Shown: positions 1 through 64,000 of the stretch, one piece after another
How the letters are laid out: every line of letters starts with the position of its first letter
Numbering within the stretch: position 1 is the stretch's first letter
Source of the DNA: a virus
Reading direction: 5' to 3' (one strand)
Virus record (IMG/VR): IMGVR_UViG_3300031519_004559
Length of the DNA stretch: 64,000 nucleotides
The notes under the pieces: model-generated
What the model was told of the DNA's origin: nothing
The model's input: only the letters and a program-made list of their open reading frames with translations
Database searches by the model: none
Program-made: the position numbers and the translations under genes

Positions 1-461
1 TTATACTGCTTACAATTAGGAGCAATAAGTTGTGCAAAGTCGCCATCTGTGCTAATAATAACATGATTATCGTTAGGGTGTGCTTGTACCCAACCAGCAA
101 TAAGATCATCTGCTTCTAGTTGCTTGTGTTGCATAACTGTACAATTAGTCTTTGTATCGACGAAATCTTTAAATGTATCAAACGCCTCCCAAAACAGTGT
201 CTCTTCTTCTTGTTGTGCTTCTGTAAGTGCATCTCGAGATACTTTGCGGTTGCGTTTATAAGGAGCATAAACATCTTTGCGCCAGCTACGACCTTCTAAA
301 CAGAACACAACATGATCAGCCTTAAAGTCCTGCCATGCCTTTCTAACACCAGCAAGTGTGATATGAAACGCCATACCTATCTTTGTATCTAAGTCGCCTC
401 GAATAACGTGCCTTGCACGAAAGAATGTATTTGCTGTGTCTACTAGTACATAAGTTGCCAT
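1..461 (-). CDS. rnh: T4-type RNase H / 5'-3' flap exonuclease (runs off the window edge; not in ORF track)
   Basis: Manual translation MATYVLVDTANTFFRARH...EGRSWRKDVYAPYKRNR...LEADDLIA...IISTDGDFAQL matches PIN/FEN exonuclease motifs. Confidence 0.85.
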   Translation of the reverse strand, partial: MATYVLVDTANTFFRARHVIRGDLDTKIGMAFHITLAGVRKAWQDFKADHVVFCLEGRSWRKDVYAPYKRNRKVSRDALTEAQQEEETLFWEAFDTFKDFVDTKTNCTVMQHKQLEADDLIAGWVQAHPNDNHVIISTDGDFAQLIAPNCKQY

Positions 462-493
462 TATATTGCCTTGTTTAAGTTGCGTTGTATATT

Positions 494-522
494 ATTATAC
501 ACGAGTTTGCGATAGATGTCAA
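494..522 (-). promoter_or_regulatory. sigma70 promoter TTGACA-N17-TATAAT upstream of rnh
   Basis: Perfect consensus with 17-nt spacer in intergenic gap. Confidence 0.85.
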
Positions 523-528
523 GTAAAA

Positions 529-1620
529 TTACCACCCCATTTGCTCCCAAGGTACATCTTTGTCACCAAAGTGTCCGTAAATACAATTCTCGCTATAGTT
601 AGTATAGTTGAAAAGATCAAATCTGTCAATGATTCCTTTTGGTGTTAAATCAATTTCACGCTCAATAAAGTTAGCTATCGAACGATTGTGTCCGTTCGAA
701 TCAATATAAATGCTTGTTGGTTCTTTAATACCAATAGCATAACTTAGTTGTATATTACACCAGTCTGCCATTTCATCTGCTACTACGTTCTTAGCTAACC
801 AACGGGCCATATAAGCTGCACTACGATCTACTTTAGTAGGATCTTTGCCACTAAAAGCACCGCCCCCGTGAGGAGCAAACCCCCCATAAGTATCGACAAT
901 AATCTTTCTCCCAGTAACTCCGGAGTCACCATCAGGACCACCAATAACAAAATTGCCAGTAGGATTAAGATGCCATACAGTATCGCTATCAATTAAGTCT
1001 CCTAACTCTTCTATTGCCGCAAGTTTACATAAATGCCTTGCTTCTTCTACATTGCCTTCAGTGTGCTGTGTACTAATAACAATTTGATCAATGCGTTTAA
1101 TAACACCGTCTCGTCTTGCACCATTGTACTCTACACTTACTTGTGATTTAGCATCCGGACCTAGTATACTACCACGCTTTGTCTTTAAGTTTTTAAGGAT
1201 AGCGTGACTGTAATGAATAGGCGCTGGCATCATGCTAGGTGTATGATTACACGCATAACCAAACATAATACCTTGATCGCCTGCTCCAAAGCTATCTGTG
1301 CCTAGTGCAATGTCTGCACTTTGTTCGTGAATTTCATTATACAACCGTAATTCGTCCCAATGAAATCCATCTTGCTCGTAGCCAATTTCTTTAACTTTGT
1401 TTCGAACAATTTGTTCTACTTCGGCTCTAGTTACATTAAAGTTCTTAACTTCGCCTGCTAGTGTAACCATGTTGGTAGTTACTAGTGTTTCAACTGCTAC
1501 TCGTGTAGTTGTATCGCCTGCGGCTAATCCGGCATCTACAATCGCATCACTAATTTGATCTGCTACTTTATCTGGATGCCCGTCACTAACACTTTCACTT
1601 GTAAAAATATGTTTTTGCAT
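529..1620 (-). CDS. metK: S-adenosylmethionine synthetase
   Basis: FTSESVSDGHPDKVADQISD, GAGDQG, GGGAFSGKDPTKVDRSAAY motifs. Confidence 0.97.
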   Translation of the reverse strand: MQKHIFTSESVSDGHPDKVADQISDAIVDAGLAAGDTTTRVAVETLVTTNMVTLAGEVKNFNVTRAEVEQIVRNKVKEIGYEQDGFHWDELRLYNEIHEQSADIALGTDSFGAGDQGIMFGYACNHTPSMMPAPIHYSHAILKNLKTKRGSILGPDAKSQVSVEYNGARRDGVIKRIDQIVISTQHTEGNVEEARHLCKLAAIEELGDLIDSDTVWHLNPTGNFVIGGPDGDSGVTGRKIIVDTYGGFAPHGGGAFSGKDPTKVDRSAAYMARWLAKNVVADEMADWCNIQLSYAIGIKEPTSIYIDSNGHNRSIANFIEREIDLTPKGIIDRFDLFNYTNYSENCIYGHFGDKDVPWEQMGW

Positions 1621-2033
1621 TATGATACTTCACTCGCTCCGTCAGCCAACGGCTTTACATTAATATATCCTGCACCTCGATCTGTATCCATGCCTTCTTC
1701 TGATAACATGTTATAGACAATGTCTTTGAACCAACGATCGACTACTTCTTCTTCAGGATCGGATTCTGTGCCGTAACCGTGTCTAATTAATTCTACAATA
1801 AAGTATTTGTTCCAGTCAAGTTCAAAAAACCCATTGCGTATATTCTTTTCATTTACTTTCATGTCAAGTACATTAACCCAAGGCATCTTCTTACGTGTTG
1901 CATATGCCTTAGGGTCAGTGCCTTTAACATGTGCTAGTTCTTTTTCTTTTAACTCTTTTTCTTGCTTGTCAATCTTTGCTTGATTAGCTTCTACCTTGTC
2001 TTGCCCTGTTAATTTTTTAATAAAGTTTTTCAT
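1620..2033 (-). CDS. hypothetical phage protein
   Basis: In operon, stop overlaps metK start. Confidence 0.7.
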   Translation of the reverse strand: MKNFIKKLTGQDKVEANQAKIDKQEKELKEKELAHVKGTDPKAYATRKKMPWVNVLDMKVNEKNIRNGFFELDWNKYFIVELIRHGYGTESDPEEEVVDRWFKDIVYNMLSEEGMDTDRGAGYINVKPLADGASEVS

Positions 2034-2129
2034 ATTAATCCTTTTCTTCTTAGTTTATCGTCTAAATTTTCTTTGTCAATTGGAGCAGTCATTGCTGTCT
2101 TGTGTACGTCATTAATGTACTTAGGTTCC

Positions 2130-3026
2130 CTAGGTACCCCAGGCATTTCCGAATAAGCTGATGTGTAGTCTAGGGGTGAAGCGCCATCCCTTTTCCATGC
2201 AAACTTCCGCAACTTCTTTAACGTTAAGGACATACTCTTCCGAGCGTCCCCCAAGCGGCATACAATATACTGGACACTCAACGCCGACATCACGATATGC
2301 TTGCACAGCTCGCCCAGCTTCATCAATGTCTGCACGATCAGCAACGACAAATTTAAGATAAAGATCACTGCCATCAACAGTGGAATAGTTAAGAGCGACA
2401 TCAGGCTTAATAGCGTCCATCCAAGATTCTCCGCTAACGGATAGCTTAGGCGAACAACTCCACGTGACAGTAATTCTGTCACTATTGTTGAGATAGTTGT
2501 AGAGGTCATCATGTAATACTTGTGTAGTGTTTGTTTCAAATGTAACATTTTTTAAATCCTTCATACGTGGATGTTCGAACAGTTCTACGTAAAGTCGTTG
2601 CCACGCTAACAACGGCTCACCACCTGTCATAATTAAATGGATATCTTGTCCGTTATCCATTGTCCACTTGCCTTCTGGAGTAAGAGATAGCAAATGCTCA
2701 ACTACTTCTTCAACTTCTGCAAGTTTGTTAAAGTCTTTAAACTCAGGATAGATACTTGCATAAGTGTCACATCCTGTATGGATAATAGGCAAATCTGTAA
2801 ACTTTTCAGTCTTTGCAATAATGCCATCATCTAACAAATCTTTTACTTCTTGATTGTAGCGTTGCCCGCCTGCAAGTTTTTCTGCACGACTAGGTTCATC
2901 TTTACCGAGTCCAAAGTTCATACAACGGAAGTTACAACCGAAGGTACGCAAGAATACACTAGGTACTCCTACAAACTTACCTTCGCCTTGTACGCTGTAG
3001 AACGCTTCACTGTACCGCAACTTCAT
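2130..3026 (-). CDS. queE: 7-carboxy-7-deazaguanine synthase (radical SAM) with long insertion in Cys motif
   Basis: EAFYSVQGEG..G.PSVFLRTFGCNFRC...GCDT, TGGEP, ETN, SPKL, RLH motifs; adjacent to folE. Confidence 0.92.
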   Translation of the reverse strand: MKLRYSEAFYSVQGEGKFVGVPSVFLRTFGCNFRCMNFGLGKDEPSRAEKLAGGQRYNQEVKDLLDDGIIAKTEKFTDLPIIHTGCDTYASIYPEFKDFNKLAEVEEVVEHLLSLTPEGKWTMDNGQDIHLIMTGGEPLLAWQRLYVELFEHPRMKDLKNVTFETNTTQVLHDDLYNYLNNSDRITVTWSCSPKLSVSGESWMDAIKPDVALNYSTVDGSDLYLKFVVADRADIDEAGRAVQAYRDVGVECPVYCMPLGGRSEEYVLNVKEVAEVCMEKGWRFTPRLHISLFGNAWGT

Positions 3027-3706
3027 CGTGCAAACTCCTGTTGCAATTTAATGTTGTCAAAGAACTCCTTCTTAGTACCCGGATCATATTTAAAACTACC
3101 TTGTAATACAGTTGTTTGTGTAAGACTGCTAGTTGCCATAATGCCACGGTTCTCACAACAGCCGTGTGTTGCTTGAATATAAACACCTAAGTTTTCTGCA
3201 CCAGTTGCTTTACCAATCTCACGTGCAATGTCATTTGCAAGTTCTTCTTGTAGAGTGCCACGTCGAGCGCACCATTGTGCAATACGTGTGTACTTACTAA
3301 GTCCGATAAGTTTGTCTGCAGCAATAATACCAATATATGCAGTGCCTGTAACAGGCTGGTGATGATGTGAACACATGCTTTTAAGTTCACTACGTACAAC
3401 CAACATTCCGTCATATCGTTCATCACTGTCATTAGGAAATGCTGTTGCACTTGGCATTGGGTCATACCGACCTGACATAATCTCATTAAAGTACATCTTA
3501 GCAAGCCGTCTTGCTGTACCTTCTGAGTTAGGATCGTTGCGTCGATCAATAATTAGTGTATCTAGTACAGTGTTAAAAGCTAGAGTAGCTTCATCAATAA
3601 GATCTTGTTTATCTCCATCTTCTAACACTGCACTAATATTGTCGCCGGCCCAAAAGCGTATATTGTTTACTTCTAGACGTTGTTTAACTACTTCTGATTT
3701 ATTCAT
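3023..3706 (-). CDS. folE: GTP cyclohydrolase I
   Basis: SMCSHHHQP, IGLSKYTR, LQEEL, HGCCENRG motifs. Confidence 0.95.
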   Translation of the reverse strand: MNKSEVVKQRLEVNNIRFWAGDNISAVLEDGDKQDLIDEATLAFNTVLDTLIIDRRNDPNSEGTARRLAKMYFNEIMSGRYDPMPSATAFPNDSDERYDGMLVVRSELKSMCSHHHQPVTGTAYIGIIAADKLIGLSKYTRIAQWCARRGTLQEELANDIAREIGKATGAENLGVYIQATHGCCENRGIMATSSLTQTTVLQGSFKYDPGTKKEFFDNIKLQQEFAR

Positions 3707-3709
3707 TCA

Positions 3710-3741
3710 CTTCTCCGATGTTTAGGCAGGGGATTGCCTGT
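3710..3741 (-). ncRNA. candidate cis-regulatory RNA in folE leader (hairpin / possible SD-pairing pseudoknot)
   Basis: AGGCA-AUCCCC-UGCCU-AAACAUC-GGAGA directly before the start codon. Confidence 0.4.
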
Positions 3742-3752
3742 AATATACTATA

Positions 3753-3781
3753 AGTATACACGTTTATTTAGGTTTTGTCAA
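3753..3781 (-). promoter_or_regulatory. sigma70 promoter TTGACA-N17-TATACT with nested TAAATA late-like motif, upstream of folE
   Basis: Direct sequence; TAAATA at 3765-3770. Confidence 0.8.
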
Positions 3782-3788
3782 CCGTTAA

Positions 3789-3983
3789 CTAAAATAATTT
3801 TAGCATTTCTAAACGGTCATTTGCTTCTGCCATTTTATCAAGTTCTGTTTGAATAGCCTCCATCACATCACTGTGTTCACCAATACCGGCTGGGTTAGTT
3901 AAGTACACTTCGACATTTGCTTTGTGCAATGCAATAGCGCCTTCGGCATGTTTCTGTGCCGCTTCAATCATCATGTTACGCAT
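3789..3983 (-). CDS. small hypothetical protein (MRNMMIEAAQKHAEG...)
   Basis: Likely true start overlaps HIT stop. Confidence 0.7.
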   Translation of the reverse strand: MRNMMIEAAQKHAEGAIALHKANVEVYLTNPAGIGEHSDVMEAIQTELDKMAEANDRLEMLKLF

Positions 3984-4356
3984 GATAGTTTCCTTTCTCT
4001 GGGATAACGTGACGTACCCCGCCACGGGGGTCTTCTGTATCACCGTCTCTTCTAAAGATAAGGTGTACGTGGGGATACATGCAAGTCTGACCTGCACTCT
4101 CTCCCATATTAAGGCCAATGTTATAGCCTGTAATATCATTGTTTGCTGCTACTTTATTTTGATCGCCCATAGCAACAGCAAATTTAAAACATTTCATTAG
4201 CTCTTCTTGTGTCACTTGTTTAGGTACTATAAGAGTATGTCCTTGTGTAACCGGATATGCATCTTCGTACACTACAAAGTCTCTAGTATCGTATGTTACA
4301 TTGGTCCACGGCGCTCGCCCGTCCGCTTGTGCCTTAGCTAGAGTATCAATACTCAC
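3976..4356 (-). CDS. HIT family nucleotide hydrolase
   Basis: DAYPVTQGHTLIVPK and AGQTCMYPHVHLI histidine-triad region. Confidence 0.9.
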   Translation of the reverse strand: MSIDTLAKAQADGRAPWTNVTYDTRDFVVYEDAYPVTQGHTLIVPKQVTQEELMKCFKFAVAMGDQNKVAANNDITGYNIGLNMGESAGQTCMYPHVHLIFRRDGDTEDPRGGVRHVIPEKGNYHA

Positions 4357-4888
4357 CTACATTCTCCCATGGGTAAACTAACCAAACATCTTCTTCAGCT
4401 TTGTTGATTTCGTGACAAGTATAACTAACAGGAACTTCGGCATTACTTGCACCATTATCTGTTAGTGTCGCAAAGCGAACATTGTTGCCCCATACTGCAT
4501 TCCATCGATCATGCTCCATTGGCATACAGCCCGATGGCCAGTCTTCTTTGATCCAATTGAAAGTAGCACCAGTATCGTTGATATCATCTACAATAAGGAT
4601 GTTCTTACTCAATGGAGGGAAGCCTTCCTCTCCTTTAGGTTCGTAACCAAATGCATCTTCTGCCATCCATAAGTTGCTTTCGCTTTCACTGTCATCGTCT
4701 CGTAGACTAACTTTAAGTGCTTCGCAACGTATGCCAGTCATATTACTAATAATAGTAGCAGGTACATTACCACCGCGTGTAAGTCCTACAATGTAATCAG
4801 GACGCCAGTTGTCTGTATACATTTGATTAACAATGCTTACACACATACGTTCAATGTCAGTCCAGCTGTAATAATGTTTCTTAATCAT
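4346..4888 (-). CDS. type I purine phosphoribosyltransferase (Gpt-like)
   Basis: IVGLTRGG, ILIVDDINDTGAT PRPP-binding loop, WLVYPWE C-terminus. Confidence 0.88.
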   Translation of the reverse strand: MIKKHYYSWTDIERMCVSIVNQMYTDNWRPDYIVGLTRGGNVPATIISNMTGIRCEALKVSLRDDDSESESNLWMAEDAFGYEPKGEEGFPPLSKNILIVDDINDTGATFNWIKEDWPSGCMPMEHDRWNAVWGNNVRFATLTDNGASNAEVPVSYTCHEINKAEEDVWLVYPWENVGEY

Positions 4889-4897
4889 AGTTAGTCC

Positions 4898-5050
4898 TTA
4901 GTTAATTATATCAGGGGTTATTAAATCTACAGTGTTTACGACTGTCTTGCCTGCATATATTGCAGTTGTTGCAGTTACGTCTACAATCGCTGCTGTTGTG
5001 GAACAGCCTGTTAGAAGGAACAGTATAAGAAAAGCGTTTACTTTAATCAT
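4898..5050 (-). CDS. 50-aa lipoprotein (not in ORF track)
   Basis: MIKVNAFLILFLLTGCSTTAAIVDV...; signal peptide with LTGC lipobox. Confidence 0.7.
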   Translation of the reverse strand: MIKVNAFLILFLLTGCSTTAAIVDVTATTAIYAGKTVVNTVDLITPDIIN

Positions 5051-5235
5051 TTTCCCGCCTTTGAGTCTTTCTCTGCTTTAGTTAGTTTTTGATTCCAGCT
5101 ACTATTGCTAATACCAAGTTCGCTGGGCATAGGCTTTGTTTTGCCTTTAGTAATTTCTCCACCTTTGGCAAGAAACTCTGCCTTCATTCGTTCTAGTTCA
5201 TCATCTTTAGGTTTTGCATCGTGATTCATTGGCAT
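5047..5235 (-). CDS. hypothetical protein
   Basis: Fits operon packing. Confidence 0.65.
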   Translation of the reverse strand: MPMNHDAKPKDDELERMKAEFLAKGGEITKGKTKPMPSELGISNSSWNQKLTKAEKDSKAGK

Positions 5236-5247
5236 GCGCAGTATTCC

Positions 5248-5469
5248 TTATTTGTATTTGTTAAATGCCGCAATTCTGTCTGCACGAGTATATCCTCGAT
5301 CAAGTGCATAAGGATCAATATTTAATTTAGCTGCTATGTCGGTTGCTTCTTTTAAAGAACGACACGTACTAACTAAAATGTCTCTAGCTAATAGTACCTT
5401 CCATCTTGGATTTTGTTTAGTATCTGTTGTTTCTACTACTGTGTAGTCGGTGTGTATTCTTTTAGCCAT
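5248..5469 (-). CDS. hypothetical protein
   Basis: SD AAGGA, operon packing. Confidence 0.6.
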   Translation of the reverse strand: MAKRIHTDYTVVETTDTKQNPRWKVLLARDILVSTCRSLKEATDIAAKLNIDPYALDRGYTRADRIAAFNKYK

Positions 5470-5520
5470 TAAAACATTCCTTGTTTATTAAAACGAGACG
5501 CTATTGCCTTCGTAGTTGCC

Positions 5521-6576
5521 TTACTCATTAGATATTGCCTCATAAAGTGCGCTACCGCTAAAAAACTCTTTGTTAAGTTTAGTAACTTGCTTGTTAATAT
5601 TTGGAAGTAGATCATCATAGTTTTCCATATAGTTTACAATTTGTGCGACTATTTTGTCTTTATGATGCAAGTATGCGTCATAGTTCTCAGTCCACTCACT
5701 AGGGTATTTAAATATGTCTAACCCCATTTCACTGTAACTTAGACGATCAGGTACCATAGGAATAGCATCAACTAATGCGCCTTCATACCAGCTAATGCCA
5801 AGTGTTTCTTGTAGGTTAGCACTAAACACCATCTTAGCTTCGCCTAACAAGTTATGATATTCGTTTTTAGTAAGTTGGTAATCTTGACAAACAACAAACT
5901 CGTATTGCGGCAACCGCTCTGCAAGATCTCTAAAGATTTCAACTTGCTTTTCAGGTGCAACTCTATGTGGAAATAAGATCAAGTCTCGTTTTGTCATACC
6001 TTTATAACTATCTAAACTGCTACGCAAGTACTCCATAGGCCAGCCAACTCTTATTGCTTTGTCCATATCAACATTATAATTATCCATCATTGTATCTGTA
6101 AATAAATCAATATGGAATTCACTTGCAAAGAAGTTGTCATCATAGCATTCGTACATTGACATTTCAGCATGTCTAACCCACGGCTTGTCACCTATTAGTC
6201 TACCCAAGAAGTCTTGTGGATCGTAACTACCAGCATGCCACATGCCGCCAATACGAATGTCAACACCTAGTAACTCTGCCATATACTTTAATTGTATAAC
6301 AGTAGGGTTCCAAGCATCTGTGTATAAAAAGTAGTCACCGTCCTTAACTTCTCCGTTAGCAAATATCCTGCTAATCTCTAACATTTGTTGGGATTTATAA
6401 TTATTAGTTCCTGCAAAGTTAAGAAATGCCCCAGGCGTTGTAGCCTGAGGTACTTCTCCGCCACTAATTACAGTGACGTCTTCGTTTGTAGCTCGTTGCA
6501 GTTGTTTAGGAAGATACTCTTTCCATTGCTTAGTATAGCGTGAGTCAACTGCTTCAATGTCTACAATATAAATCAA
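5521..6576 (-). CDS. GT-B fold (GT4-like) glycosyltransferase; probable TTG start overlapping upstream TGA
   Basis: FPHRVAPEKQ and ANLQETLGISWYEG (E-x7-E) nucleotide-sugar-binding motifs. Confidence 0.75.
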   Translation of the reverse strand: MIYIVDIEAVDSRYTKQWKEYLPKQLQRATNEDVTVISGGEVPQATTPGAFLNFAGTNNYKSQQMLEISRIFANGEVKDGDYFLYTDAWNPTVIQLKYMAELLGVDIRIGGMWHAGSYDPQDFLGRLIGDKPWVRHAEMSMYECYDDNFFASEFHIDLFTDTMMDNYNVDMDKAIRVGWPMEYLRSSLDSYKGMTKRDLILFPHRVAPEKQVEIFRDLAERLPQYEFVVCQDYQLTKNEYHNLLGEAKMVFSANLQETLGISWYEGALVDAIPMVPDRLSYSEMGLDIFKYPSEWTENYDAYLHHKDKIVAQIVNYMENYDDLLPNINKQVTKLNKEFFSGSALYEAISNE

Positions 6577-6767
6577 TTTCCGTTCCTTGCCCGACGTTGT
6601 TGCCGACCTTGGTATTTTTGCCAAGAAAGATAACTTTCCCAGATTCGATCGCCTTTCTTATAAAGACTCTTTTCGTCATACGGTTTAGCTTCGAACCTAC
6701 AGTAGTCTTTAAACTTATCTAGGTCATCAAATACTTTATTGTATGCTTCCCGATTGAAGTTAGCCAT
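6573..6767 (-). CDS. hypothetical protein
   Basis: SD AAGGAA before MANFNREAY. Confidence 0.65.
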   Translation of the reverse strand: MANFNREAYNKVFDDLDKFKDYCRFEAKPYDEKSLYKKGDRIWESYLSWQKYQGRQQRRARNGN

Positions 6768-6787
6768 TTTATGTTCCTTTAATAGCA

Positions 6788-7237
6788 TTAGTTTTTAGGA
6801 TAAAAAATTGAACAGCCGTTTTCGCCATCTTCGGCGACATCAATTTCTACAAACCGGCTTGGGTATTTTGTAGAAATTTCTTGGTACAAATCATCTGCGA
6901 TCATCTCACATGACTTGTGATTCAGTTGTATTACATCTTGTGCATACAACCGTTCCATCCAGCGTTTAAACTGAATAAACTCAATATCGCGATCGTTGTG
7001 AAACACTTCGATGCGAACTTTAAAGTGGAAAATATGACGATGCGGAATGCCTAGGAATGATACATCATCCCATTCGCCTGTTGCTAGTTTAGGATCAGTG
7101 TCTGCGCCTGGGTACATATGTACACCTTCTTTACGAAAGGTAACCCATACACTTCTGCTTGCTTGTTGTGTTGTCATTTTATCGTCTTCTTCTCTTGTTC
7201 TACGTAGCATATAATCATAATAAGCTTCATTTGTCAT
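6788..7237 (-). CDS. dpdL: QueD-paralog T-fold protein, DpdL-like (candidate CDG decarboxylase)
   Basis: LGIPHRHIF fits the LxxxHRHxF motif recalled for DpdL; DIEF, SCEMIA, EDGENG T-fold motifs; context of dpdA/folE/queE. Confidence 0.65.
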   Translation of the reverse strand: MTNEAYYDYMLRRTREEDDKMTTQQASRSVWVTFRKEGVHMYPGADTDPKLATGEWDDVSFLGIPHRHIFHFKVRIEVFHNDRDIEFIQFKRWMERLYAQDVIQLNHKSCEMIADDLYQEISTKYPSRFVEIDVAEDGENGCSIFYPKN

Positions 7238-7243
7238 AGTACT

Positions 7244-7272
7244 AGTATACTTTCATTTGATTACTTTGTCAA
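7244..7272 (-). promoter_or_regulatory. sigma70 promoter TTGACA-N17-TATACT upstream of dpdL-like gene
   Basis: Direct sequence. Confidence 0.75.
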
Positions 7273-7774
7273 GGCCATAATTGTTCCAATCCGTAAATTT
7301 ATTACGGTCCATCAACTCATGCAGGCTATGGCACCAAACACCTGGATTAGTTGCTTTAAAATCTTTATCGTCAATTTTAATCATTGTGTTGTAGTTCCAC
7401 TGTTTAACATAAGGAACCACAACACGAAGTTGCGGAATAAAGTTATCTACCTCAGTTAGACCGCCGTCTAAGAACCATTCAAGGTTAATAGTACTTGGAA
7501 TGTCTAAACTGCATAAGATACCTTGATCTGTAAACGCACGGATCATTAGATCCCAGTCTTCAAACTCATCTGAAGTAACTGGCTTATAACTGTGATTAGC
7601 ACCAAAGAAGATATGTTCGCACTGTTCTTCTTTGTAGAACTTCATTATCTCGTTGTAGTCCTGTGTGCCAGTAACAAACAATGTCTTCATTCCAAACGCA
7701 GGAGTCTTTTCAACTTCTACACCTGTAAAGAAGATGATGTCGTTTGCTTCGCCTGTGTCGTAATCACGTTTCAT
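7253..7774 (-). CDS. hypothetical protein in the deazaguanine cluster
   Basis: Located between dpdA and dpdL; globular, enzyme-like composition. Confidence 0.75.
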   Translation of the reverse strand: MKRDYDTGEANDIIFFTGVEVEKTPAFGMKTLFVTGTQDYNEIMKFYKEEQCEHIFFGANHSYKPVTSDEFEDWDLMIRAFTDQGILCSLDIPSTINLEWFLDGGLTEVDNFIPQLRVVVPYVKQWNYNTMIKIDDKDFKATNPGVWCHSLHELMDRNKFTDWNNYGLDKVIK

Positions 7775-7931
7775 TTTTTAATTGATCCTTAATTGCCAGT
7801 TTTTCTTTTTTTAATTGCTGTACTTCCATTTCATTAGCACGTTCTTTTTCAGACTTTTCTATTACACCGTGTAAATGTTCGTGCATCTTTTTAAGTCTTT
7901 CTAAGTTTTTCTTTTTAGGACGCAAAGCCAT
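7764..7931 (-). CDS. small coiled-coil protein (DUF465/YdcH-like)
   Basis: H..L...I......QQLKKEKLAIKDQL pattern. Confidence 0.55.
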   Translation of the reverse strand: MALRPKKKNLERLKKMHEHLHGVIEKSEKERANEMEVQQLKKEKLAIKDQLKNET

Positions 7932-7932
7932 T

Positions 7933-9492
7933 TTATATCTCCTCGAATAAATTGCCAAAGGTGGTACTAGCATTCACAGTCTTCTTACCAATAGCACCAC
8001 GTGTTCCTGGAATGGCCATCCAAAACTTTGAATAACTATCAATAACCTTCATAGACTCTTCTCGAGTTGTCTTTGAAAAAATCTCTTCAACAACATCTCT
8101 AAATAGAATACGATCAAACTTTTCGTCTACAAGCATCTTAGGTATAACGCCTGCATCGTACTGTCTATTAGCTTCTTGTACAGCATTAATGTGTGTCCAT
8201 ACGTTATGGCCCATCTGAATAGCATAACTAAAGCTATCCCAGCTCGTTGAGTCCCTGCCACGTACAGTTGTGTTACCATCTGCATCTAGCAAAGGATTAC
8301 CTTCTTTGTCTAAGTCAACATCGCCTTTGAGTACTTTAATAGTACCAATTTTATTAGTATCACCGACTGAATACGTGCAAATATCGTTAACTAATAATCC
8401 GTCAGTTAATGGACTATCTTCAAATGTATTAAAGATACCGTCTTGTAGTGTAGCGTCTTTAAATCCTCGAGTGTCAGTTGCATACTTTAGTTCGTCCACA
8501 CTAGGCACCATTCGATAGGTCCATTTACCTCTATCAGGTGTTTCAACTGATGTATATACTTGTCCATTAGCAGTTGCTAAAAATGGACTAGCACAGTCAA
8601 ATGTAAGCATCATAGTAGGGTTATAGTACTTACGTACAGCTCGTTGTACGTCTGTAAGTAACGTAGCCCATTCTAGCTTAGATGTGCCTAAGAAGTGCAT
8701 TACATCGTGTATACCGCTTTGTAGTAGTCCATCATAGTGCAATGAAACTATACGTTTAAGAACCAAATGCACATCGCACATATTCTGACCACCCATTGAC
8801 CACCCATTAAAGTGATTGTCTGGATATTTGACTGGATCGCAATAGTCTTTCATTTGCTCATACCAGTCATCGGCGTCTGCATGATTCTCACCTTGCAATA
8901 CGTTAAGGAACTTACAAGCACCTGTTCTATGCTTCATCCAATAGTCATTGTTAATACGTGTTGCTTTCACAGCTTCTTGATATGTACTAATACCAGTTGC
9001 CTTTGCACCTGCTGGTGAACGTGCAACCCAAGCTGGAATATCAAGTATCATACCATAGTCCATGTAAGCATCCATCCAACGCAAAACACTATCACGTTTT
9101 TGCTGTGCTTTAGGACAATTAGGATCTTTCCAATCGCCTTCCCAAACACCTTTACCAATTTGAAAACCACCACTATCGCCTAGTGCCCAAGTATTATCAC
9201 GATCTCTATTACGGATCATATCTTCCTTAGGGCTAAACTTAGTAGTGTCTAATTCAGCATGTCCTGCAGAGTAAAGCGTCCACTTGTATGTAAATGCTCC
9301 TTCTTTGGAGTTAAGATAGTTAAGACTTTCCATGCCATTTGCAAAGTTTTTAGGCATACGATCATCAGAAACATACGGACCAGTTACAGGATCAGGATAA
9401 CGTTGCTTGCCCACATAAGTTGCATAGAAGCCACTAAGTGCAGGTAAGAAATGTGCGTAATCTTGTTGCGCTTCTGTAAGGTCTTTATTCAT
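7933..9492 (-). CDS. dpdA: DpdA-like DNA 7-deazaguanine transglycosylase (TGT fold)
   Basis: DSGGFQ, MILDIP, NVLQG, HFLG, TFDCASP TGT motifs; no typical tRNA-TGT Zn-binding tail; context. Confidence 0.8.
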   Translation of the reverse strand: MNKDLTEAQQDYAHFLPALSGFYATYVGKQRYPDPVTGPYVSDDRMPKNFANGMESLNYLNSKEGAFTYKWTLYSAGHAELDTTKFSPKEDMIRNRDRDNTWALGDSGGFQIGKGVWEGDWKDPNCPKAQQKRDSVLRWMDAYMDYGMILDIPAWVARSPAGAKATGISTYQEAVKATRINNDYWMKHRTGACKFLNVLQGENHADADDWYEQMKDYCDPVKYPDNHFNGWSMGGQNMCDVHLVLKRIVSLHYDGLLQSGIHDVMHFLGTSKLEWATLLTDVQRAVRKYYNPTMMLTFDCASPFLATANGQVYTSVETPDRGKWTYRMVPSVDELKYATDTRGFKDATLQDGIFNTFEDSPLTDGLLVNDICTYSVGDTNKIGTIKVLKGDVDLDKEGNPLLDADGNTTVRGRDSTSWDSFSYAIQMGHNVWTHINAVQEANRQYDAGVIPKMLVDEKFDRILFRDVVEEIFSKTTREESMKVIDSYSKFWMAIPGTRGAIGKKTVNASTTFGNLFEEI

Positions 9493-10226
9493 TACTTACT
9501 CTGCGCTGGAAGAATATAATTGTATGTAGCTAAACCACTGTTAACTGTAATTTGCATAGCACCTTGATCACTAATGCTCATTGTAATATCACCACCAAGA
9601 CTTAAAATTGACTGTGTTTGTGCTACAGGCCAAGCCCAAGTATGCGACAACGAACCTTCTATATTAGACTGGAATACAAACTCGCCTGCGTGTGTGCTTT
9701 GATCACCGAAGCTAAACACAAGATCAGTTGCATCGCCTGTTTTTACAGTTTTTACGTTAAACGTAGGTTCTTCGGAATGTGCTGCACTTTGCAGTTTCAT
9801 TCTTGTAATACTAGCAACATGCGGATTAAATGTTACGTCCCAGCTTGCACCTTTAAATTTAACACTTTTAAGTTTTTCATCAATAATTTGCTGATTCATA
9901 AAACGGTAATCGTTTTGGAAATCGCCTGCTGCATTTTCAAAGTGAATATGCGTAGGAATAGTTTCGCCATTGCGTTCTGCTTGCACAACATCGATCTTAG
10001 CATCTTTCTGATACTCTGGATTCTTCAAGTGCAATGCTAACTTATCTAAGTTAGGCATACCAAATGTACCAGATGCAACATTAGAAGTTGTTTCTGCTGT
10101 AAGTATCACTGACCGATCCTCGGCCATTGATTCAAATGTAGTAGTTTCGCCACCCGTTACTTTAACTAAGCTGAGGAATCCCAGCGAGTGTGTTTTTGCG
10201 ACTACGTCTTGTAAGATGTCTTTCAT
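9492..10226 (-). CDS. DNA polymerase sliding clamp (gp45-like)
   Basis: About 244 aa, beta-rich, ends ..YNYILPAQSK; near polB. Confidence 0.7.
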   Translation of the reverse strand: MKDILQDVVAKTHSLGFLSLVKVTGGETTTFESMAEDRSVILTAETTSNVASGTFGMPNLDKLALHLKNPEYQKDAKIDVVQAERNGETIPTHIHFENAAGDFQNDYRFMNQQIIDEKLKSVKFKGASWDVTFNPHVASITRMKLQSAAHSEEPTFNVKTVKTGDATDLVFSFGDQSTHAGEFVFQSNIEGSLSHTWAWPVAQTQSILSLGGDITMSISDQGAMQITVNSGLATYNYILPAQSK

Positions 10227-10227
10227 G

Positions 10228-10980
10228 TTATTCTCCTATGTTAAGTTTTATTATATTATCTTTATGACCGTTTGTCAAGTACTTTTCTATATTATATTTA
10301 GGTTTAAAGCCCAAAGTCTTAATTTTTTCCATGTTCGCACAAGTCCATTGTCGTTCATGTGGTGTATTTAGGCGGATAGGCAAGTTGTCTGCAAAATCAC
10401 GGATCTTATATGGAGTACCCGTGCCTATATCAATAGTGCCTGTATACGTGCTTTTCATACAAAGCTCAATAGCATCGCATAAATCTTCAATGTGTATAAA
10501 GTCTCTATAGTGATCTGTTACATATTCTAGTCCACCATTAAATAGTTTGTCAAAGAACATGCCTTTGCGTGGAGTGTCTGAATAAACGGTATGAAACCGC
10601 ATGCCTAGTGTATCAGCATAACGTTCAGCAGCTTCTTCGACTATGTACTTAGACGCCGCATAAGGGTTCAAATCGGGCTCGTAAGCACTGGAACTGCTTG
10701 CGTATAGTATACGTGTATCTCTGTAGCGTTCAAACAGACGCTTGCTTGCTTCAACATTGTTACGCCAATAGCCTGCAGGATCGTTTGTACTTTCTCGAAC
10801 TCCACTTTTGCCTGCTAGATGTATAATTAAATCAAACTCTTCTGAAAACTCTACATCACATAAGTCAAGTCCGTCTTGTAGGTCAATACCAACTACTACT
10901 CTGTCTTTTGTTTCTAATAGTCTGTTTAGTAAATGTGTACCAATAAATCCTTTATGGCCTGTTAATAATATTCTATGCAT
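10228..10980 (-). CDS. NAD-dependent nucleotide-sugar epimerase/dehydratase
   Basis: TGHKGFIG, HLAG, ASSSS, YAASK, RDFIHIED. Confidence 0.92.
   Translation of the reverse strand: MHRILLTGHKGFIGTHLLNRLLETKDRVVVGIDLQDGLDLCDVEFSEEFDLIIHLAGKSGVRESTNDPAGYWRNNVEASKRLFERYRDTRILYASSSSAYEPDLNPYAASKYIVEEAAERYADTLGMRFHTVYSDTPRKGMFFDKLFNGGLEYVTDHYRDFIHIEDLCDAIELCMKSTYTGTIDIGTGTPYKIRDFADNLPIRLNTPHERQWTCANMEKIKTLGFKPKYNIEKYLTNGHKDNIIKLNIGE
10250..10278 (-). promoter_or_regulatory. sigma70 promoter TTGACA-N17-TATAAT driving clamp-dpdA
   Basis: Direct sequence. Confidence 0.8.
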
Positions 10981-11377
10981 TAACTCGATTCCTTAAATCA
11001 CTTGAACTGAAACGGTGGTCTCTTTTGTTAAAGTGTAATTCGATGTCACGCTTGCGGCAAATGTCTTTACCTGTGAAATCTTTGTCGCGATACTCTTCTC
11101 CTAGTATGCGTACTTCTATTGGATACATACTAAGGATATCTTCTAAGTCTTCTTCAGTTCCGTACGGAATAATTTCATCTACATACTCTACACCTTTTAG
11201 TTGAGTATAGCGTTCAACTACTGTTTGTATGGGTGCGTTCTTGTCTTTGCGATCAACACTAGGGTCTACCTGTAATCCGCAAATTAAATAATCGCATTGT
11301 TCTTTTGCTTCACGCAACATAATTACGTGTCCAGCATGTAATAAATCAAACGTGCTACAAGTAAATCCTACTTTCAA
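10973..11377 (-). CDS. cytidylyltransferase (TagD/RfaE-like)
   Basis: FDLLHAGH, RFSSSDLR. Confidence 0.9.
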   Translation of the reverse strand: MKVGFTCSTFDLLHAGHVIMLREAKEQCDYLICGLQVDPSVDRKDKNAPIQTVVERYTQLKGVEYVDEIIPYGTEEDLEDILSMYPIEVRILGEEYRDKDFTGKDICRKRDIELHFNKRDHRFSSSDLRNRVNA

Positions 11378-11703
11378 TGTTCTCTCCTTCCATCAAATAC
11401 ACAAATAAACTTTAAACCAACGTCTGTGTTGTTGTGTACTCTGTGAAATACGTTGTCGTGGATTAGTACAGTGTCGCCTGCTGTAACATCAAATATTTTA
11501 TGATCAAGCTCCATCTGTCCACTACCGCCTACAAAGACATAGACTTCTTCTTGCCCGGCATGCCGGTGACCTGTTGTACTTTTACCTGCATTTAAATGCG
11601 TACTACTCACTACAAGGTTGCTTAGATCAGTATTGTCTTTAACAACATAACGTGCATCTTCTTTAACAACCTTGCCGCCAATATCCCAATCACTGTATTT
11701 CAA
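11374..11703 (-). CDS. cupin-domain protein (sugar isomerase-like); probable TTG start
   Basis: HRH...EEVYVF...G.G...FHRVHN cupin motifs. Confidence 0.8.
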   Translation of the reverse strand: MKYSDWDIGGKVVKEDARYVVKDNTDLSNLVVSSTHLNAGKSTTGHRHAGQEEVYVFVGGSGQMELDHKIFDVTAGDTVLIHDNVFHRVHNNTDVGLKFICVFDGRREH

Positions 11704-12416
11704 TTTGCTATCCCCCTTTGTTGGAAATTTTCTAAAATTTCTTTTGTGTCTCTCCAACTTTTAACTTGTTTTGCAACACCGCCTGCTTCTTTTACAGCAT
11801 ATGCAAGACTAAAATCGTTGCCGTCTGGGTCCATTCTATCGCCAAAGAAGAATACTCTATCTTTTTGTATTTCCTGCAGCACTTGACGCTTGTCTTTACC
11901 TTTAGCAATAATGTCAATACCGGTTTCGCCACCAACCACTGCACTTACATTAGGAAAATGTTTGTTGATCCTTTCAGCAATGTGTATGCGTTCGTCGGCT
12001 TCTATGTCATAGTAAAAGTAATCTTTGCGTTGTACTTTATCTGCATTACGCCCCACAACACTAAAGTTAACCATGCCCGGCCGTTCTTCTAAATGCTTGC
12101 CGGTTTTAATTGTGTATTCACTATTTTTAAGTTCAGCATTAAGAAATTCTTTAAGTTCGTCGGTCATCTTCCAAGGATTAGTGTAAACATTCTCTTGTCG
12201 ATACCATACATCGTTGCCGTTGCAATTATAAATCTTGTTTACACTCATACAAATTTCAGGACCAATCTGTTCAAGCGTTTTAGGGTTATCACTTCCTGTA
12301 ACTAAACTTACTGTATTGTTTTGCGAAAAATATAAAAACCACAATGCAAATTGAGGATTTATTTTCTTCCTACTAGGGGTAAGTGTGCCGTCAACATCAA
12401 ATATAAAATGATTCAT
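11700..12416 (-). CDS. HAD IIB phosphomannomutase-like
   Basis: FDVDGTLT, VTGSD, ERPGMVNFS, GGETGID, FFGD...GND. Confidence 0.88.
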   Translation of the reverse strand: MNHFIFDVDGTLTPSRKKINPQFALWFLYFSQNNTVSLVTGSDNPKTLEQIGPEICMSVNKIYNCNGNDVWYRQENVYTNPWKMTDELKEFLNAELKNSEYTIKTGKHLEERPGMVNFSVVGRNADKVQRKDYFYYDIEADERIHIAERINKHFPNVSAVVGGETGIDIIAKGKDKRQVLQEIQKDRVFFFGDRMDPDGNDFSLAYAVKEAGGVAKQVKSWRDTKEILENFQQRGIAN

Positions 12417-12417
12417 T

Positions 12418-15087
12418 TTACTCTCCAAAGTCAAACAAACTTGAAAACGTATTATGCCTCTTAGTATCTTCTAGTGGATAGTTAAGAACTCCAATCAAGT
12501 TGTCTAGTTTGTTATCAATAATAGTTTCTGCCATAGCTATATCATCAAATGGCAACTCTTTAAACCAATCAGGAATACGTAACTCGTCTGTTGGATACGC
12601 AACACTTGTATACCCTAGTGGATTTTGTTTTAGTTTACAAACAATGACCTTCATGCCGTCTACAACTTCTTGCGAGTACTTGTCACCATTCATACGTTTG
12701 AGTGTATTCCAATTAATACTTGCTCTAACGTGTCCAGGCATGTTTGCTTTGCCTTGCTTTTCTTCAAGTCGTTGATAGTGTCCGACTTTGTTTGCACGTT
12801 TCGGACTACCTTTCTCCCAACCAGGCCTCTCACTAAACTCCTTACGGAATACAGTAATACGTTCTAGTACATCTTCTTGCGGCTTGTCAGTAAGCACCAT
12901 AAGCAATAGCTCACTTAGGAACTCTTGCATAAACACGGGAGTATCTGATCTACGCAAGTCCAAGCCCATTGCTTTTACTTTACCTGCTTTGCCGTCTACA
13001 TCTGTTCTAAAGCCTTCAATGTCATACACTAGTGCTGCATAACGCTTCTTAGTAATAAACAACCCTGACTGTGCTACAATTTCTCTAGCCGCTGCAATAA
13101 CGTCTGATCTACTCTTTGGACAATGAAATGCTTCCATCATAAACTTTGGAAAAGTTTCATTAGCCGCTTCGCATACTTGATCATATAGTGTAATTACGTT
13201 GTCCTTATCCCAAGGAATAGAACCATTGTCAATTTGCTCTTTGAGAATAGGATAACCACTAAAGTAACATGAGTCAGTATCACCATAGATCATTGCATCA
13301 CCTGTGTGATCATAAACACCTGTAATAGTCTTGTTAACTTCTGCACTCATATGCTTAACAATAGTACGTCCTGTTAGTGTTGTACTTTGTCCGATACGTT
13401 TGTCAAAGAATCTACAACCTGGATTAAGAATTGCACCATACAAACTGTTAAGCAAAATCTTCTTAACTAGCTGTCGCTTATCCCAATACTCAATCTCTGC
13501 TGAGTTGCCGGCGTCCTTAGCTTTCTTTAGCTTCTTCTGCATCTCTTTACGTTCAGCATACCAACGTTTTAAAATACCTGGAATAACACCTTCAAACTCT
13601 GTAGTAAAAATAGTACCGTTACTACTAAGCATCCAGGGTTGATGACTATCAAACACTGCTTTATAAATTTCAGCACCGCTTAGAACGTCACTGCCCCCGC
13701 TCTCCCAGTCAATGGTTAGCGCAACATCTTTACGCTGTTCCATAACTGCTTCATATTCTTCTGTACTAAAGCGTCCTTCCCAACTACCAGCAAAACTCTT
13801 CTTCTTTAAGAACATGTCTTCGTGTACACGAGCATCACTAATGTCTGGACGTATTTGTCCAATAACAGTTTCTGGCGCCATGTTTAATGCACGAATAACT
13901 GACGGATATAGTGAGTTCAAATCCATTGAACCAATCCATTTGTGCAAGCCCTTCTTAGGAAATGCTACATATGCACCAGCCGCTTGTGTATTTTCGTCAT
14001 CACGTCTTTGTCGATTAGGAACTTGTAAGCCTCTATGGTGAGCTTCGTTAACAATGCCTTGTTCTGTAACAGCAACAGCGCCCATTGTAGTTTGAATAAG
14101 AACTGTGTTCTCGTGTGCAATAGTGTTAGACAAGTCAATAAAGCGTAGTTTCTTATCTAGTTTATCAAGTAGTGCTGTATCTTGAATGTTATATTGAATA
14201 AATTTACGGAAGTCGTTGTTGTATAATTGATCAAGTGTGCCTTCGTATTCAACTTTGTTTTCACCTACCTCAATCTCGCCAATAGCATCTAGTCGATATG
14301 TGTGACGCTCTTCGTAGGTGTACTTGCGATACAAATTCAAACTATCTAAGTGTACACGCCCAACTAAGTCAAACGTTTGGCTTTCTTTGCCGTACTTCTC
14401 GTACATACGCTTCTTAGGAAGTTGGCCCCACAAGCAGAATCTACGTGTGTCGTCTTTGCTTAGTACACGACTAGTCCTGTTTACAGTATATGGAATATCA
14501 TATCCTTCACTGTTCCATCCACTAAGTACATCACTGTCTTCAATAAGTGTTAAGAAAGTATCAATCATTTCACTTTCTTTTTCAACTAGCATTACATTGT
14601 CTATGCCTTCAACTTCTTTACGTGCTTGCTCCATAGTAAGTGTCTTTGGAGGTACAGCAATACATATCATAGTGTCGAGCCACTGTAAGTATACACTAAT
14701 ACTTGTAATAGGCATAAACGGATCACTAGGATCAGCAAAGCCACGTTCTGGATCAAAGTCGGTCTCAATATCAAAAAATGCAACGTTTAGTTTAGGTGCA
14801 TCTGCGTTAAGATAGTTATCACTCAAACATTGAAAAATAGGATTAATGTCACTTTCAAACAGTTCTTTGTCTCTGTTAATAGCAACTTCTTTGCGGAAGT
14901 CTTTTGTACTCTTACATACAATACGACTTAGGGGATCACCGTATACACTTTTGTACTTGCCCCTAGGGTCTTTATAAAAAAATGTATATTTAGATTGATA
15001 TTCACGGTAAATTCTTTTACCATCTTTGCGTTCAACAGCTCGAATGATATCGGCGTCGCGATCAAAGAATGCGTCTACGTAGCTCAT
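12418..15087 (-). CDS. family B DNA polymerase (gp43-like)
   Basis: DIETD exonuclease, DLNSLYPS, KILLNSLYG, YGDTDS, KKRY; start at MSYVDAF after SD GAAGGAG. Confidence 0.96.
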   Translation of the reverse strand: MSYVDAFFDRDADIIRAVERKDGKRIYREYQSKYTFFYKDPRGKYKSVYGDPLSRIVCKSTKDFRKEVAINRDKELFESDINPIFQCLSDNYLNADAPKLNVAFFDIETDFDPERGFADPSDPFMPITSISVYLQWLDTMICIAVPPKTLTMEQARKEVEGIDNVMLVEKESEMIDTFLTLIEDSDVLSGWNSEGYDIPYTVNRTSRVLSKDDTRRFCLWGQLPKKRMYEKYGKESQTFDLVGRVHLDSLNLYRKYTYEERHTYRLDAIGEIEVGENKVEYEGTLDQLYNNDFRKFIQYNIQDTALLDKLDKKLRFIDLSNTIAHENTVLIQTTMGAVAVTEQGIVNEAHHRGLQVPNRQRRDDENTQAAGAYVAFPKKGLHKWIGSMDLNSLYPSVIRALNMAPETVIGQIRPDISDARVHEDMFLKKKSFAGSWEGRFSTEEYEAVMEQRKDVALTIDWESGGSDVLSGAEIYKAVFDSHQPWMLSSNGTIFTTEFEGVIPGILKRWYAERKEMQKKLKKAKDAGNSAEIEYWDKRQLVKKILLNSLYGAILNPGCRFFDKRIGQSTTLTGRTIVKHMSAEVNKTITGVYDHTGDAMIYGDTDSCYFSGYPILKEQIDNGSIPWDKDNVITLYDQVCEAANETFPKFMMEAFHCPKSRSDVIAAAREIVAQSGLFITKKRYAALVYDIEGFRTDVDGKAGKVKAMGLDLRRSDTPVFMQEFLSELLLMVLTDKPQEDVLERITVFRKEFSERPGWEKGSPKRANKVGHYQRLEEKQGKANMPGHVRASINWNTLKRMNGDKYSQEVVDGMKVIVCKLKQNPLGYTSVAYPTDELRIPDWFKELPFDDIAMAETIIDNKLDNLIGVLNYPLEDTKRHNTFSSLFDFGE

Positions 15088-15160
15088 GTATTCTCCTTCG
15101 TTGCTTATGGCCAACTTAACCTTCTACATGCCTAGCTAATAGCTATTGGCGTATTATTAA

Positions 15161-15442
15161 TTATAGCACAAATAGTTGTATAAGAGCAAGACAATTCATT
15201 ACTACAAACCAACTACACAGTACTATTACAAATGCTGCTTGCCTAATTACTGCACTAACAACACCTAATAGACTTCCTACCAAATACATAGGTACAAATA
15301 TCTTTGTTGCTGGATCTAAGATAGTAAATGTTAGAACAGCACTTGCACCAATTAGCAGTACTGCTTCTATCATTTCACAGTAGAACGCTACAGGACTAGT
15401 TCTGTAACTGTTCTTGAAAAACTCTGTAATCTTATCAATCAC
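15161..15442 (-). CDS. small multi-TM membrane protein
   Basis: Three hydrophobic segments. Confidence 0.7.
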   Translation of the reverse strand: MIDKITEFFKNSYRTSPVAFYCEMIEAVLLIGASAVLTFTILDPATKIFVPMYLVGSLLGVVSAVIRQAAFVIVLCSWFVVMNCLALIQLFVL

Positions 15443-15699
15443 TTATCTTTGCCTACCGTAACAACAAGTGTTTCCAAATCGTCAAATTCATCAGCAACTC
15501 TATCCCAGTCACCTTTTTGTGCAATTTTAATTGCTTTGTTAATCATTGATGGCTTAATATCAAGTTCTTCAGCTACAGCCTTTACTGTTTCTTTTAGACC
15601 CATATTTAGATCCTCAATTTCTTGTAGTACTGTAACACCTTCGTTAACAAGTCGTTCTAGTTTGGCCTTCTCTTCAGCCCCGTATGTGCGATCACTCAT
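15439..15699 (-). CDS. dsDNA-binding protein (T4 DsbA / GapR-DUF2312-like)
   Basis: KLERLV...EIEDL...LKETV...INKAIKI helical pattern. Confidence 0.6.
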   Translation of the reverse strand: MSDRTYGAEEKAKLERLVNEGVTVLQEIEDLNMGLKETVKAVAEELDIKPSMINKAIKIAQKGDWDRVADEFDDLETLVVTVGKDK

Positions 15700-15723
15700 A
15701 AGTTTCTCCTTTAATTTATATAC

Positions 15724-15752
15724 ATTGTACAGGATTTATTGTTGTTTGTCAA
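15724..15752 (-). promoter_or_regulatory. sigma70 promoter TTGACA-N17-TACAAT
   Basis: Direct sequence. Confidence 0.75.
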
Positions 15753-15933
15753 GAACTATTTTGGCTTTATAGGCTTCTTCAAACCCTTCTTCGTGGATAT
15801 AACTTTCATTATTTCCCCAAAGTCGTTTGAAGTAGCCGTCGGCACAAGCAATGATAGTTTCATCATTTGTTCCTAAGTGGCCTTTGGTCATATAGAATAA
15901 CCGACATGCTTCTTTAAGTTCTTTTTCTGTCAT
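15736..15933 (-). CDS. hypothetical protein
   Basis: TAAATA 4 nt before ATG. Confidence 0.6.
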   Translation of the reverse strand: MTEKELKEACRLFYMTKGHLGTNDETIIACADGYFKRLWGNNESYIHEEGFEEAYKAKIVLDKQQ

Positions 15934-15975
15934 CACGTATTTAGACCTTATACTATAGGCAATCGTAATTGTTGG

Positions 15976-16704
15976 TTAAGATTTGTGTTTTGCTAGTGCT
16001 TTGTAAAGTTGGGCTTTGATTGATGATTCGTTGGCATGTATTGCGGCTTGTTGTTTTTTACGCATAGGATGTCCTTTACCGTGGATACCTTTCTTACGTC
16101 CGTCACCTTCTTCAACACCGTCTTTCTTTTGTATTTTAGATAGCGTTTTTTGCATAGATATAATTTGTGATCTAAACATTGGATTTGTGATAAGTTCTGA
16201 AAATAATGCAACGTATGGTTTAATAACATCACGTTCTCTTTCAGATAGTATTTCGCCCGAAGCGGCTTTTTTAAGTCCGATAGCAATCAATGCACTTTCG
16301 TCCATTTCTGGGTCTATTGCACCACCTAAAGTTGACGCCGCAGGTGTCAGTGCTCTTACGTCTATATCTTCTTCGCCGACTAGTTTATCTTTTAAAGGGT
16401 GCGTAGTACGCTTCGGTTCTGCTGTAGGTATAGGATCACTGCCTTTAGCTTGTCCTGCACTTCCAGTTTTTTGTGATTCTGTTATTCCTGCTAATTTAGC
16501 AAAATCTGATACATTATCAATGCCTAACGGCATTGATCCTTGTGGTACTTGTACACTTTCGGTTATGTAATCTTTTGTTGGGGGAGCATCTGGAGCCGGA
16601 GCGTTAGCCATTTGTAACAATGCTTGTTTATCTGCTGCTGGGTCTGAAGGAAATAAGTCCTTCATTTTTGCACTTAGTTTGTAAAAGTCGTCCATGTTAG
16701 GCAT
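15976..16704 (-). CDS. modular putative internal head protein
   Basis: Repeated ITE|S, VGE|E, VEE|G, ANE|S sites; LAGI motif. Confidence 0.6.
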   Translation of the reverse strand: MPNMDDFYKLSAKMKDLFPSDPAADKQALLQMANAPAPDAPPTKDYITESVQVPQGSMPLGIDNVSDFAKLAGITESQKTGSAGQAKGSDPIPTAEPKRTTHPLKDKLVGEEDIDVRALTPAASTLGGAIDPEMDESALIAIGLKKAASGEILSERERDVIKPYVALFSELITNPMFRSQIISMQKTLSKIQKKDGVEEGDGRKKGIHGKGHPMRKKQQAAIHANESSIKAQLYKALAKHKS

Positions 16705-17323
16705 CGCCCTTTACTCTGTGACAACTATCTCCTTTACCTCTACGATAGCCTTTCCAGCATACTTTACCATGACTGCCTTTTTTCTTTTCTTCGTCAAGTG
16801 TAGTATAACTTGGATTGCCGCACTTGGTGCAGTTATCTACTTTTTTTTTTGAATCTTCTTTAACTGTTGGTTTTTCGTGAGTCCAACCTTTTTTGGCCAT
16901 ATCTTTATGATCTTGTTCAACTTTGGCCATTTTGCTTTTGCCAGTCTTTGGATCATACATCATATGTGGTTTGAATTTTTCGTCTTTGCCTTTTTTTGTT
17001 TCTAGCATTGCAGATAACCCATCTTTATAGCTAGAGCGTTTTGCTTCAGCAACAGCTTCGTTGGCAAACTTTGTATCGTAATCCATAGCGTGGTATACAG
17101 AGCCAACATAATCTGCGGCTTTTGTTATTTTACTCTGTTGCCAACCTTCGATGCCTTCTGCTTCGCTTACACTTTTTAACATGTCATGAAGTTTAATTGC
17201 ATACTTTGCAATTTTATACAAATCAGCTCTTGCCATTTGTACTTCATGATCACGTTCAGCCATGTCAGCTAAACTAGCTAAGCCACCTTCGTTTACTTGG
17301 TTTTTAATTTCATTGTGCCGCAT
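16697..17323 (-). CDS. modular putative internal head polyprotein
   Basis: VNE|G, VAE|A, VKE|D, LDE|E separating Lys-rich modules; SD GGAGAG. Confidence 0.6.
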   Translation of the reverse strand: MRHNEIKNQVNEGGLASLADMAERDHEVQMARADLYKIAKYAIKLHDMLKSVSEAEGIEGWQQSKITKAADYVGSVYHAMDYDTKFANEAVAEAKRSSYKDGLSAMLETKKGKDEKFKPHMMYDPKTGKSKMAKVEQDHKDMAKKGWTHEKPTVKEDSKKKVDNCTKCGNPSYTTLDEEKKKGSHGKVCWKGYRRGKGDSCHRVKGDA

Positions 17324-17363
17324 TATACTCTCCGTATACATATTTATGCTTTATAAATAGTAT

Positions 17364-18167
17364 TTATCTTTTGATGGCTTTGCCGCCCATTACGTTGGCC
17401 GTCATGTCTAGTGCATTTTTAGCAGTTCCGTCTGCGTTAGTAGCCTGCGGTGCTTTCGGTAAACCGTTCTTGTCTTTACCTACCTTACGTTTTGCACCAG
17501 GAACACTTGTTATAACAGAAACATCACCTGCACTTGTACCGCCTACTGTGGCAGTCTCATCTAACCCTGCTTGTGCTTTTGCAAGCATTGGCTTTAGTTT
17601 AGCTAACTCTGCTTTTACTTGAGGTACTTTAGGATGATTAGGATTGTTTCTAATTAACTCTTCATAGTCTTTAATTGCTTTTGCAACAACAGCGTATGAC
17701 CCTTTAACTCCAGTTTTTATTACATTGCCAAGATCTTCATCTTCGCTAACACCAGCGTTACCGCCAAGATCTTTTCTGTTTCGATCAAATGGAACTTGAA
17801 CGCTTTTGGGAGCCGGTTTGAAGATGCCCGTTTTTTTACCGCCACTATTATATTTCTGTATTAAGGCATTTAGAATTTTTCTATTACGGCTGAAGCTACC
17901 GTCGATAACATTTGAATTCGCAGCCCTGTTAAGACCTATCCAAGCGTAAAAGGCTTTTTTGCCATCTTCTGGTGACATTACGTTTCGTATTAAATTCTCT
18001 AATTCTTTTTTCATTGGAGGTAATGTAGATGCTTCGTTCATTTTGTTCTTTGCATGACAATCACAATGTTTACAATCAGGTCCGCACTTACATTCTGTTA
18101 CAGGCTTGCCGCAACATGCTTCTGGACACATCTCTACTTTTGCTTCTGTTATTTCAAATATTTTCAT
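17364..18167 (-). CDS. modular putative internal head polyprotein with Cys-rich module
   Basis: MKIFEITE|A leader; MNE|A, VSE|D, LDE|T. Confidence 0.6.
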   Translation of the reverse strand: MKIFEITEAKVEMCPEACCGKPVTECKCGPDCKHCDCHAKNKMNEASTLPPMKKELENLIRNVMSPEDGKKAFYAWIGLNRAANSNVIDGSFSRNRKILNALIQKYNSGGKKTGIFKPAPKSVQVPFDRNRKDLGGNAGVSEDEDLGNVIKTGVKGSYAVVAKAIKDYEELIRNNPNHPKVPQVKAELAKLKPMLAKAQAGLDETATVGGTSAGDVSVITSVPGAKRKVGKDKNGLPKAPQATNADGTAKNALDMTANVMGGKAIKR

Positions 18168-18168
18168 T

Positions 18169-19086
18169 TTATGATCTTCCCGATTTCATATTTGCGCACC
18201 AGTGCAACATTTTGGCTTTTTCGCCACTTGCATTTTTAGCACGTTTGCGCAACTGTGTTACTGTGCCATTGCAACTAGCACCTGACTTCTTTACTCTACC
18301 TGGTCTGCTTTTGCCTTTTTTCTTACCATCAGCAAAGTTTTCAGCAACCGGCTCTTGCATATGTTGTTTAATTTCTTTAGCTGTGCGTTCAAACTTATGA
18401 TCTTTGTATTTAAACCCAATGCCACCTGCTGCTTCCCATGCATTAATGTTAACACCGTAGTCGTCAATTAGTATGTTAGGAGTGCCGTCTTTTGCTGTAG
18501 CAAATTGTGGTTTATTGTGTGTAACATGTACTTCTTTAGGTGGGAAAAATGCTAGATTTTTCTCTACCCATGTTCGCTTGTGTTTTTCTGAATTAGGATC
18601 ATCAGCTAAAGGACTAGTACAAATACTATATTCGCCTTTAACTTCTTTAATTAAGTTAAGTAAATTTTTTGCTTCTGGAAGTACAGGCAATCTTAACCAA
18701 AAGTCGTCAGTGTCTCGTATCTTTTGTAGTGCATCGTTTATATCGTGTTGTTTGTTAATGTCTGTAAAATGATCTACGTCCATTAGTTTAGCCCACTCGC
18801 CAAAGAAGTCTGCAATTACTCCGTCCATGTCAACGTATATTTCTGTAGCACTAGCAATTTCGCCCATTGCTTCTGTAAATTGCTTACCTTCAGAAAGACC
18901 TAAGTTAAACAATACGTTAGTTCTCTTGCCTTTAACTTTACTACTAAGTGTAGGTGGTTTGCCGTCCTTATCAACAGTGTTGCCGAATTTAGCAGCCTGG
19001 CGTGGAATTTCACCTACACCAACATCTGGCGTAGTATTAACTCCTTTTACAATTCTTCCCCATTCTGTTAGGTCACGTATTCTCAT
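18169..19086 (-). CDS. HAD 5'(3')-deoxyribonucleotidase fused to basic modules, with capsid-targeting-like leader
   Basis: YVDMDGVIADF...ILIDD; MRIRDLTE|W, FTE|A, VAE|N. Confidence 0.8.
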   Translation of the reverse strand: MRIRDLTEWGRIVKGVNTTPDVGVGEIPRQAAKFGNTVDKDGKPPTLSSKVKGKRTNVLFNLGLSEGKQFTEAMGEIASATEIYVDMDGVIADFFGEWAKLMDVDHFTDINKQHDINDALQKIRDTDDFWLRLPVLPEAKNLLNLIKEVKGEYSICTSPLADDPNSEKHKRTWVEKNLAFFPPKEVHVTHNKPQFATAKDGTPNILIDDYGVNINAWEAAGGIGFKYKDHKFERTAKEIKQHMQEPVAENFADGKKKGKSRPGRVKKSGASCNGTVTQLRKRAKNASGEKAKMLHWCANMKSGRS

Positions 19087-19310
19087 TTTTTACGTCCTCT
19101 AAATCCTGCAGGCATATTTTGATTCATCATTTTAGGCTGACTAAACCAAAGCTCAAACCATTCCTTGTCACCCGGTTTTATGTTTTGATCCCGCATCTTT
19201 TTTGCATTTGAATTTGCAGCATCACTGATGTTCTCAAGAGTGTACTCTGTGTAACCTTTGAATTCGTTTACACCAGCAAGTTTTTTAAGCTCATCAAGAC
19301 TATCGTACAT
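19083..19310 (-). CDS. small hypothetical protein
   Basis: ELKKLAGVNE motif; IKPGDKEWFELWF. Confidence 0.65.
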   Translation of the reverse strand: MYDSLDELKKLAGVNEFKGYTEYTLENISDAANSNAKKMRDQNIKPGDKEWFELWFSQPKMMNQNMPAGFRGRKK

Positions 19311-19953
19311 TACTAGCCTGTACACCAATGGATGCTTCTGTATCACCTAATGCGCTATTAAGTAAGTCTGTTGCTGCTTGTCCGTTGCCAGGATACAGTA
19401 TTTCTGCCGCTTTCGTTTTTTTCTCCTCATCCATTTCAGGCCATGCAGCTCTTAGTTCACTAGCACTTTTAATATCCATGCCACTAAAATTAAAATCTTG
19501 TGTAGGGCCATACGTCATATAACCGTGCATATCAGCACCGTGTTCGAGGTTACCGTCGTAGCTGATAATGTAGCCCATTTGTCCATCACTTTTTCTTATT
19601 TGATCTGGCTTAGGATGACTTGCTTGATCTTTGTCGCTACGTACAAATACCAATGCTGTATTTTCAGCATCGTTTAATAAGGATTGATATGATAATGCGT
19701 TAAAAGGACTTTTAACTTGTATAAATCTTTCTTTAGGCACACCTGCCATAGAAGCTAATTGTTGTTTAATATTAAAGGGGAAAGGTCTAGACTTAGTATC
19801 GTCAGTTGCAGCTACATAAACATTGCCTTGTCCGAACGTTTTTACTGCCCAATCATATAGACTTTTGTGTCCAGGATGAAACGGATGAAAACCACCTGGC
19901 ATGACTGCCACAACTTTCTTTTTACGGTCTTCAAATAAGTCTCTTAACCTCAT
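19300..19953 (-). CDS. HxGH nucleotidyltransferase-like protein with capsid-targeting-like leader
   Basis: MRLRDLFE|D; PGGFHPFHPGH; SASELR. Confidence 0.8.
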   Translation of the reverse strand: MRLRDLFEDRKKKVVAVMPGGFHPFHPGHKSLYDWAVKTFGQGNVYVAATDDTKSRPFPFNIKQQLASMAGVPKERFIQVKSPFNALSYQSLLNDAENTALVFVRSDKDQASHPKPDQIRKSDGQMGYIISYDGNLEHGADMHGYMTYGPTQDFNFSGMDIKSASELRAAWPEMDEEKKTKAAEILYPGNGQAATDLLNSALGDTEASIGVQASNVR

Positions 19954-20282
19954 GCATAATCACCCTGTTCAATTGCTTGCATCTCTTCTTGGTATATTTT
20001 ATCATAAAGAGCCGCTCTATGTTCGTTATTATACATGTCGTCAGGGTGTTGTGTCAACCGGTATTTTGTGCAATAGTCAGTTATACCTTTTTCAATCATA
20101 GGCATAAGAGTTTTTCGTGGATCAGTATTTGTGCCTTCTCGTTGCATATCAGCAATTTTTGCCATTGTAGGGAAATATTCATTCCTATAAAAAGCAGAAT
20201 CATTACGCATATGCATACAAGTGTCGTCTACAAGATCATACGGCATTTCAGTTGTTTCTGTAATTTCTCTTACCATTACCAT
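19950..20282 (-). CDS. hypothetical protein
   Basis: MVREITE leader-like motif. Confidence 0.65.
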   Translation of the reverse strand: MVMVREITETTEMPYDLVDDTCMHMRNDSAFYRNEYFPTMAKIADMQREGTNTDPRKTLMPMIEKGITDYCTKYRLTQHPDDMYNNEHRAALYDKIYQEEMQAIEQGDYA

Positions 20283-20863
20283 TTTCTGCAACTCCAGTAA
20301 CGTGCTTTATGTCTTGGTCCAGGATTATCACAATTATGTCTTGCTCTAAAAGAACGTCTTGCTGCTGGATTGTTTTTACGAATCTTCATAGCTTTGCCTT
20401 TAACACTGCTTCCGCCGTGTCCGAAGTTTACTTTAACTACATTACCTTTTGGATTCTTAACGTATACTTTAAACTTTTTAACATCGCCTTGCATAGGCTT
20501 GCCTAGTTTAACTGTACGTCCTTGGTATTCTGCTTCGTCAATAACATCATCATCGTTATACCACATAACACCGTACTCTTCAAAAAAGTCATCGTCGTCT
20601 TCGAATGTTACTTCGTCGGTTTCTTCTAATTCGTCTGTTGATATATCAATATCAAAATCTGTATGCCCTTGCTCAAACATATAGTTTGCTAGTCGCTGTG
20701 CATATTCATTTGATTCTTCTTCGCTTAACTGACGAGAAAGTGGTATTTCGTAAACAGTTGCACCTTGCTCGGTTTCATAAATTTCTTGTTCAGCAAAAAT
20801 GCTCTCGTCTAATGAATTAGCTGTGTCTTGCTTTTCCATCGTAATTCTTACAAAATGTTCCAT
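20276..20863 (-). CDS. acidic N-terminus plus basic C-terminal domain (DUF6321-like)
   Basis: IDE|AEYQGRTVKLGKP...RRSFRARHNC...RYWSCRKW. Confidence 0.7.
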   Translation of the reverse strand: MEHFVRITMEKQDTANSLDESIFAEQEIYETEQGATVYEIPLSRQLSEEESNEYAQRLANYMFEQGHTDFDIDISTDELEETDEVTFEDDDDFFEEYGVMWYNDDDVIDEAEYQGRTVKLGKPMQGDVKKFKVYVKNPKGNVVKVNFGHGGSSVKGKAMKIRKNNPAARRSFRARHNCDNPGPRHKARYWSCRKW

Positions 20864-20871
20864 CAGTCCTC

Positions 20872-21261
20872 CTAGTGGTTTAGTGCAATCGACCCTATTG
20901 TGCCGTCGGTCCAGTTATATACTTTTGCTCTAAGCCATACGTAATTACCTGTAAAATTAAACATGTAACTACCATACGTTCCTGTATATATTTGTTGAGT
21001 ATCAGTAACAATAAACCAATCACTATCAGTCGGAGTTACAGCTAATGTCGCTTGTATCTCAATAGTGCCTACAACGGCATTATTTGCATTTCCTAATAGG
21101 TTATATTGTACTGTATGAAATCCGTCAGCACGACCGTAATAACCGTCGCCCTTTAGATTGCTTGATGTGTAAGTCGTTGCAGTACTGTCGCCTGGATGTG
21201 TCAACTGTACTGTAGTTGCTCCGCTTACTGTAAATTCAAAATTTTCGCTACTTGCTGGCAT
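20872..21261 (-). CDS. beta-rich hypothetical protein (possible virion protein)
   Basis: Composition; late-like promoter. Confidence 0.65.
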   Translation of the reverse strand: MPASSENFEFTVSGATTVQLTHPGDSTATTYTSSNLKGDGYYGRADGFHTVQYNLLGNANNAVVGTIEIQATLAVTPTDSDWFIVTDTQQIYTGTYGSYMFNFTGNYVWLRAKVYNWTDGTIGSIALNH

Positions 21262-21265
21262 ACTG

Positions 21266-21955
21266 TTATTTATCTATATCTGCATCGCAGACTAGTTTGT
21301 CGATACGTTGTATACAATTGCCTGCAATAATTTTAAATAACATTAATACTTTCTCAGTAGTCATAAAAATATAACGGCCATTCATATATTTTAAGTCTTG
21401 ATCAAGATCATCAAGTAGCATATCTGAAACTTTTACTTTGTCTCTATTTGCCTTTAACCAAGGCCCTAAAGTATCAGGCACCCAATTACTATTAAAAGTA
21501 ACTTTATATTGATATGTGTTATCCTTAACTATAATAGTGTTAGTATTATTACGAATAAACTCTATATGCTCTTTTGCAGGTCCTGCAAAAGTTTGCACAC
21601 TTCTTAATTTATTAGACAACCTACGAAGAAATGCATCGTCATTACAATAAAAATTTAAGGTATTGCTTTCGCATCGTATTAAGTAAACATCCTTATACCT
21701 AGTTAATACATTATAAATTGTTCTAGCGTCAATAAAATGTGCAATATCTATCGGTGATTGATATCTACCTTGCCACCTAGTAAGTGGCAAAATTCCATTA
21801 TCAAGATCTGTTTGTAATTGGTCCAATACCGTAGAAGCAAACATAAAGTTTTTGTTCCTAAATATTGGACCAAGTTGATTATATACCGTTAGACAATACA
21901 GATATTTATTATAGAAAAGTTTATTAGTGTCATGCTGTAATAGTTTCTTTTTCAT
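21266..21955 (-). CDS. hypothetical protein
   Basis: Long ORF in operon. Confidence 0.7.
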   Translation of the reverse strand: MKKKLLQHDTNKLFYNKYLYCLTVYNQLGPIFRNKNFMFASTVLDQLQTDLDNGILPLTRWQGRYQSPIDIAHFIDARTIYNVLTRYKDVYLIRCESNTLNFYCNDDAFLRRLSNKLRSVQTFAGPAKEHIEFIRNNTNTIIVKDNTYQYKVTFNSNWVPDTLGPWLKANRDKVKVSDMLLDDLDQDLKYMNGRYIFMTTEKVLMLFKIIAGNCIQRIDKLVCDADIDK

Positions 21956-24176
21956 TATATACTAATACCAATTCTTTTCCTTTAGTGTTCACATCTATCT
22001 TACATTTGCCACCGTCTTTTAGTGTGCCAAATAATAACTGACGTGATAGCGGTTGTTTGATCTCTTTATCAATCACACGCTGTAATGGTCTTGCACCCAT
22101 CTTTTTATTAAATCCTTTTTCTACCAAGTAATCAAGTGCTTCATCACTTATAGTAATATCAACCTGCTTGCCTTTAACCTGAGCTTTTAATTCAACTAAG
22201 AACTTACCAACAATTTTCATCATTACTTCTTTACCAAGAGTATCAAAAGTAATTATGCCGTCGAGTCTATTTCTAAATTCTGGAGCAAAGAATCTCTTTA
22301 GTTCAGTATCTTCATAATAGTTATCGCTATCATCACTAAATCCGATAGTGTTTTTCTCAGCCTGTGCAGCACCTAAGTTAGTAGTAAGAATTAGTACACA
22401 GTTACGTGCATCTGCTTCTTTACCATTAGATCCTGTCAGCTTGCCATTGTCCATTACTTGCAACAAGATTTGTGAAACATCTGGATGAGCTTTTTCGATC
22501 TCGTCAAGTAACAATACACAGTTAGGATTTTCTTGCAACTTAGTAATTAACAATCCGTTGTTTTCGTCGTAACCAACGTAACCAGGTGGTGATCCAATTA
22601 GTTTAGCAACGCTGTGCTTTTCCTGATATTCTGACATATCAAAACGTACAAGTGTTACTCCTAATTGTTTAGCAAGTGATTTTGCTGTTTCAGTTTTACC
22701 AGTGCCTGTCGGACCCATAAACACAAATGCTCCAATAGGTTTATCATCTGGTTTTAATCCTGCTTGTGCAACTAGTATCTTATCAACAATGCCTTCGACT
22801 GCTTTATCCTGGCCGTACACATCACCTTTGATGTTCTTTTCAAGGTTTTTAAGATTGTCAGTTTCTTTTTCAGCAACTTGCTCTGTAGGTAAGTTTATAA
22901 CTTTAGCAAGTTCAAACTGTATTTCCGCACCGTCAACAATTTTATCACCTGTAACTTCCTTTAAATTAAATCTCGAACATGCAAGATCAATTAAGTCAAT
23001 TGCTTTATCTGGCAATTTCTTATCACTTTGATATTTAACACTTAATTTGATTGCTTCTGCAATAGCTTCGTCGGTAATAGTAGTTTTATGAAACTCTTCG
23101 TAATACTTTTTAATACCATGTAAAATATCTTTAGTAACTTCTGGACTAGGCTCGTCAACTGTTACACGTTGGAATCGACGCATTAATGCACGATCCTTTT
23201 CAAAGAACTTGCGATACTCATCCCAAGTAGTTGATGCAACAACTTTAATGTTACCTTTAGCAAGAGCTGGTTTTAGCATGTTAGCTAAATCATTTGCACT
23301 ATTACCGCCACCACCTGATCCAGCACCACTAATCATATGTGCTTCGTCGATGAACATAATAGTTTTGCCTTTGCCTTTAAGACCTGCAAGTACTAATTTA
23401 AAGCGTTCTTCAAAGTCTCCGCGATACTTACTACCTGCAAGCATACTACCAATGTCTAACATGAATACTTTATATTCTTTTAAAAACTCTGGAACAGTTC
23501 CTTGCACAATATTCCAAGCAAGGCCTTCTGCAATAGCAGTTTTACCAACTCCTGGATCACCAACAAGTAAACAGTTATTTTTATTACGTCTGCCTAATGC
23601 AAGTGCAATAGTATCTAACTCAGCCTCGCGACCAATTACAGGATCAATCTTTTCTTTTACAACTTCTTGATTTAAGTCAGTTGTAAACTGTCTCAATGCA
23701 CGTTGTGCTTCGCCTGACATTTCCTCGTCTTCGATACTTGTTTCTAATTCTGCATTAATGTATTCTGCAAATGTATCTTTTTTAAGACCGCTTTGCTCTA
23801 AAAAGTAATTACTAATAGATTTCTTTTCAGACATAATACTTAACATAACATCTACTAGTTCAATAGTATTACGTCCAGCAAATAGTACTTGTGTAAATGC
23901 TCTATTTAAAACTCTTTCAACGGCTTGCGTTTTTTTAGGTTTGTATTTTGCTAACTCAATTTTTAATTCGTCGCACTTCTCTTTTAGATGATGCTCTAGG
24001 TGAGATTTAATATAATCTACATCAGCACCATACTCTTTTATAACATCATAAAACGGATCACTGCACAGCATACTAAACAATAAATGTTCAATAGTGACAT
24101 ACTCATGTCTTAGTTTCTTTGCATCTGTAATCGACTTATCAAATACTAACTGTAACTCTTGACTCGGTTCAACCAT
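21930..24176 (-). CDS. clpA: ATP-dependent Clp protease ATP-binding subunit
   Basis: Clp-N domain, two AAA+ modules (GDPGVGKT, GPTGTGKT), IGF loop, no ClpB middle domain. Confidence 0.92.
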   Translation of the reverse strand: MVEPSQELQLVFDKSITDAKKLRHEYVTIEHLLFSMLCSDPFYDVIKEYGADVDYIKSHLEHHLKEKCDELKIELAKYKPKKTQAVERVLNRAFTQVLFAGRNTIELVDVMLSIMSEKKSISNYFLEQSGLKKDTFAEYINAELETSIEDEEMSGEAQRALRQFTTDLNQEVVKEKIDPVIGREAELDTIALALGRRNKNNCLLVGDPGVGKTAIAEGLAWNIVQGTVPEFLKEYKVFMLDIGSMLAGSKYRGDFEERFKLVLAGLKGKGKTIMFIDEAHMISGAGSGGGGNSANDLANMLKPALAKGNIKVVASTTWDEYRKFFEKDRALMRRFQRVTVDEPSPEVTKDILHGIKKYYEEFHKTTITDEAIAEAIKLSVKYQSDKKLPDKAIDLIDLACSRFNLKEVTGDKIVDGAEIQFELAKVINLPTEQVAEKETDNLKNLEKNIKGDVYGQDKAVEGIVDKILVAQAGLKPDDKPIGAFVFMGPTGTGKTETAKSLAKQLGVTLVRFDMSEYQEKHSVAKLIGSPPGYVGYDENNGLLITKLQENPNCVLLLDEIEKAHPDVSQILLQVMDNGKLTGSNGKEADARNCVLILTTNLGAAQAEKNTIGFSDDSDNYYEDTELKRFFAPEFRNRLDGIITFDTLGKEVMMKIVGKFLVELKAQVKGKQVDITISDEALDYLVEKGFNKKMGARPLQRVIDKEIKQPLSRQLLFGTLKDGGKCKIDVNTKGKELVLVYNEKETITA

Positions 24177-24678
24177 TGATATACCTTTTTTCTCTTTTAA
24201 TTTTCTTTTTCATTGCCATTCCTAATTTTAGTTTAGAAACACGATCGGTAAATTCTATACCTTGCAAGTGATCGTATTCGTGTAAGAATACTCTTGCATC
24301 ATACCCTTCAAGTACTATTATACACTCTTTTGCGTCTGCGTCAAGAAACTGTGTTACCAATTTAATTGGTCTTTTGACATTTAATATTAAATTAGGATAA
24401 CTTAGGCATCCTTCATACTTTGAATCTGTTTCTTCTGATATCTTTTGTATCACTGGATTAATAACTGCAAATGCTTCTTTTAGTTCGCTATGCTGTGTTG
24501 GTCGCATTACAAAAATTTGTGCATCTAATCCAACTTGGTTAGCACTAATGCCTATACCTTTATGTAGGTCCATTAGGTCAACCATCTCCTGAGCTGTTTG
24601 AATAGCGTCAGTTGTATCAAAGTCAAACGGCTTAACTTGTTTTGTAAGCCAACTACTGGGTGCGTAAATTAATTCCAT
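24169..24678 (-). CDS. def: peptide deformylase
   Basis: GIGISANQVG, EGCLS, HEYDHLQG. Confidence 0.95.
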   Translation of the reverse strand: MELIYAPSSWLTKQVKPFDFDTTDAIQTAQEMVDLMDLHKGIGISANQVGLDAQIFVMRPTQHSELKEAFAVINPVIQKISEETDSKYEGCLSYPNLILNVKRPIKLVTQFLDADAKECIIVLEGYDARVFLHEYDHLQGIEFTDRVSKLKLGMAMKKKIKREKRYING

Positions 24679-25474
24679 TTTTAATCTCTTCTATCCTTCT
24701 TAATTCGTCATTAGTTAATTTAGGGGTTACTGCTTTAATCTTAACATATAAATTCCCTCTGTTGTTATAGGTATTTACTCGTGGCAGACCGTGTCCGGTT
24801 ATATTCATGGTAACATCATTATTTGTGCCTGGAGGAACAGTAAGAGCAAGTTGTTTATTTTCAGGTGTGTGTATCGTTACTGATTTACCTAAAATCAAAT
24901 CAAATATATCAACAATTACTTCAGTATACAAATGTTCACCGTCTCGCTTCCACTTATGAGGAGTTGGTATAGCTAGTTGTACTTGTAATGTTCCTCTAGG
25001 TATTCCGGGTATACTATCATCGCCGTAGTTTGGAAACTGTACAGTGTCACCGTGTTTCATGCCAGGTGGAATTTTTACATCTATTACTTCGCCACGACCA
25101 TTAGGTAAGTTATATGTAATTGTTGCAGCACATCCTGTGTACACTTCAGCAAATGACATTCTATATCCAATACGCATGTCTTTGTTGCGCATCGGTTGCC
25201 CAGGGCGCATGAAACCAAAGTTAGCAAATATATCGTCAAAAGAATGACCACCTTGCATGTTACCTGTATTAGCATGATATTGTCGTTGGGGGTTATCATA
25301 CGCCGCACGTTTTTGTGGGTCTTTTAATATACCATACGCTTCGCTAACTTTTTTAAATTGTTCAGCATCACCGCCCCTGTCGGGATGGTGTTTCATACTT
25401 GCTTGCTTGTATGCTTTTTTTAAATCTGATTCAGAAGCGTTTCTAGGAACACCTAGTATAGAATAATAGTCCAT
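24653..25474 (-). CDS. DnaJ-class (type II/CbpA-like) co-chaperone
   Basis: J domain with HPD, DnaJ C-terminal domain, no Zn finger. Confidence 0.9.
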   Translation of the reverse strand: MDYYSILGVPRNASESDLKKAYKQASMKHHPDRGGDAEQFKKVSEAYGILKDPQKRAAYDNPQRQYHANTGNMQGGHSFDDIFANFGFMRPGQPMRNKDMRIGYRMSFAEVYTGCAATITYNLPNGRGEVIDVKIPPGMKHGDTVQFPNYGDDSIPGIPRGTLQVQLAIPTPHKWKRDGEHLYTEVIVDIFDLILGKSVTIHTPENKQLALTVPPGTNNDVTMNITGHGLPRVNTYNNRGNLYVKIKAVTPKLTNDELRRIEEIKNGINLRTQ

Positions 25475-25499
25475 ACAATTACTTATCGCATGGACTATT
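25465..25499 (-). promoter_or_regulatory. 10-bp hairpin covering the dnaJ start codon, with TAAGTA promoter-like motif in the loop
   Basis: AATAGTCCAT-gcgaTAAGTAattgt-ATGGACTATT. Confidence 0.6.
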
Positions 25500-25518
25500 T
25501 AGGTTTTGTATTAATGAT

Positions 25519-25854
25519 TTACTTTTTAGATATTGCTTCTTTAGCATAGAACGCTGCTACAATTGCTGCAACTGATACAAAGTAAGTAGGAGCCATTGAT
25601 CCTAGTACTGTCGATGCTTGATCTAAGCCTGCAAATACTGATGCTACAACTGCGAACGGATATAGTAGCATACCAAATAGTGCAAACCAAGCCATGTTAC
25701 GTTGTGCATCACGCATTAGGTCTTCGTCTTCTAAACGCTTGCGTTTGAACTCAAGGTCCATTGCCATTTCTTCTGCAGAGATGTGTCCATCTCCGTTTGC
25801 GTCCATTGCTGCTGCAACTGATTCGTCAACTGTTACTGTTTTCTTTTCTGCCAT
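25519..25854 (-). CDS. membrane protein with EF-hand-like loop (holin candidate)
   Basis: DANGDGHISAEE plus two TM segments. Confidence 0.55.
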   Translation of the reverse strand: MAEKKTVTVDESVAAAMDANGDGHISAEEMAMDLEFKRKRLEDEDLMRDAQRNMAWFALFGMLLYPFAVVASVFAGLDQASTVLGSMAPTYFVSVAAIVAAFYAKEAISKK

Positions 25855-25855
25855 T

Positions 25856-26134
25856 TTATTTTCCCTCTAGTTTAGCAATACGAGCTTCTAGCTCGTCGAT
25901 CTTCTTAGTTACATGAGGGTATTTTTTACGCCAAGCGTCCGTAGGCTGCTCAAACCAAGTCAATCCCCATCTTACAACTAAGAAGTCTAAGAATTGATCT
26001 AGTTTAGCATAGCACCAGAGTCCTGCTTTTGTATCTTTAAAATAAGCTAGAAAGGCAGCACCTGCTAGTGCGCCAAGTATACTTGTGTATATCCACAAAG
26101 TATCGCCCGTAAGTCGTTCAATTAAATCCCACAT
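25856..26134 (-). CDS. small membrane protein
   Basis: N-terminal TM, C-terminal coiled coil. Confidence 0.65.
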   Translation of the reverse strand: MWDLIERLTGDTLWIYTSILGALAGAAFLAYFKDTKAGLWCYAKLDQFLDFLVVRWGLTWFEQPTDAWRKKYPHVTKKIDELEARIAKLEGK

Positions 26135-26172
26135 AATAAGCCCTTTTGTTTACTATATGTATTTATTATTAT

Positions 26173-26499
26173 TTACTTTTTAAGAGTGAATGATTCACCA
26201 CAGCCGCAGGTAGCGTCTTCCCAGGGATTTTTGAATTGGAATCCTTCGTTGAGTCCTTCTTTGACATAATCTAGATGAGTTCCATCTATCATCACTAGTG
26301 ACTTGTTATCAACAATAATCTTTATGCCGTTTGAGTCAAACATAGTGTCATCGTCATTAACATCGTCAACAAACTCTAACACATACGCATACCCTGAGCA
26401 ACCAGTAGTTCTTACCTTAACTCTAAGTCCTAGACCTTTGCCGCGATTTTCTAAAAAGCCAGTTACACGTTCTGCACCAACATCAGTAATTGTTATCAC
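26173..26499 (-). CDS. iscA: Fe-S cluster A-type carrier
   Basis: [16 protein letters not shown]. Confidence 0.93.
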
Positions 26500-26864
26500 T
26501 TAGATTTGTAATCTGCAATAGCGGCTTTGATAGCATCTTCTGCTAGTACTGAACAATGTATCTTTACTGGGGGTAGAGCAAGTTCAGTTGCAAGGTCTGT
26601 GTTCTTTATCTCACTTGCGCCTTCTAATGTCATTCCTTTAACCCATTCAGTAAGTAAGCTACTACTTGCAATAGCACTACCACAACCGTATGTTTTAAAC
26701 TTAGCATCAGTGATTATGTTATCTTCTACTTTAATTTGTAAGCGCATAACATCGCCACAGGCAGGAGCTCCTACCATTCCAGTTCCAATGCTGTCATCTA
26801 TTTCCCACTTACCAACATTACGAGGGTTTTCGTAATGGTCCATCACCTTATCTGAATATGCCAT
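26496..26864 (-). CDS. iscU: Fe-S cluster scaffold
   Basis: [39 protein letters not shown]. Confidence 0.96.
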
Positions 26865-26865
26865 A

Positions 26866-27051
26866 TTATTTTCTCAGTTTAAAAATATCGTTGCGGCTTA
26901 GTTCGCCTGCGTATAACTCGTATTTGTACAAATTAGTTTCGAGTGTTATTCCATTAAAACTCACTACTTTTTCGTTAGAAGTTTTATCTTCTTCTATCTT
27001 ACGCTTTAATGTACTTAGACTATCCCAATTAGTTTTCTTAGTATAATCCAT
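26866..27051 (-). CDS. hypothetical protein
   Basis: First gene after a sigma70 promoter. Confidence 0.6.
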   Translation of the reverse strand: MDYTKKTNWDSLSTLKRKIEEDKTSNEKVVSFNGITLETNLYKYELYAGELSRNDIFKLRK

Positions 27052-27080
27052 ACTTTAAATCTCTTTTAATGTATTAGTCT

Positions 27081-27109
27081 ATTATAGCAAAACTATTCTT
27101 GCTTGTCAA
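27081..27109 (-). promoter_or_regulatory. sigma70 promoter TTGACA-N17-TATAAT driving the iscU-iscA unit
   Basis: Direct sequence. Confidence 0.85.
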
Positions 27110-27467
27110 CCGCTTCGGGCTTAACAGCTTCTTCGTAGTAAACAATGATTTGTTTTTGCTGTTCGATGTAGCGTCTTAGTTCTGCAAAGTTTAAACTAAG
27201 ATTTTCATAATCTTTAACTGAGATAGCAATGTAGGCGTCACTGCCATTCTTTGCTTCAAATTCTTTTTTAAATTCTTCAAGGTTGCCAGCAGATACTACA
27301 TAGATTTTAACATCATTAAGTAGTACTCCTTTTGGACGGGCAACAATAGGTACAGTAGTTTTTACAGTATTAGTTACTGTTACTATCTGTGGTTCCGGCC
27401 TCATCGCGCTGCACCCTATTAGGGTCAGTGATAATAATAAGATCATCCCAAAGTTTATCAGTCGCAT
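27093..27467 (-). CDS. o-spanin (Rz1-like lipoprotein)
   Basis: LIGC lipobox; overlaps 3' end of i-spanin; follows endolysin. Confidence 0.7.
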   Translation of the reverse strand: MRLINFGMILLLSLTLIGCSAMRPEPQIVTVTNTVKTTVPIVARPKGVLLNDVKIYVVSAGNLEEFKKEFEAKNGSDAYIAISVKDYENLSLNFAELRRYIEQQKQIIVYYEEAVKPEAVDKQE

Positions 27468-27792
27468 TTTGCATCCTCTTTTCGATCAACCCCGGCTTTT
27501 TATTTGCCAAATGCGTAAGGTTGTGTTTTTGTAAAGTAGCACGAAGTTCGTCTCCGTACTTTTCTGCTGTTTGTAATTCAGCTTGCAGGTTAGCATTTAG
27601 TTCTGCATTGCGAAACACGTCTCTTTGTAAAGTAGCAATACTATCTTCGCTAATTTGTACTGCTACTTCCATTTTTGCAACATTATCTCGTGCTGTTTGT
27701 AAATCACTTTGTAGTTTTTGAACATATAGATAACCCATACCAGCAGTTGCAATAACTGTCATTACCATAGCAATTTTAATAGCACCAAACAT
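27370..27792 (-). CDS. i-spanin (Rz-like)
   Basis: N-terminal TM then coiled coil. Confidence 0.7.
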   Translation of the reverse strand: MFGAIKIAMVMTVIATAGMGYLYVQKLQSDLQTARDNVAKMEVAVQISEDSIATLQRDVFRNAELNANLQAELQTAEKYGDELRATLQKHNLTHLANKKPGLIEKRMQNATDKLWDDLIIITDPNRVQRDEAGTTDSNSN

Positions 27793-27795
27793 AGT

Positions 27796-28671
27796 TTATC
27801 CTAAAAGTTTTTCTAGTGTCATTGGGCCAGCAATACCGTCAGCAACTAATCCGTTAGCAACTTGCCATGCTTTAAGCGCACGTTCTGTTCCTGGTCCAAA
27901 TGCTCCGTCTGCTCCAACGCCTAATGCTTCTTGCATCATTTTAACGCCTTCACCTTTACATCCTTTACGTAGTACACCAATGTCATCTACATCAACGTCA
28001 TCTTCTCCGTCATCTTCGACAATACTTACAGGATTGCCAAATACTTCCATTGCTTTCTTATAACGTGATTGACGATCTGCAAGTCCGATGTTACCACCGT
28101 TAATCTTTTTAGTCATCTTTGTTACGTCATCTGTGTCTGCAATTGAATTTAGATTGTTTGCATCCCAGAACCAGCAAGCACTTTCAACAGCGCCTTTTTC
28201 AGTTGCAACATATGTTGCTGCTTCTTCTGCTGTCATGCCTACTGTTTTAGCAAAACGTTCATAGTTGTTACGTCCAGTAAGTTGCTTTAGACCACGACCA
28301 CAAAATCTCCAACCATCGCCGTCTTCTGTATTACCTAGCTGTCCGCGCTTAGAGCGGAATTCGTCTTGATATACATAGTTTGCAATCTTCTCTGGGTTAC
28401 GTGCATACTCTGCTGCATTACGCTTAGGTGCTGCACCAAAGTAACGTCCGAATACTGCGTTAAGTGCTTTCTCACTATAGTTTAAGTTCTCAGTAAGTGA
28501 GCGGAAGTTGTTTGATTCGTGCGATGTTTGACTAATAAAATGCGCCATACGCCTTTCTGTAGTAATACCATATTTAGGTAGTACATCTACTAATGCAGCA
28601 TGCCACGCATCGACATTTTTGTTACCTGGGATCAATTTAGCCAGGTGTTCTTTCTGTAGTTCAAAGCTCAT
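27796..28671 (-). CDS. GH19 endolysin with C-terminal peptidoglycan-binding domain
   Basis: HESNNF..ENLNYS, GRGLKQLTGRNNY, INGG; ADGIAGPMT. Confidence 0.9.
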   Translation of the reverse strand: MSFELQKEHLAKLIPGNKNVDAWHAALVDVLPKYGITTERRMAHFISQTSHESNNFRSLTENLNYSEKALNAVFGRYFGAAPKRNAAEYARNPEKIANYVYQDEFRSKRGQLGNTEDGDGWRFCGRGLKQLTGRNNYERFAKTVGMTAEEAATYVATEKGAVESACWFWDANNLNSIADTDDVTKMTKKINGGNIGLADRQSRYKKAMEVFGNPVSIVEDDGEDDVDVDDIGVLRKGCKGEGVKMMQEALGVGADGAFGPGTERALKAWQVANGLVADGIAGPMTLEKLLG

Positions 28672-29390
28672 TTTTGTATCCTTTTTAAAACAAGAGCCTT
28701 GTCTTCGTTTTCAAAAACAAGACTATTTCCGTACTTACTTATATTATAATTACCCAAATACTTAGTTAAAAATAGTATTTCTGGATAAGATTCCATTATA
28801 TCAAATTTGCCATCTATATTTTCTAGTACTTCCTTTTTATCGCCAAATTCTACGAATTCAAATGCTAAAGGATCTGCATAAACTTTTTTACAAATAATTG
28901 TGTTTTCAAGCATATCTACACTATCGATATAGCCTTTGCTAAAAAAGTTCTTATAATTTTCCATTGTATTTTGGTTTCTAGTTAGTCCGTAATTGTTAGG
29001 ATCCTTCGGAATAAAACTGTCTAGATTTTCCATAGTGGCATCTTTGCTGGTGAAATTCTTATAGTATCTAAATTTTAAATTATCAAGTCCTGCTATCTTT
29101 TTTACACCGTCTAAAACTTCGTAAATATTATCAGCTATATGTCTGTTCCTTTCCATTTCAACAAATACTTTATAAGTACCGTCTGATTGTTCTCCAGCTG
29201 TTGCATCAGCATCGAGTATAAAACTATAACCGCCCTCTAAAAATTTAACAAGATCGTCGGCTGGTGCTTTATCTCTTACGCTAAAACTTAATGTTACTAT
29301 GTCTTCGTCATCACCCATTTTTGACTTAAATGAATCTATTTCAAAAATGTCAAAAAGCATAGCTTTTAGATCGCCTGCACGTAGTCCCAT
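28668..29390 (-). CDS. hypothetical phage protein
   Basis: Long ORF in operon. Confidence 0.75.
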   Translation of the reverse strand: MGLRAGDLKAMLFDIFEIDSFKSKMGDDEDIVTLSFSVRDKAPADDLVKFLEGGYSFILDADATAGEQSDGTYKVFVEMERNRHIADNIYEVLDGVKKIAGLDNLKFRYYKNFTSKDATMENLDSFIPKDPNNYGLTRNQNTMENYKNFFSKGYIDSVDMLENTIICKKVYADPLAFEFVEFGDKKEVLENIDGKFDIMESYPEILFLTKYLGNYNISKYGNSLVFENEDKALVLKRIQK

Positions 29391-29968
29391 TAAATTGTAC
29401 CTCCTGTAGCTGCTTCCTCAGGCGCCGCCGCGGCCATATCTGGTGCTGGTGCTCCGGCTCCAGCTAATGCGTCAGCTGGTTGCTCTGCTTGTGGACCAGC
29501 ATCTGTTTCTACTGCAGGTTCATTATTAAGATCCATACGCTCTGCATATGATCCGTAAATACTTGCTATAAGTTTTTTAGGCATCATAATTTCTATTATC
29601 CATACAGGGCTTCTATCTAGTTTGCCCTTGCGTGTTCCGGGTCGAATGTCTTCAGGCTTACGAATTGTGCGTGGCTTTGTAATGTATGACTTTTGGTAAC
29701 TAATTTTACAGTCGTAATCTAACAGACGCTTGCCGCCCATTGGATCAGGCATTTTTGCTCTAGGCCAAAAGAACTTACAAGTGACCCAATGTCTATCAAT
29801 TTTTGGTCCTTCGGCAAGTTCACCGTCTTCCCAATTTTGATACACGTAAAGATCTAATTCATCTAAGACTCTTTCAAAATCTTTCAACACTTGAAATGAA
29901 GTATTACTATCATAGATGTTTTCTACGTTTTTAATTATATCATATATATTTTGCATATTCGCTTCCAA
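29390..29968 (-). CDS. hypothetical phage protein
   Basis: Long ORF with Ala/Pro-rich tail. Confidence 0.75.
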   Translation of the reverse strand: MEANMQNIYDIIKNVENIYDSNTSFQVLKDFERVLDELDLYVYQNWEDGELAEGPKIDRHWVTCKFFWPRAKMPDPMGGKRLLDYDCKISYQKSYITKPRTIRKPEDIRPGTRKGKLDRSPVWIIEIMMPKKLIASIYGSYAERMDLNNEPAVETDAGPQAEQPADALAGAGAPAPDMAAAAPEEAATGGTI

Positions 29969-30045
29969 AACTTTATTATACTTATTTATCGTTCATAATC
30001 ATTAACTTTGAGCTTTTGATATTAGTCACAGGACTAAATACTTTT

Positions 30046-30096
30046 GTAGGGCAGTAGCCCATTTGGGCATTGCTCTACTTACATCAATCCATGTAA
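30046..30096 (+). promoter_or_regulatory. two hairpins in phoH 5' leader
   Basis: GTAGGGCAGT-A-GCCC-ATTT-GGGC-ATTGCTCTAC then TTACAT-CAATCC-ATGTAA abutting SD. Confidence 0.45.
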
Positions 30097-30108
30097 GGAG
30101 GACACTTA

Positions 30109-30831
30109 ATGGGTGCAAAGCGAAAGTCTCAAAAGAGACAATCAGACTCCAGCTACAGTAACGTAGTTGAATTCACAAACTTCAAAAAACAAAATCAAGT
30201 AACTATTCTTCCAAGAAACAAAAATCAAGAAACATACACGCTAAAACTGTTAGATCCAACGAAAGACATAGTCTTCGGAGTAGGTCCTGCAGGAACCGGT
30301 AAAACACTGCTTGCAGTGCAGGTGGCTGTAAAAATGTTTAAGGAACAGGCAGTTGACAAGATTATCGTTACAAGGCCAGCAGTATCGGTTGACGAAGATC
30401 TTGGGTTTTTACCAGGAACGCTAGAAGAAAAGATGGCGCCTTGGACAAGACCAATTTTTGATGTATTAAAAGAATATTTTAATGCAGCTGAAATATCTGG
30501 AATGATTGCAGAAGGTATTATTGAAATATCGCCATTAGCATACATGCGTGGGCGAACATTTAAAAATAGCTTTATTCTTGCAGACGAAATGCAAAACGCA
30601 ACAGAAAACCAAATGAAGATGCTATTAACACGATTAGGTGAAGGTAGTATGATGGCAGTTACAGGAGATCTTGCACAAGCAGATAGAATTAAAGATAATG
30701 GTCTTATTAGATTTGTAGATAAATTAAAAGTTAATAATTCCACAAGGTTGGACATAGTCCAGTTTGCACAAGGAGACATTGAGAGGCATGAAGCTGTAAA
30801 GGAGGTGTTAAAGATATATGGAGATACTTAA
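30109..30831 (+). CDS. phoH: PhoH family ATPase
   Basis: GPAGTGKT, LGFLPG, YMRGRTF, DEMQN, TGDLAQ. Confidence 0.95.
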   Translation: MGAKRKSQKRQSDSSYSNVVEFTNFKKQNQVTILPRNKNQETYTLKLLDPTKDIVFGVGPAGTGKTLLAVQVAVKMFKEQAVDKIIVTRPAVSVDEDLGFLPGTLEEKMAPWTRPIFDVLKEYFNAAEISGMIAEGIIEISPLAYMRGRTFKNSFILADEMQNATENQMKMLLTRLGEGSMMAVTGDLAQADRIKDNGLIRFVDKLKVNNSTRLDIVQFAQGDIERHEAVKEVLKIYGDT

Positions 30832-31962
30832 TTATTTCCTAAAAACATAAACACCCTCAAACTTTTCTCGCCCGGCTAGTTTTTGATTACCAACTCCTGG
30901 TCGGGTGTTAAGCATCATTTTAATTGTGTTTACATGTTTAAAGCCTATACGCTCCGCGGTAGCAATCCAATCTTCTACAACTTTAAATTCTTTGCTTCCG
31001 TAGGTTTTATAATCTGCAATATTTGTAGCAAATATTCCGTCGCTGTTAAGGCCTTTATATATGTTCTCAATAGTAGGTTCAACGTAGCCACCAAACCAAT
31101 CTTCAAGAGTTTTATAACGTACCATACATTGTGTATCTTCATCTGAATATTTTTCTAAGTTAAAATACGGTGGAGAACTAAATGCAAGATCTATATCAGT
31201 AGGTTGGTAATCTTCACTAACACTTTGTATAATGTTTCCCTTTACACCAACTGCTTCATTAATGCACTCATTAAAGTAGTTTAAGTACTTTATAGTTTCT
31301 GTATTAGGCTCAACGCCAGTGTAATTATATTTCATGTTACTAGCGCCTATGCCTAATAACCGTCCTCCGTAGCCGCAACTATAATCATATACATTTCCCC
31401 ATATCACCGGACATAGTTCTTCAACAATAGCTCTAGCATTTTGAGGTTTAAAGTTTTGTACGTTTTCACCTGTAACAAGTTCTAATGCTCTACGTAATGC
31501 TGTAGGATAAGCTAAGTGATTTCCTTCACGCATTTCATAACAAATGCGTATAGCTCTCTTTAACTTTTTGTCATCAAAAAATCTATCACGTAAACTGTTA
31601 CTACCTCTACCTTTAGGCTCAGCCGTCATCATGTTAGTAAACAAAAAACGACTAAGAGGCTGACCCCTATTATTTCCTAAACTTATTCTGCTATCTTTCA
31701 CACCGTTGTAACTAGTATCTTTAAAGTCACGTATTGCCCGTATAATGCCCTTTTCTGTAAAATAGATAATGGGCACTAGATTTATGGATCGATAAATGTC
31801 AAAGATACTAGATACTGTGCCGTCAGGGTCTTTATTGAAGGCCGGTTTATCAAATTTGTCTAATTGGTCATATACTGACTCATACCCAGTAAACTCGTCA
31901 CCGTGAATGTTCTTAGCACCAATTCCCCAAAAGTCGTGTATTTCTTGTAACGTCGACGACAT
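30832..31962 (-). CDS. DNA amino-methyltransferase (N4-C/N6-A)
   Basis: YDYSCGYGGR motif I and FSSPPYF motif IV. Confidence 0.8.
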   Translation of the reverse strand: MSSTLQEIHDFWGIGAKNIHGDEFTGYESVYDQLDKFDKPAFNKDPDGTVSSIFDIYRSINLVPIIYFTEKGIIRAIRDFKDTSYNGVKDSRISLGNNRGQPLSRFLFTNMMTAEPKGRGSNSLRDRFFDDKKLKRAIRICYEMREGNHLAYPTALRRALELVTGENVQNFKPQNARAIVEELCPVIWGNVYDYSCGYGGRLLGIGASNMKYNYTGVEPNTETIKYLNYFNECINEAVGVKGNIIQSVSEDYQPTDIDLAFSSPPYFNLEKYSDEDTQCMVRYKTLEDWFGGYVEPTIENIYKGLNSDGIFATNIADYKTYGSKEFKVVEDWIATAERIGFKHVNTIKMMLNTRPGVGNQKLAGREKFEGVYVFRK

Positions 31963-32639
31963 TAGATCTCTTTAGCTAACGGAAAGATTTCAGCAATAAC
32001 TTTAGCACAGGCATGTGCAATATCCATATGTTCTTTTTGTGTACCATTAGAACCGCGGAGTTCTATATAGTGTACCCAACTACGAATACTACCTTGCATA
32101 TACAAACGTGACTTAGTTAAGCCTTCTGGCAAAACTTTACGAGCTTGTTCTTTAGCAATACCATTTTCAATTGCCCAGTCATATGCATCTTTTGCGGCAT
32201 CAATTACTCTTTGTTGTTTATTTTTCCAAGTGCCTTGGAGAATAGCATGTCCATCACTTTCAGGATCTAAGTCAACAGAGTTCTGCCTGTTCTTAGGATC
32301 TTGCAAACGTGCTTCACTTATTACAAACTGATCACCCATACTTGCTGGATCAGCATACCGTTGACTAAATTCTTGAAACGCAAAACTACGATGTCGAACA
32401 ACCTGGTGTGCAATATCTCGAGTGGTATCAATTTCCAATGTGGCGTTAACCATTTCAAGTGGTGACCAATGTTGGTGTTTGATCAAATACTTAATCAAAC
32501 GTTTACTTGTTTCTGTATTAATTTGTGCTGTAGGGTTTGACACTTTTGCACAAAATGCAATAAGTTCTTGTAGGTCTGTTAATCCTTCTGCTTCAAATTC
32601 GTCTGTTGCTTTTGAATAGCATACTAATCGAACTGTCAT
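31962..32639 (-). CDS. thyX: flavin-dependent thymidylate synthase
   Basis: HWSPLE, RHRSFAFQEFSQRY, EQARKVLP, TQKEH. Confidence 0.95.
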   Translation of the reverse strand: MTVRLVCYSKATDEFEAEGLTDLQELIAFCAKVSNPTAQINTETSKRLIKYLIKHQHWSPLEMVNATLEIDTTRDIAHQVVRHRSFAFQEFSQRYADPASMGDQFVISEARLQDPKNRQNSVDLDPESDGHAILQGTWKNKQQRVIDAAKDAYDWAIENGIAKEQARKVLPEGLTKSRLYMQGSIRSWVHYIELRGSNGTQKEHMDIAHACAKVIAEIFPLAKEI

Positions 32640-32824
32640 TCTGGGTGTTCTCCTTTTAAATTTTTAATCCTAGCATTAATAAAATTAATTGTTGTGTGTA
32701 TATGGCCACTGCCAGATAGCTGCAACAATGTTCTATAATATGCAATTTCTTCTTCTAGTACGTTAATGCGTACTAGATCATTTATTAATTTTCTATTTTC
32801 AGTCGCCTTGACCTGGTTGTTCAC
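32636..32824 (-). CDS. hypothetical protein
   Basis: Operon packing. Confidence 0.55.
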
Positions 32825-33152
32825 TAAAATGATCCTCTAATTTATTTGGTACTCCGTCCCACTCAGTTGCGTCAGGAGGGACATCATCGGGCCGGGCTAC
32901 AGTAATGTTTGGCCACTCGTCTGAATAACGTTGATTAAATATTTCCCAGTACGCTGACTTATCTGGATCTAATGCATTATCGGCCACAATAGCATCAGCA
33001 GGACACTCGGGTTCACATACTCCGCAATCAATACATTCCATAGGATTGATTACCAGCATGTTCTCGCCTTCGTAAAAACAGTCTACAGGACATACTTCTA
33101 CGCATGTCATGTGTTTACATTTAATACAATTTTCTGTTACTAGATATGTCAT
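32799..33152 (-). CDS. fdxA: 7Fe ferredoxin
   Basis: [30 protein letters not shown]. Confidence 0.92.
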
Positions 33153-33559
33153 AGTTTTCCTTCATCTCTAAGTCTGTTTCTAATTTGCGTAGCACTAATA
33201 CTATGTATCTCTTTGCCTAAGTCGTGCTCTGTAAATGTATATCCTACACCACGACCGTAGCTAATGTCTACAATGTTTGGTACTTGCATTGTAACATATT
33301 CGTTGCCGCGTGTAAAGCCCGCATTATGTAATCCTTCTTCGATTCCGTCTACTACATAATCAAAACTAAAAGGATTGTCATCTTGTACAACTGTACGTCC
33401 ACCACCTGCATCTTCGCCTACAATACCGCCTACGTCACGAATCATAATACATACTTGGCCTGTTTCTGCTAATGCACGTTTAAACAATTCGGTGTGACCG
33501 TCATGCCATGGTTGCCATCTACCCAACATTTGTGCAGTCGGTTTTTTCCAATCAAACAT
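33149..33559 (-). CDS. small HxGH nucleotidyltransferase
   Basis: [17 protein letters not shown]. Confidence 0.8.
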
Positions 33560-33977
33560 TTTTCCTACCCATGTAACTTTTTACTACGTCTATTAATTGT
33601 TGGTGTGTGTCATTAAACCATTGTGCAACATGGTAGTCATATTCTACAGGCGCTTGGAACATCTTATTGGTATCTTCAAAACGTCCCTTTTGGATAGTGT
33701 CCATCCACACAGTAAAGTCTGGATTAAACTCTGCTCGAGCTTCTTCAGTTGGGCACACAAAGTCTGCTATTGCAATCTTGCCAGCCATAACAACTCCATC
33801 TGCCAAGAACTTCATACGCATTGCTTGACGCATACGACCTTCTGGACTAAAGTCCCAGTCGTCGTATTGTTTTCTAACAGCATCAGCGTTAATCCAAACG
33901 CCGCCAATGAGTTTTGCAAACGGCTCGGCTAGTGTGCTCTTGCCGCTTCCAGGTAATCCAAATATTAATATCTTCAT
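33552..33977 (-). CDS. adenylylsulfate kinase-like P-loop kinase
   Basis: GLPGSGKST, NADAVR, DFSPEGR, FVCP. Confidence 0.75.
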   Translation of the reverse strand: MKILIFGLPGSGKSTLAEPFAKLIGGVWINADAVRKQYDDWDFSPEGRMRQAMRMKFLADGVVMAGKIAIADFVCPTEEARAEFNPDFTVWMDTIQKGRFEDTNKMFQAPVEYDYHVAQWFNDTHQQLIDVVKSYMGRKNV

Positions 33978-34891
33978 TACAGTCTTGCTAGTCGAATTAG
34001 CGTAGCTGCTAAATTAATCTCCGGATCAACAACTAGCGTATGATCAACTAGACCTTGCTTAATAACAAGTACGGCAGTGTCTTGTTTTTCTTCATCACCA
34101 AACAACTCAATGTTATCATATAGCCAGCGATAGATCTCTTCCATCTCTTCTGGACGAACTGCACCACATAGTAGTTTACGTGCTTCTGCAATCTTACCAT
34201 CTTTAAATAATTCAACCATATCTAGCTTCCAGTCTTGTTCACCAGTATCGCCTTCGTTAGGTTTAAGTAAGCTATTATCTTGTACATTCATTTGTACAGT
34301 GTTAATGCACTTACGTAGGTCTGGGTAAGTTGCTTTTACATAAGTGTCGAGTGTATCTAAGTCTGGAGTTACGCCTTCTGTAATAAGTATCTCTGCAACA
34401 CGAGCAGTAAACTCAGTTTGGTCAATTTTAGCAATATGAAAGCCTTGACAACGACTGTGTATAGCAGGAATAATTCTGTTAGGATAGTTACACGTCATAA
34501 TAAAACGTGCTGTTGTGTGATACTCTTCCATCACTCCACGTAGTGCGGCTTGGGCGTTAGGCGACAAATAGTCAGCCTCATCAAGTAGTACAACTTTAAA
34601 GTCACCAAACGGAATCATTTGTACAAAGTTAACAATTTTGTCACGTACATCGTCTACACTGTTAGTGCGACTTGCGTTAATCTCTAAGATATCTAACGGA
34701 TTAAGATCAAGTTCGTTGAACAACAGTTTAGCAAGAGTAGTCTTACCAATACCTGCATTGCCACTAAACAGCAAATGCGGAATAGTCTTTTCTTTAATCC
34801 AAGTGTTTACTTGGTTTCGCTGTGCATCATCACGAAACACGTATCCGTCAACTGTTGCTGGACGGTATTTTTCTACCCATAATTCTTTCAT
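33977..34891 (-). CDS. clamp loader subunit (gp44/RFC-small)
   Basis: LWVEKYRP, GNAGIGKTT, LDEAD, SRC. Confidence 0.93.
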   Translation of the reverse strand: MKELWVEKYRPATVDGYVFRDDAQRNQVNTWIKEKTIPHLLFSGNAGIGKTTLAKLLFNELDLNPLDILEINASRTNSVDDVRDKIVNFVQMIPFGDFKVVLLDEADYLSPNAQAALRGVMEEYHTTARFIMTCNYPNRIIPAIHSRCQGFHIAKIDQTEFTARVAEILITEGVTPDLDTLDTYVKATYPDLRKCINTVQMNVQDNSLLKPNEGDTGEQDWKLDMVELFKDGKIAEARKLLCGAVRPEEMEEIYRWLYDNIELFGDEEKQDTAVLVIKQGLVDHTLVVDPEINLAATLIRLARL

Positions 34892-35709
34892 TCGCTAGCC
34901 TTTGTTATCATATTAATGTTATCACTAATTATAGCATCAAACTCACCGTCTGTCAAGCTATAATATAAATCTTGGCTTAATGCTCTGCTAAAACTAGCAC
35001 TTACATCATTATTAAGTCCAAGTCTGTTACATGCTTCTGCTGTGCTGTATCCGCCACTTAGGAAGACAACCTTGCGTACATTACGATGTACTGTTAGGTT
35101 GTGATACAAGTTAGGTACTTCAGGAGGTGTTAGTTTAAGAATAACTTTAAATTTCTTCTCATTTAAAAACTTCTCTAATAGTTTGTATAGTTCTTGTTCG
35201 ACCAGTTCTTTCTCAGGATGATCAATAGGTACTTCAGGTTCGATGATAGGCACAAGTCCGTAACTGCAAATAGTTTCTGCTAGTTGAAACTGTTGTGTAA
35301 GAATTGCTCTAACCATGTCTACACTTTTAACAATACTACGCATCTTTGTGCCGTAGATTTGTGCGCCAATAGATCCGTTTTCTGGTGTGCGTTTAGTTGC
35401 CCATTCTAACATTTGCTTTACTGGAAACTGTTTAAGCATACCGCTTTCTTCACATCCGCTGTCAATCTTTAGAAACGAATCGATACCCATGTCATCCAAG
35501 ATGTTAACCATGCCGCGTGTGACTGTGTCTTGGTAGAGGATTGCTCCCCAGATGTTTTTGTCGTTGAAGTCAGGTGAGTTAACCATACGCATACGCATTT
35601 CGTGTACACGATCCATTTTGTTATCTTCTGTGTACTCACGACCATAACGTTCTAGTACGCCACCTGTTGAACCACCACTGTGGTCCATTGCTGCTATAAA
35701 TCTACTCAT
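34888..35709 (-). CDS. class I fructose-bisphosphate aldolase
   Basis: AAMDHSGGST, FLKIDSG, GTKMRS, PIIEPEV, LSGGYS, SFSRAL. Confidence 0.9.
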   Translation of the reverse strand: MSRFIAAMDHSGGSTGGVLERYGREYTEDNKMDRVHEMRMRMVNSPDFNDKNIWGAILYQDTVTRGMVNILDDMGIDSFLKIDSGCEESGMLKQFPVKQMLEWATKRTPENGSIGAQIYGTKMRSIVKSVDMVRAILTQQFQLAETICSYGLVPIIEPEVPIDHPEKELVEQELYKLLEKFLNEKKFKVILKLTPPEVPNLYHNLTVHRNVRKVVFLSGGYSTAEACNRLGLNNDVSASFSRALSQDLYYSLTDGEFDAIISDNINMITKASE

Positions 35710-35866
35710 CCATATTCTCCAAAACTAAACATTGATTGTATTCAACTACGTATCCACAAGCACGAAGGAAGTTTTGAAACTCTTCAAGAACATTATCCAT
35801 AGACGCATGTTCTGCCATTTCTATTTCAATCTTTGTGCCGTCACTGTGTTGGTGTGTAAACTTCAT
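35702..35866 (-). CDS. 54-aa hypothetical protein (not in ORF track)
   Basis: MKFTHQHSDG...FQNFLRACGY; fills gap exactly. Confidence 0.6.
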   Translation of the reverse strand: MKFTHQHSDGTKIEIEMAEHASMDNVLEEFQNFLRACGYVVEYNQCLVLENMDE

Positions 35867-36032
35867 TCTTCTTCCCATCTTGTTTCTTTAGTTCAGCTTG
35901 ATAAGCATCAGCAGCATCACTGGCAAGGCGGTGAGCGGCGTTAGCGGCAGCATTAGCAGCATAACCAAAAGCAGCATCAGCAGTAGCATCTAATGTCTCA
36001 GCAAAAGCCTTTAGTTCTTCTAGCTTAGTCAT
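35841..36032 (-). CDS. Ala-rich small protein
   Basis: Low-complexity AANAAANAA. Confidence 0.5.
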   Translation of the reverse strand: MTKLEELKAFAETLDATADAAFGYAANAAANAAHRLASDAADAYQAELKKQDGKKNEVYTPTQ

Positions 36033-36361
36033 GATATAATCCAATCCATATTCATCCAGTCTGTATCTTCTGGCATCATCTCAACTTTGTCGCCATGCAT
36101 ACCTTGTAACTGTTTCCAAATACCAGCATTGTTCATCCTCAGTGTGTACGACTCTTTATAACAACGATATCGAGACCCACTAGCACCATGGAAGTAGTAG
36201 CACTCTTCGTCCTCTTCTACCTTTGTAATGCCACTGTTCATACGCCAACTGTCGCCATCCAAGTAACCGCCTGATGTCCCAACAAGCGCCTTATAGAAGA
36301 TACCGTGTTCTTCAGTATTAAACTTTATAACTACCCAATTGTCACAGTTATAATCACTCAT
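36029..36361 (-). CDS. hypothetical phage protein
   Basis: GGYLDGDSWRMNSGI. Confidence 0.7.
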   Translation of the reverse strand: MSDYNCDNWVVIKFNTEEHGIFYKALVGTSGGYLDGDSWRMNSGITKVEEDEECYYFHGASGSRYRCYKESYTLRMNNAGIWKQLQGMHGDKVEMMPEDTDWMNMDWIIS

Positions 36362-36564
36362 ACCTTCCACTCCTTTTCTTCTTCCAATGCATATTGTACT
36401 GCTTGGTAATAGTCTGTGTCTTCATCGTTCATATGTGCAAAGTATAATCCTGCCGAAGACATTAGTTTATGAATTTCTGATCCTGGTTCTAAATGGGTAT
36501 TACTTTCCATTATGGCCTGGATCTTGTCCATTGTTCCTTTGATCTTCGTTTGGATCTTACTCAT
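36358..36564 (-). CDS. hypothetical protein
   Basis: Start at MSKIQ overlaps upstream stop. Confidence 0.6.
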   Translation of the reverse strand: MSKIQTKIKGTMDKIQAIMESNTHLEPGSEIHKLMSSAGLYFAHMNDEDTDYYQAVQYALEEEKEWKV

Positions 36565-36853
36565 GTTCGCCGCCGTTAGCACGACCATTATAAGCGCCAA
36601 ATACATTTGGCTTACGTTTTGCTGTTTCAAATGTTGCTACTGTTATTGCGATTGCGGCTAGTAGTAATACGTGTAGAAGCATACTAATAACACCTGCCCA
36701 CATACTGCCTACAATAATAGCAAACACAATACACCACATCCATGCAAGTACTTGCATAATCATATGTCGTGTGCTAAAGTCTGGAATTGCACTCAACGGA
36801 TTCTTTTCGTGATCCATTACTACATTCCAACAATCGTATACCCATTCTCTCAT
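36557..36853 (-). CDS. two-TM membrane protein
   Basis: Hydrophobic segments. Confidence 0.65.
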   Translation of the reverse strand: MREWVYDCWNVVMDHEKNPLSAIPDFSTRHMIMQVLAWMWCIVFAIIVGSMWAGVISMLLHVLLLAAIAITVATFETAKRKPNVFGAYNGRANGGEHE

Positions 36854-36984
36854 TTGTTTAGCATCCTCATACAAGTAAATACACTATTTTCATCCAAGCA
36901 ATCACTCCAGATGTGATTTAAATAATATGCTATGCCGGCAATAAAGATAATTGCAGCAGCACCGTAAATAAGTTTCTCAATCAT
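36850..36984 (-). CDS. 44-aa membrane peptide (not in ORF track)
   Basis: MIEKLIYGAAAIIFIAGIAYY...; ATGA overlaps on both sides. Confidence 0.55.
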   Translation of the reverse strand: MIEKLIYGAAAIIFIAGIAYYLNHIWSDCLDENSVFTCMRMLNK

Positions 36985-37313
36985 TCGTAGCTTTCTCCTG
37001 TTTCGCGAAAGAAGTTTTCACTCCAAAACGCCTTGTCGTCAATCCAAACATCATAGTGTTCTTTCTTACCAACACTAAGTTCGTGATGCTTTGCACCCCA
37101 TTCTACTAATTGATTGTGTGTTAGTCTATAATAGTCTATACCACTTACAGCACCACGAGCTGTCATATATTTAATTGTGTGTCCTGCATCATATAATGCA
37201 TTTACTTTTGCAATACGATCCATCATAGGTTCGTGTATTGCATAATTCTTTGAGCCGTCTGCATTAAATACTTCATTACAGATCGTTCCGTCTATATCAA
37301 TTACATATTTCAA
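36981..37313 (-). CDS. small HAD phosphatase
   Basis: IDIDGTI, TARG, WIDDKA. Confidence 0.8.
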   Translation of the reverse strand: MKYVIDIDGTICNEVFNADGSKNYAIHEPMMDRIAKVNALYDAGHTIKYMTARGAVSGIDYYRLTHNQLVEWGAKHHELSVGKKEHYDVWIDDKAFWSENFFRETGESYE

Positions 37314-37317
37314 TTAA

Positions 37318-37890
37318 CTACTTCCCTGTGACAATTTCATATATTTCTTTCCAACCGTTTGCTCTAACAAGTCCTGGATACTCAAAATCTTTGTTATATG
37401 GGTGTGTAATAAGAATAGACTTATGTCCAGCTTTAATACCAGCTACTGCATTTTCTGGCTTATCTTCAATCCACCAATGTCCGGGTTCCCACTGTTTTAA
37501 GTATTCGTCTTTGTCTGCGCCTGTTTCAATACATTGGCAACTTGTAAATGCAGCTCCAAAATGATCTAACAAATTCAAGCTCCTTGCCTTGCCAGCATAT
37601 TCATCAGTACTCATAGAAGTGAGGCCAGCAAATTGATATCCTTCTCGCCTCAACTCCATTGCGTATTCAACAGCGCCTTCCATAGGAGTTAAGTAGCCCA
37701 TCCATGCACTTTCGTTAAATTGGATGATTAATTCATCTGCCCAACTTTTTGAAATGCTATAGCGCACTGCTTGACTGTATACATCCGGTACTTCAACTTT
37801 AAATTTTTTAGATGCCATCCACCTAGTAAATGCAGTATCCCACCTAAGGAATACTCCGTCAATATCTGTTAAAATTAATTTTTCATTCAT
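37318..37890 (-). CDS. HAD nucleotidase (T4 30.2-like)
   Basis: LTDIDGV, WIEDK, HPYN. Confidence 0.8.
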   Translation of the reverse strand: MNEKLILTDIDGVFLRWDTAFTRWMASKKFKVEVPDVYSQAVRYSISKSWADELIIQFNESAWMGYLTPMEGAVEYAMELRREGYQFAGLTSMSTDEYAGKARSLNLLDHFGAAFTSCQCIETGADKDEYLKQWEPGHWWIEDKPENAVAGIKAGHKSILITHPYNKDFEYPGLVRANGWKEIYEIVTGK

Positions 37891-38423
37891 CGTTTAATGC
37901 CTAATTCCTTGTATGCAATTTGAATTGCTTTTGACTGATAGTATGCATCGGCTAATGCGTTGTGTAAATTGCTTTGCATTCCTTTGCGTGGATCCTTCTC
38001 ACAACAGCTAAAAAGGGTCCTAGAATCCCGTATAATCCAAAAGTTCCACGGAATCGGCTTTCCGCTGCTACGGAACATGTCTTCTAGTATGGTATAGTCA
38101 AAACCGTAACCTTGTCCCCATAATGTATCAACACCAACACAAAATTTACTAATTTGGCGTAGAGCTTCATCTACACTTACTGCGCCTGTTTGATCAAACG
38201 CTTCTTCCATAATAGCAGGATCTTGTTTGCCCCACCATTCAATAGTGCTGTTACTAGCTGTACGTCCGAGCGCATCTTGCTCGTCAATATTAATTTTTAA
38301 GTAAAGCTCTGAGTGTGGTTCACTGTTGTCTAACGCATTGAATTTAACTGCACCTAATGATAGGACAGTTGCGCTTGGACTAGTATCAATAGTCTCTAAA
38401 TCAATAGTTGCATGTGTTGTCAA
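37887..38423 (-). CDS. DEDDh 3'-5' exonuclease (DexA-like)
   Basis: IDLET, GFD, HNALADA. Confidence 0.85.
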   Translation of the reverse strand: MTTHATIDLETIDTSPSATVLSLGAVKFNALDNSEPHSELYLKINIDEQDALGRTASNSTIEWWGKQDPAIMEEAFDQTGAVSVDEALRQISKFCVGVDTLWGQGYGFDYTILEDMFRSSGKPIPWNFWIIRDSRTLFSCCEKDPRKGMQSNLHNALADAYYQSKAIQIAYKELGIKR

Positions 38424-38429
38424 AAGAAA

Positions 38430-38478
38430 ACTCCTTAGTTATTACATACATTATAGCACATAGTAACTAAGGAGTCAA
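38430..38478 (-). promoter_or_regulatory. sigma70 promoter (TTGACT-N17-TATAAT) embedded in a 12-bp hairpin that covers the SD; U-tract follows
   Basis: ACTCCTTAGTTA...TAACTAAGGAGT-TTTCTTTTG. Confidence 0.7.
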
Positions 38479-38497
38479 GTAGTTTTTTTAAATTATT

Positions 38498-38854
38498 TTA
38501 CTTAATAAACTGTGCTAGTTGCGGTGCTTTCCAACCTTGCGGCTTTAGTACTTTACCGTCTTCACGCTTAATTACTTTACTGGTTGTAGGATCAATCTTT
38601 GCAAAGTTTGTGTTCATTACTTCTTTCCAGGCAGCTTCACCGTCCCAACCTGCAGCACGGATTGCACCCATGGTAACAACGAGGATGTCAACTAGTGCAT
38701 CAAGTTGTTCTACTTTGTCGTGCGTTCTAAGTGCTTTTTGAAGTTCAATATACTCTTCGTCTATTAGATCAAGGTACATATTGTAGTTTGCTTCACTTGC
38801 TGGTTGGTCACATGCTGTTGCAAACATGTCTACATCGTTAAATGGATTAGTCAT
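38498..38854 (-). CDS. MazG-like NTP pyrophosphohydrolase
   Basis: LIDEEY.E, LDALVD, KREDGKVLKP. Confidence 0.85.
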   Translation of the reverse strand: MTNPFNDVDMFATACDQPASEANYNMYLDLIDEEYIELQKALRTHDKVEQLDALVDILVVTMGAIRAAGWDGEAAWKEVMNTNFAKIDPTTSKVIKREDGKVLKPQGWKAPQLAQFIK

Positions 38855-39273
38855 TATGCTATTTGTCCTGATGAATTTACAAAGTCTTGTGGGTTTACTG
38901 TAGCATGTTCACCGTCGCCATATTCTCCACCTATCTGTACGTCATTTGGTTTAGTTTCTGAATATGCTAAGACACATTCAGCATCTACCATTCGAACTTC
39001 AATTTCACCGTCTGGAGTTTCTATAGTCATTCCACGAGTCCAACGACCATGTTCTACTAGAATCCATTGACCTACACTATAGTCATCCTCATTAATTGGA
39101 CCTTTGGAATAAACTTTACCCCAACGAGGATAAATGCCTCGAGTTGAGCCGTTGTCGTCTTTAATAATTAGACCACCTTTTGATTTTTGTTCTCCAAAGT
39201 GCATATCACTTACTAGAACTCTATCACCGATAGCTCTCGGAGTACCTTTAATTGTATTTAAATTTAACGCCAT
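38854..39273 (-). CDS. GroES-like co-chaperonin
   Basis: RAIGDRVLV, KSKGGLII, GKVYSKG. Confidence 0.8.
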   Translation of the reverse strand: MALNLNTIKGTPRAIGDRVLVSDMHFGEQKSKGGLIIKDDNGSTRGIYPRWGKVYSKGPINEDDYSVGQWILVEHGRWTRGMTIETPDGEIEVRMVDAECVLAYSETKPNDVQIGGEYGDGEHATVNPQDFVNSSGQIA

Positions 39274-39276
39274 TTG

Positions 39277-39612
39277 TTAATTACCTTTTTGTACAAAATT
39301 TCCGTCAGTGTCTTCTTCCCATTCGTCATCTTCGCCGATAACTAGTACATCGTTTTCGTCCTCGAGACTGTCCTTAGACTTGGCTACAGCAATTTCATCA
39401 GGTACACCCGGATGTTCTTTTTGGTAATCAGCAAGAATCTGTTCTCTAGTTTTAACAATAGTTCCACCAGGTCCTAGTTCGTCACCGCGAGCATTAACTT
39501 TGGCATTACCTACTGCTGGTGTTAACTCATTTTTTTGACGTAGCAAGTCCATATCGACTTGTTTGCCTTGCATTGATTTGTAGACTTTACGTCCTGTTTG
39601 TTTCATTGGCAT
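39277..39612 (-). CDS. hypothetical phage protein
   Basis: AVGNAKVNARGDELGPGG; strong SD. Confidence 0.75.
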   Translation of the reverse strand: MPMKQTGRKVYKSMQGKQVDMDLLRQKNELTPAVGNAKVNARGDELGPGGTIVKTREQILADYQKEHPGVPDEIAVAKSKDSLEDENDVLVIGEDDEWEEDTDGNFVQKGN

Positions 39613-39640
39613 TGTAATACCTCCTTAGTTATAATAGTAC

Positions 39641-40174
39641 TTATCTTAGGAACTCTCTCCAGTCCAGGTCAAACTGGATTGAATCAATTCTATGTACACC
39701 TATTAAGTATAGCACATAACTTGCTACACTACTACCTCTTCCTACACCCCAAACAATATCATTCTCTCGCATAAAGTCTACAAGATAAATCATGTAGCGT
39801 AGTAAGTCAAGCATGCCACGTGCTTCGTACTCACGTAGTTCTTCCCATATACGTTCTTGATGGGGAATTTCCTCACAGGGCGTTTCTGCTTTACCTAATA
39901 CATATTTGAATACATTAAGATCTTTATATTCATCAGGCATAAACCACTCAGACTGTAATGCATTGTCAAAGTCTTTTTGTTCTACATCAATTGGTATATA
40001 CTGTTTAAGTTCGGGCAAGTACTGATCTCGCATTGCTTCGTTGAATTTATCTATGTCATCACTAGGATCACATAGTACCACATGACATTTGTCCACATGA
40101 CCGGTATAGATCATATCAATAAGATCTTTATTCGAGAATCGCGGAATACCTAGTTTGTCTGTTTTCATAAGCAT
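39641..40174 (-). CDS. stand-alone fragment of DNA polymerase III alpha (DnaE)
   Basis: RIWEELREY...YLVDFMRENDIVWGVGRGSSVASYVLYLIGVHRID...EFLR. Confidence 0.75.
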   Translation of the reverse strand: MLMKTDKLGIPRFSNKDLIDMIYTGHVDKCHVVLCDPSDDIDKFNEAMRDQYLPELKQYIPIDVEQKDFDNALQSEWFMPDEYKDLNVFKYVLGKAETPCEEIPHQERIWEELREYEARGMLDLLRYMIYLVDFMRENDIVWGVGRGSSVASYVLYLIGVHRIDSIQFDLDWREFLR

Positions 40175-40180
40175 ACATGT

Positions 40181-40209
40181 ATTTTAACTGATATTAATCA
40201 GATTGTCAA
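40181..40209 (-). promoter_or_regulatory. sigma70 promoter TTGACA-N17-TAAAAT
   Basis: Direct sequence. Confidence 0.7.
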
Positions 40210-40420
40210 GAGAATTTTCGCCATCTTCGGCAGAAATATTTTGAGTCATCTTAGATGACCTGTTAGTTGATTCGGCTTTAAGTTCATCTAAAATTAGCGT
40301 CATCTGTGCTTGAACGCCGGGGTTATGTGTTTGCCAATACTTTGTTGATAAATCGACAATTTTCTCGTGTAAGTCTGCGTCAGATAGATCTCTAAAATTA
40401 TCTATTAACGGATGACTCAT
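40184..40420 (-). CDS. hypothetical protein
   Basis: Operon packing. Confidence 0.65.
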   Translation of the reverse strand: MSHPLIDNFRDLSDADLHEKIVDLSTKYWQTHNPGVQAQMTLILDELKAESTNRSSKMTQNISAEDGENSLDNLINIS

Positions 40421-40986
40421 TATGCTCCAAACTCACCAATATAGTCTGCAAATACAATACCACCTGCATTTGTTGTCCAAAAGTCTACTATTGCTCTTTT
40501 TGCTGTATTGCTAACAACAAATGATGCAGGAAATCCAGGGCCTTTAATAATTGAGCCAGCTATTGCATTCCAAGTAATTACTTTGGTCACATCGCTAGTA
40601 CTAACTTCTACACGCATTTTACTAAGTCTTCCGGATGTGCCCCACCCTGTTAGAGATAACGTAATATCATCACCTACTGTAAGTGTTTGGTAGTGTCCGT
40701 CAGACCAGTCAATATTTTGACCTGCACTAATAGTGCCAATGCTGTTAACTTCTTCAGTGTTAGCAAGAAGATTTGCATCTAAAATGTTGTTACCATTAAA
40801 GTCATTTGCAGCATTTAATTTTGCTGTAGTTGTGTCCAGTGTAGATAAGTCTGTCGCTGCATTGCCCATCTGTGTCTTGATAACATTGAAATTGTCTCTA
40901 AAACCTTGTGAATCGTTATCTACCCCAGCTACAGGATATAATGCATCTATACTTTGTATTGAACTTGAACTTATTGTGATTGCCAT
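40420..40986 (-). CDS. virion structural protein (tail/baseplate associated)
   Basis: YPVAGVDNDSQGFRDNF N-terminus; context. Confidence 0.65.
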   Translation of the reverse strand: MAITISSSSIQSIDALYPVAGVDNDSQGFRDNFNVIKTQMGNAATDLSTLDTTTAKLNAANDFNGNNILDANLLANTEEVNSIGTISAGQNIDWSDGHYQTLTVGDDITLSLTGWGTSGRLSKMRVEVSTSDVTKVITWNAIAGSIIKGPGFPASFVVSNTAKRAIVDFWTTNAGGIVFADYIGEFGA

Positions 40987-41016
40987 TTTTTGTTTCTCCG
41001 TTAATATTTATGTCTA

Positions 41017-43566
41017 TTAGACATTGTGTTTGTAATTTGCGAACATAATGTATTTCTCATCTGATACGCCTTCTGTGCTATCGATTACATATCTATCAAT
41101 ATCATAATTAAATTGATTAAATTTAGTATTAGTATTTGCAATAGCATTTTTAATAATATTACTCTGTCCAGGTAGAGTGTAACATAATGGAATAGCATTT
41201 ACGAATCCTAATGTGGCAATTGCTCCTGGTTGTGAAGTACGCATCCATAACGGTAAGAAGTTAATTTCTGTTTCGCCTAAGGCACGTAGTCTATCTCTCA
41301 TATTATCAATGCTAGAGATAAATCGTTTTGTGTCGTTTGCACCGTCTATAGTAATTGCATCAGAGTCAACTTTTATTGCATTCTCTGGTGACGGCCTAAA
41401 TCTATACGGATCAGTAGTTCCGGTAGTTATAGGGCTTAATATATCAACACTGTTATTAACGCCAACGTAAAATCCATCGCCGGTGGATATTATTGCTGTT
41501 GATCCGTCTCGGATAGTAACTGTAAGGCTAGGCAATAATTCTATTGCTACGGTTGAAAATCTTCTACTGCCTAACTCAATAACATCTGCATCTATTAAGT
41601 CAATGGGTTGTCCTGGAACAGTATAGCCAGCTGAAGTATACTTTTCAGAATTAACACTGTTTTCTTGAGTATTTCTAATTGTAAAACTGTTTCTAGTCTT
41701 AACTCCAGTTGTGCTTTCTGCAGGATCAATCACTTCAATATATACCACTTCATAAACAATAGTATCACTGCCTGGGTTCTTAGCTATGGCAGTTTTTACT
41801 TCACCTAGCTTATATGTTTTACGCATATGATTTTTTGATGCAGCCGCAACGTATCTGTTAATTAATTTTGTTTCAATGCCTGCATAGATTAACATTTGTA
41901 ATTGTTTTTGCAATCCAAAGTTAGGGTCGTTAGGTCTATATATTTTGTCGTTTTCGAATATTCTACTATCAGTAATAATTTCTGTAAGTGCGCTTCTTTG
42001 AGTTTGTCTTAAAAATGGACGTACACTAATATTACTATACAACTTGTCGTCTGGATCGCTGACTGATAATGTAAATTGTCTTTCAATTTTACTATAACCG
42101 AAGTGGTCTTTAACACTTACTGTAAATGTATACATCCTGTCAACATTTGTAGTATTCCCGTCAAGTGTTAGAGTCTGACTATCAAAAATTGTAAGCCCAG
42201 GATTAGCTACTGTACCAAAACTATTAATTTTACCTATTATGTCACCACCTGGACCTAATCTTAGTCCCGGCGGCAAACTGCCACTTTCTAAAACATACAG
42301 TAGATTTGCATTAGGTACTGTTGTGTTTGCAGTTACAGACAAAGTACTAATATAGTTAGAGCTTATCAATCCAAGGCTGCTAGATGTTTTCCATGTTAAG
42401 ACACTGTCTATTTCGCCTAATAATTTTATAGTAAACGTCTTGTTTTTAAACGGTTGGTCGTCAACATTTACTTCTGTACGAGTCGCTCGTACTGTAAATT
42501 TGTATTCTATTGTAATAGCAGGTTGATAAGGAACTTTGCCTCCTAGTTCACCTGTTTGTGTATCAAGCAATAGCCCTGGAGGTAGCACACTTGCACTGCC
42601 GTCGTCGTTCAACGACTGTAAAGAATATGTTATTATGCCAGTATCTGGATTAGGGTCAATAACGTCAAGATATAATGTAACATAGTTATTTGCCCGTCTA
42701 AAACCAAAGTTTGCAGGAGTTAACCAAATTGGCACTCTAACATTAGATATGTCTGCTGTAAAGATACCATTTGCAACTTGCATAATAGTATTGTCTGCTC
42801 TAAGAAAATCATCCCCTACAACATAAATTTTAAAAGTTCTGTCAGTATAATCATCACCGTCTGAAACACGTACGATGAATTCGTAATATCTGTTTAATTT
42901 TCTTGGAGACTTAGTAACAACATTAATGTCATATGAGCCTAGGTCATAAAAATAACTGTCAAATCCGTTTCCTGATCTTTCACCAAAATCATATGGAAAA
43001 CTTCCGTAGTTATTAGCATCAAAGAATCCTGAACCTGCTGGTTTTTCTAATGCAAGAATAGGTTCTACAATGCCGGCTAATCGTCCGTCTACTGTAAGCG
43101 TAATGCCTGGAGGCAACTCGCCTCGAATCTTAGTATATTCTAACAGGTCTCCAGCTGAAGTATCAGGGTCGGTTGCGATAAGTTGATAATCTAACGGAGC
43201 ACTGTCAATTATGAATAGCGCATCATTAGAGCCAACTGGCAAACTTCCTTCGGGGGTGGTCCATACAGGCTCGTCTGCGCCCGTAACAATTACATTAAAT
43301 GTTCTATCGCTTATTAACCCATTTAGAGTTGCTCTAACGCAAAATTCGTATTTTGTATCACGTGCAACCTCAAATGGAGTGCCTACTAATTCGTACCCAT
43401 TTAAGCGCATTCCACTAGGAATAGTGCCTGATATAACTGCTATAGTCATTCCTGAAGTTGCCATTGGCAAGTATCTACCATTAGCAGGTAACGCTAAACT
43501 TGTAGTTATACGTTCTTCTATCGTTGCTATAGTTTTATCAGACTGTAATGTCCAAAAGTCTGCCAT
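41017..43566 (-). CDS. baseplate/virion protein with putative Ig-like repeats
   Basis: Repeated G.LPPG..L...G.L.G motifs. Confidence 0.7.
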   Translation of the reverse strand: MADFWTLQSDKTIATIEERITTSLALPANGRYLPMATSGMTIAVISGTIPSGMRLNGYELVGTPFEVARDTKYEFCVRATLNGLISDRTFNVIVTGADEPVWTTPEGSLPVGSNDALFIIDSAPLDYQLIATDPDTSAGDLLEYTKIRGELPPGITLTVDGRLAGIVEPILALEKPAGSGFFDANNYGSFPYDFGERSGNGFDSYFYDLGSYDINVVTKSPRKLNRYYEFIVRVSDGDDYTDRTFKIYVVGDDFLRADNTIMQVANGIFTADISNVRVPIWLTPANFGFRRANNYVTLYLDVIDPNPDTGIITYSLQSLNDDGSASVLPPGLLLDTQTGELGGKVPYQPAITIEYKFTVRATRTEVNVDDQPFKNKTFTIKLLGEIDSVLTWKTSSSLGLISSNYISTLSVTANTTVPNANLLYVLESGSLPPGLRLGPGGDIIGKINSFGTVANPGLTIFDSQTLTLDGNTTNVDRMYTFTVSVKDHFGYSKIERQFTLSVSDPDDKLYSNISVRPFLRQTQRSALTEIITDSRIFENDKIYRPNDPNFGLQKQLQMLIYAGIETKLINRYVAAASKNHMRKTYKLGEVKTAIAKNPGSDTIVYEVVYIEVIDPAESTTGVKTRNSFTIRNTQENSVNSEKYTSAGYTVPGQPIDLIDADVIELGSRRFSTVAIELLPSLTVTIRDGSTAIISTGDGFYVGVNNSVDILSPITTGTTDPYRFRPSPENAIKVDSDAITIDGANDTKRFISSIDNMRDRLRALGETEINFLPLWMRTSQPGAIATLGFVNAIPLCYTLPGQSNIIKNAIANTNTKFNQFNYDIDRYVIDSTEGVSDEKYIMFANYKHNV

Positions 43567-43599
43567 GTAATACTCCTTATATTGTATTTATCGGAGTTA

Positions 43600-44301
43600 C
43601 TAAATAGCTCCAAGCTCGACGCTTGTTGCATTTGGTATAGTAAGAGATCCAAAATCTACATCTGTGTTTAGAGTAAACCATTCAGAAAAACTAGTTGCGC
43701 TAGGAATGATAGCATCAAAGTCAAATCCAAATACAAATTTATCAAGATCACTTACATCTATTCCGTTTACAGTACCAGTTAACGGACCTACAAATGATGT
43801 TGCAGTTACCGTACCTGCAGCTTGAATATTGTTCCCGTCAGCATTTAATACTCCGCCTAGTTTAGGACTTGTGTCAGTTTCAACAAGATTAGTGCCGTCA
43901 ACGTCAATAAACACATCTTCTGATGTAACTCGTGTAGTTGTGCCACTACCACCTTGTATTCGAATAGTATTGTTGCCAGTGCCTAATACAACACTGCCAC
44001 TATCGCTTACAACAATTAGTTGTTTCATAGAAGCATCGCCGGATATAGTAAGACTGTTCCCGCCACCACTTAGACTAATATTTGATCCTGCAACAATACT
44101 CCTAAATTGTAGAGTGTTGTCACTTTTTTGTGCAAATAATCCTTCACCTAGTCCAAGGTTTGCTCCGTCGGATCCGTCTGCTGTACTTACTTTTGTATCT
44201 AAGTCTAAAAAGTTTGCGTTTACTTTATTAAATGCTTCGCGAACATCATCGCCGGTGCCGTCGTTTGCTATACTACCTATGTTTATACTTTGTATTGACA
44301 T
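43600..44301 (-). CDS. baseplate/fibre protein with gp9/gp10-like N-terminus
   Basis: INIGSIANDGTGDDVREAFNKVNANF. Confidence 0.7.
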   Translation of the reverse strand: MSIQSINIGSIANDGTGDDVREAFNKVNANFLDLDTKVSTADGSDGANLGLGEGLFAQKSDNTLQFRSIVAGSNISLSGGGNSLTISGDASMKQLIVVSDSGSVVLGTGNNTIRIQGGSGTTTRVTSEDVFIDVDGTNLVETDTSPKLGGVLNADGNNIQAAGTVTATSFVGPLTGTVNGIDVSDLDKFVFGFDFDAIIPSATSFSEWFTLNTDVDFGSLTIPNATSVELGAI

Positions 44302-44314
44302 TTCTTATTCTCCG

Positions 44315-45931
44315 TTATGCGTTAATTGTAAATGATTGTCCAGCTGTTACTACCCAGCCGCCTGTAGTATATAATAAACTTACAGTGTCATATGTTGCGT
44401 TAAGTTCAATTGACGTTCCGTTTGCAAAGGATGCAGGAGTAATAGTTGCTGTACTAGACCCACCCATCTTAATTATATGTTTAATTTGTCCTGACACACC
44501 GTTTGCTAGTGTAAAAGCATCTGTACCAGTTGTGATAATTTCAGTACTAGTTGTAGTTAAATTAATTACACCTGGGCCAGCTATTACTTGCATGCCACCT
44601 AAGACTACTCCGTGTAGTGTATTGTTAACACCGTCTACAAGTACTGTTGAATCATCACCAAACACACTACCTGTAAAATCACCTGTAATAGCAGGACTTG
44701 CTGTATGTGTAACTTCACCTGAAGTAACATCGTACATTAGCATTGTTGTACCAACAGCACTTCTAATTGGTGTAATTACTAAACTACTTGCTGTTGTATT
44801 TTCTACCGTAGCGCCAGTTGCGTTAAGTACAATTGAGTTTGCCGCTTGGTTTGTTTGACCTGCTTTTTGACCAATTGCTATTGCATTTTCGCCTTGACCA
44901 TCGTACCCTGCAAGATGACCAATTGCTACTGCATCTTCACCTTGATTTGTTTTACCCGCTTCGAATCCAACTGCTACTGACTGTGCGCCTTGACTAGTAT
45001 AGCCTGCAGTACGACCAATTGCTACTGCATAGCCACCTTGACTAGTATTGCCTGCAAAATATCCAATTGCTATTGCCACTGTGCCTTGAGTTGTTTGACC
45101 TGCAGTACGACCAATTGCTACTGCCGCGCCACCTTGACTAGTATTGCCTGCATAATGTCCAATTGCTACTGACTGTGCGCCTTGAGTTGTTTGTCCTGCG
45201 TGATAGCCAAGTGCAATTTCTGATTCACTTGTGCGTAAACTTGCTGTGTCTACTGCGCCAACAATCTTATTGTTAACACCGTCTACAAGTAATGTACTAT
45301 CATCGCCAAACACACTACCTATTATATCGCCATCATGCGGTGCGCCTGCTAGTTGTGCATCAGTAATGCCAAAGCCTGCTAGTGTAGTCGGCTTGTTTGT
45401 TATTTCTGAAAAGTGAACAGTTGTATTAACAAATGCTGTGCCGTTGTATTTTAAAATTTGATTAGCAACAGCACCAGTTAGTACTACATTTTGCAATTCA
45501 CCAAGATCTTGATTAGTTAGGTCAATGCTTGCATCGGCAATATTGCCCGGCTCATATCTACCTAAACTTGTATCGTAAATTAATGCTTGTCCGTTTGTTG
45601 CTTGTGTGCTTCCTACATCCGATAAATCTTCTGTACTAGCTGGAATACTAGGACGTCCGGTCAGGGCGGCATATGTTCCGTCAAACAATGAAGGCGTATT
45701 ACTTAGGTCTGTATAACTGTTTGTTAGTGCAACAGTTCCTAATGGGTTACCATTTATGCTTACGCTATTACTATCTACAACAAGATTAGCAACAGTTAAT
45801 GTGCCGCTTGCTGTGATATTAACAGCGTTCACAATACTGTTTGTGTTAAGATTTAAACTATCATTTGCTGGTAGTTCTTTAATCTTATTATTATCTGTTG
45901 TGTCTATTACTAGCGGATATCTTACTGCCAT
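44315..45931 (-). CDS. tail fibre/adhesin with YadA-head-like repeats
   Basis: About 7-8 tandem 16-aa G.T.QG..[SA]VAIG..A repeats. Confidence 0.75.
   Translation of the reverse strand: MAVRYPLVIDTTDNNKIKELPANDSLNLNTNSIVNAVNITASGTLTVANLVVDSNSVSINGNPLGTVALTNSYTDLSNTPSLFDGTYAALTGRPSIPASTEDLSDVGSTQATNGQALIYDTSLGRYEPGNIADASIDLTNQDLGELQNVVLTGAVANQILKYNGTAFVNTTVHFSEITNKPTTLAGFGITDAQLAGAPHDGDIIGSVFGDDSTLLVDGVNNKIVGAVDTASLRTSESEIALGYHAGQTTQGAQSVAIGHYAGNTSQGGAAVAIGRTAGQTTQGTVAIAIGYFAGNTSQGGYAVAIGRTAGYTSQGAQSVAVGFEAGKTNQGEDAVAIGHLAGYDGQGENAIAIGQKAGQTNQAANSIVLNATGATVENTTASSLVITPIRSAVGTTMLMYDVTSGEVTHTASPAITGDFTGSVFGDDSTVLVDGVNNTLHGVVLGGMQVIAGPGVINLTTTSTEIITTGTDAFTLANGVSGQIKHIIKMGGSSTATITPASFANGTSIELNATYDTVSLLYTTGGWVVTAGQSFTINA
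44840..45215 (-). repeat. 48-bp coding tandem repeat (approximate bounds)
   Basis: Recurrent ccaattgcta and ccttga blocks at 48-bp spacing. Confidence 0.8.
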
Positions 45932-45952
45932 TTTATTTTCCTATATCTATAT

Positions 45953-46495
45953 TTAGTGTAAATCTGCCCATCCAGCTGTACTATCATTATTAGCATCTGC
46001 TGCATAGCCTTGGAATTTTCCTGTTGTAGTATTGTATACAAATAACCCTTCTGCTGTAGTTAGTGCATCTATTGCTGCTTGAGTCAGCATAGGGGCTTTA
46101 AAACTACTTGGTTCAGCAGGACCTACAATCTTGCTGTTAACTCCGTCAACTAATATTGTTGAGTCGTCACCAAATATTGATCCAGTAACGTCACCGTCTA
46201 CCTTTATACTTGCTCCGTTAACAACTAAGTTACCTTGGGCATCTGCTTGTAGTCTTGCATTACCAATGTAAACAAAATCTTTTACATGTAAGTCAGACCA
46301 CCTTTTAGTAGAACTACCTAATGCTCTAGTCCCGTCAGTAGTAGGTATCATGTTAGATCCTATACTGTCTAAGTCTAGTGTGGTTGCTGCATACAGTTCG
46401 TCAAAGTTATCGTTGATTTTGTCAAAGGCTGTGCGTAACGGATCGCCGTCACCTTTGTTTATACTTGTACCAATGTTTACAATTTGCTTCGCCAT
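45953..46495 (-). CDS. baseplate/fibre protein with gp9/gp10-like N-terminus
   Basis: VNIGTSINKGDGDPLRTAFDKINDNFDELY. Confidence 0.7.
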   Translation of the reverse strand: MAKQIVNIGTSINKGDGDPLRTAFDKINDNFDELYAATTLDLDSIGSNMIPTTDGTRALGSSTKRWSDLHVKDFVYIGNARLQADAQGNLVVNGASIKVDGDVTGSIFGDDSTILVDGVNSKIVGPAEPSSFKAPMLTQAAIDALTTAEGLFVYNTTTGKFQGYAADANNDSTAGWADLH

Positions 46496-49400
46496 TATAC
46501 TCTCCCTACCACAACTTCAACAATGCCTTTGCCGTCGTCTGGTTTATTACCTACTGCTTTACCAATAACTTGACCAACACCTGGCGTGTTATTAACTATT
46601 GCATAACCTGGAATACTTGCTGTTACTAACATGTCGCCTTTATTAACAAGGCCTAGTACTTTACACGGTACACGCCCTTGTAAGCCTATTGCTGTAACAT
46701 GATCACCTTGTAATGCACTGTTCATTAAGTGTGCTGGATTAGTTGATACTACACCAGCAACTCTTGTATTGCCTTTTGTATTTGTAACTGTGACTTCTTC
46801 TTCGCCGCCAAATACAACAACAGTTCCTTCTTCATAGTCTGCATCTGCTAAGTAATTCTCCGCCAAGTCAGCGTATTGTGCTGACGTTGCTGTGCCTTCA
46901 AACACAGTAGCATAGACTGTGTTCCACTTTCTTGCACTAGCGCCTAAGTTTCTATTGTTTCCAGTATCATCAGGCTCAATATGACTGTCAATTCTAGAAG
47001 TAAATGTTACAGTATCTGTTGTTGCATTACCTAGGTCAACGTTACCATTAAATGTAGCAGTTCCGCCTACGGTCATTCCAGCAACTACTGCTACAACACC
47101 ACTACCTTTTCCGTCTAGTGACAAGTTTGTATTAGTGCCGCTGTATGCTATAATTGAATCAACCTTTAAAGTATCATTAATTGCAACGCCGCCGGTGCCG
47201 TCTCCCGACAGTACTAAATCAGCATTGTTAGCTACTGTACTAATTGCATCGACATGTAGACCTGCATCATTTACGTATGCTTCAGTAGTGCCGTTGGTTA
47301 CAAATACAATAGTGTTTGCTGCACTTTCTGAAAAGCCTCCACCTGCACCTATACCGATACCAGTTGAAGTACCAGTACGTTCAGTTAGGGCTTCGATGAA
47401 GTTTGTGTATATCCAATCTGTTGATATATACCCTTCATCAGTATAACTACTTGCTGTTTGGAAATTACTTTCCGTTGCTATAGCTGTATCACCTACATCA
47501 ATACTTCCTGGGAACGCAGTTACAAGTGAAGCACTTGTTGTTCCTGTTGAATTTAATATAACAGCTTGACCTGGTGTTTTAAGTGTTAATGTTGTTCCCG
47601 TACCAGTAGTTGTTGCAACTTCGTAACTATCTGCGCCACCTAATACAAGTCCTGATACTCTAATAGCACCGTCACTTAATGTTTTAACAATTCGACTAGC
47701 TTCACCACTTACAGTAATTTCAATAGCGCCATATGTTGCAGCCGCTGTACGTATTAGAACTTCGTCTCCACTTGAGCCAAAAGCACCAAATTCACTATCT
47801 CTTAGCGCACCGCCTTGATCAAGCACTGTGTCAAAACTAATTGCTGTTACAGCACCAGCACTTGCAGCACTTCTACCTAATACAGTATCAGTTGCCACCC
47901 ATTGTAGTTTACTCGGAGTAATACCTGTTGTTGTTGAAGTACTTGTTTGTAATTCTACAAAGCCAGATGTGTGTGTAAACTCTGTATTCTTAAATGTAGC
48001 AAGTCCTAGGTCAGCTTGTGCAATTCCTGTAGCATTTGCTCTAGTACCTGCTGTACTCATAGCAAGTTTACTTTGTGCAATAGCCGCAGTTGACGACACA
48101 TCAGCATCTATTAAACTGCCTGCCTCGTACTGGAAGTTATATTCTGCACCACCAGATGTTCTTGTAACAGTTACATTAATGTCACTGCCTGCTGATTCAC
48201 TAGCGTGTGTAAGTTCTGGGAACGGTCCGCCTACGTCTGCTTGTAGTGCAGTTGTAAGACCAACTGCTGATGCAGTACCATTTGTTATAGTATCGTTGTC
48301 TGGATCAAATGTTCCTGTACTAACAGTATAAACAATTTTTCTAATACTGCCAAACTGTTCGTCAGTTAATGTTTCTAAATCTACTATAACTCCTGTAGCA
48401 GTTGGTGAGCTAGGATCGTTTTGTATTGTGTTACCAACACCAAATGTTCCGCCAGTTTCTAGTTGTGTGTAAATGATTTGCTTACCACTAAACACTGCAA
48501 GTTCGTTTGCTCCAACAGTTCCTATAGACGTGTCTCGCATCGACTTTACATTAGCAAATGCGTTAGCATTATCATCAACATAGTTTTTGTTAGTAGCATC
48601 ACTGCCACTAAGTGGATTACCTAAGTTCTGAACTTTGTTTGAGTTTAAATTTAAATTGCCCTCCATGGAACTTAGTCCATTTAGAGGAAGGAAACCTGTT
48701 CCAATTCTATTACCAGAACTAGGTATTTGTGCGCCTGACTTAACATTAAATCCTAATACTCTATTAATGTATCCGCCAACTGCTTTCTCTGTTGGTGCTG
48801 CCTGACCTGAATCATCAGCAAAACTATCATCAGCACTAAACTCATTAATAGTAACACCCTTTTTAAAGCCAAGTGCGTTAGCGTTTGATAACCCAATTTC
48901 GCCAGCAAATGTAATATCACCTGTTGCTTGGTCTACACTAAAGAACTTACCAACACGGAAGAAACCGCTTTGATCTGTACTTACAAAGAACACACGCCCT
49001 TTACGTCTTTCCCACACTTGGGCAGTTGTTGCAGTTTGGGCATCAGTATAAAAGTCAGCTAAACTATTAACTGGATCACCCAAAATAACATTTGGATAGT
49101 TTGAGTCGTTAAATCCGCCTGTACCTATCTGTGTAAAGTCGTGTCCTGTTGCTCTCATAAGTGAGATAGCAACTGTAATTTCACCTGTTGACCCTGCAGG
49201 TAAGCCTGCTGTAATTGTTCTATCATTTGCCGGCACTGCACTAGCTAAGCCTGCGCCACCGTATGCGCTAATATTTGTAGCTGCAACATCTACAAAAGTA
49301 ATAAATGCCCAGCTAGTTAAGTCTATAACTGAAGGAACACTGTCAGCACCTAGTGCTCCGCTAGTTGTGCCAGTCCATGTATCAGTAGTATTAAACGTCC

Positions 49401-52400
49401 CTGTTACATTTTGTAATTCGATAGTTGTTCCTGATACACTAGCATGTACAACGCCTGTTGCTCCTGTGTTAGCCTGTGTAATAGTTTCACCTGCGGTTAC
49501 ACTTATACTTCCTGTAGTGGTAAATTCTGCAACAGTAGTATAGTTTGTAACACCGTGTGTTTTACCACTCCAAACGAATCGCATACCGCCAAGAGCACTA
49601 TAGCCTACATCACCTGGATAAAGACCTGCTTGTGTTCTACTGTCTCTTGCAATACGTTCAGAATTATCATATAAATTTTGGGCACTTGCGACTAGTTGAC
49701 CAACAGCAAGTTTTGTATCTGCTTGTGTCGAACCGTACCCGCTGCCTAATTTAGTAGTCTTAACAGCCATATTAACAAAATCAAATCCTACTTCAAATGT
49801 AGTTGCAATTTCATCTGCTGCTAAGTCTTGACTAAAGCTATCTTTATTACTAAATGCAATACTTCTGTATGTTGAATTATCACTTTCGTCAAAGTTAATT
49901 GCTGTACTAGGTCTTGTAACTAACGTTCCAGGACTGCTAACATTGTCAAAGATGTGGTTAAAGTTGTTTCTGTATTCAACGATTGTAGCATCTGCAACAG
50001 TAGCTTGTAATGTACCAAAGTAGTCTGTTGCAGAAACGTCATCAGCTTTAAGATCTAGTTTGTAAACAAAGTTGTTATGAGTACCAGTTGCTGATCCAAA
50101 AATTGTTTGAATGTCGATTGTTAAATCATTAGTTGGTGAACTTCCGCCTATCAGTGAACCACTGATTGTAAGTGTGTCAGATGCTGAATGTCCATAACCT
50201 GGTGTACGTACTGTTACAACAGCCGCTCCTGCCGCTCCTATAACACCAGTAGCTGTAACTGTTACACTTACTGTAGTTCCAAGACCAGCTCCACTGCCTG
50301 ATGCTGCTATGTTTGCATATGTTCCGGTAGCTGCTGTAGTACCCCCTAGTGAAGCATTATCTAATGTACTTACGCCTGTTGCAATAACGTCACCGGCTTC
50401 GCCACTAACTCCGTCACCATCTATATCACTAAGATTAGTTACTGTGGATATAGCATAATTAAGTGTACCTGTTGCGCCACCGTGGTCGATAGTGATTATA
50501 CTGTTTGCACTTGGTGGAACTTTTAAGTCTGTAATATAAAAACTAGGATCTTCGTTTGCGTTTGGATACGCAGCAGAAGTAAGTGCCTTACCAGGTTGTA
50601 CCATATCGTACTTTTGAGTAATTTGATCTGGAATTTCGTTTGGATCAGCGCCTTCAGCAATTAATCCAAAGTTACCATAACCGTTAGAACAGTTTAGTCC
50701 TCTAATTTCCGAACCGTTGTTTGCATACATTGCTGTTTGACAGTAGTAGGTAAACGTTGACACTTGCTCTGAAAATGCAGCATTGTTTGCAATAAGGCCG
50801 TAGCCTAGATCGTTAATCTGTGTAAAGTCGTTCGCCAACATACTTCTGTTACCAGCAGTTTGAAGGAATATATCTCTTTCAACAGATGAGTCATCAAACT
50901 GTTCGATATCATAGCCACGTCCTGAGTTAGAACTAGCATCTAGATAAAGTGTTGCAGTACCTTGTCCTTGGTCATAGTCAGAAATTGCGTTAACTTGATA
51001 ACGTCTTCCTTCTACATAGAAAGGACATGGTAACTCCGGAGGGCGCAATCTTATACCTTCGCCTAGATCACTTTGTACAGTTATTCTAAATCTGTCTGCT
51101 GTTTCAGGCTGTCCGGTAACTCTAGTAGGCAAGTTACCAACATACGCATCAACATACATTCCGCCTCTAAACGCCTTTTTGTTAATGCTCTGTGAAAAAC
51201 TAGATGCTGTTTGAATATAAGGAGATTTAGTAAGTACCTGTCCTTGTGGATCAAGCACACACATAAATCCGCCATGCCCTTGTACAGTTACGTTACGAAT
51301 AATAGTAGCATCACTCATTAAGAATACATCAAGTGCATCGTTACGTTTAGGTGGATTATATTCTACGTTGAACACAAACGCAACTTTGTCTATTAATTGT
51401 CCAACAACTGATGCTGTTCCTGATTCGCCGGATCCTAATGTAATATCTGGTGTTTCAACAGCAAGTACTCCTGCCGCTCCAGCTGTATATTCACCGAATG
51501 TAATTGCATTGGATATTGCACTAACAAAAGTGTGAGCTGATGTTTCCGATGATGTTCCAACATTAACTGTAATCGTATTAGCAGTTTTTGCAGTAATTTC
51601 TAACTTAGTTTGGAATGCTGGATCTGTTGCTCTTGGGAATGTAACCGCAGTTGCGTTTCCATCTGATCCACATGTAAATGTAAACCCATTTAGCTCAATC
51701 TCAATATACTGTCCAACTGTTAAACTGTGTGACCCAATAGTTGCTACTAATACACCTGTTAGAGGATTGTAAGTAGCGTTAGTTGGTGTAAATTGTGCTT
51801 CTACAACAGTGTAGTTAGGAGCTGCACCTGTTAATAGTGCATTAGCAAGTGTACTAATATTTCGTATAGCTGCCTCTGTTGCTATTTCTTGTGTACTGTC
51901 GCCAAGTTGTGTTAGGTAGTCTCTGTCACTGCCTGTAAGCAATGAATGATATGACCCTTGCACTTCTAGTGTCTTTACTTCGCCACCGGAAACTAAATCC
52001 GCTATTAATGCATCAACAATAAGTTTTGTATCTCTTCTACACTTTGTTGCTGAGTAAACTAGAGATGGAAATCTATCACTAATATATCTAATAGTTTCTT
52101 CTACAATGTAATCTTTATTCTCTGATATAATACTTGAAGCAGTTGAATATAACCCTACGTTTGTTACTGTGGGTCCTAAGTTAAGTGCCTTGCCAGCATC
52201 AGCAAGATAATGGTATCCAAACTTACCTTGGGCTATACCGTCTTGGTTAAAGAAGTCAGTACCGCCATTGTTAATTGTTAATCCGTCAAATGTGTTATCT
52301 CTATAGAAATATAAGTTAGCCCATTTACTTTGCGATATTCTAGGTACTCTGCTATCAGTTTCAGATTTTGGTTTAATAACAACTCGTCTAAATTCATCAC

Positions 52401-55026
52401 CTTTAAGCGAAACGTTATTAGATAATCTAATAGGATAATCTTCTTCGTAGATTCCTGTTTCGACCATAATAGTAACTTGCTTTTGCGCAATAAAGTTGCC
52501 GTACTCTAAAGGCTCTTCAGGTTCAAAGTCCTTTGCACTTAACAAGTGAACTTGGAAAACTGTTGGTCCAGGTTCTAATGAGCCAGTCTGTGGATCAGTT
52601 GCTGCTTCAGCACTTACGTTATTTGTAAAACTTACAATCTGACCAACTGCTTCAGACCGCTTACCTCTAATAACTTTACCAGGAAGTGCATCAGTATTAC
52701 TAGGATTAGTTTGATCAGTATTACTAGCTGCACCATTAGTAACAACAATTTTATATGTACTTCCGTATACAGTGTCGCCGCCTGAGTCTAGGCCGCCTTG
52801 AATAATTGTATTAACTAAATTAAATTTAGCTTGTATAGCAGTTACAGCATTTGGATCCGCATCCAAGTCATTAGCAATAGCTGTTGGTTGACTTGCTGCT
52901 CCTAAATTGCCACTTACATTGCCAGTAAACTGATTTGCTGTTGTTAGTGTGCCAGTAGTTTGCTCTAATTGTATAGTACTGCCGCTTGATACACTAGCAC
53001 GAACAACACCAGTAGCGCCACTACCTGCTTGTGTTAGTGTCTCGCCTGCTGATACACTTACGTTTCCTGTAAGTGTAAGGGTGAATACTGTTCCTAAGTC
53101 TAAGTATTGATTTTCATCTATTTGGAAAACTTGACCTAATATACCTGTTGTAAACGCTGTAAATGATGATGTATTATAAGGCGTAGTTAGAGCTGCATCG
53201 TTATACAATTCAAATGTTTGTACACCAGTAACCTTAACATACTTTTTAGTATTAGTGGTTATCTCTACCATACCAGCTATATTTCTAAATACAACAATAT
53301 CTTTATCTACTAGTCCGTGTGCTGTACTAGTTGTAACTGCTGATATTGCTCCTACTGTAATTGATGTAATAGTTTTTTGGTTGTAAAGATCATTTGTTAA
53401 ACATACTGTTGCAATGTTTCTAGCAGCAACAATGCCTGCAACAGTTTCTGAAAGTTGAGACGTAATTGCAATTCTAGCACTAACACTAGAATAATAACGT
53501 TGTGCTGCTTGCTGTGTTAAATAGTTGGCTGAAAGGCCTCTGTTAATATCTAAAGAAATAGCATCAATAATTAGCCCAGTGTCTCTTTGACATAGTGATT
53601 TGCTATAAGCAAAGTTTGGAAAAGTTTTATTAATAAACCCTATAACTTCTGCGGCAATATAATTTCTATTACCATCAAGTAATTTTCTTGCTTGTTCGTA
53701 AACAGGCGTTTCGACATCTGCGTTAATAACCACTGCATCTTTTGTAAATGCTGTATGTGTCAACGTCTGCATATAGTTGCCAGGTACTTTTGGAGCACTT
53801 CTAATTAACTCTTCAGCACGTTTTGCTGCCGCATTAATACTACCAAATGCATATGTATACGAAGTTCCTTCTTTGCCTGAAGGAACGCCAGACATTAAGT
53901 CGTCACCTTTAGTGCTTACAAATAACGCTTCAGGAGAACTGTATGCTGTATTATCAACATAATATTTTGTAGCTGCCTGTAAATCTTCAGTACCATTAGG
54001 TGATCCTCTACCTGCTAGTTCGCCAGGATGATCGGAAAGTGTTAATATGCCTTCCATAGTATCGCCCTGCCTACGCACAGTTGCGTCTCTTGGCATAGCA
54101 GTGTCATCTAAGAAATTTCCTGCTAGTGTAGCATCAAGACTTGCATCAACTATAGTGTGAGTATCGTCAGCAGCAATAACTCCTGCTGGATTAATCTTAA
54201 ACGATTCTGCATCTGCACTTGAATCTGTAATAGCATATGCTTTATTAGTTTCTGTATATAGATCTAATCTTGTTGGTGAAACTACTCTTAAATAATATGT
54301 TGTTCCTGAAACAAGGTTAGTTGGATCTGTATCTTCAGCATTAAACTTTATAGCTGTACCGTTTGAACCACTTTCTAAACCGTGGCCACCGCTTTGTAAA
54401 GCCTGTGCAACATTGTAATGTGAATTAATAACTAAACTGTCGTCAGTATATGATGCAATTTCCCATGTATACTGTAATTTTCCAGTCGGCTCTTCTGCAA
54501 CACGTAACGGCAATCCTGAAGTAATATATCGTTGATCTGCATACCCTTTAGTAATTACAAGATCGTCAATAGTAATTCCACTTAGGTTAGAATGCTGAGT
54601 ATTCATATCTTCAGCTGCGGCTTGACTAATACCAACATTAGCAATACCATTTCCGCCTGCATCTAACGGCCCACTTAATGTTGGAGTTAGATCGTCACTC
54701 ATTTGAGTAAACGAACTTGAAATAACTAACTTGCCGGCAACATCATAACTAAATGTAATAGTGTCTGCTGCACCGCCTCCTAAGTCACTGTTGGATCCAA
54801 GTGTTACTAATTGAACGAGCGTACCTGCATCGTTTACTAGCGGTATAGTATTAGGTGTTAGGGTGTCTGGTGTATCACTTAGTGTAGAAAATGTTATCTG
54901 TCCTCCAACACCAAATACAGCATATAGTTCACTAAAGTTTTCGTTCGTTTTGCGAAACGATTCTCTAATACTATCGCCAGTGCCATCGTTACCTTCTACA
55001 CCAATGTTTACATCTTGCTTTGCCAT
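46495..55026 (-). CDS. giant (2843 aa) tail fibre/baseplate structural protein
   Basis: gp9/gp10-like N-terminus, ATK.YVD fibre motifs, CxRD repeats, C-terminal YADLAE...GRVPCKV chaperone-like domain. Confidence 0.8.
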   Translation of the reverse strand: MAKQDVNIGVEGNDGTGDSIRESFRKTNENFSELYAVFGVGGQITFSTLSDTPDTLTPNTIPLVNDAGTLVQLVTLGSNSDLGGGAADTITFSYDVAGKLVISSSFTQMSDDLTPTLSGPLDAGGNGIANVGISQAAAEDMNTQHSNLSGITIDDLVITKGYADQRYITSGLPLRVAEEPTGKLQYTWEIASYTDDSLVINSHYNVAQALQSGGHGLESGSNGTAIKFNAEDTDPTNLVSGTTYYLRVVSPTRLDLYTETNKAYAITDSSADAESFKINPAGVIAADDTHTIVDASLDATLAGNFLDDTAMPRDATVRRQGDTMEGILTLSDHPGELAGRGSPNGTEDLQAATKYYVDNTAYSSPEALFVSTKGDDLMSGVPSGKEGTSYTYAFGSINAAAKRAEELIRSAPKVPGNYMQTLTHTAFTKDAVVINADVETPVYEQARKLLDGNRNYIAAEVIGFINKTFPNFAYSKSLCQRDTGLIIDAISLDINRGLSANYLTQQAAQRYYSSVSARIAITSQLSETVAGIVAARNIATVCLTNDLYNQKTITSITVGAISAVTTSTAHGLVDKDIVVFRNIAGMVEITTNTKKYVKVTGVQTFELYNDAALTTPYNTSSFTAFTTGILGQVFQIDENQYLDLGTVFTLTLTGNVSVSAGETLTQAGSGATGVVRASVSSGSTIQLEQTTGTLTTANQFTGNVSGNLGAASQPTAIANDLDADPNAVTAIQAKFNLVNTIIQGGLDSGGDTVYGSTYKIVVTNGAASNTDQTNPSNTDALPGKVIRGKRSEAVGQIVSFTNNVSAEAATDPQTGSLEPGPTVFQVHLLSAKDFEPEEPLEYGNFIAQKQVTIMVETGIYEEDYPIRLSNNVSLKGDEFRRVVIKPKSETDSRVPRISQSKWANLYFYRDNTFDGLTINNGGTDFFNQDGIAQGKFGYHYLADAGKALNLGPTVTNVGLYSTASSIISENKDYIVEETIRYISDRFPSLVYSATKCRRDTKLIVDALIADLVSGGEVKTLEVQGSYHSLLTGSDRDYLTQLGDSTQEIATEAAIRNISTLANALLTGAAPNYTVVEAQFTPTNATYNPLTGVLVATIGSHSLTVGQYIEIELNGFTFTCGSDGNATAVTFPRATDPAFQTKLEITAKTANTITVNVGTSSETSAHTFVSAISNAITFGEYTAGAAGVLAVETPDITLGSGESGTASVVGQLIDKVAFVFNVEYNPPKRNDALDVFLMSDATIIRNVTVQGHGGFMCVLDPQGQVLTKSPYIQTASSFSQSINKKAFRGGMYVDAYVGNLPTRVTGQPETADRFRITVQSDLGEGIRLRPPELPCPFYVEGRRYQVNAISDYDQGQGTATLYLDASSNSGRGYDIEQFDDSSVERDIFLQTAGNRSMLANDFTQINDLGYGLIANNAAFSEQVSTFTYYCQTAMYANNGSEIRGLNCSNGYGNFGLIAEGADPNEIPDQITQKYDMVQPGKALTSAAYPNANEDPSFYITDLKVPPSANSIITIDHGGATGTLNYAISTVTNLSDIDGDGVSGEAGDVIATGVSTLDNASLGGTTAATGTYANIAASGSGAGLGTTVSVTVTATGVIGAAGAAVVTVRTPGYGHSASDTLTISGSLIGGSSPTNDLTIDIQTIFGSATGTHNNFVYKLDLKADDVSATDYFGTLQATVADATIVEYRNNFNHIFDNVSSPGTLVTRPSTAINFDESDNSTYRSIAFSNKDSFSQDLAADEIATTFEVGFDFVNMAVKTTKLGSGYGSTQADTKLAVGQLVASAQNLYDNSERIARDSRTQAGLYPGDVGYSALGGMRFVWSGKTHGVTNYTTVAEFTTTGSISVTAGETITQANTGATGVVHASVSGTTIELQNVTGTFNTTDTWTGTTSGALGADSVPSVIDLTSWAFITFVDVAATNISAYGGAGLASAVPANDRTITAGLPAGSTGEITVAISLMRATGHDFTQIGTGGFNDSNYPNVILGDPVNSLADFYTDAQTATTAQVWERRKGRVFFVSTDQSGFFRVGKFFSVDQATGDITFAGEIGLSNANALGFKKGVTINEFSADDSFADDSGQAAPTEKAVGGYINRVLGFNVKSGAQIPSSGNRIGTGFLPLNGLSSMEGNLNLNSNKVQNLGNPLSGSDATNKNYVDDNANAFANVKSMRDTSIGTVGANELAVFSGKQIIYTQLETGGTFGVGNTIQNDPSSPTATGVIVDLETLTDEQFGSIRKIVYTVSTGTFDPDNDTITNGTASAVGLTTALQADVGGPFPELTHASESAGSDINVTVTRTSGGAEYNFQYEAGSLIDADVSSTAAIAQSKLAMSTAGTRANATGIAQADLGLATFKNTEFTHTSGFVELQTSTSTTTGITPSKLQWVATDTVLGRSAASAGAVTAISFDTVLDQGGALRDSEFGAFGSSGDEVLIRTAAATYGAIEITVSGEASRIVKTLSDGAIRVSGLVLGGADSYEVATTTGTGTTLTLKTPGQAVILNSTGTTSASLVTAFPGSIDVGDTAIATESNFQTASSYTDEGYISTDWIYTNFIEALTERTGTSTGIGIGAGGGFSESAANTIVFVTNGTTEAYVNDAGLHVDAISTVANNADLVLSGDGTGGVAINDTLKVDSIIAYSGTNTNLSLDGKGSGVVAVVAGMTVGGTATFNGNVDLGNATTDTVTFTSRIDSHIEPDDTGNNRNLGASARKWNTVYATVFEGTATSAQYADLAENYLADADYEEGTVVVFGGEEEVTVTNTKGNTRVAGVVSTNPAHLMNSALQGDHVTAIGLQGRVPCKVLGLVNKGDMLVTASIPGYAIVNNTPGVGQVIGKAVGNKPDDGKGIVEVVVGRV

Positions 55027-55040
55027 CTATCTTGCTCCGT

Positions 55041-55403
55041 TTATATTGCTGGGATTGCTAATTTGTCTACGTCAAAGTTTACACTTACGCCGCATCCACA
55101 CGCTGATTGTGCGTTAGGGTTATTAACTTCAAATGTTGCACCCATTATATTTTTAACATAATCTATTTCTGTACCTATCATGAACATTACTGCTGTAGAT
55201 CCAACTACAAACTTACCTGTAATAGAATCAATAACTATATCGTTTGCTTCTAAATCAGCTTCTGTTGCTACTGTAGCCCAATCGTATTCAAAACCTGCGC
55301 AGCCTCCGCCTTTTAAGTTAAGACTAACGGCATAGCTGTCATTTTCCTCGCATATTCTATCAATTTGTGCTTTCGCAGTATCAGTTAGTCTACAGATTGT
55401 CAT
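55041..55403 (-). CDS. second A-type Fe-S carrier (IscA/ErpA/SufA family)
   Basis: GGGCAGFEY, ACGCGVS. Confidence 0.9.
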   Translation of the reverse strand: MTICRLTDTAKAQIDRICEENDSYAVSLNLKGGGCAGFEYDWATVATEADLEANDIVIDSITGKFVVGSTAVMFMIGTEIDYVKNIMGATFEVNNPNAQSACGCGVSVNFDVDKLAIPAI

Positions 55404-55465
55404 AATAGTATCCTTGTTATATGTATTTATCGTTACGTTTTATAATCTTAATGTTAAATATACTT

Positions 55466-55753
55466 ATGTTCATAAGAGAATTCCAAAAAGAAACCAGGCA
55501 TACTCGTAAAAGTAAAACGGGCAAGGAACACGCCTACAAGCGTGATATTACATATTGTGTATTTAGATGTGATAATTGTGATGCAGAGTTTGAACGTGCT
55601 AGAGGTAGCATGGATCCAAAGAGATTAAACAATTCTTACTTTCACGTATGTAAGAACTGTGATAGTAAGAAATTTGCACAACGAAAAGGTGTTGAAAAGA
55701 AGCAGATGTGGGATTTACCTGCTTCTAGTACTTTAGATATTAGTAAACTTTAG
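55466..55753 (+). CDS. small Zn-finger protein
   Basis: CDNC...CKNC; TAAATA 5 nt before ATG. Confidence 0.65.
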   Translation: MFIREFQKETRHTRKSKTGKEHAYKRDITYCVFRCDNCDAEFERARGSMDPKRLNNSYFHVCKNCDSKKFAQRKGVEKKQMWDLPASSTLDISKL

Positions 55754-55914
55754 TCTTCTTTACTATAAATTGCCCAAGCACCGTATGCAATAGCTGCATA
55801 TGCCGCCAGTTTAGCAAATGGTCCTGCAATTAGTACAACAACGCCAACAGCAATTAATGCTGCTCCGTTCCAAGATGTACGTTCTTCTATTCTATCTTTA
55901 ATCCAATTTTTCAT
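55750..55914 (-). CDS. 54-aa membrane protein (not in ORF track)
   Basis: MKNWIKDRIEERTSWNGAALIAVG...; SD GGAGGAG. Confidence 0.65.
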   Translation of the reverse strand: MKNWIKDRIEERTSWNGAALIAVGVVVLIAGPFAKLAAYAAIAYGAWAIYSKED

Positions 55915-55926
55915 AATATTCTCCTC

Positions 55927-56097
55927 CTAATACTTCCAACCGTCTTTTTTAACAGTCCCGTTTGTATTTTTAACTTTTTCAGGTGTTGGAAATTTGTATT
56001 CTTTTATCACAGGGACATATGTTACAGGTCCTGTATCAATGCGGATGCCTCGTACTTTATCCAAAGATAAGTTCTTTTTTAACCCTTTTGTTTTCAT
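55927..56097 (-). CDS. 56-aa basic hypothetical protein (not in ORF track)
   Basis: SD AGGAG before MKTKGLKK. Confidence 0.5.
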   Translation of the reverse strand: MKTKGLKKNLSLDKVRGIRIDTGPVTYVPVIKEYKFPTPEKVKNTNGTVKKDGWKY

Positions 56098-57127
56098 GTT
56101 TGTCTCCTATGCAGTATTTATATAAATTGATACTTGCTAAGTTTTTCATCTTAGACTCACACATGATATCTGCGTAAGGTAAGAAGCTAAGTGCATAGTC
56201 ATTTACTACATTATTGGGATACCAATCACTGTGCGCACGTAGCTTGCCTTTCTTGTAGCCTGCTTCTAATAACGCTGCCTTGTCAGGTAACGTATTGTGT
56301 GCGTAGCCTTCGGGCAACTGCTCTGTTCTACTGTAGCTGTAATGTATTGCAGGTCGTACGCCGCGCCAGCTATCAATTACACGCTTAAATCTATCGTCAG
56401 TGGGCTGGATATATTCTCCTTCACGACACCAGTGGTGGTGTATGTCAAGCACGAGGGCGCAGTGTTTTTCAAGTTCAAGGCTGTCTGCGATTCCCCATTT
56501 GTTTTCGTCGTTTTCAATGGTAATACAGTTTCGTGCTTCTGGAGACAATCGTTGTAGTGCGTCGATGATACCGGCTGGACCTCTGCGTCCTGAGATGTGG
56601 ACGTTACACTTGAAGTCTTGCCAATTCTTGCCGTAGCCCATCCACCTAATGACATCCGTGTGATATTCAAATTCTTCTATGCTCCTCTCAACGATTTCAC
56701 TGCTGTCGCTCGCAAGTACAGTAAATTGGCCTGGGTGCATCGATAGTCGGACATCGAGGGCTCTTGCCGTATCACCAACCTTGGCGAACTCTCGTTCTGC
56801 ATATGCAACCACATCAGGCCTGCGCCAATAATAACTCCAATCACGCTGGGTATAAACAGGTAAAACATCACTGCCCAATCTAACCATTCTAAGTTGTGGA
56901 GGAAGAGATCCAACATATTCAATCAACCTTTTGTATGCGGCAATGTTGTGTACCATAATGTCCCACAAGCGTTGCTCGGCTTCTTCACGTGTCTGACGGT
57001 TAAGCCACTGTACTGTCGTCGACTTTGTATTTAGCGGCCGTTGTATTTCTTCTAGTACTTTCTTCGTCTGCGTTTGATCATAATGCATATACTTACATGC
57101 AAAACCTATACGTTGTTGTGTTACCAT
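56057..57127 (-). CDS. uvsE: UV damage endonuclease
   Basis: RIGFAC, RLGSD, RLSMHPGQF, IEND, LDIHHH, HSD, ESKMK. Confidence 0.9.
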   Translation of the reverse strand: MVTQQRIGFACKYMHYDQTQTKKVLEEIQRPLNTKSTTVQWLNRQTREEAEQRLWDIMVHNIAAYKRLIEYVGSLPPQLRMVRLGSDVLPVYTQRDWSYYWRRPDVVAYAEREFAKVGDTARALDVRLSMHPGQFTVLASDSSEIVERSIEEFEYHTDVIRWMGYGKNWQDFKCNVHISGRRGPAGIIDALQRLSPEARNCITIENDENKWGIADSLELEKHCALVLDIHHHWCREGEYIQPTDDRFKRVIDSWRGVRPAIHYSYSRTEQLPEGYAHNTLPDKAALLEAGYKKGKLRAHSDWYPNNVVNDYALSFLPYADIMCESKMKNLASINLYKYCIGDKHENKRVKKELIFG

Positions 57128-57238
57128 TTTCTATACCTGCCGTCTAGTTCGTGTGTGCCTGAATTATGTATTGCCCACTCTACGCAATTATGCCAAGCAT
57201 AACCTTTTTGCCTCAAGTAAGTATACCATTGTTTGTAT

Positions 57239-57267
57239 AGTATAACACGTTTCTTAATGCGTGTCAA
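57239..57267 (-). promoter_or_regulatory. sigma70 promoter TTGACA-N17-TATACT upstream of uvsE
   Basis: Direct sequence. Confidence 0.7.
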
Positions 57268-57274
57268 GAGAGTT

Positions 57275-57505
57275 TTAATACTTCTCGCCATTAATAATAT
57301 CATCCAGTGCTTTAATGGTCACAGTGTAGTGGAGATTCGCACCCCACGTTTCGCATTGCGTATCGCAGTATTCTTTTCCTGCTTTGTCAGCAAGTTCTTT
57401 ACTGCTATACACTCCGCGAAACTCTTGTTGAAATGTGTCAGATGCGATACGCTCTTTGTTATAGGTATGCACTGCATATATATTAGTAGTTGTATTCATA
57501 CCCAC
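57275..57505 (-). CDS. hypothetical protein
   Basis: Operon packing. Confidence 0.55.
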   Translation of the reverse strand: MGMNTTTNIYAVHTYNKERIASDTFQQEFRGVYSSKELADKAGKEYCDTQCETWGANLHYTVTIKALDDIINGEKY

Positions 57506-58320
57506 CTTTTTACAATATAAGGATCATGACATTTATGCGGATTTGGATCTCCATGAAACGCTACAATGCAACAATCAGCAGGAGCCTCTACATGTTCAAT
57601 TTCTAGCATTTCTCTGTTACCTCGTGATTGACCTGGTTTAAATCGTTTGTCCTTTCGTACTTCCCATTTCCAACTTTGTACCCAAGGATCTGGAAATATT
57701 TTTGCTTTACCCTGTGTAACGTCCCAAAGATAATCTTGGTCACCGTAGAACTTACGCATAATCATAATGTGTTCTTGTTTAAATCTTTGCCACACGTGGT
57801 CGAGCTGTCCGTGTTCAAATTTAATAACACTTGAATTATACTTTTCCCAGTTAGGACGCATGGCTCTAGTAAAGTCACGTATTATACAATACTGACCTGG
57901 GTAAAAATCAAACAGTCTGTTTAATGTATTAGTTATAACAAGGTCTAGATCTAGATATAATATTGTTCCTTGTATAGGCAATTCCTTAGAAAATATATAA
58001 GGCTTGTACCACCAGCCAGTTACGCCTACAGAAGGCAAAGGAATAACATTTACATTAGGATCTAAACCGGTTGGGTCTTCAGTGATGCAATAAAAGTTAA
58101 AATCATACTCTAAATTTGCACTAACCATATTGTACATTTTGTTTACATACTCAGCACTGTACTTGGCGCCATGTTTTAAAACAAGAACATTCTTGTCCTT
58201 AGATTCAGGAAAGGTTATTACTTGTTTTTTTAATAACTTGGCACGTTTACGTTCACGCTTTGCGTCACGTATTTGTTTTATTTCTTCTTTAGAATATAGA
58301 CTTTTATCTAACTTCGCCAT
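57496..58320 (-). CDS. GT-A (GT8-like) glycosyltransferase
   Basis: KYSAEYV, GWWYK, YLDLD, YNSSV, GDQDYL, FHGDPNP. Confidence 0.75.
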   Translation of the reverse strand: MAKLDKSLYSKEEIKQIRDAKRERKRAKLLKKQVITFPESKDKNVLVLKHGAKYSAEYVNKMYNMVSANLEYDFNFYCITEDPTGLDPNVNVIPLPSVGVTGWWYKPYIFSKELPIQGTILYLDLDLVITNTLNRLFDFYPGQYCIIRDFTRAMRPNWEKYNSSVIKFEHGQLDHVWQRFKQEHIMIMRKFYGDQDYLWDVTQGKAKIFPDPWVQSWKWEVRKDKRFKPGQSRGNREMLEIEHVEAPADCCIVAFHGDPNPHKCHDPYIVKRWV

Positions 58321-58324
58321 TTAA

Positions 58325-58774
58325 TTAGTCAGCCTCATAGATCGCCGAATTTGCGCCATGCTCTGCACATTCTGCACGTACACAATAACAACGATTATTA
58401 CTTTTCTCACGTATTAGTTTGTCTGCAAAGTTAAACGCATGTTCTGCAAACTTCTCTGCACCAACACCATCCATTACTACAATACTTGCTAACCCTAATT
58501 CTTCAAGTTCCATAAACTTATCTAAGAATGGATCGTCTTTGTCAATTGCTGTTTTGTGATCAAAGTTATCTTCTAGCCAAGCCTTCAAAGGTTTAAGACC
58601 TCCAAAGTCTACGGCCCAGTTCTTTTCATCAAGCTCGTTACAGCCGAATGTAAATGTAAATGCTAAACTGTATCCGTGTAGTAGATGACAGTGTGAATGA
58701 TCTGCATTAGGTTGTCTAAACACTGCTGATAATCCAATGTTGTGTCCGTAATGCTTTGTGCTATAATAAGCCAT
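58325..58774 (-). CDS. queD: 6-carboxy-5,6,7,8-tetrahydropterin synthase
   Basis: HCHLLHGY, VDFGGLK, FDH, AE, EHGANSA. Confidence 0.88.
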   Translation of the reverse strand: MAYYSTKHYGHNIGLSAVFRQPNADHSHCHLLHGYSLAFTFTFGCNELDEKNWAVDFGGLKPLKAWLEDNFDHKTAIDKDDPFLDKFMELEELGLASIVVMDGVGAEKFAEHAFNFADKLIREKSNNRCYCVRAECAEHGANSAIYEAD

Positions 58775-58835
58775 ATGTTCTCCTATATTGAACGGCGGAG
58801 TATTTAAAGAGGGTCGACGTATAAAGTCCTCTGTG
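58775..58835 (-). ncRNA. candidate cis-regulatory RNA in queD leader
   Basis: AGAGG...CCUCU stem with inner GAC/GUC, then CUCC anti-SD before AGGAGA. Confidence 0.4.
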
Positions 58836-58847
58836 TGTAATGTACTT

Positions 58848-58876
58848 ATTATACTACAAATTGCTTAGGCTGTCAA
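58848..58876 (-). promoter_or_regulatory. sigma70 promoter TTGACA-N17-TATAAT upstream of queD
   Basis: Perfect consensus. Confidence 0.85.
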
Positions 58877-59429
58877 CTGAAACATTTGCAAAATTCCATT
58901 GTTTGGGCAACTTCCATTGCTCTTGATATATTGTAAAGTGCTTAGTTGGATTAGATTCAATTACCTTACCTATTTGGTGTTTCCAGTATTTAGGATCAAC
59001 GGCATTTTTATCACTAGCGTCATAGTGTAGTGTGTCTTTGTACACATTGTTTACTGTTGATCCTGTACCGTAAAGATCAAATCCTATTAAGTGTATATTG
59101 TTACTCAACGTAGATGCTAGTAATATTGCATAAGGCCCGCTTCCCCATTGAAAGGGTTCATCTGCTCTTACTTGAAGTTCGTATGGAACCTCTGGTACTT
59201 CTACTAAATTTTTAATATGCTTTCGTTGAGACATCCAATCGTTGCGAGTATAAATTTTATCATAGTTGTGATTATAATTTGTGTGCGCTTCGTCAACCAT
59301 TCGACGGTCTACACAAATTAAATGATCTACAAAATAGTCTCGGCATATAGCGTTGCATCCTATCTTAGGACCGGTTACCGAATTAACATCTATGTGCTTT
59401 CTACTTTCACCATTACCTATAACTAGCAT
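58854..59429 (-). CDS. Maf/MptE-like (GT29-like Rossmann) protein
   Basis: VIGNGESR, GCN, VD, GSG, LIGFD motifs. Confidence 0.6.
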   Translation of the reverse strand: MLVIGNGESRKHIDVNSVTGPKIGCNAICRDYFVDHLICVDRRMVDEAHTNYNHNYDKIYTRNDWMSQRKHIKNLVEVPEVPYELQVRADEPFQWGSGPYAILLASTLSNNIHLIGFDLYGTGSTVNNVYKDTLHYDASDKNAVDPKYWKHQIGKVIESNPTKHFTIYQEQWKLPKQWNFANVSVDSLSNL

Positions 59430-59437
59430 GTAAGTAT

Positions 59438-59917
59438 TTACTCTATGACGAGTGAGATGTTATCAAACATTTGGCTTTTGTGTTGTTTGAAAAGTAAGTA
59501 TACGCAATCAAACTCGCTGTATAGGGTTACTCTATATACGCCTGGCTGCATATTATCTGGCTTAGGTACTCCCCACTGATGGTCAACTACTCCTGTTGCA
59601 TTGCCAAGATAGTCATCTGATCTTATATATATTTTTCTAGCAAAGTCTAATTCAAATCTTTCGCCAGTAGCGTCATCATATGCATCCGAGTGTACTCTTG
59701 TTAGTGTACATTCGTGACGTCGACTGCCTTCTAGAATAAAATTAATCTGCCCACCGCTTACTGGATTGTTTGTTACTGCAATACCCGAGTTATTAAACAC
59801 AAATGCATTAGTAAATCCTAAATATGTTATACCTAGTACAATAAGTGTTGTCATACTTATTCCACTGATTATACTAGTTGCCGCTTTTATTATTATAAAT
59901 TTTTTATGCTTCATCAT
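59438..59917 (-). CDS. membrane-anchored hypothetical protein
   Basis: N-terminal TM. Confidence 0.6.
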   Translation of the reverse strand: MMKHKKFIIIKAATSIISGISMTTLIVLGITYLGFTNAFVFNNSGIAVTNNPVSGGQINFILEGSRRHECTLTRVHSDAYDDATGERFELDFARKIYIRSDDYLGNATGVVDHQWGVPKPDNMQPGVYRVTLYSEFDCVYLLFKQHKSQMFDNISLVIE

Positions 59918-60227
59918 CCCTAAATCCCTCCAAGTCCTCGACGATTCCTTTAAACTCGCCACGGGCCTCTGCTAAGTTTTTACTCGCCCTATTAAGTGTA
60001 ATCACTAAATTTCTTATAGTGTATATTGTCCAGAACCACCACGTTACCGCAGTTATTGCAAACAGCCCGAGACCCGCCCAAAATGCCTGTTGAAAATCTA
60101 TTATGCCTGTTGTTACTAACACTATGTTAGCCAGTAGGAATGCTGTAGGTACTAAACGTGCAAACAGGTCCCAACGGTCAACTTGCGCTTGTATTTTATT
60201 TATATTTGCATCATTATTTTTTGTCAT
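59904..60227 (-). CDS. two-TM membrane protein with coiled coil
   Basis: Hydrophobic segments; SD GGAGG. Confidence 0.65.
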   Translation of the reverse strand: MTKNNDANINKIQAQVDRWDLFARLVPTAFLLANIVLVTTGIIDFQQAFWAGLGLFAITAVTWWFWTIYTIRNLVITLNRASKNLAEARGEFKGIVEDLEGFRDDEA

Positions 60228-60300
60228 TGGTATTCCTCCCACACATCTGTATTAGTATAAGAATTCTTATTTGTACTTGGGGTGTAATTAAATGTTAATA

Positions 60301-61401
60301 CTATGCAGAGATAGATCCAAATGTTTTCCATTCGCCTGGTGTTCCAGCTCTTACACAAATCCATCCAACATATCCTGTTGGTGTTGGGCTTTGATTCCAT
60401 ACAATGTCTCCTATGACATACGATCCTGATACCGGAATTGAAGTTCCAGTTTCGAATTTCTTGTTTTGAAATCTTACACCTCGTGCTGTAGTAATATCAA
60501 CATCATCGCCGTAGTTTTTAACACCTACGCCTAGTGTGTTTTGAATATGTACTTTGCTATTTAGGCTAATGTTTCCATTTGCTGCCACTTCAATACGTGT
60601 TGTATCATCTGTGATAATTTGTAAGGCACTAGTTGTCCAAGTGCCTAATTTAAATTTCTTGTCGTCTGTATTATCTATTACAAACTCGTGATCGATATTC
60701 TTAAGAGCCAACATACCGTTTGGTGCATCAGTGCCTAGTCCTAGTCTTTCTGAATCAGTGTCCCAAAAGACAAAGCCGTCTATGTTCACACGCCCTTGTA
60801 CTTCTAAAGATTCTAGTGTTCCTACTGTTTGTAGATTACTATGAGTAACACTTCGACCTAATGTAGATAGACTTAGTACAGGAATATTTTCTATTCTGTA
60901 AACTTTTTCTCTATCAAGATCCATATCATCACTACTCCACATTCTGTTTGGAGTATCACGGAATATAAATTGCTTAGTATAGTCTGTACCGCCAGACCAT
61001 AACAATCCCTTGCCGCTATGACTTCCTGATGCAGCAGTAAACTCTAATGAAGATGAGCGCTCATTACGCACGTCTGCACTAATTTCATCTACGTGTAATC
61101 TAGTTGCATATACTTCGCCTTCTACTGTAAGGTTGCCCTTGACAGTAACAGGATTATCAATGCTTTGTACTTGTATAGCACGTACAGTAATACCATTATT
61201 ATGAACTGTAAGGACCTGACTAACCGTAGCTTCGTCAGTAATTCCTTTAGAACTAAAGTTAGTTATCATGCCGCCGTTAATTTTGTTTCCTGATAACGCT
61301 CTATCAAGTATCTCCGGTGCCGGCGTTTCTGCGCTTTGCATTGCATCGATTGCGTTGCCTAGTGCTGTTAGTCCATTTCTAATATCATGTATATTGCTCA
61401 T
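60301..61401 (-). CDS. virion/tail-fibre-like protein
   Basis: RLGLGTDAP, GDIVWN..P...GYVGWIC...GTPGEWK C-terminus. Confidence 0.7.
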   Translation of the reverse strand: MSNIHDIRNGLTALGNAIDAMQSAETPAPEILDRALSGNKINGGMITNFSSKGITDEATVSQVLTVHNNGITVRAIQVQSIDNPVTVKGNLTVEGEVYATRLHVDEISADVRNERSSSLEFTAASGSHSGKGLLWSGGTDYTKQFIFRDTPNRMWSSDDMDLDREKVYRIENIPVLSLSTLGRSVTHSNLQTVGTLESLEVQGRVNIDGFVFWDTDSERLGLGTDAPNGMLALKNIDHEFVIDNTDDKKFKLGTWTTSALQIITDDTTRIEVAANGNISLNSKVHIQNTLGVGVKNYGDDVDITTARGVRFQNKKFETGTSIPVSGSYVIGDIVWNQSPTPTGYVGWICVRAGTPGEWKTFGSISA

Positions 61402-61412
61402 GTAAGTATTTA

Positions 61413-62714
61413 TCAACTTACCTTTAGAAGTATTGTATCAGGATTACAACGTCCGTTAAGTTTTGTATCAGTAGTTGGTATTTCGTCTAAGAACTTACGT
61501 AATGCTACTTTGCCAGCTTTCTTAAACTCTTTGATCTGATCTGCAGGCTTACGTAGTGTCTTTTGTATACTTTCACTTTCTTTAAAGCCAATGATAGTTG
61601 TTCCTTTAACTTGCAATCCACTGCCTGATCTTCCTTGACCTGTTGGATCTGGGTTCTCTGCAACATACTTGCCTAGCTTACGTGTTTTAGTATTAAACAC
61701 CCAAAGCTCGCTTGCACCAATAATTTGATCTGGTTGCACACTAGCAATTTTAAACTTGTCATCAGTCTTAAGATACTTCAACTTCTCTACAAGTTTAGAA
61801 GCACTCTTAGGCTTAGCCTTTCTCGGTGCCCTAGTTGCTTTAGCACTGTCAACAACAAACTCAAGTGCAGTAAGTAATTCTTCGATAGCAGTTACAAACG
61901 TCTTAATGTCTGCTTTCTTAAGATGTGCATAACCTTCTTTAAGTTGCATCCACTGATCTTGTTCGAACTCGCTCATTTTCTTTAGCTGACCAGCTGTAGG
62001 CATGCGCTCTAGGTCTTTAAAGTCAGAAATCTCATTTTCAAAGAAGCCTTTAATCTTACGAGCATGTGCTTGTGTAACACCTTCTTTTTGGAAATGCTTT
62101 TTAAAGTCAAAGCCCTTTGGATCAAATTTCTTACGATCAGTAAACCAACCGTCTAGCCATTCGTCGATTCCTTCGCTCTGCAACAATGCTTGATCTCGTA
62201 TGCGCTCTTGTATAGTAGGAACATGTACGTTCCTTGTATCTTTTTCTTCAGCAGTTTTAACTTCTACTACCTTTGCACCTTCGCGAATACTAATTTTAAT
62301 CTGTTTATGAATAAACACACTCACCGGAGTAACAGTATCTCCTGAACAGCCAGGCATCTTTGCCCAATGTGCATCATGCTTAGGATTAGTGTCAGGCATG
62401 CCGTTTAGCATCATTCTTGCATAGATACCAGCAGTAACACTCAAATAAGTATTAGGTGAGTTTTTTGCACTAGTAATGTCTTCTTTGCTGTACTCGCCGA
62501 TTTCTTCCATCCATTTAAAAATACTAGGATACAAGTCTGCTGGCTTATAGTTTTGGTAGTAAAACATACTTGTTTCTCTACGAAACTTGTGATACACTTC
62601 GCCTGCCCAGTCTAAGCAACCATCCCATGACGGTTCACTAATCTTTGAACCACGCTTAATCATCGACGCCGCTCTCGCCTTCTTCTTTGGAATTTTAATG
62701 CCCGATATTGCCAT
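61413..62714 (-). CDS. hypothetical protein of T4-like phage type
   Basis: LWVFNTKTRKL...KTLRKP...NGR C-terminal domain. Confidence 0.7.
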   Translation of the reverse strand: MAISGIKIPKKKARAASMIKRGSKISEPSWDGCLDWAGEVYHKFRRETSMFYYQNYKPADLYPSIFKWMEEIGEYSKEDITSAKNSPNTYLSVTAGIYARMMLNGMPDTNPKHDAHWAKMPGCSGDTVTPVSVFIHKQIKISIREGAKVVEVKTAEEKDTRNVHVPTIQERIRDQALLQSEGIDEWLDGWFTDRKKFDPKGFDFKKHFQKEGVTQAHARKIKGFFENEISDFKDLERMPTAGQLKKMSEFEQDQWMQLKEGYAHLKKADIKTFVTAIEELLTALEFVVDSAKATRAPRKAKPKSASKLVEKLKYLKTDDKFKIASVQPDQIIGASELWVFNTKTRKLGKYVAENPDPTGQGRSGSGLQVKGTTIIGFKESESIQKTLRKPADQIKEFKKAGKVALRKFLDEIPTTDTKLNGRCNPDTILLKVS

Positions 62715-62741
62715 ATGCCTTCTCCTAACTGTGTATAATGT

Positions 62742-62770
62742 ATTATATAGCCATAGTGTTACAATGTCAA
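62742..62770 (-). promoter_or_regulatory. sigma70 promoter TTGACA-N17-TATAAT
   Basis: Direct sequence. Confidence 0.85.
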
Positions 62771-62809
62771 GCCCTTTTGGCCGCTATTGGCAATATTTGA
62801 GTAATTAAT

Positions 62810-63781
62810 TTAAGAGAAATGCTTTCTTACTGTGTCAACAAATAGCGTTACATTTGACGTAGGAGTTTCTTTTATAATTCCGTGTCCTAGTCCACATACC
62901 CAGCCTGTTGGGTCTTCAATAGTATCTAACCATTTCTTAATTTCATACTCTACTATTGTTCTTGAGTCGTTTAACAATATTTTTTCATCAAAATTGCCTT
63001 GAACAAACCCAGTTGCTTTTTTTAATGTTTTATTTAAGTCTACGCTGCTATCAACACCAATTCCAGCAAACCCTAACTTCATTACTTTTGGCAAACTATC
63101 TTTTGGTGTGCCTCGCATATAGTATCCAACATCGCCAATATTAGCAATTGATGATATCATTGGCAAATACGTTTTATCATAATAGTTTTTAGTGACATTA
63201 CTAAGCCCGCTGTCAAGAATCATTACTTGGTCTGCACCGGCCAGTTTTTGTGCTCGAATACTATCTTTTAGTAATGGAATGATTACTTTTTTAAGATACA
63301 TTGTCTTAAATTCGTTGCTTACTTTATTTTTACCTAGTGCATAGTTTAGCAAACTCCAGGGGCCGCCAACAAATCCAATTAGACTTTTATGTGATGGAAG
63401 TGCTTCTCTTGTTGCTTCTAAAGCTCTGCTTTGGAACTGAAGATGGTGTAGTGATTTACCAATATCCGAATACTGTTCCCAGTTGTCTTCACTAAGATGA
63501 ATTTCAAACTTAGGGCCTGGATCAAACTTCATAGGAAGTCCTAGACCTTGTAAGTGCCATGCTATGTCACTGAACAAAATAGCAATATCAAAATCAAACT
63601 CGTTAATTGGCAACATTGCAACTTGTGCTGCAATCTGTGGCAACTTACACATTTGTTCAAAGGTATACTGTTCTTTTAGTTGCATATAGGAAGGTTGATA
63701 CCTTCCTGCTTGTCTCATCATCCAGATCGGAGGACAAGAATTTTCTGTCCTCGAAAGGGCATTTTTAAATTTTTCGTTCAT
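62810..63781 (-). CDS. hemE: uroporphyrinogen decarboxylase
   Basis: PIWMMRQAGRY, AILFSDI, LIGFVGGPWS, VQGN, LGHGI. Confidence 0.92.
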   Translation of the reverse strand: MNEKFKNALSRTENSCPPIWMMRQAGRYQPSYMQLKEQYTFEQMCKLPQIAAQVAMLPINEFDFDIAILFSDIAWHLQGLGLPMKFDPGPKFEIHLSEDNWEQYSDIGKSLHHLQFQSRALEATREALPSHKSLIGFVGGPWSLLNYALGKNKVSNEFKTMYLKKVIIPLLKDSIRAQKLAGADQVMILDSGLSNVTKNYYDKTYLPMISSIANIGDVGYYMRGTPKDSLPKVMKLGFAGIGVDSSVDLNKTLKKATGFVQGNFDEKILLNDSRTIVEYEIKKWLDTIEDPTGWVCGLGHGIIKETPTSNVTLFVDTVRKHFS

Positions 63782-63824
63782 TGCAGAATATTTATCTCAA
63801 ATATTTTCATTGTTATCAATTCCT

Positions 63825-64000
63825 TTACGTGTCTTGGTATTTAAGTCGATAAAATGTTTCGTGCTTAGGTTTGAGTTCAAAGCATACTAAATGTCTAGTT
63901 TTATATTCAGCAGCGTCAAATGTCTCGTCTAATACTTTTACGCTTGTTGCACGATCTGCTAGATACCTAAACCATTCCATAGTTTTGTATGCGTTGTCTA
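63825..64000 (-). CDS. 3' end of a hypothetical protein (truncated by window edge)
   Basis: Open frame ...DNAYKTMEWFRYLADR...YQDT*. Confidence 0.5.
   Translation of the reverse strand, partial: DNAYKTMEWFRYLADRATSVKVLDETFDAAEYKTRHLVCFELKPKHETFYRLKYQDT

What the first reader, a model, noticed from the sequence alone, without database searches (positions are those of the whole stretch)
2130..12416. 7-deazaguanine DNA-modification pathway interleaved with a glycosyltransferase and an NDP-sugar pathway: candidate glycosylated deazapurine base
Seen: queE, folE, a DpdL-like T-fold protein (LxxxHRHxF), a DpdA-like TGT, a GT-B glycosyltransferase two genes after dpdL, and epimerase + cytidylyltransferase + cupin + phosphomannomutase, all in the polB/clamp region. 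queD lies at 58.3 kb, and no queC or queF is in the window. Established: FolE-QueD-QueE make CDG, DpdA swaps guanine in DNA for a 7-deazaguanine, DpdL (recalled from Cellulophaga phage phiST) yields 7-deazaguanine, and GT-B enzymes such as T4 AGT/BGT glycosylate phage DNA. Inference: this phage inserts CDG/DG and may add a phage-made sugar, a hypermodification I do not know to be described.
Basis: partly seen in the sequence, partly recalled or inferred. Interest (0 to 1): 0.85.

Follow-up and report, generated by a model that had tools for sequence, protein, structure and literature searches.

The report
Sugar transferase inside phage deazaguanine genes
This marine giant phage carries the genes that swap guanine in its DNA for a 7-deazaguanine, and a sugar-adding enzyme travels with those genes in hundreds of phages and some bacteria, which predicts an undescribed sugar-bearing purine in DNA that has not been shown chemically.

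Summary
All the named genes are real and lie on the minus strand. From polB to the glycosyltransferase (GT), 13 genes run with no gap above 16 nt.

- **Base-exchange enzyme.** The 519-aa "DpdA-like" protein matches no Pfam or PHROG model. Its AlphaFold model (pLDDT 92) has a tRNA-guanine-transglycosylase fold (Z 19.6), with invariant DSGGFQ and FDC aspartates.
- **DpdL.** The 149-aa protein is a true DpdL homologue, with the LxxxHRHxF motif.
- **GT.** It is a GT4-type GT-B enzyme with an EX7E motif.
- **QueC/QueF.** Neither was found in complete relatives, and the window has no QueC PP-loop motif.
- **Co-occurrence.** In cultured phages, all 17 records with a full-length GT homologue also carry DpdL. 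Of 80 viral contigs found through a second GT subtype alone, 78 have DpdL beside it. The GT–DpdL–transglycosylase trio also sits in Magnetospirillum and Methylobacterium chromosomes.
- **Sugar genes.** The nucleotidyltransferase and the SDR sugar epimerase/dehydratase-family gene (SDR) stay inside the cluster through rearrangements. The PMM and cupin genes are variable.

A glycosylation step therefore belongs to this pathway. The acceptor, the sugar, and whether the sugar ends up in DNA are all untested. I found no paper describing such a base.

This scan has flagged the same module before on other DNA: 456 notes in at least 314 genomes, and the follow-ups shown reached the same verdict.

The parts
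12418..15114 (-). Family B DNA polymerase. It heads the gene string, and its C-terminal tail ends ..NTFSSLFDFGE.
   Evidence: PF00136 E 3e-35 and PF03104 E 1.2e-18. Tail printed.
11700..12434 (-). Phosphomannomutase-family HAD-IIB enzyme; inferred sugar-6-P to sugar-1-P mutase. Its start overlaps the end of polB; the true start is uncertain.
   Evidence: PF03332 E 2.1e-24. TIGR01484 HAD-IIB matched above its cut-off. Detected in 94 of 156 related loci, at only 45-53% identity in most.
11374..11757 (-). Small cupin, possibly a phosphosugar isomerase of the mannose-6-P isomerase type.
   Evidence: PF07883 E 9.3e-12; PF01050 E 1.8e-5. Detected in only 37 of 156 related loci.
10973..11377 (-). Cytidylyltransferase-like nucleotidyltransferase; inferred to make an NDP-sugar from a sugar-1-phosphate.
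   Evidence: PF01467 E 2.4e-14. Best NCBIfam match is RfaE domain II, E 2.5e-19, below its cut-off. It stays inside the deazaguanine cluster at different positions in other lineages.
10228..10980 (-). Short-chain dehydrogenase/epimerase-family gene (SDR) for NDP-sugars, 250 aa.
   Evidence: PF01370 E 3.8e-24. Partial GalE and heptose-epimerase matches, below cut-offs. An SDR is detected in 63 of 80 loci of GT subtype 2 and lies directly downstream of the GT in most of the eight gene orders printed.
9492..10226 (-). gp45-type sliding clamp.
   Evidence: No Pfam match. PHROG 12062. 31% identical to the Phosso protein annotated as a sliding clamp. ESM Atlas features score 0.94-0.95 to sliding-clamp clusters that carry PF09116.
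7933..9492 (-). TGT-fold, DpdA-like base-exchange enzyme of a lineage I call TGT_A. Inferred to swap guanine in DNA for the deazaguanine. It has a disordered linker and then the tail ..TTFGNLFEEI.
   Evidence: AF2 pLDDT 92.3. All top 50 Foldseek matches in the PDB are tRNA-guanine transglycosylases. VIA Z 19.6, rmsd 4.3 over 304 residues, to 2ash. Invariant D106-S-G-G, Q111, D151 and D299 in 76 sequences. 36% identical to the PA5oct protein. Tail printed.
7764..7973 (-). Small DUF465 protein; not conserved in relatives.
   Evidence: PF04325 E 2.2e-6. Found in only 5 of 156 related loci.
7253..7774 (-). Conserved 173-aa protein of unknown function (p173) that travels with the TGT-fold gene.
   Evidence: Found in 146 of 156 related loci. 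Homologues in PA5oct and ACP17. Invariant E20, E22, H54, K133, D135, D136. No family, PDB or hhalign match.
6788..7237 (-). DpdL, the T-fold paralogue of QueD predicted in the literature to decarboxylate CDG.
   Evidence: Motif LGIPHRHIF. 32% identity, E 1e-8, to phiST CGPG_00067. All 19 invariant columns of the 14-sequence alignment, which includes phiST, are shared. Weak hhalign link to QueD, E 4.7e-5.
6573..6788 (-). Small 71-aa protein between dpdL and the GT. Its stop overlaps the likely GT start (TTGA).
   Evidence: Found in 140 of 156 related loci. Overlap read.
5521..6576 (-). GT4-type GT-B glycosyltransferase of the retaining type, with an EX7E motif. The acceptor is unknown; I infer the deazaguanine base.
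   Evidence: AF2 pLDDT 86.4. VIA Z 24.0 to sucrose-phosphate synthase, 22.5 to BshA and 17.3 to T4 alpha-glucosyltransferase. Foldseek results. E256 and E264 are invariant. X1 and BCSR5 homologues pass PF00534. Co-occurrence.
4346..4888 (-). Type I purine phosphoribosyltransferase, XGPRT-like.
   Evidence: PF00156 E 1.4e-9. PRK09177 E 5e-12, below cut-off. It stays inside the cluster in many lineages.
3976..4356 (-). HIT-family nucleotide hydrolase or transferase.
   Evidence: PF01230 E 6.1e-9. PHROG 19494. Lies beside the PRTase in several other lineages.
3023..3706 (-). GTP cyclohydrolase I (FolE).
   Evidence: PF01227 E 1.6e-37. 64% identical to Phosso FolE.
2130..3026 (-). Radical-SAM 7-carboxy-7-deazaguanine synthase (QueE).
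   Evidence: PHROG 2076 E 2e-48. Partial hits to NCBIfam QueE models.
1620..2033 (-). 137-aa protein that follows queE here and also in PA5oct, Phosso and G005.
   Evidence: blastp at 34-36% identity to PA5oct gp324 and Phosso gp235. Also found in G005.
529..1620 (-). S-adenosylmethionine synthetase (MetK); context only.
   Evidence: PF02773, PF00438 and PF02772. Detected in only 9 related loci.
58325..58774 (-). QueD (PTPS family) of the phage CxxxHGY type, distant from the cluster.
   Evidence: PF01242 E 4.9e-14. 48% identical to phiST QueD.

Best explanation
The region is a QueC-less 7-deazaguanine DNA-modification module with a built-in glycosylation step.

**Shown by homology or predicted fold**
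- FolE, QueD and QueE make 7-carboxy-7-deazaguanine (CDG) from GTP.
- A DpdL homologue is present.
- A TGT-fold enzyme keeps both catalytic-type aspartate motifs.
- A GT4-type retaining glycosyltransferase lies two genes after dpdL.

**Inferred**
- DpdL turns CDG into 7-deazaguanine, as proposed for phage phiST.
- The TGT-fold enzyme is recruited to the gp45 clamp through a polymerase-like C-terminal tail and exchanges guanine in newly made DNA for the deazapurine.
- The GT then adds a sugar to that base, on DNA or on the free base before insertion. The donor would be an NDP-sugar that the phage can partly make itself: cupin isomerase, then PMM-type mutase, then nucleotidyltransferase, then SDR epimerase, giving an NDP-mannose- or NDP-heptose-like donor.
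- The XGPRT-like PRTase probably salvages the released guanine.

The expected benefit is protection of the phage DNA from restriction and other DNA-targeting defences.
For: **Gene identities:**

**TGT fold**
- AF2 pLDDT 92.3.
- All top 50 Foldseek matches in the PDB are TGTs.
- VIA Z 19.6 over 304 residues.
- DSGGFQ and FDC are invariant in 76 homologues.

**DNA as the target**
- The gene string polB, sugar genes, clamp, TGT-fold, p173, dpdL, p71, GT has no gap above 16 nt.
- The TGT-fold tail ..TTFGNLFEEI resembles the PolB tail ..NTFSSLFDFGE. Similar LF tails recur in homologues and in the unrelated ACP17 and X1 transglycosylases.
- The clamp identity is supported.
- PA5oct has the same TGT-fold, GT, DpdL and QueE genes. 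It resists restriction enzymes in a pattern its authors read as a modified G (PMC12191111).

**GT belongs to the module**
- All 17 phage-database records with a full-length GT homologue have DpdL, usually within 0-3 kb. This holds across three different transglycosylase lineages.
- BUCT-ZZ01 adds a second GT subtype next to DpdL.
- Among 79 DpdL-anchored viral contigs, almost all with enough flank have a GT 0.2-4 kb away.
- Of 80 contigs anchored on the GT alone, 78 have DpdL.
- In the complete genome G005 the cluster is split, and the GT stays with FolE, NTase, PRT, HIT and QueE.
- Chromosomes of Magnetospirillum and Methylobacterium isolates carry the GT, DpdL and TGT-fold genes side by side; in Magnetospirillum GT and DpdL are 3 bp apart and in Methylobacterium 18-30 bp.

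**Sugar link:** the NTase and SDR move about within the cluster in different lineages.

**No QueC or QueF:**

**Chemical precedent:** the GT HuiG puts GlcNAc on the 2-amino group of a 7-deazaguanine free base (PMC7439116).
Against: - There is no chemical evidence at all.
- 7-Deazaguanine has no hydroxyl. The acceptor atom would have to be N2, O6, C7, or the carboxylate of CDG, and retaining GT4 enzymes usually make O-glycosides.
- The GT's closest structural neighbours act on small molecules or glycans (BshA, MshA, sucrose-phosphate synthase). T4 alpha-glucosyltransferase ranks lower.
- The GT has no clamp-type tail.
- phiST has DpdL but no GT, and its DNA contains plain dDG (PMC10516641). The GT is therefore an add-on, not a requirement.
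- DpdL activity has never been reconstituted.
- PMM and cupin are variable among close relatives.
- The genome has a separate 27-32 kb glycan island that could use the same sugars.
Confidence: 0.55

Rival explanations
1. The GT glycosylates the free 7-deazaguanine base or a pathway intermediate, as a small-molecule step. The sugar either rides into DNA on the inserted base, or it is a transient handle (for solubility, protection or activation) that is removed, so the final DNA carries plain dDG.
For: The GT's best structural matches are small-molecule GT4 enzymes: BshA, MshA and a pterin glucosyltransferase. HuiG glycosylates a free 7-deazaguanine base. The GT lacks a clamp tail. When the cluster is split in G005, the GT stays with the biosynthesis genes rather than with the transglycosylase. 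Co-expressing ACP17 dpdL and dpdA alone gave no dDG in E. coli, so a missing step is possible.
Against: A sugar on N2 would clash with the way canonical TGTs bind the 2-amino group (my own knowledge of TGT structures, not tested here). No glycosidase that would remove a transient sugar was identified. phiST makes dDG without any GT.
Confidence: 0.2
2. The deazaguanine module makes plain dDG or dCDG DNA. The GT and the sugar genes serve another target, such as virion protein or host envelope glycosylation, or the phage's separate glycan island, and sit here only through inherited gene order.
For: The phage has a 27-32 kb glycan island elsewhere. PMM and cupin are variable. GT4 enzymes have very diverse acceptors. 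A BshA-like phage GT unrelated to deazaguanine genes exists in PhiXhv-12.
Against: GT-DpdL adjacency survives rearrangement, replacement of the transglycosylase lineage, and transfer into bacterial chromosomes that lack virion genes. No full-length homologue of this GT was found in a cultured phage lacking DpdL.
Confidence: 0.1
3. The modified base enters DNA before replication. The PRTase would make the deazaguanine ribonucleotide. The nucleotidyltransferase and HIT enzymes would process nucleotides rather than sugars. The polymerase would then incorporate the analogue.
For: The PRTase, HIT and nucleotidyltransferase stay inside the cluster in many lineages. In toyocamycin-type pathways a PRTase attaches ribose phosphate to a deazapurine (my own knowledge).
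Against: A transglycosylase with intact catalytic motifs is nearly always present (77 of 80 loci). The published view is that every known deazaguanine DNA modification is post-replicative. No kinase or reductase specific for such a nucleotide was identified here.
Confidence: 0.08

Closest known systems
DpdL/DpdA3 system of Cellulophaga phage phiST, which gives 2'-deoxy-7-deazaguanosine (NAR 2023, PMC10516641)
   Same: FolE, a CxxxHGY-type QueD (48% identical), QueE and a DpdL with the LxxxHRHxF motif are present. There is no QueC. A TGT-fold enzyme lies next to the replication genes.
   Different: The transglycosylase here is 519 aa and has no detectable sequence similarity to the 259-aa DpdA3. 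phiST has no GT, p173, PRTase, HIT or sugar-nucleotide genes.
Wroclawvirus PA5oct and relatives (Pseudomonas jumbo phages)
   Same: They share the same TGT-fold lineage (36% identity), GT (44%), DpdL (58%), QueE, clamp, p137 and p173, and the order PolB, clamp, TGT-fold, GT, DpdL. A modified G is suspected from restriction resistance (PMC12191111).
   Different: PA5oct has no sugar-nucleotide cassette between polB and the clamp, and its GT directly follows the transglycosylase. The chemistry of its base is unpublished in the library searched.
T4 alpha- and beta-glucosyltransferases acting on 5-hydroxymethylcytosine DNA
   Same: A phage GT-B enzyme sits in a DNA-modification setting. The fold similarity to T4 alpha-glucosyltransferase is Z 17.3. 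The logic is the same: a first modification, then a sugar.
   Different: There is no sequence similarity. GT4 enzymes match better (Z 20-24). The closest complete relative has an ordinary ThyA-strength thymidylate-synthase match, and no hydroxymethylase was looked for beyond that. The acceptor would be a purine analogue with no hydroxymethyl group.
HuiG of the huimycin pathway, and the dapiramicins (PMC7439116)
   Same: A glycosyltransferase sits next to FolE, QueD and QueE homologues and puts a sugar on a 7-deazaguanine, at its 2-amino group. A later preprint lists PF13439 (GT4) glycosyltransferases for that cluster family.
   Different: That system makes a bacterial secondary metabolite. The acceptor is a free, O-methylated preQ0 base, and there is no transglycosylase and no DNA. 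HuiG was not compared with this GT here.
Bacterial Dpd system (dpdA-K) that places preQ0 and ADG in DNA
   Same: A transglycosylase-based exchange of guanine in DNA. The bacterial islands found here pair the module with a nuclease.
   Different: Dpd uses QueC-derived preQ0 and DpdB/DpdC. It has no DpdL and no GT (my own knowledge).

Membership tests
DpdA / TGT superfamily (DNA or tRNA guanine transglycosylase) | TGT-type TIM-barrel fold | tested here: met
   AF2 pLDDT 92.3. All top 50 Foldseek matches in the PDB are TGTs, E about 5e-6. VIA Z 19.6, rmsd 4.3, 304 residues aligned out of 361.
DpdA / TGT superfamily (DNA or tRNA guanine transglycosylase) | Two catalytic aspartates, one in a DSGGFQ-type motif and one in an FDC-type motif | tested here: met
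   D106 within GDSGGFQ and D299 within TFDCASP are invariant in 76 homologues. Their equivalence to Z. mobilis D102 and D280 rests on motif identity recalled from memory, not on a residue-level superposition.
DpdA / TGT superfamily (DNA or tRNA guanine transglycosylase) | Match to Pfam PF01702 or another curated TGT model | tested here: not met
   No Pfam, NCBIfam or PHROG hit. An HMM built from 76 homologues finds no TGT in the PDB by sequence. Published DpdA3 and DpdA4 were likewise found only with HHpred.
DpdA / TGT superfamily (DNA or tRNA guanine transglycosylase) | Structural zinc site (CxCxxC...H) | tested here: inconclusive
   There is no CxCxxC in the window, PA5oct or Phosso proteins. 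The BCSR5 enzyme has CNCPIC. I do not know whether the zinc site is required in the phage subfamilies.
DpdA / TGT superfamily (DNA or tRNA guanine transglycosylase) | Acts on DNA and inserts a 7-deazaguanine | not testable with these tools
   Only indirect support: its position between the clamp and dpdL, the polymerase-like LF tail, and the restriction resistance of PA5oct.
DpdA3 subfamily (phiST CGPG_00065) | Sequence similarity to phiST DpdA3 | tested here: not met
   No blast or tblastn hit. There is only a weak structural match to phiST M4SLA5 in BFVD, E 3.6e-3. I treat the window's enzyme as a separate lineage.
DpdL | LxxxHRHxF motif in place of QueD's CxxxHGH | tested here: met
   LGIPHRHIF at 7028-7054. 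Motif definition taken from PMC10516641.
DpdL | Homology to phiST CGPG_00067, with the shared His, Glu and SCE positions | tested here: met
   tblastn 32% identity, E 1e-8. There are 19 invariant columns across 14 sequences, including phiST.
DpdL | Genomic context: FolE, QueD, QueE and a transglycosylase present, QueC absent | tested here: met
   No PP-loop motif in the window. No QueC in the complete relative G002. The window's own genome could not be searched.
DpdL | CDG decarboxylase activity | not testable with these tools
   The activity is only predicted in the literature, and the reconstitution attempt failed.
GT4-type GT-B glycosyltransferase | GT-B two-Rossmann fold | tested here: met
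   AF2 pLDDT 86.4. VIA Z 24.0, 22.5 and 21.8 to GT4/GT5 enzymes across the whole length. Foldseek results.
GT4-type GT-B glycosyltransferase | EX7E motif of retaining GT4 enzymes | tested here: met
   QETLGISWYEG, with E256 and E264 invariant in 13 sequences.
GT4-type GT-B glycosyltransferase | Match to Pfam Glycos_transf_1 (PF00534) | tested here: inconclusive
   The window protein has no hit at E 0.01. Its homologues in X1 and BCSR5 pass the cut-off at 45.5 and 42 bits, and ACP17 and PA5oct are sub-threshold.
T4-type DNA glucosyltransferases (AGT/BGT) | Specific relationship to AGT/BGT and an hmC acceptor pathway | tested here: inconclusive
   AGT appears at Z 17.3, below about 34 other GT-B entries. 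There is no sequence similarity. The only hmC-related test was a thymidylate-synthase-family search of relatives, which found a ThyA-strength hit in G002.
NDP-sugar supply pathway (mannose or heptose type) | Isomerase, mutase, nucleotidyltransferase and epimerase all present and assignable to one sugar | tested here: inconclusive
   All four folds are present, but every equivalog-level match falls below its cut-off. The sugar cannot be named.

The most novel reading that the evidence does not exclude
A large and abundant group of aquatic T4-like and jumbo phages, the cultured phages PA5oct, ACP17, X1, BUDD, BCSR5, Phosso and BUCT-ZZ01, and islands in Magnetospirillum and Methylobacterium replace guanine in DNA with a sugar-bearing 7-deazaguanine. 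This would be the first glycosylated purine analogue reported in any DNA. It would be installed by a clamp-tethered transglycosylase and a GT4 enzyme. In the bacteria the module would be paired with a nuclease, acting as a restriction-modification-like system.
Probability: 0.4. Interest if true: 0.9.

Novelty: new variant of a known kind. Interest (0 to 1): 0.78.

Why it matters
Every natural sugar-bearing DNA base I know of is a pyrimidine derivative (my own knowledge): glucosyl- and arabinosyl-hmC, and base J. Known 7-deazaguanine DNA bases carry only small groups.

A glycosylated deazapurine would be a new class of DNA hypermodification. It would probably be invisible to, or block, many restriction enzymes and other DNA-targeting defences and tools.

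The module is very common. The TGT-fold family alone has 933 clusters at 50% identity and more than 7,600 close hits in metagenomes. The modification could therefore affect how marine viral DNA is sequenced and amplified.

It is directly testable, because several cultured phages and bacterial strains carry the module. It may also explain why dpdL plus dpdA from ACP17 gave no product in E. coli: the neighbouring GT and p173 were left out of that experiment.

Tried and rejected
- **Near-identical DNA in the phage database:** none found.
- **The window's own genome:** not held. The nearest record is a 14.9-kb fragment with no match.
- **Single-sequence and profile HMM searches of the PDB.** For the TGT-fold protein, GT, DpdL, p173 and the clamp these gave only chance hits. 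Fold prediction was needed for the two I could model.
- **p173.**
  - ESM Atlas gave only weak hits (0.80-0.85) to glycoside-hydrolase fragments, which I do not trust.
  - hhalign against the Phosso 'glycosylase' at the same position was negative.
- **Fusion proteins.** None of the long TGT-fold homologues is fused to DpdL, the GT or p173.
- **Single-protein searches of viral contigs.** The ACP17 and PA5oct GTs found only ACP17 itself.
- **Mixed GT alignment.** It was too divergent to be used as a search query.
- **PhiXhv/Ep-type Xanthomonas and Erwinia phage GTs.** The one examined (PhiXhv-12) is a BshA-like enzyme next to GlmS and a deacetylase, not part of this system; the other four records gave the same partial match.
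- **Pterin-glycoside reading.** A pterin glucosyltransferase is among the structural matches. I considered the idea and set it aside because QueE and a transglycosylase are always present.
- **Supplementary tables of the phiST paper:** not held.
- **Overall count of sigma-70-like sites:** not above chance, 50 found against 46.6 expected.

Full report
**What is in the window**

All genes of the finding lie on the minus strand, and I list them in transcription order.

| Coordinates | Gene | Basis |
|---|---|---|
| 15114-12418 | polB | |
| 12434-11700 | PMM-family HAD-IIB enzyme | |
| 11757-11374 | cupin | |
| 11377-10973 | cytidylyltransferase-like nucleotidyltransferase | |
| 10980-10228 | SDR epimerase-family gene | |
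| 10226-9492 | gp45-type clamp | |
| 9492-7933 | 519-aa TGT-fold protein | |
| 7973-7764 | DUF465 | |
| 7774-7253 | 173-aa unknown protein (p173) | |
| 7237-6788 | DpdL | |
| 6788-6573 | 71-aa protein (p71) | |
| 6576-5521 | glycosyltransferase (GT) | |

From polB to the GT no gap exceeds 16 nt, and most neighbours overlap (coordinates). Two small ORFs follow the GT. After them come:
- an XGPRT-like PRTase (4888-4346);
- a HIT protein (4356-3976);
- FolE (3706-3023);
- QueE (3026-2130);
- a 137-aa protein;
- MetK.

QueD lies far away, at 58325-58774.

Near-perfect sigma-70-type sites sit just upstream of the clamp, dpdL and folE. The overall count of such sites is not above chance, so I treat them only as candidate early promoters.

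**The base-exchange enzyme**

The 519-aa protein matches no Pfam, NCBIfam or PHROG model. A profile built from 76 homologues finds no TGT in the PDB by sequence. The family is nevertheless large: 933 representatives at 50% clustering and more than 7,600 close hits.

With that alignment AlphaFold gives a confident model, pLDDT 92.3.
- All 50 best Foldseek matches in the PDB are tRNA-guanine or archaeosine transglycosylases.
- VIA-align gives Z 19.6, rmsd 4.3 Å over 304 residues, to Thermotoga TGT.
- Among predicted viral structures it matches phage TGT/DpdA-like proteins.
- The invariant residues include D106-S-G-G with Q111, D151, and D299 within TFDC. From memory, these match the DSGGFQ and MFDC motifs that hold the catalytic aspartates of bacterial TGT.
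- There is no CxCxxC zinc motif.

I conclude that it works like a DpdA and belongs to the TGT superfamily by fold. It is a lineage separate from DpdA3: it has no similarity to phiST CGPG_00065.

Weak blastp links (E about 1e-6) connect this family to the ACP17 enzyme that the phiST paper treats as a dpdA.

**DNA rather than tRNA as the target**

- The gene sits between the clamp and dpdL in the replication module.
- The model ends in a low-confidence linker followed by a short helix.
- The tail ..TTFGNLFEEI resembles the polymerase tail ..NTFSSLFDFGE. LF-type tails recur in many homologues and in the unrelated ACP17 and X1 transglycosylases.
- The 244-aa neighbour is a gp45-type clamp by ESM Atlas features: 0.94-0.95 to clusters carrying PF09116, with 193-199 shared features.
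- PA5oct has the same TGT-fold, GT, DpdL and QueE genes. It resists several restriction enzymes in a pattern its authors read as a modified G of unknown chemistry (PMC12191111).

Clamp tethering is an inference.

**DpdL and the upstream pathway**

- The 149-aa protein carries LGIPHRHIF, the LxxxHRHxF signature defined for DpdL.
- It is 32% identical (E 1e-8) to phiST CGPG_00067.
- It shares all 19 invariant columns in an alignment of 14 sequences.
- hhalign links the DpdL and QueD families only weakly.
- QueD is of the same CxxxHGY phage type as in phiST, at 48% identity.
- No QueC PP-loop motif occurs in the window.
- The closest complete relative genome (G002, 357.6 kb; its transglycosylase is 80% identical) has no QueC or QueF match. 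G002 also has an ordinary ThyA-strength hit.

The pathway should therefore stop at CDG, with DpdL acting on it. DpdL's decarboxylase role is a published prediction that was never reconstituted.

**The glycosyltransferase**

- *Start codon.* Homologues carry stop codons in the first 10-30 codons of the long frame. A TTG preceded by AAGGA overlaps the p71 stop. The gene therefore most likely starts at 6576 and encodes 351 aa.
- *Fold.* The model (pLDDT 86.4) is a GT-B fold. It is closest to GT4/GT5 enzymes:

| Structural match | Z |
|---|---|
| sucrose-phosphate synthase | 24.0 |
| BshA | 22.5 |
| glycogen synthase | 21.8 |
| T4 alpha-glucosyltransferase | 17.3 |

  
- *Motif.* An EX7E motif is invariant.
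- *Pfam.* The window protein escapes Pfam, but its X1 and BCSR5 homologues pass PF00534.

It is therefore a genuine, probably retaining, NDP-sugar transferase. The fold does not reveal the acceptor.

**Does the GT belong to the deazaguanine module?**

*Cultured phages.*
- All 17 records with a full-length GT homologue also have DpdL. They are eleven PA5oct-like records, Phosso, ACP17 (two records), X1, BUDD and BCSR5.
- In five of those six lineages gene maps show the GT lying among FolE, QueE, DpdL and the transglycosylase; for BUDD only GT and DpdL coordinates were seen, about 1.5 kb apart.
- Three different transglycosylase lineages are involved, and all carry DSGG[FL]Q.
- A second GT subtype, about 24% identical, lies 19 nt from DpdL in Synechococcus phage BUCT-ZZ01.
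- DpdL occurs without a detectable GT in phiST and its relatives, RHph_I1_18, Ahp1, Bakedbeans, D479 and MA9V-3.
- The only GT-like hits outside the DpdL set are partial matches in five PhiXhv/Ep-type phage records; the one examined, PhiXhv-12, is a BshA-like enzyme next to GlmS.

*Viral contigs.*
- In 156 loci of the window's own clade, the core of TGT-fold, p173, DpdL, p71 and GT is essentially constant.
- Among 79 more diverse DpdL-anchored loci, a GT lies 0.2-4 kb away in almost all that have enough flank.
- One apparent exception is L202. It belongs to a complete genome (G005) whose GT sits elsewhere, directly beside FolE, NTase, PRT, HIT and QueE.
- In the reverse test, anchored only on GT subtype 2, 78 of 80 loci have DpdL and 77 have the TGT-fold gene. 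One of the two exceptions is cut off at the contig end.

*Bacterial genomes.*
- Several hits are binned metagenome-assembled contigs that carry the phage-type PolB-clamp cluster.
- Chromosomal contigs of Magnetospirillum and Methylobacterium isolates carry the GT, DpdL and TGT-fold genes side by side. In Magnetospirillum GT and DpdL are 3 bp apart and in Methylobacterium 18-30 bp. There is no polB or clamp.
- In M. aberrantis the trio sits with a QueD, a CoiA-like nuclease, a HEPN protein and an integrase.

**The sugar genes**

The four folds would suffice to take a ketose phosphate to an epimerised NDP-sugar: isomerase, mutase, nucleotidyltransferase, epimerase. Every equivalog-level match falls below its cut-off. 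The best nucleotidyltransferase match is the heptose-1-phosphate adenylyltransferase domain. The sugar could therefore be of the mannose or the heptose type.

Among relatives, PMM and cupin are variable. The nucleotidyltransferase and the SDR behave differently.
- They move about yet stay embedded in the cluster. Examples are FolE-NTase-QueD, p173-NTase-DpdL, GT-NTase-FolE and GT-SDR-FolE.
- An SDR is detected in 63 of 80 subtype-2 loci and directly follows the GT in most of the gene orders printed.

I therefore rate the link between the GT and the NTase/SDR pair as likely. The link to PMM and cupin is open, because the phage also has a separate glycan island.

**Mechanism, and what is shown versus inferred**

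*Shown (by homology or predicted fold):* the identities, folds and motifs of the proteins, and the conserved linkage of the genes.

*Inferred:*
- CDG is converted to DG by DpdL.
- The transglycosylase exchanges the base on DNA at the clamp.
- The base is glycosylated.
- The PRTase salvages the released guanine.

*The weakest point is the acceptor atom.* DG has no hydroxyl. A chemical precedent exists: in huimycin and the dapiramicins a sugar sits on the 2-amino group of a 7-deazaguanine, placed there by the GT HuiG acting on a free base (PMC7439116). A later preprint lists PF13439 glycosyltransferases for that cluster family.

That precedent, together with the small-molecule enzymes among the GT's closest structural matches, keeps the rival open that the GT acts before insertion.

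**Novelty**

- Searches of the held literature for glycosylated deazaguanine in DNA found nothing.
- The only DpdL paper does not mention a glycosyltransferase.
- This same scan has flagged the module many times on other DNA, and the follow-ups shown reached the same verdict.
- The present window adds three things: a complete four-gene sugar cassette inside the polB-clamp string, the polymerase-like tail on the transglycosylase, and an independent confirmation of the bacterial islands.

Noticed in passing
window 7933-7990 and 12418-12460 (C-terminal ends of the TGT-fold protein and PolB): Both proteins end in a similar tail, ..TTFGNLFEEI and ..NTFSSLFDFGE. LF tails recur in many homologues and in the unrelated ACP17 and X1 transglycosylases. 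This suggests a shared clamp-binding peptide.
   Followed up: partly
window 7253-7774: p173 is a conserved 173-aa protein with invariant acidic, His and Lys residues. It accompanies the TGT-fold gene in 146 of 156 related loci and has homologues in PA5oct and ACP17. It matches no family, PDB sequence or trusted Atlas cluster.
   Followed up: partly
L356 (Magnetospirillum aberrantis SpK) 3096-16340; also L349, L350, L355, L359 (Methylobacterium) and L365 (M. sulfuroxidans): Bacterial chromosomes carry the GT, DpdL and TGT-fold genes side by side, without replication genes. In L356 the trio sits with a QueD, a CoiA-like nuclease, a LA2681-type HEPN protein, a two-component system and an integrase. 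This looks like a mobile modification-plus-nuclease island.
   Followed up: partly
L254 (G005, complete 328-kb phage) 9483-17821, compared with L202: The module is split in two about 29 kb apart. PolB, SDR, clamp, TGT-fold, p173 and DpdL are in one place. GT, FolE, NTase, PRT, HIT, QueE and p137 are in the other.
   Followed up: yes
window 10250-10278, 7244-7272, 3753-3781 (minus strand): Near-perfect TTGACA-N17-TATAAT sites (11-12 of 12 positions) lie just upstream of the clamp, dpdL and folE. They may be early promoters that divide the string into three units.
   Followed up: no
L164 (Xanthomonas phage PhiXhv-12) 4705-7939: A different phage sugar system: GlmS, a BshB-like deacetylase and a BshA-like GT in a row, with no deazaguanine genes nearby.
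   Followed up: no
L159 5341-6953 and L160 5200-7038 (phages X1 and BCSR5); also L186: In this lineage a PAPS-reductase-family (PP-loop) protein and two further conserved unknown proteins sit directly upstream of the GT. This hints at a different elaboration of the base.
   Followed up: no
L001 7915-8661 (PA5oct gp314): The PA5oct homologue of the clamp is annotated as a virion structural protein from mass spectrometry, which is odd for a sliding clamp.
   Followed up: no
window 56057-57127: A UvdE-type UV-damage endonuclease (PF03851, E 1.9e-36) lies near QueD.
   Followed up: no
window 529-1620: A phage MetK (SAM synthetase) closes the string after QueE. It was detected in only 9 related loci, so it is not a fixed part of the module.
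   Followed up: partly

Follow-up and report, generated by a model that had tools for sequence, protein, structure and literature searches.

The 64,000-nt stretch of phage DNA analysed here (the window; IMG/VR virus record IMGVR_UViG_3300031519_004559) carries folE behind a leader of ~40 nt, measured from promoter to start codon. The question raised by this leader is whether it holds a regulatory RNA and, if so, what the RNA responds to. The initial annotation described a hairpin whose loop could pair with the Shine-Dalgarno (SD) sequence as an H-type pseudoknot, and proposed a new phage cis-regulator that senses GTP or a deazaguanine or is bound by FolE. Its reading of the leader was exact: the minus-strand letters, hairpin, linker, SD, and AUG were all confirmed, and six bases lie between the SD and the AUG. 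The promoter, described as a consensus sigma70 promoter, proved to be near-consensus, with a 17-nt spacer between its boxes. It was retained in relatives, including those that lack the motif. Transcription of folE would start near A3746. folE overlaps the next gene by 4 nt at the queE start, and a 137-aa ORF and then SAM synthetase follow the queE-like gene. The coordinates of the features are given in Table 1.

Table 1. Features of the folE and queD loci in the window.
Feature	Position	Strand	Details
Sigma-70-type promoter of folE-queE-orf137-metK operon	3753–3781	-	11/12 consensus positions
-35 box of folE promoter, TTGACA	3781–3776	-	
-10 box of folE promoter, TATACT	3758–3753	-	
P1 5′ strand, AGGCA	3735–3739	-	pairs with 3728–3724; core four pairs GGCA 3738–3735
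Loop, AUCCCC	3729–3734	-	L1 A3734; P2 5′ strand U3733-C3732-C3731; L2 C3730 + C3729
P1 3′ strand, UGCCU	3724–3728	-	covaries with 3739–3735
L3 linker, AAACAUC	3717–3723	-	consensus (N)AAC(A)UC
Shine-Dalgarno, GGAG	3713–3716	-	G3716-G3715-A3714 = P2 3′ strand (predicted)
folE start codon, AUG	3706–3704	-	
folE, GTP cyclohydrolase I, 227 aa	3023–3706	-	Pfam PF01227, E 1.6e-37; PHROG 2197
queE-like radical-SAM gene, next after folE	2130–3026		PHROG 2076, E 2e-48
queD consensus promoter	58876–58848	-	
queD leader pseudoknot	58791–58832	-	larger than that of folE; H-type
queD P1	58832–58828 with 58812–58808	-	AGAGG with CCUCU
queD L3	58807–58795	-	UUAAAUACUCCGC
queD P2 3′ strand	58794–58791	-	CGUU
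queD SD	58783–58780	-	
queD start codon, AUG	58774	-	
queD	58774–58325	-	PHROG 2389, E 8.8e-40

The folE hairpin was unremarkable alone. The minimum free energy (MFE) of the leader was -6.3 kcal/mol, with a z of -0.14 against dinucleotide shuffles, so the window by itself is no evidence and the evidence is comparative. The comparison supported a very small H-type pseudoknot of ~25 nt that would engage the SD. In this layout, P1 has 4–5 bp, L1 is one A, and P2 would consist of the three pairs UCC:GGA. L2 has two nucleotides, a variable position and then an invariant C beside P1, and L3 is the A-rich linker AAC(A)UC.

Relatives were collected by a FolE-anchored search of IMG/VR, which gave >597 relatives; the best 80 of these, 78–87% identical, were examined, and the motif lay directly upstream of folE in 67 of the 80. 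The FolE loci taken for comparison were the best 80 of about 600 and about 290. The motif was found at 182 loci in uncultured phages (148 distinct contexts), as an element of ~28 nt and always before folE. There were 24 distinct stem versions among the collected loci, with one copy per window or locus. A covariance model of 80 distinct sequences gave one significant copy in the 64-kb window (3711–3741, minus strand, 38.2 bits, E 1e-10). A scan for the loop and tail pattern without the FolE anchor returned 119 stretches. Every match with a complementary stem preceded folE, or a ~130-aa ORF and then folE; the stem-less matches were GC-rich chance occurrences without folE. The ~130-aa ORF sits between motif and folE in L036 (2444–2842), L134, L142, and L177. 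Its protein reads MxxFKxxEExxSxKEEYDxLYNxDH..., and a PHROG search with it gave no match.

The motif spanned two FolE clades with a mutual identity of only 37–39%. In the second clade it was present in roughly a third to two fifths of the fetched loci, and most of the folE genes without it there had no leader of their own, being coupled to, or continuing from, an upstream frame. A blastn search of GenBank phages with the two motif classes yielded no true match. In prokaryotes, at one genome per species, the pattern scan gave only three true copies, the rest being mostly coding coincidences such as DILVNNVG. All three copies were on MAG-binned contigs, one of 335 kb, and these contigs are probably phage. 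The phage DNA polymerase was 42–48% identical to jumbo-phage polymerases, those of Sinorhizobium Phosso, Agrobacterium Atu_ph07, Vibrio 2.275.O, and large (350–385 kb) E. coli phages.

The motif is dispensable, since close relatives keep the promoter without the hairpin, a 356-kb record rated 96% complete among them. Their existence, together with the UUG start codons of many folE relatives, would suit a pseudoknot or hairpin that permanently sets or lowers folE translation, or shields the 5′ end of the mRNA, and senses nothing. SD-occluding structures and 5′ hairpins often set expression levels, which also favours such constitutive tuning.

The motif-less relatives were L051 (the 356-kb record, G011), L056, L058, L078, L065, and L066, in which the folE promoter leads straight into the SD. 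The queD leader knot was still present in G011 (L559). An apparent decayed motif was seen in L390 at about 1455–1500, with the loop AUCCAU, from which the invariant C is gone, and a tail without GG; the two losses coincide.

The loop AUCCNC and the tail AAC(A)UCGGAG were almost invariant, while flanks and synonymous sites drifted. Mean pairwise identity was 0.92 in the loop, 0.54 in the stem, 0.36 in the 20 nt upstream, and 0.51 at folE third codon positions. Among 90 distinct sequences, C3732, C3731, and C3729 were invariant, and A3734 and U3733 were kept in at least 90%. The AAC and UC of L3 were invariant or nearly so. Unpaired loop and tail were thus far more conserved than flanks and synonymous sites, which is the pattern of a structured RNA. 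Constitutive tuning leaves the invariance of A8, C13, AAC, and UC unexplained, since these are unneeded for occlusion or for a 5′ hairpin.

P1 was supported by covariation. Standard pairs filled 97.5% of the cells in the 90 distinct sequences, against 75% in column shuffles and 26–45% with slid partners. Double-sided changes occurred in all four core pairs; pair 6:15, for example, was AU in 35 sequences, CG in 33, UA in 21, and GC in 1. RNAalifold independently predicted the same P1 stem. On a quick maximum-likelihood FolE tree there were at least 28–33 pair-state changes, which may include whole-leader exchange between phages. The check for conservation and stem covariation in homologous leaders had been set beforehand, and the motif passed it.

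Two other structures were rejected. An alternative SD-sequestering hairpin, pairing stem 3′ positions 14 and 15 with tail positions 23 and 22, was not a conserved helix, because it tracked only the class-1/class-2 split and was broken in 19 of 80 sequences and also in every variant with a G-C closing pair. A double-stranded DNA operator was rejected on the grounds that the arms vary freely around an invariant asymmetric centre.

An invariant loop on a covarying stem, set beside the SD, is classic protein-operator anatomy. It would agree with a translational operator at which an RNA-binding protein of the phage or its host, perhaps FolE, grips loop and tail and blocks the SD. The small size of the motif, tiny for a metabolite pocket, and the jumbo phages that are the nearest cultured relatives of the polymerase point the same way. 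The T4 gp43 and RegA operators and the MS2 coat-protein hairpin are small hairpins whose loop is conserved and whose stem covaries, placed beside or over the SD of a single gene. They work via protein and need no loop-SD pairing.

Because the loop UCC and the SD GGA were almost invariant, loop variants were specifically sought. A U-to-C change in the loop was found in five distinct sequences, and in four of them the tail GGA had become GGG; GGGAG was present in none of the 85 distinct sequences with the standard loop. The compensated carriers were L397/L452, L467, and L462, with class-1 stems, and L488, with a class-2 stem, and all had the tail UCGGGAG. On the FolE tree, the change of U9:A28 to C:G in L397, L462, L467, and L488 amounted to three concordant independent contrasts. 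The sole uncompensated loop change was in L040, with C opposite A. In L070 and L072 both partners were altered, with CCU in the loop and AGGA as the SD. The H-type pairing UCC:GGA proposed in the initial annotation is supported but not proven by these compensatory changes, which concern 3 bp and comprise four variant sequences plus L070/L072.

The phage folE loop and SD change together, and the compensatory changes point to RNA-RNA pairing beyond protein contacts alone. Further points against a protein operator are that the motif persists over FolE proteins as divergent as those of the two clades and that no co-varying RNA-binding gene was identified. A protein-bound operator is on balance unlikely, while being a serious alternative.

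The linker and the stem were also coupled. The extra A of the linker (AACAUC vs AACUC) was present if and only if the loop-closing pair was A-U (46/0/0/48). On the FolE tree, all ten independent supported contrasts pointed the same way (sign test, p 0.002). This strict link suggests that L3 touches the top of P1 in a tertiary contact. Constitutive tuning does not explain it, and we regard that explanation as improbable.

The folE motif was compared with known RNA families. The Rfam check proposed in the initial annotation was run with Rfam 15; at E ≤ 10 the motif had no family match on stretches of 51 nt (3700–3750) and 71 nt (L041, 2940–3010). On a 501-nt stretch (3500–4000), there were weak matches elsewhere only and none on the motif. 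The closest known kind was the preQ1-I riboswitch, especially type III, in line with the earlier remark that size and topology are preQ1-I-like without a match to the consensus. The phage motif has the H-type pseudoknot, with a P1 of ~5 bp and a predicted P2 to an SD-containing tail. The last L2 nucleotide is a cytidine, C13 (3729), invariant in the 90 distinct sequences. The genes are also those of the 7-deazaguanine/queuosine pathway, with the folE-queE operon and queD in the window.

In preQ1-I, the ligand pairs with a C at the last position of L2 (PMC3905878), and 4–6 conserved L3 adenines stand directly before P2 (PMC10622847, PMC3905878). In type III, P2 takes up GGA of the SD, and the ligand is read by the L2 cytidine and contacted by a conserved L1 uridine (PMC10622847). 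The type III riboswitch of the E. coli yhhQ leader was described as the smallest natural aptamer, with a 36-mer wild type and a 30-mer that was crystallised (PMC10622847). The phage motif resembles type III as a compact H-type pseudoknot that would act as a translational OFF switch, with SD GGA as the P2 3′ strand, a tight pyrimidine-rich loop, a conserved cytidine at the L2 end adjoining P1, and a 7-deazaguanine link.

Membership of preQ1-I failed on four counts. There was no poly-A run directly before P2, where UC or AUC precedes GGA and type III has 4–5 adenines. L1 was a single A, replaced by G only in L387, instead of U, and U9 belongs to P2. The loop polarity was reversed, with UCC:GGA in the phage motif and CCU:AGG in type III. 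The model gave no score, RF00522 (gathering threshold 39 bits) having no match at E ≤ 10 on the 51–71-nt stretches. The phage motif is also shorter than type III (~25 nt; its loop of 6 nt is smaller than that of type III, and its L2 has 2 nt), and it is predicted to govern folE, whereas type III governs a transporter. preQ1 is an unlikely ligand in the phages, as the related records searched appear to be without QueC. With topology, SD usage, loop composition, and pathway context in its favour and the four counts and the missing QueC against it, a diverged type III-like member of preQ1-I that binds preQ1 or preQ0 is very improbable. A canonical preQ1-I was also sought elsewhere in five related phage records and only noise was found; the best RF00522 match, 15.9 bits, was within a coding region.

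Type II preQ1-I, known from the B. subtilis queC and T. tengcongensis leaders, shares with the phage motif a 5-bp P1, a short L1, a short P2, a ligand-pairing C as the last L2 nucleotide (ligand-pairing in type II), and an A-rich L3, which is C-interrupted in T. tengcongensis, where the first SD nucleotides are buried (PMC3905878). It differs in its 4-bp P2 with non-canonical pairs, its 4–6-nt L2, and its six L3 adenines. The sequence consensus is not common to the two, and there was no covariance-model match.

Another riboswitch of folE, THF-II, is a longer hairpin with internal loops from Gram-negative bacteria and not a pseudoknot, and the phage element differs from it in this. The THF-II ligand bears a guanine-like 2-amino-4-oxo face. 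The likeness is that THF-II (the folE motif; PMC9881143) is a cis-regulator of folE translation. THF-II and all other Rfam 15 covariance models gave no match to the phage motif at E ≤ 10.

The queD leader of the window carried a second candidate pseudoknot. Its loop has 15 nt and ends in UCGAC. Among 25 distinct relatives, P1 occurred in seven complementary versions. P2, taken as the 4 nt before L2 and the 4 nt after the CUCYGC anchor, occurred in 16 complementary combinations. At least three of the four P2 positions were paired in 25/25 relatives, and all four in 56%, compared with 19% for the cross-sequence control. MFE folds show the P2 3′ strand paired instead with the SD and start-codon region. 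It thus competes with a helix that sequesters SD and AUG, and formation of the pseudoknot should free the ribosome-binding site. The folds suggest ON-switch logic for the queD leader, opposite to the wiring of folE. The leader had no Rfam family match at E ≤ 10. The folE and queD motifs have in common an L2 ending in C beside P1 and an L3 with AAC(N)UC, where the queD L3 contains AAAYAYUC. The two motifs appear related, on the basis of a hand alignment of short loops with no statistical model.

The queD leader bears on the alternatives. Its competing helices resemble a genuine switch, which counts against constitutive tuning. An oppositely wired knot on unlinked queD is not predicted by FolE autoregulation; a protein shared by the two leaders and dedicated to them still could account for it. 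Since related architecture stands on two unlinked pathway genes, a common diffusible signal is favoured, and FolE autoregulation is less likely.

The folE leader is, in our judgement, somewhat more probably than otherwise a translational OFF riboswitch in which P2, marginal at 3 bp, is held in place by a small molecule from the pathway. P2 would be too weak to stand alone, and the invariant unpaired A8, C13, AAC, and UC could make the effector pocket. Binding of the small molecule would stabilise P2 and turn folE translation off. With P2 formed, the ribosome-binding site would be buried and 30S binding blocked; FolE synthesis would fall, and the coupled translation of queE would fall along with it. 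This reading is weakened by its size, as a 25-nt aptamer would undercut any validated one. Of the earlier proposal of a phage cis-regulator, the part that stands is a conserved cis-acting RNA, as argued by the conservation, the covariation in P1 and P2, and the exclusive association with folE; this RNA is absent from Rfam.

The OFF logic, a ligand, and its identity would fit together as follows. GTP would be a poor effector for a leader that switches folE off. With folE off and queD on, the intermediate 7,8-dihydroneopterin triphosphate, the FolE product and QueD substrate, fits better than a deazaguanine end product. This intermediate, or a pterin derived from it, may be the best-fitting effector, and a 7-deazaguanine base (CDG, 7-deazaguanine, or preQ0) would be the second choice. 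Nine long related phage records yielded no QueC, and these phages therefore probably make neither preQ0 nor preQ1. The end point of the pathway is probably 7-carboxy-7-deazaguanine or a derivative rather than preQ0/preQ1. It is possible, and we put it forward tentatively, that the two leaders form a new riboswitch class of uncultured large phages, with an aptamer of ~25 nt, smaller than any natural one known, and a folE-off/queD-on pair that has a common core and senses a pterin intermediate or a 7-deazaguanine. Such a pair would balance flux into the DNA hypermodification pathway.

Searches of the literature gave no account of a phage RNA motif linked to folE or queD, and the word riboswitch was absent from the key phage deazaguanine papers. 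Documented phage riboswitches are few, and none is known for the 7-deazaguanine DNA-modification pathway. If the folE motif binds a metabolite, natural aptamers would have a new lower size limit, its ~25 nt being below any validated size. The motif would then be a compact, portable translational switch, by which phages control GTP entry into the DNA-modification pathway post-transcriptionally. Together with the queD leader it would make a rare OFF/ON pair answering one signal.

Other features upstream of folE were recorded. An intrinsic terminator or attenuator in the leader was rejected; a U-tract was absent and no terminator was predicted on the minus strand. An upstream 64-aa ORF (PHROG 1811) was dismissed as a partner of the motif, being present also in cyanophages without folE. 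The promoter spacer contains CCTAAATA at 3765–3772 (minus strand), which looks like a T4-type late-promoter box and was kept in most relatives, motif-less ones too. CTAAATA as a late-promoter motif was not enriched in the 64-kb window (19 found vs 17.6 expected). An inverted repeat lies at 3744–3758 (minus strand), with its 5′ arm over the -10 box. The arms have 6 bp in the window and 9–12 bp in ~20 of 57 distinct relatives, and the repeat is much longer in L001, L002, L004, L009, L027, and L033. The arm letters vary among phages and the complementarity stays. A transcript containing the whole repeat would need a start further upstream.

Elsewhere in the window, a 519-aa protein (7933–9492, minus strand) had no match in Pfam (E ≤ 0.01), PHROGs, or PDB sequences. 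A ~33-nt sequence (ATGAYGCA GACATCCGCTTCGATAACTTCGGAG G) recurred in many rumen/gut Bacteroidales contigs, sometimes twice per contig. It was seen at L205, L210, L212 (two copies), L222, L223, L226, L231, and L232 and at about 10 more Bacteroidales/Paludibacteraceae MAG loci. It has no relation to the phage motif and could be a repeat element.
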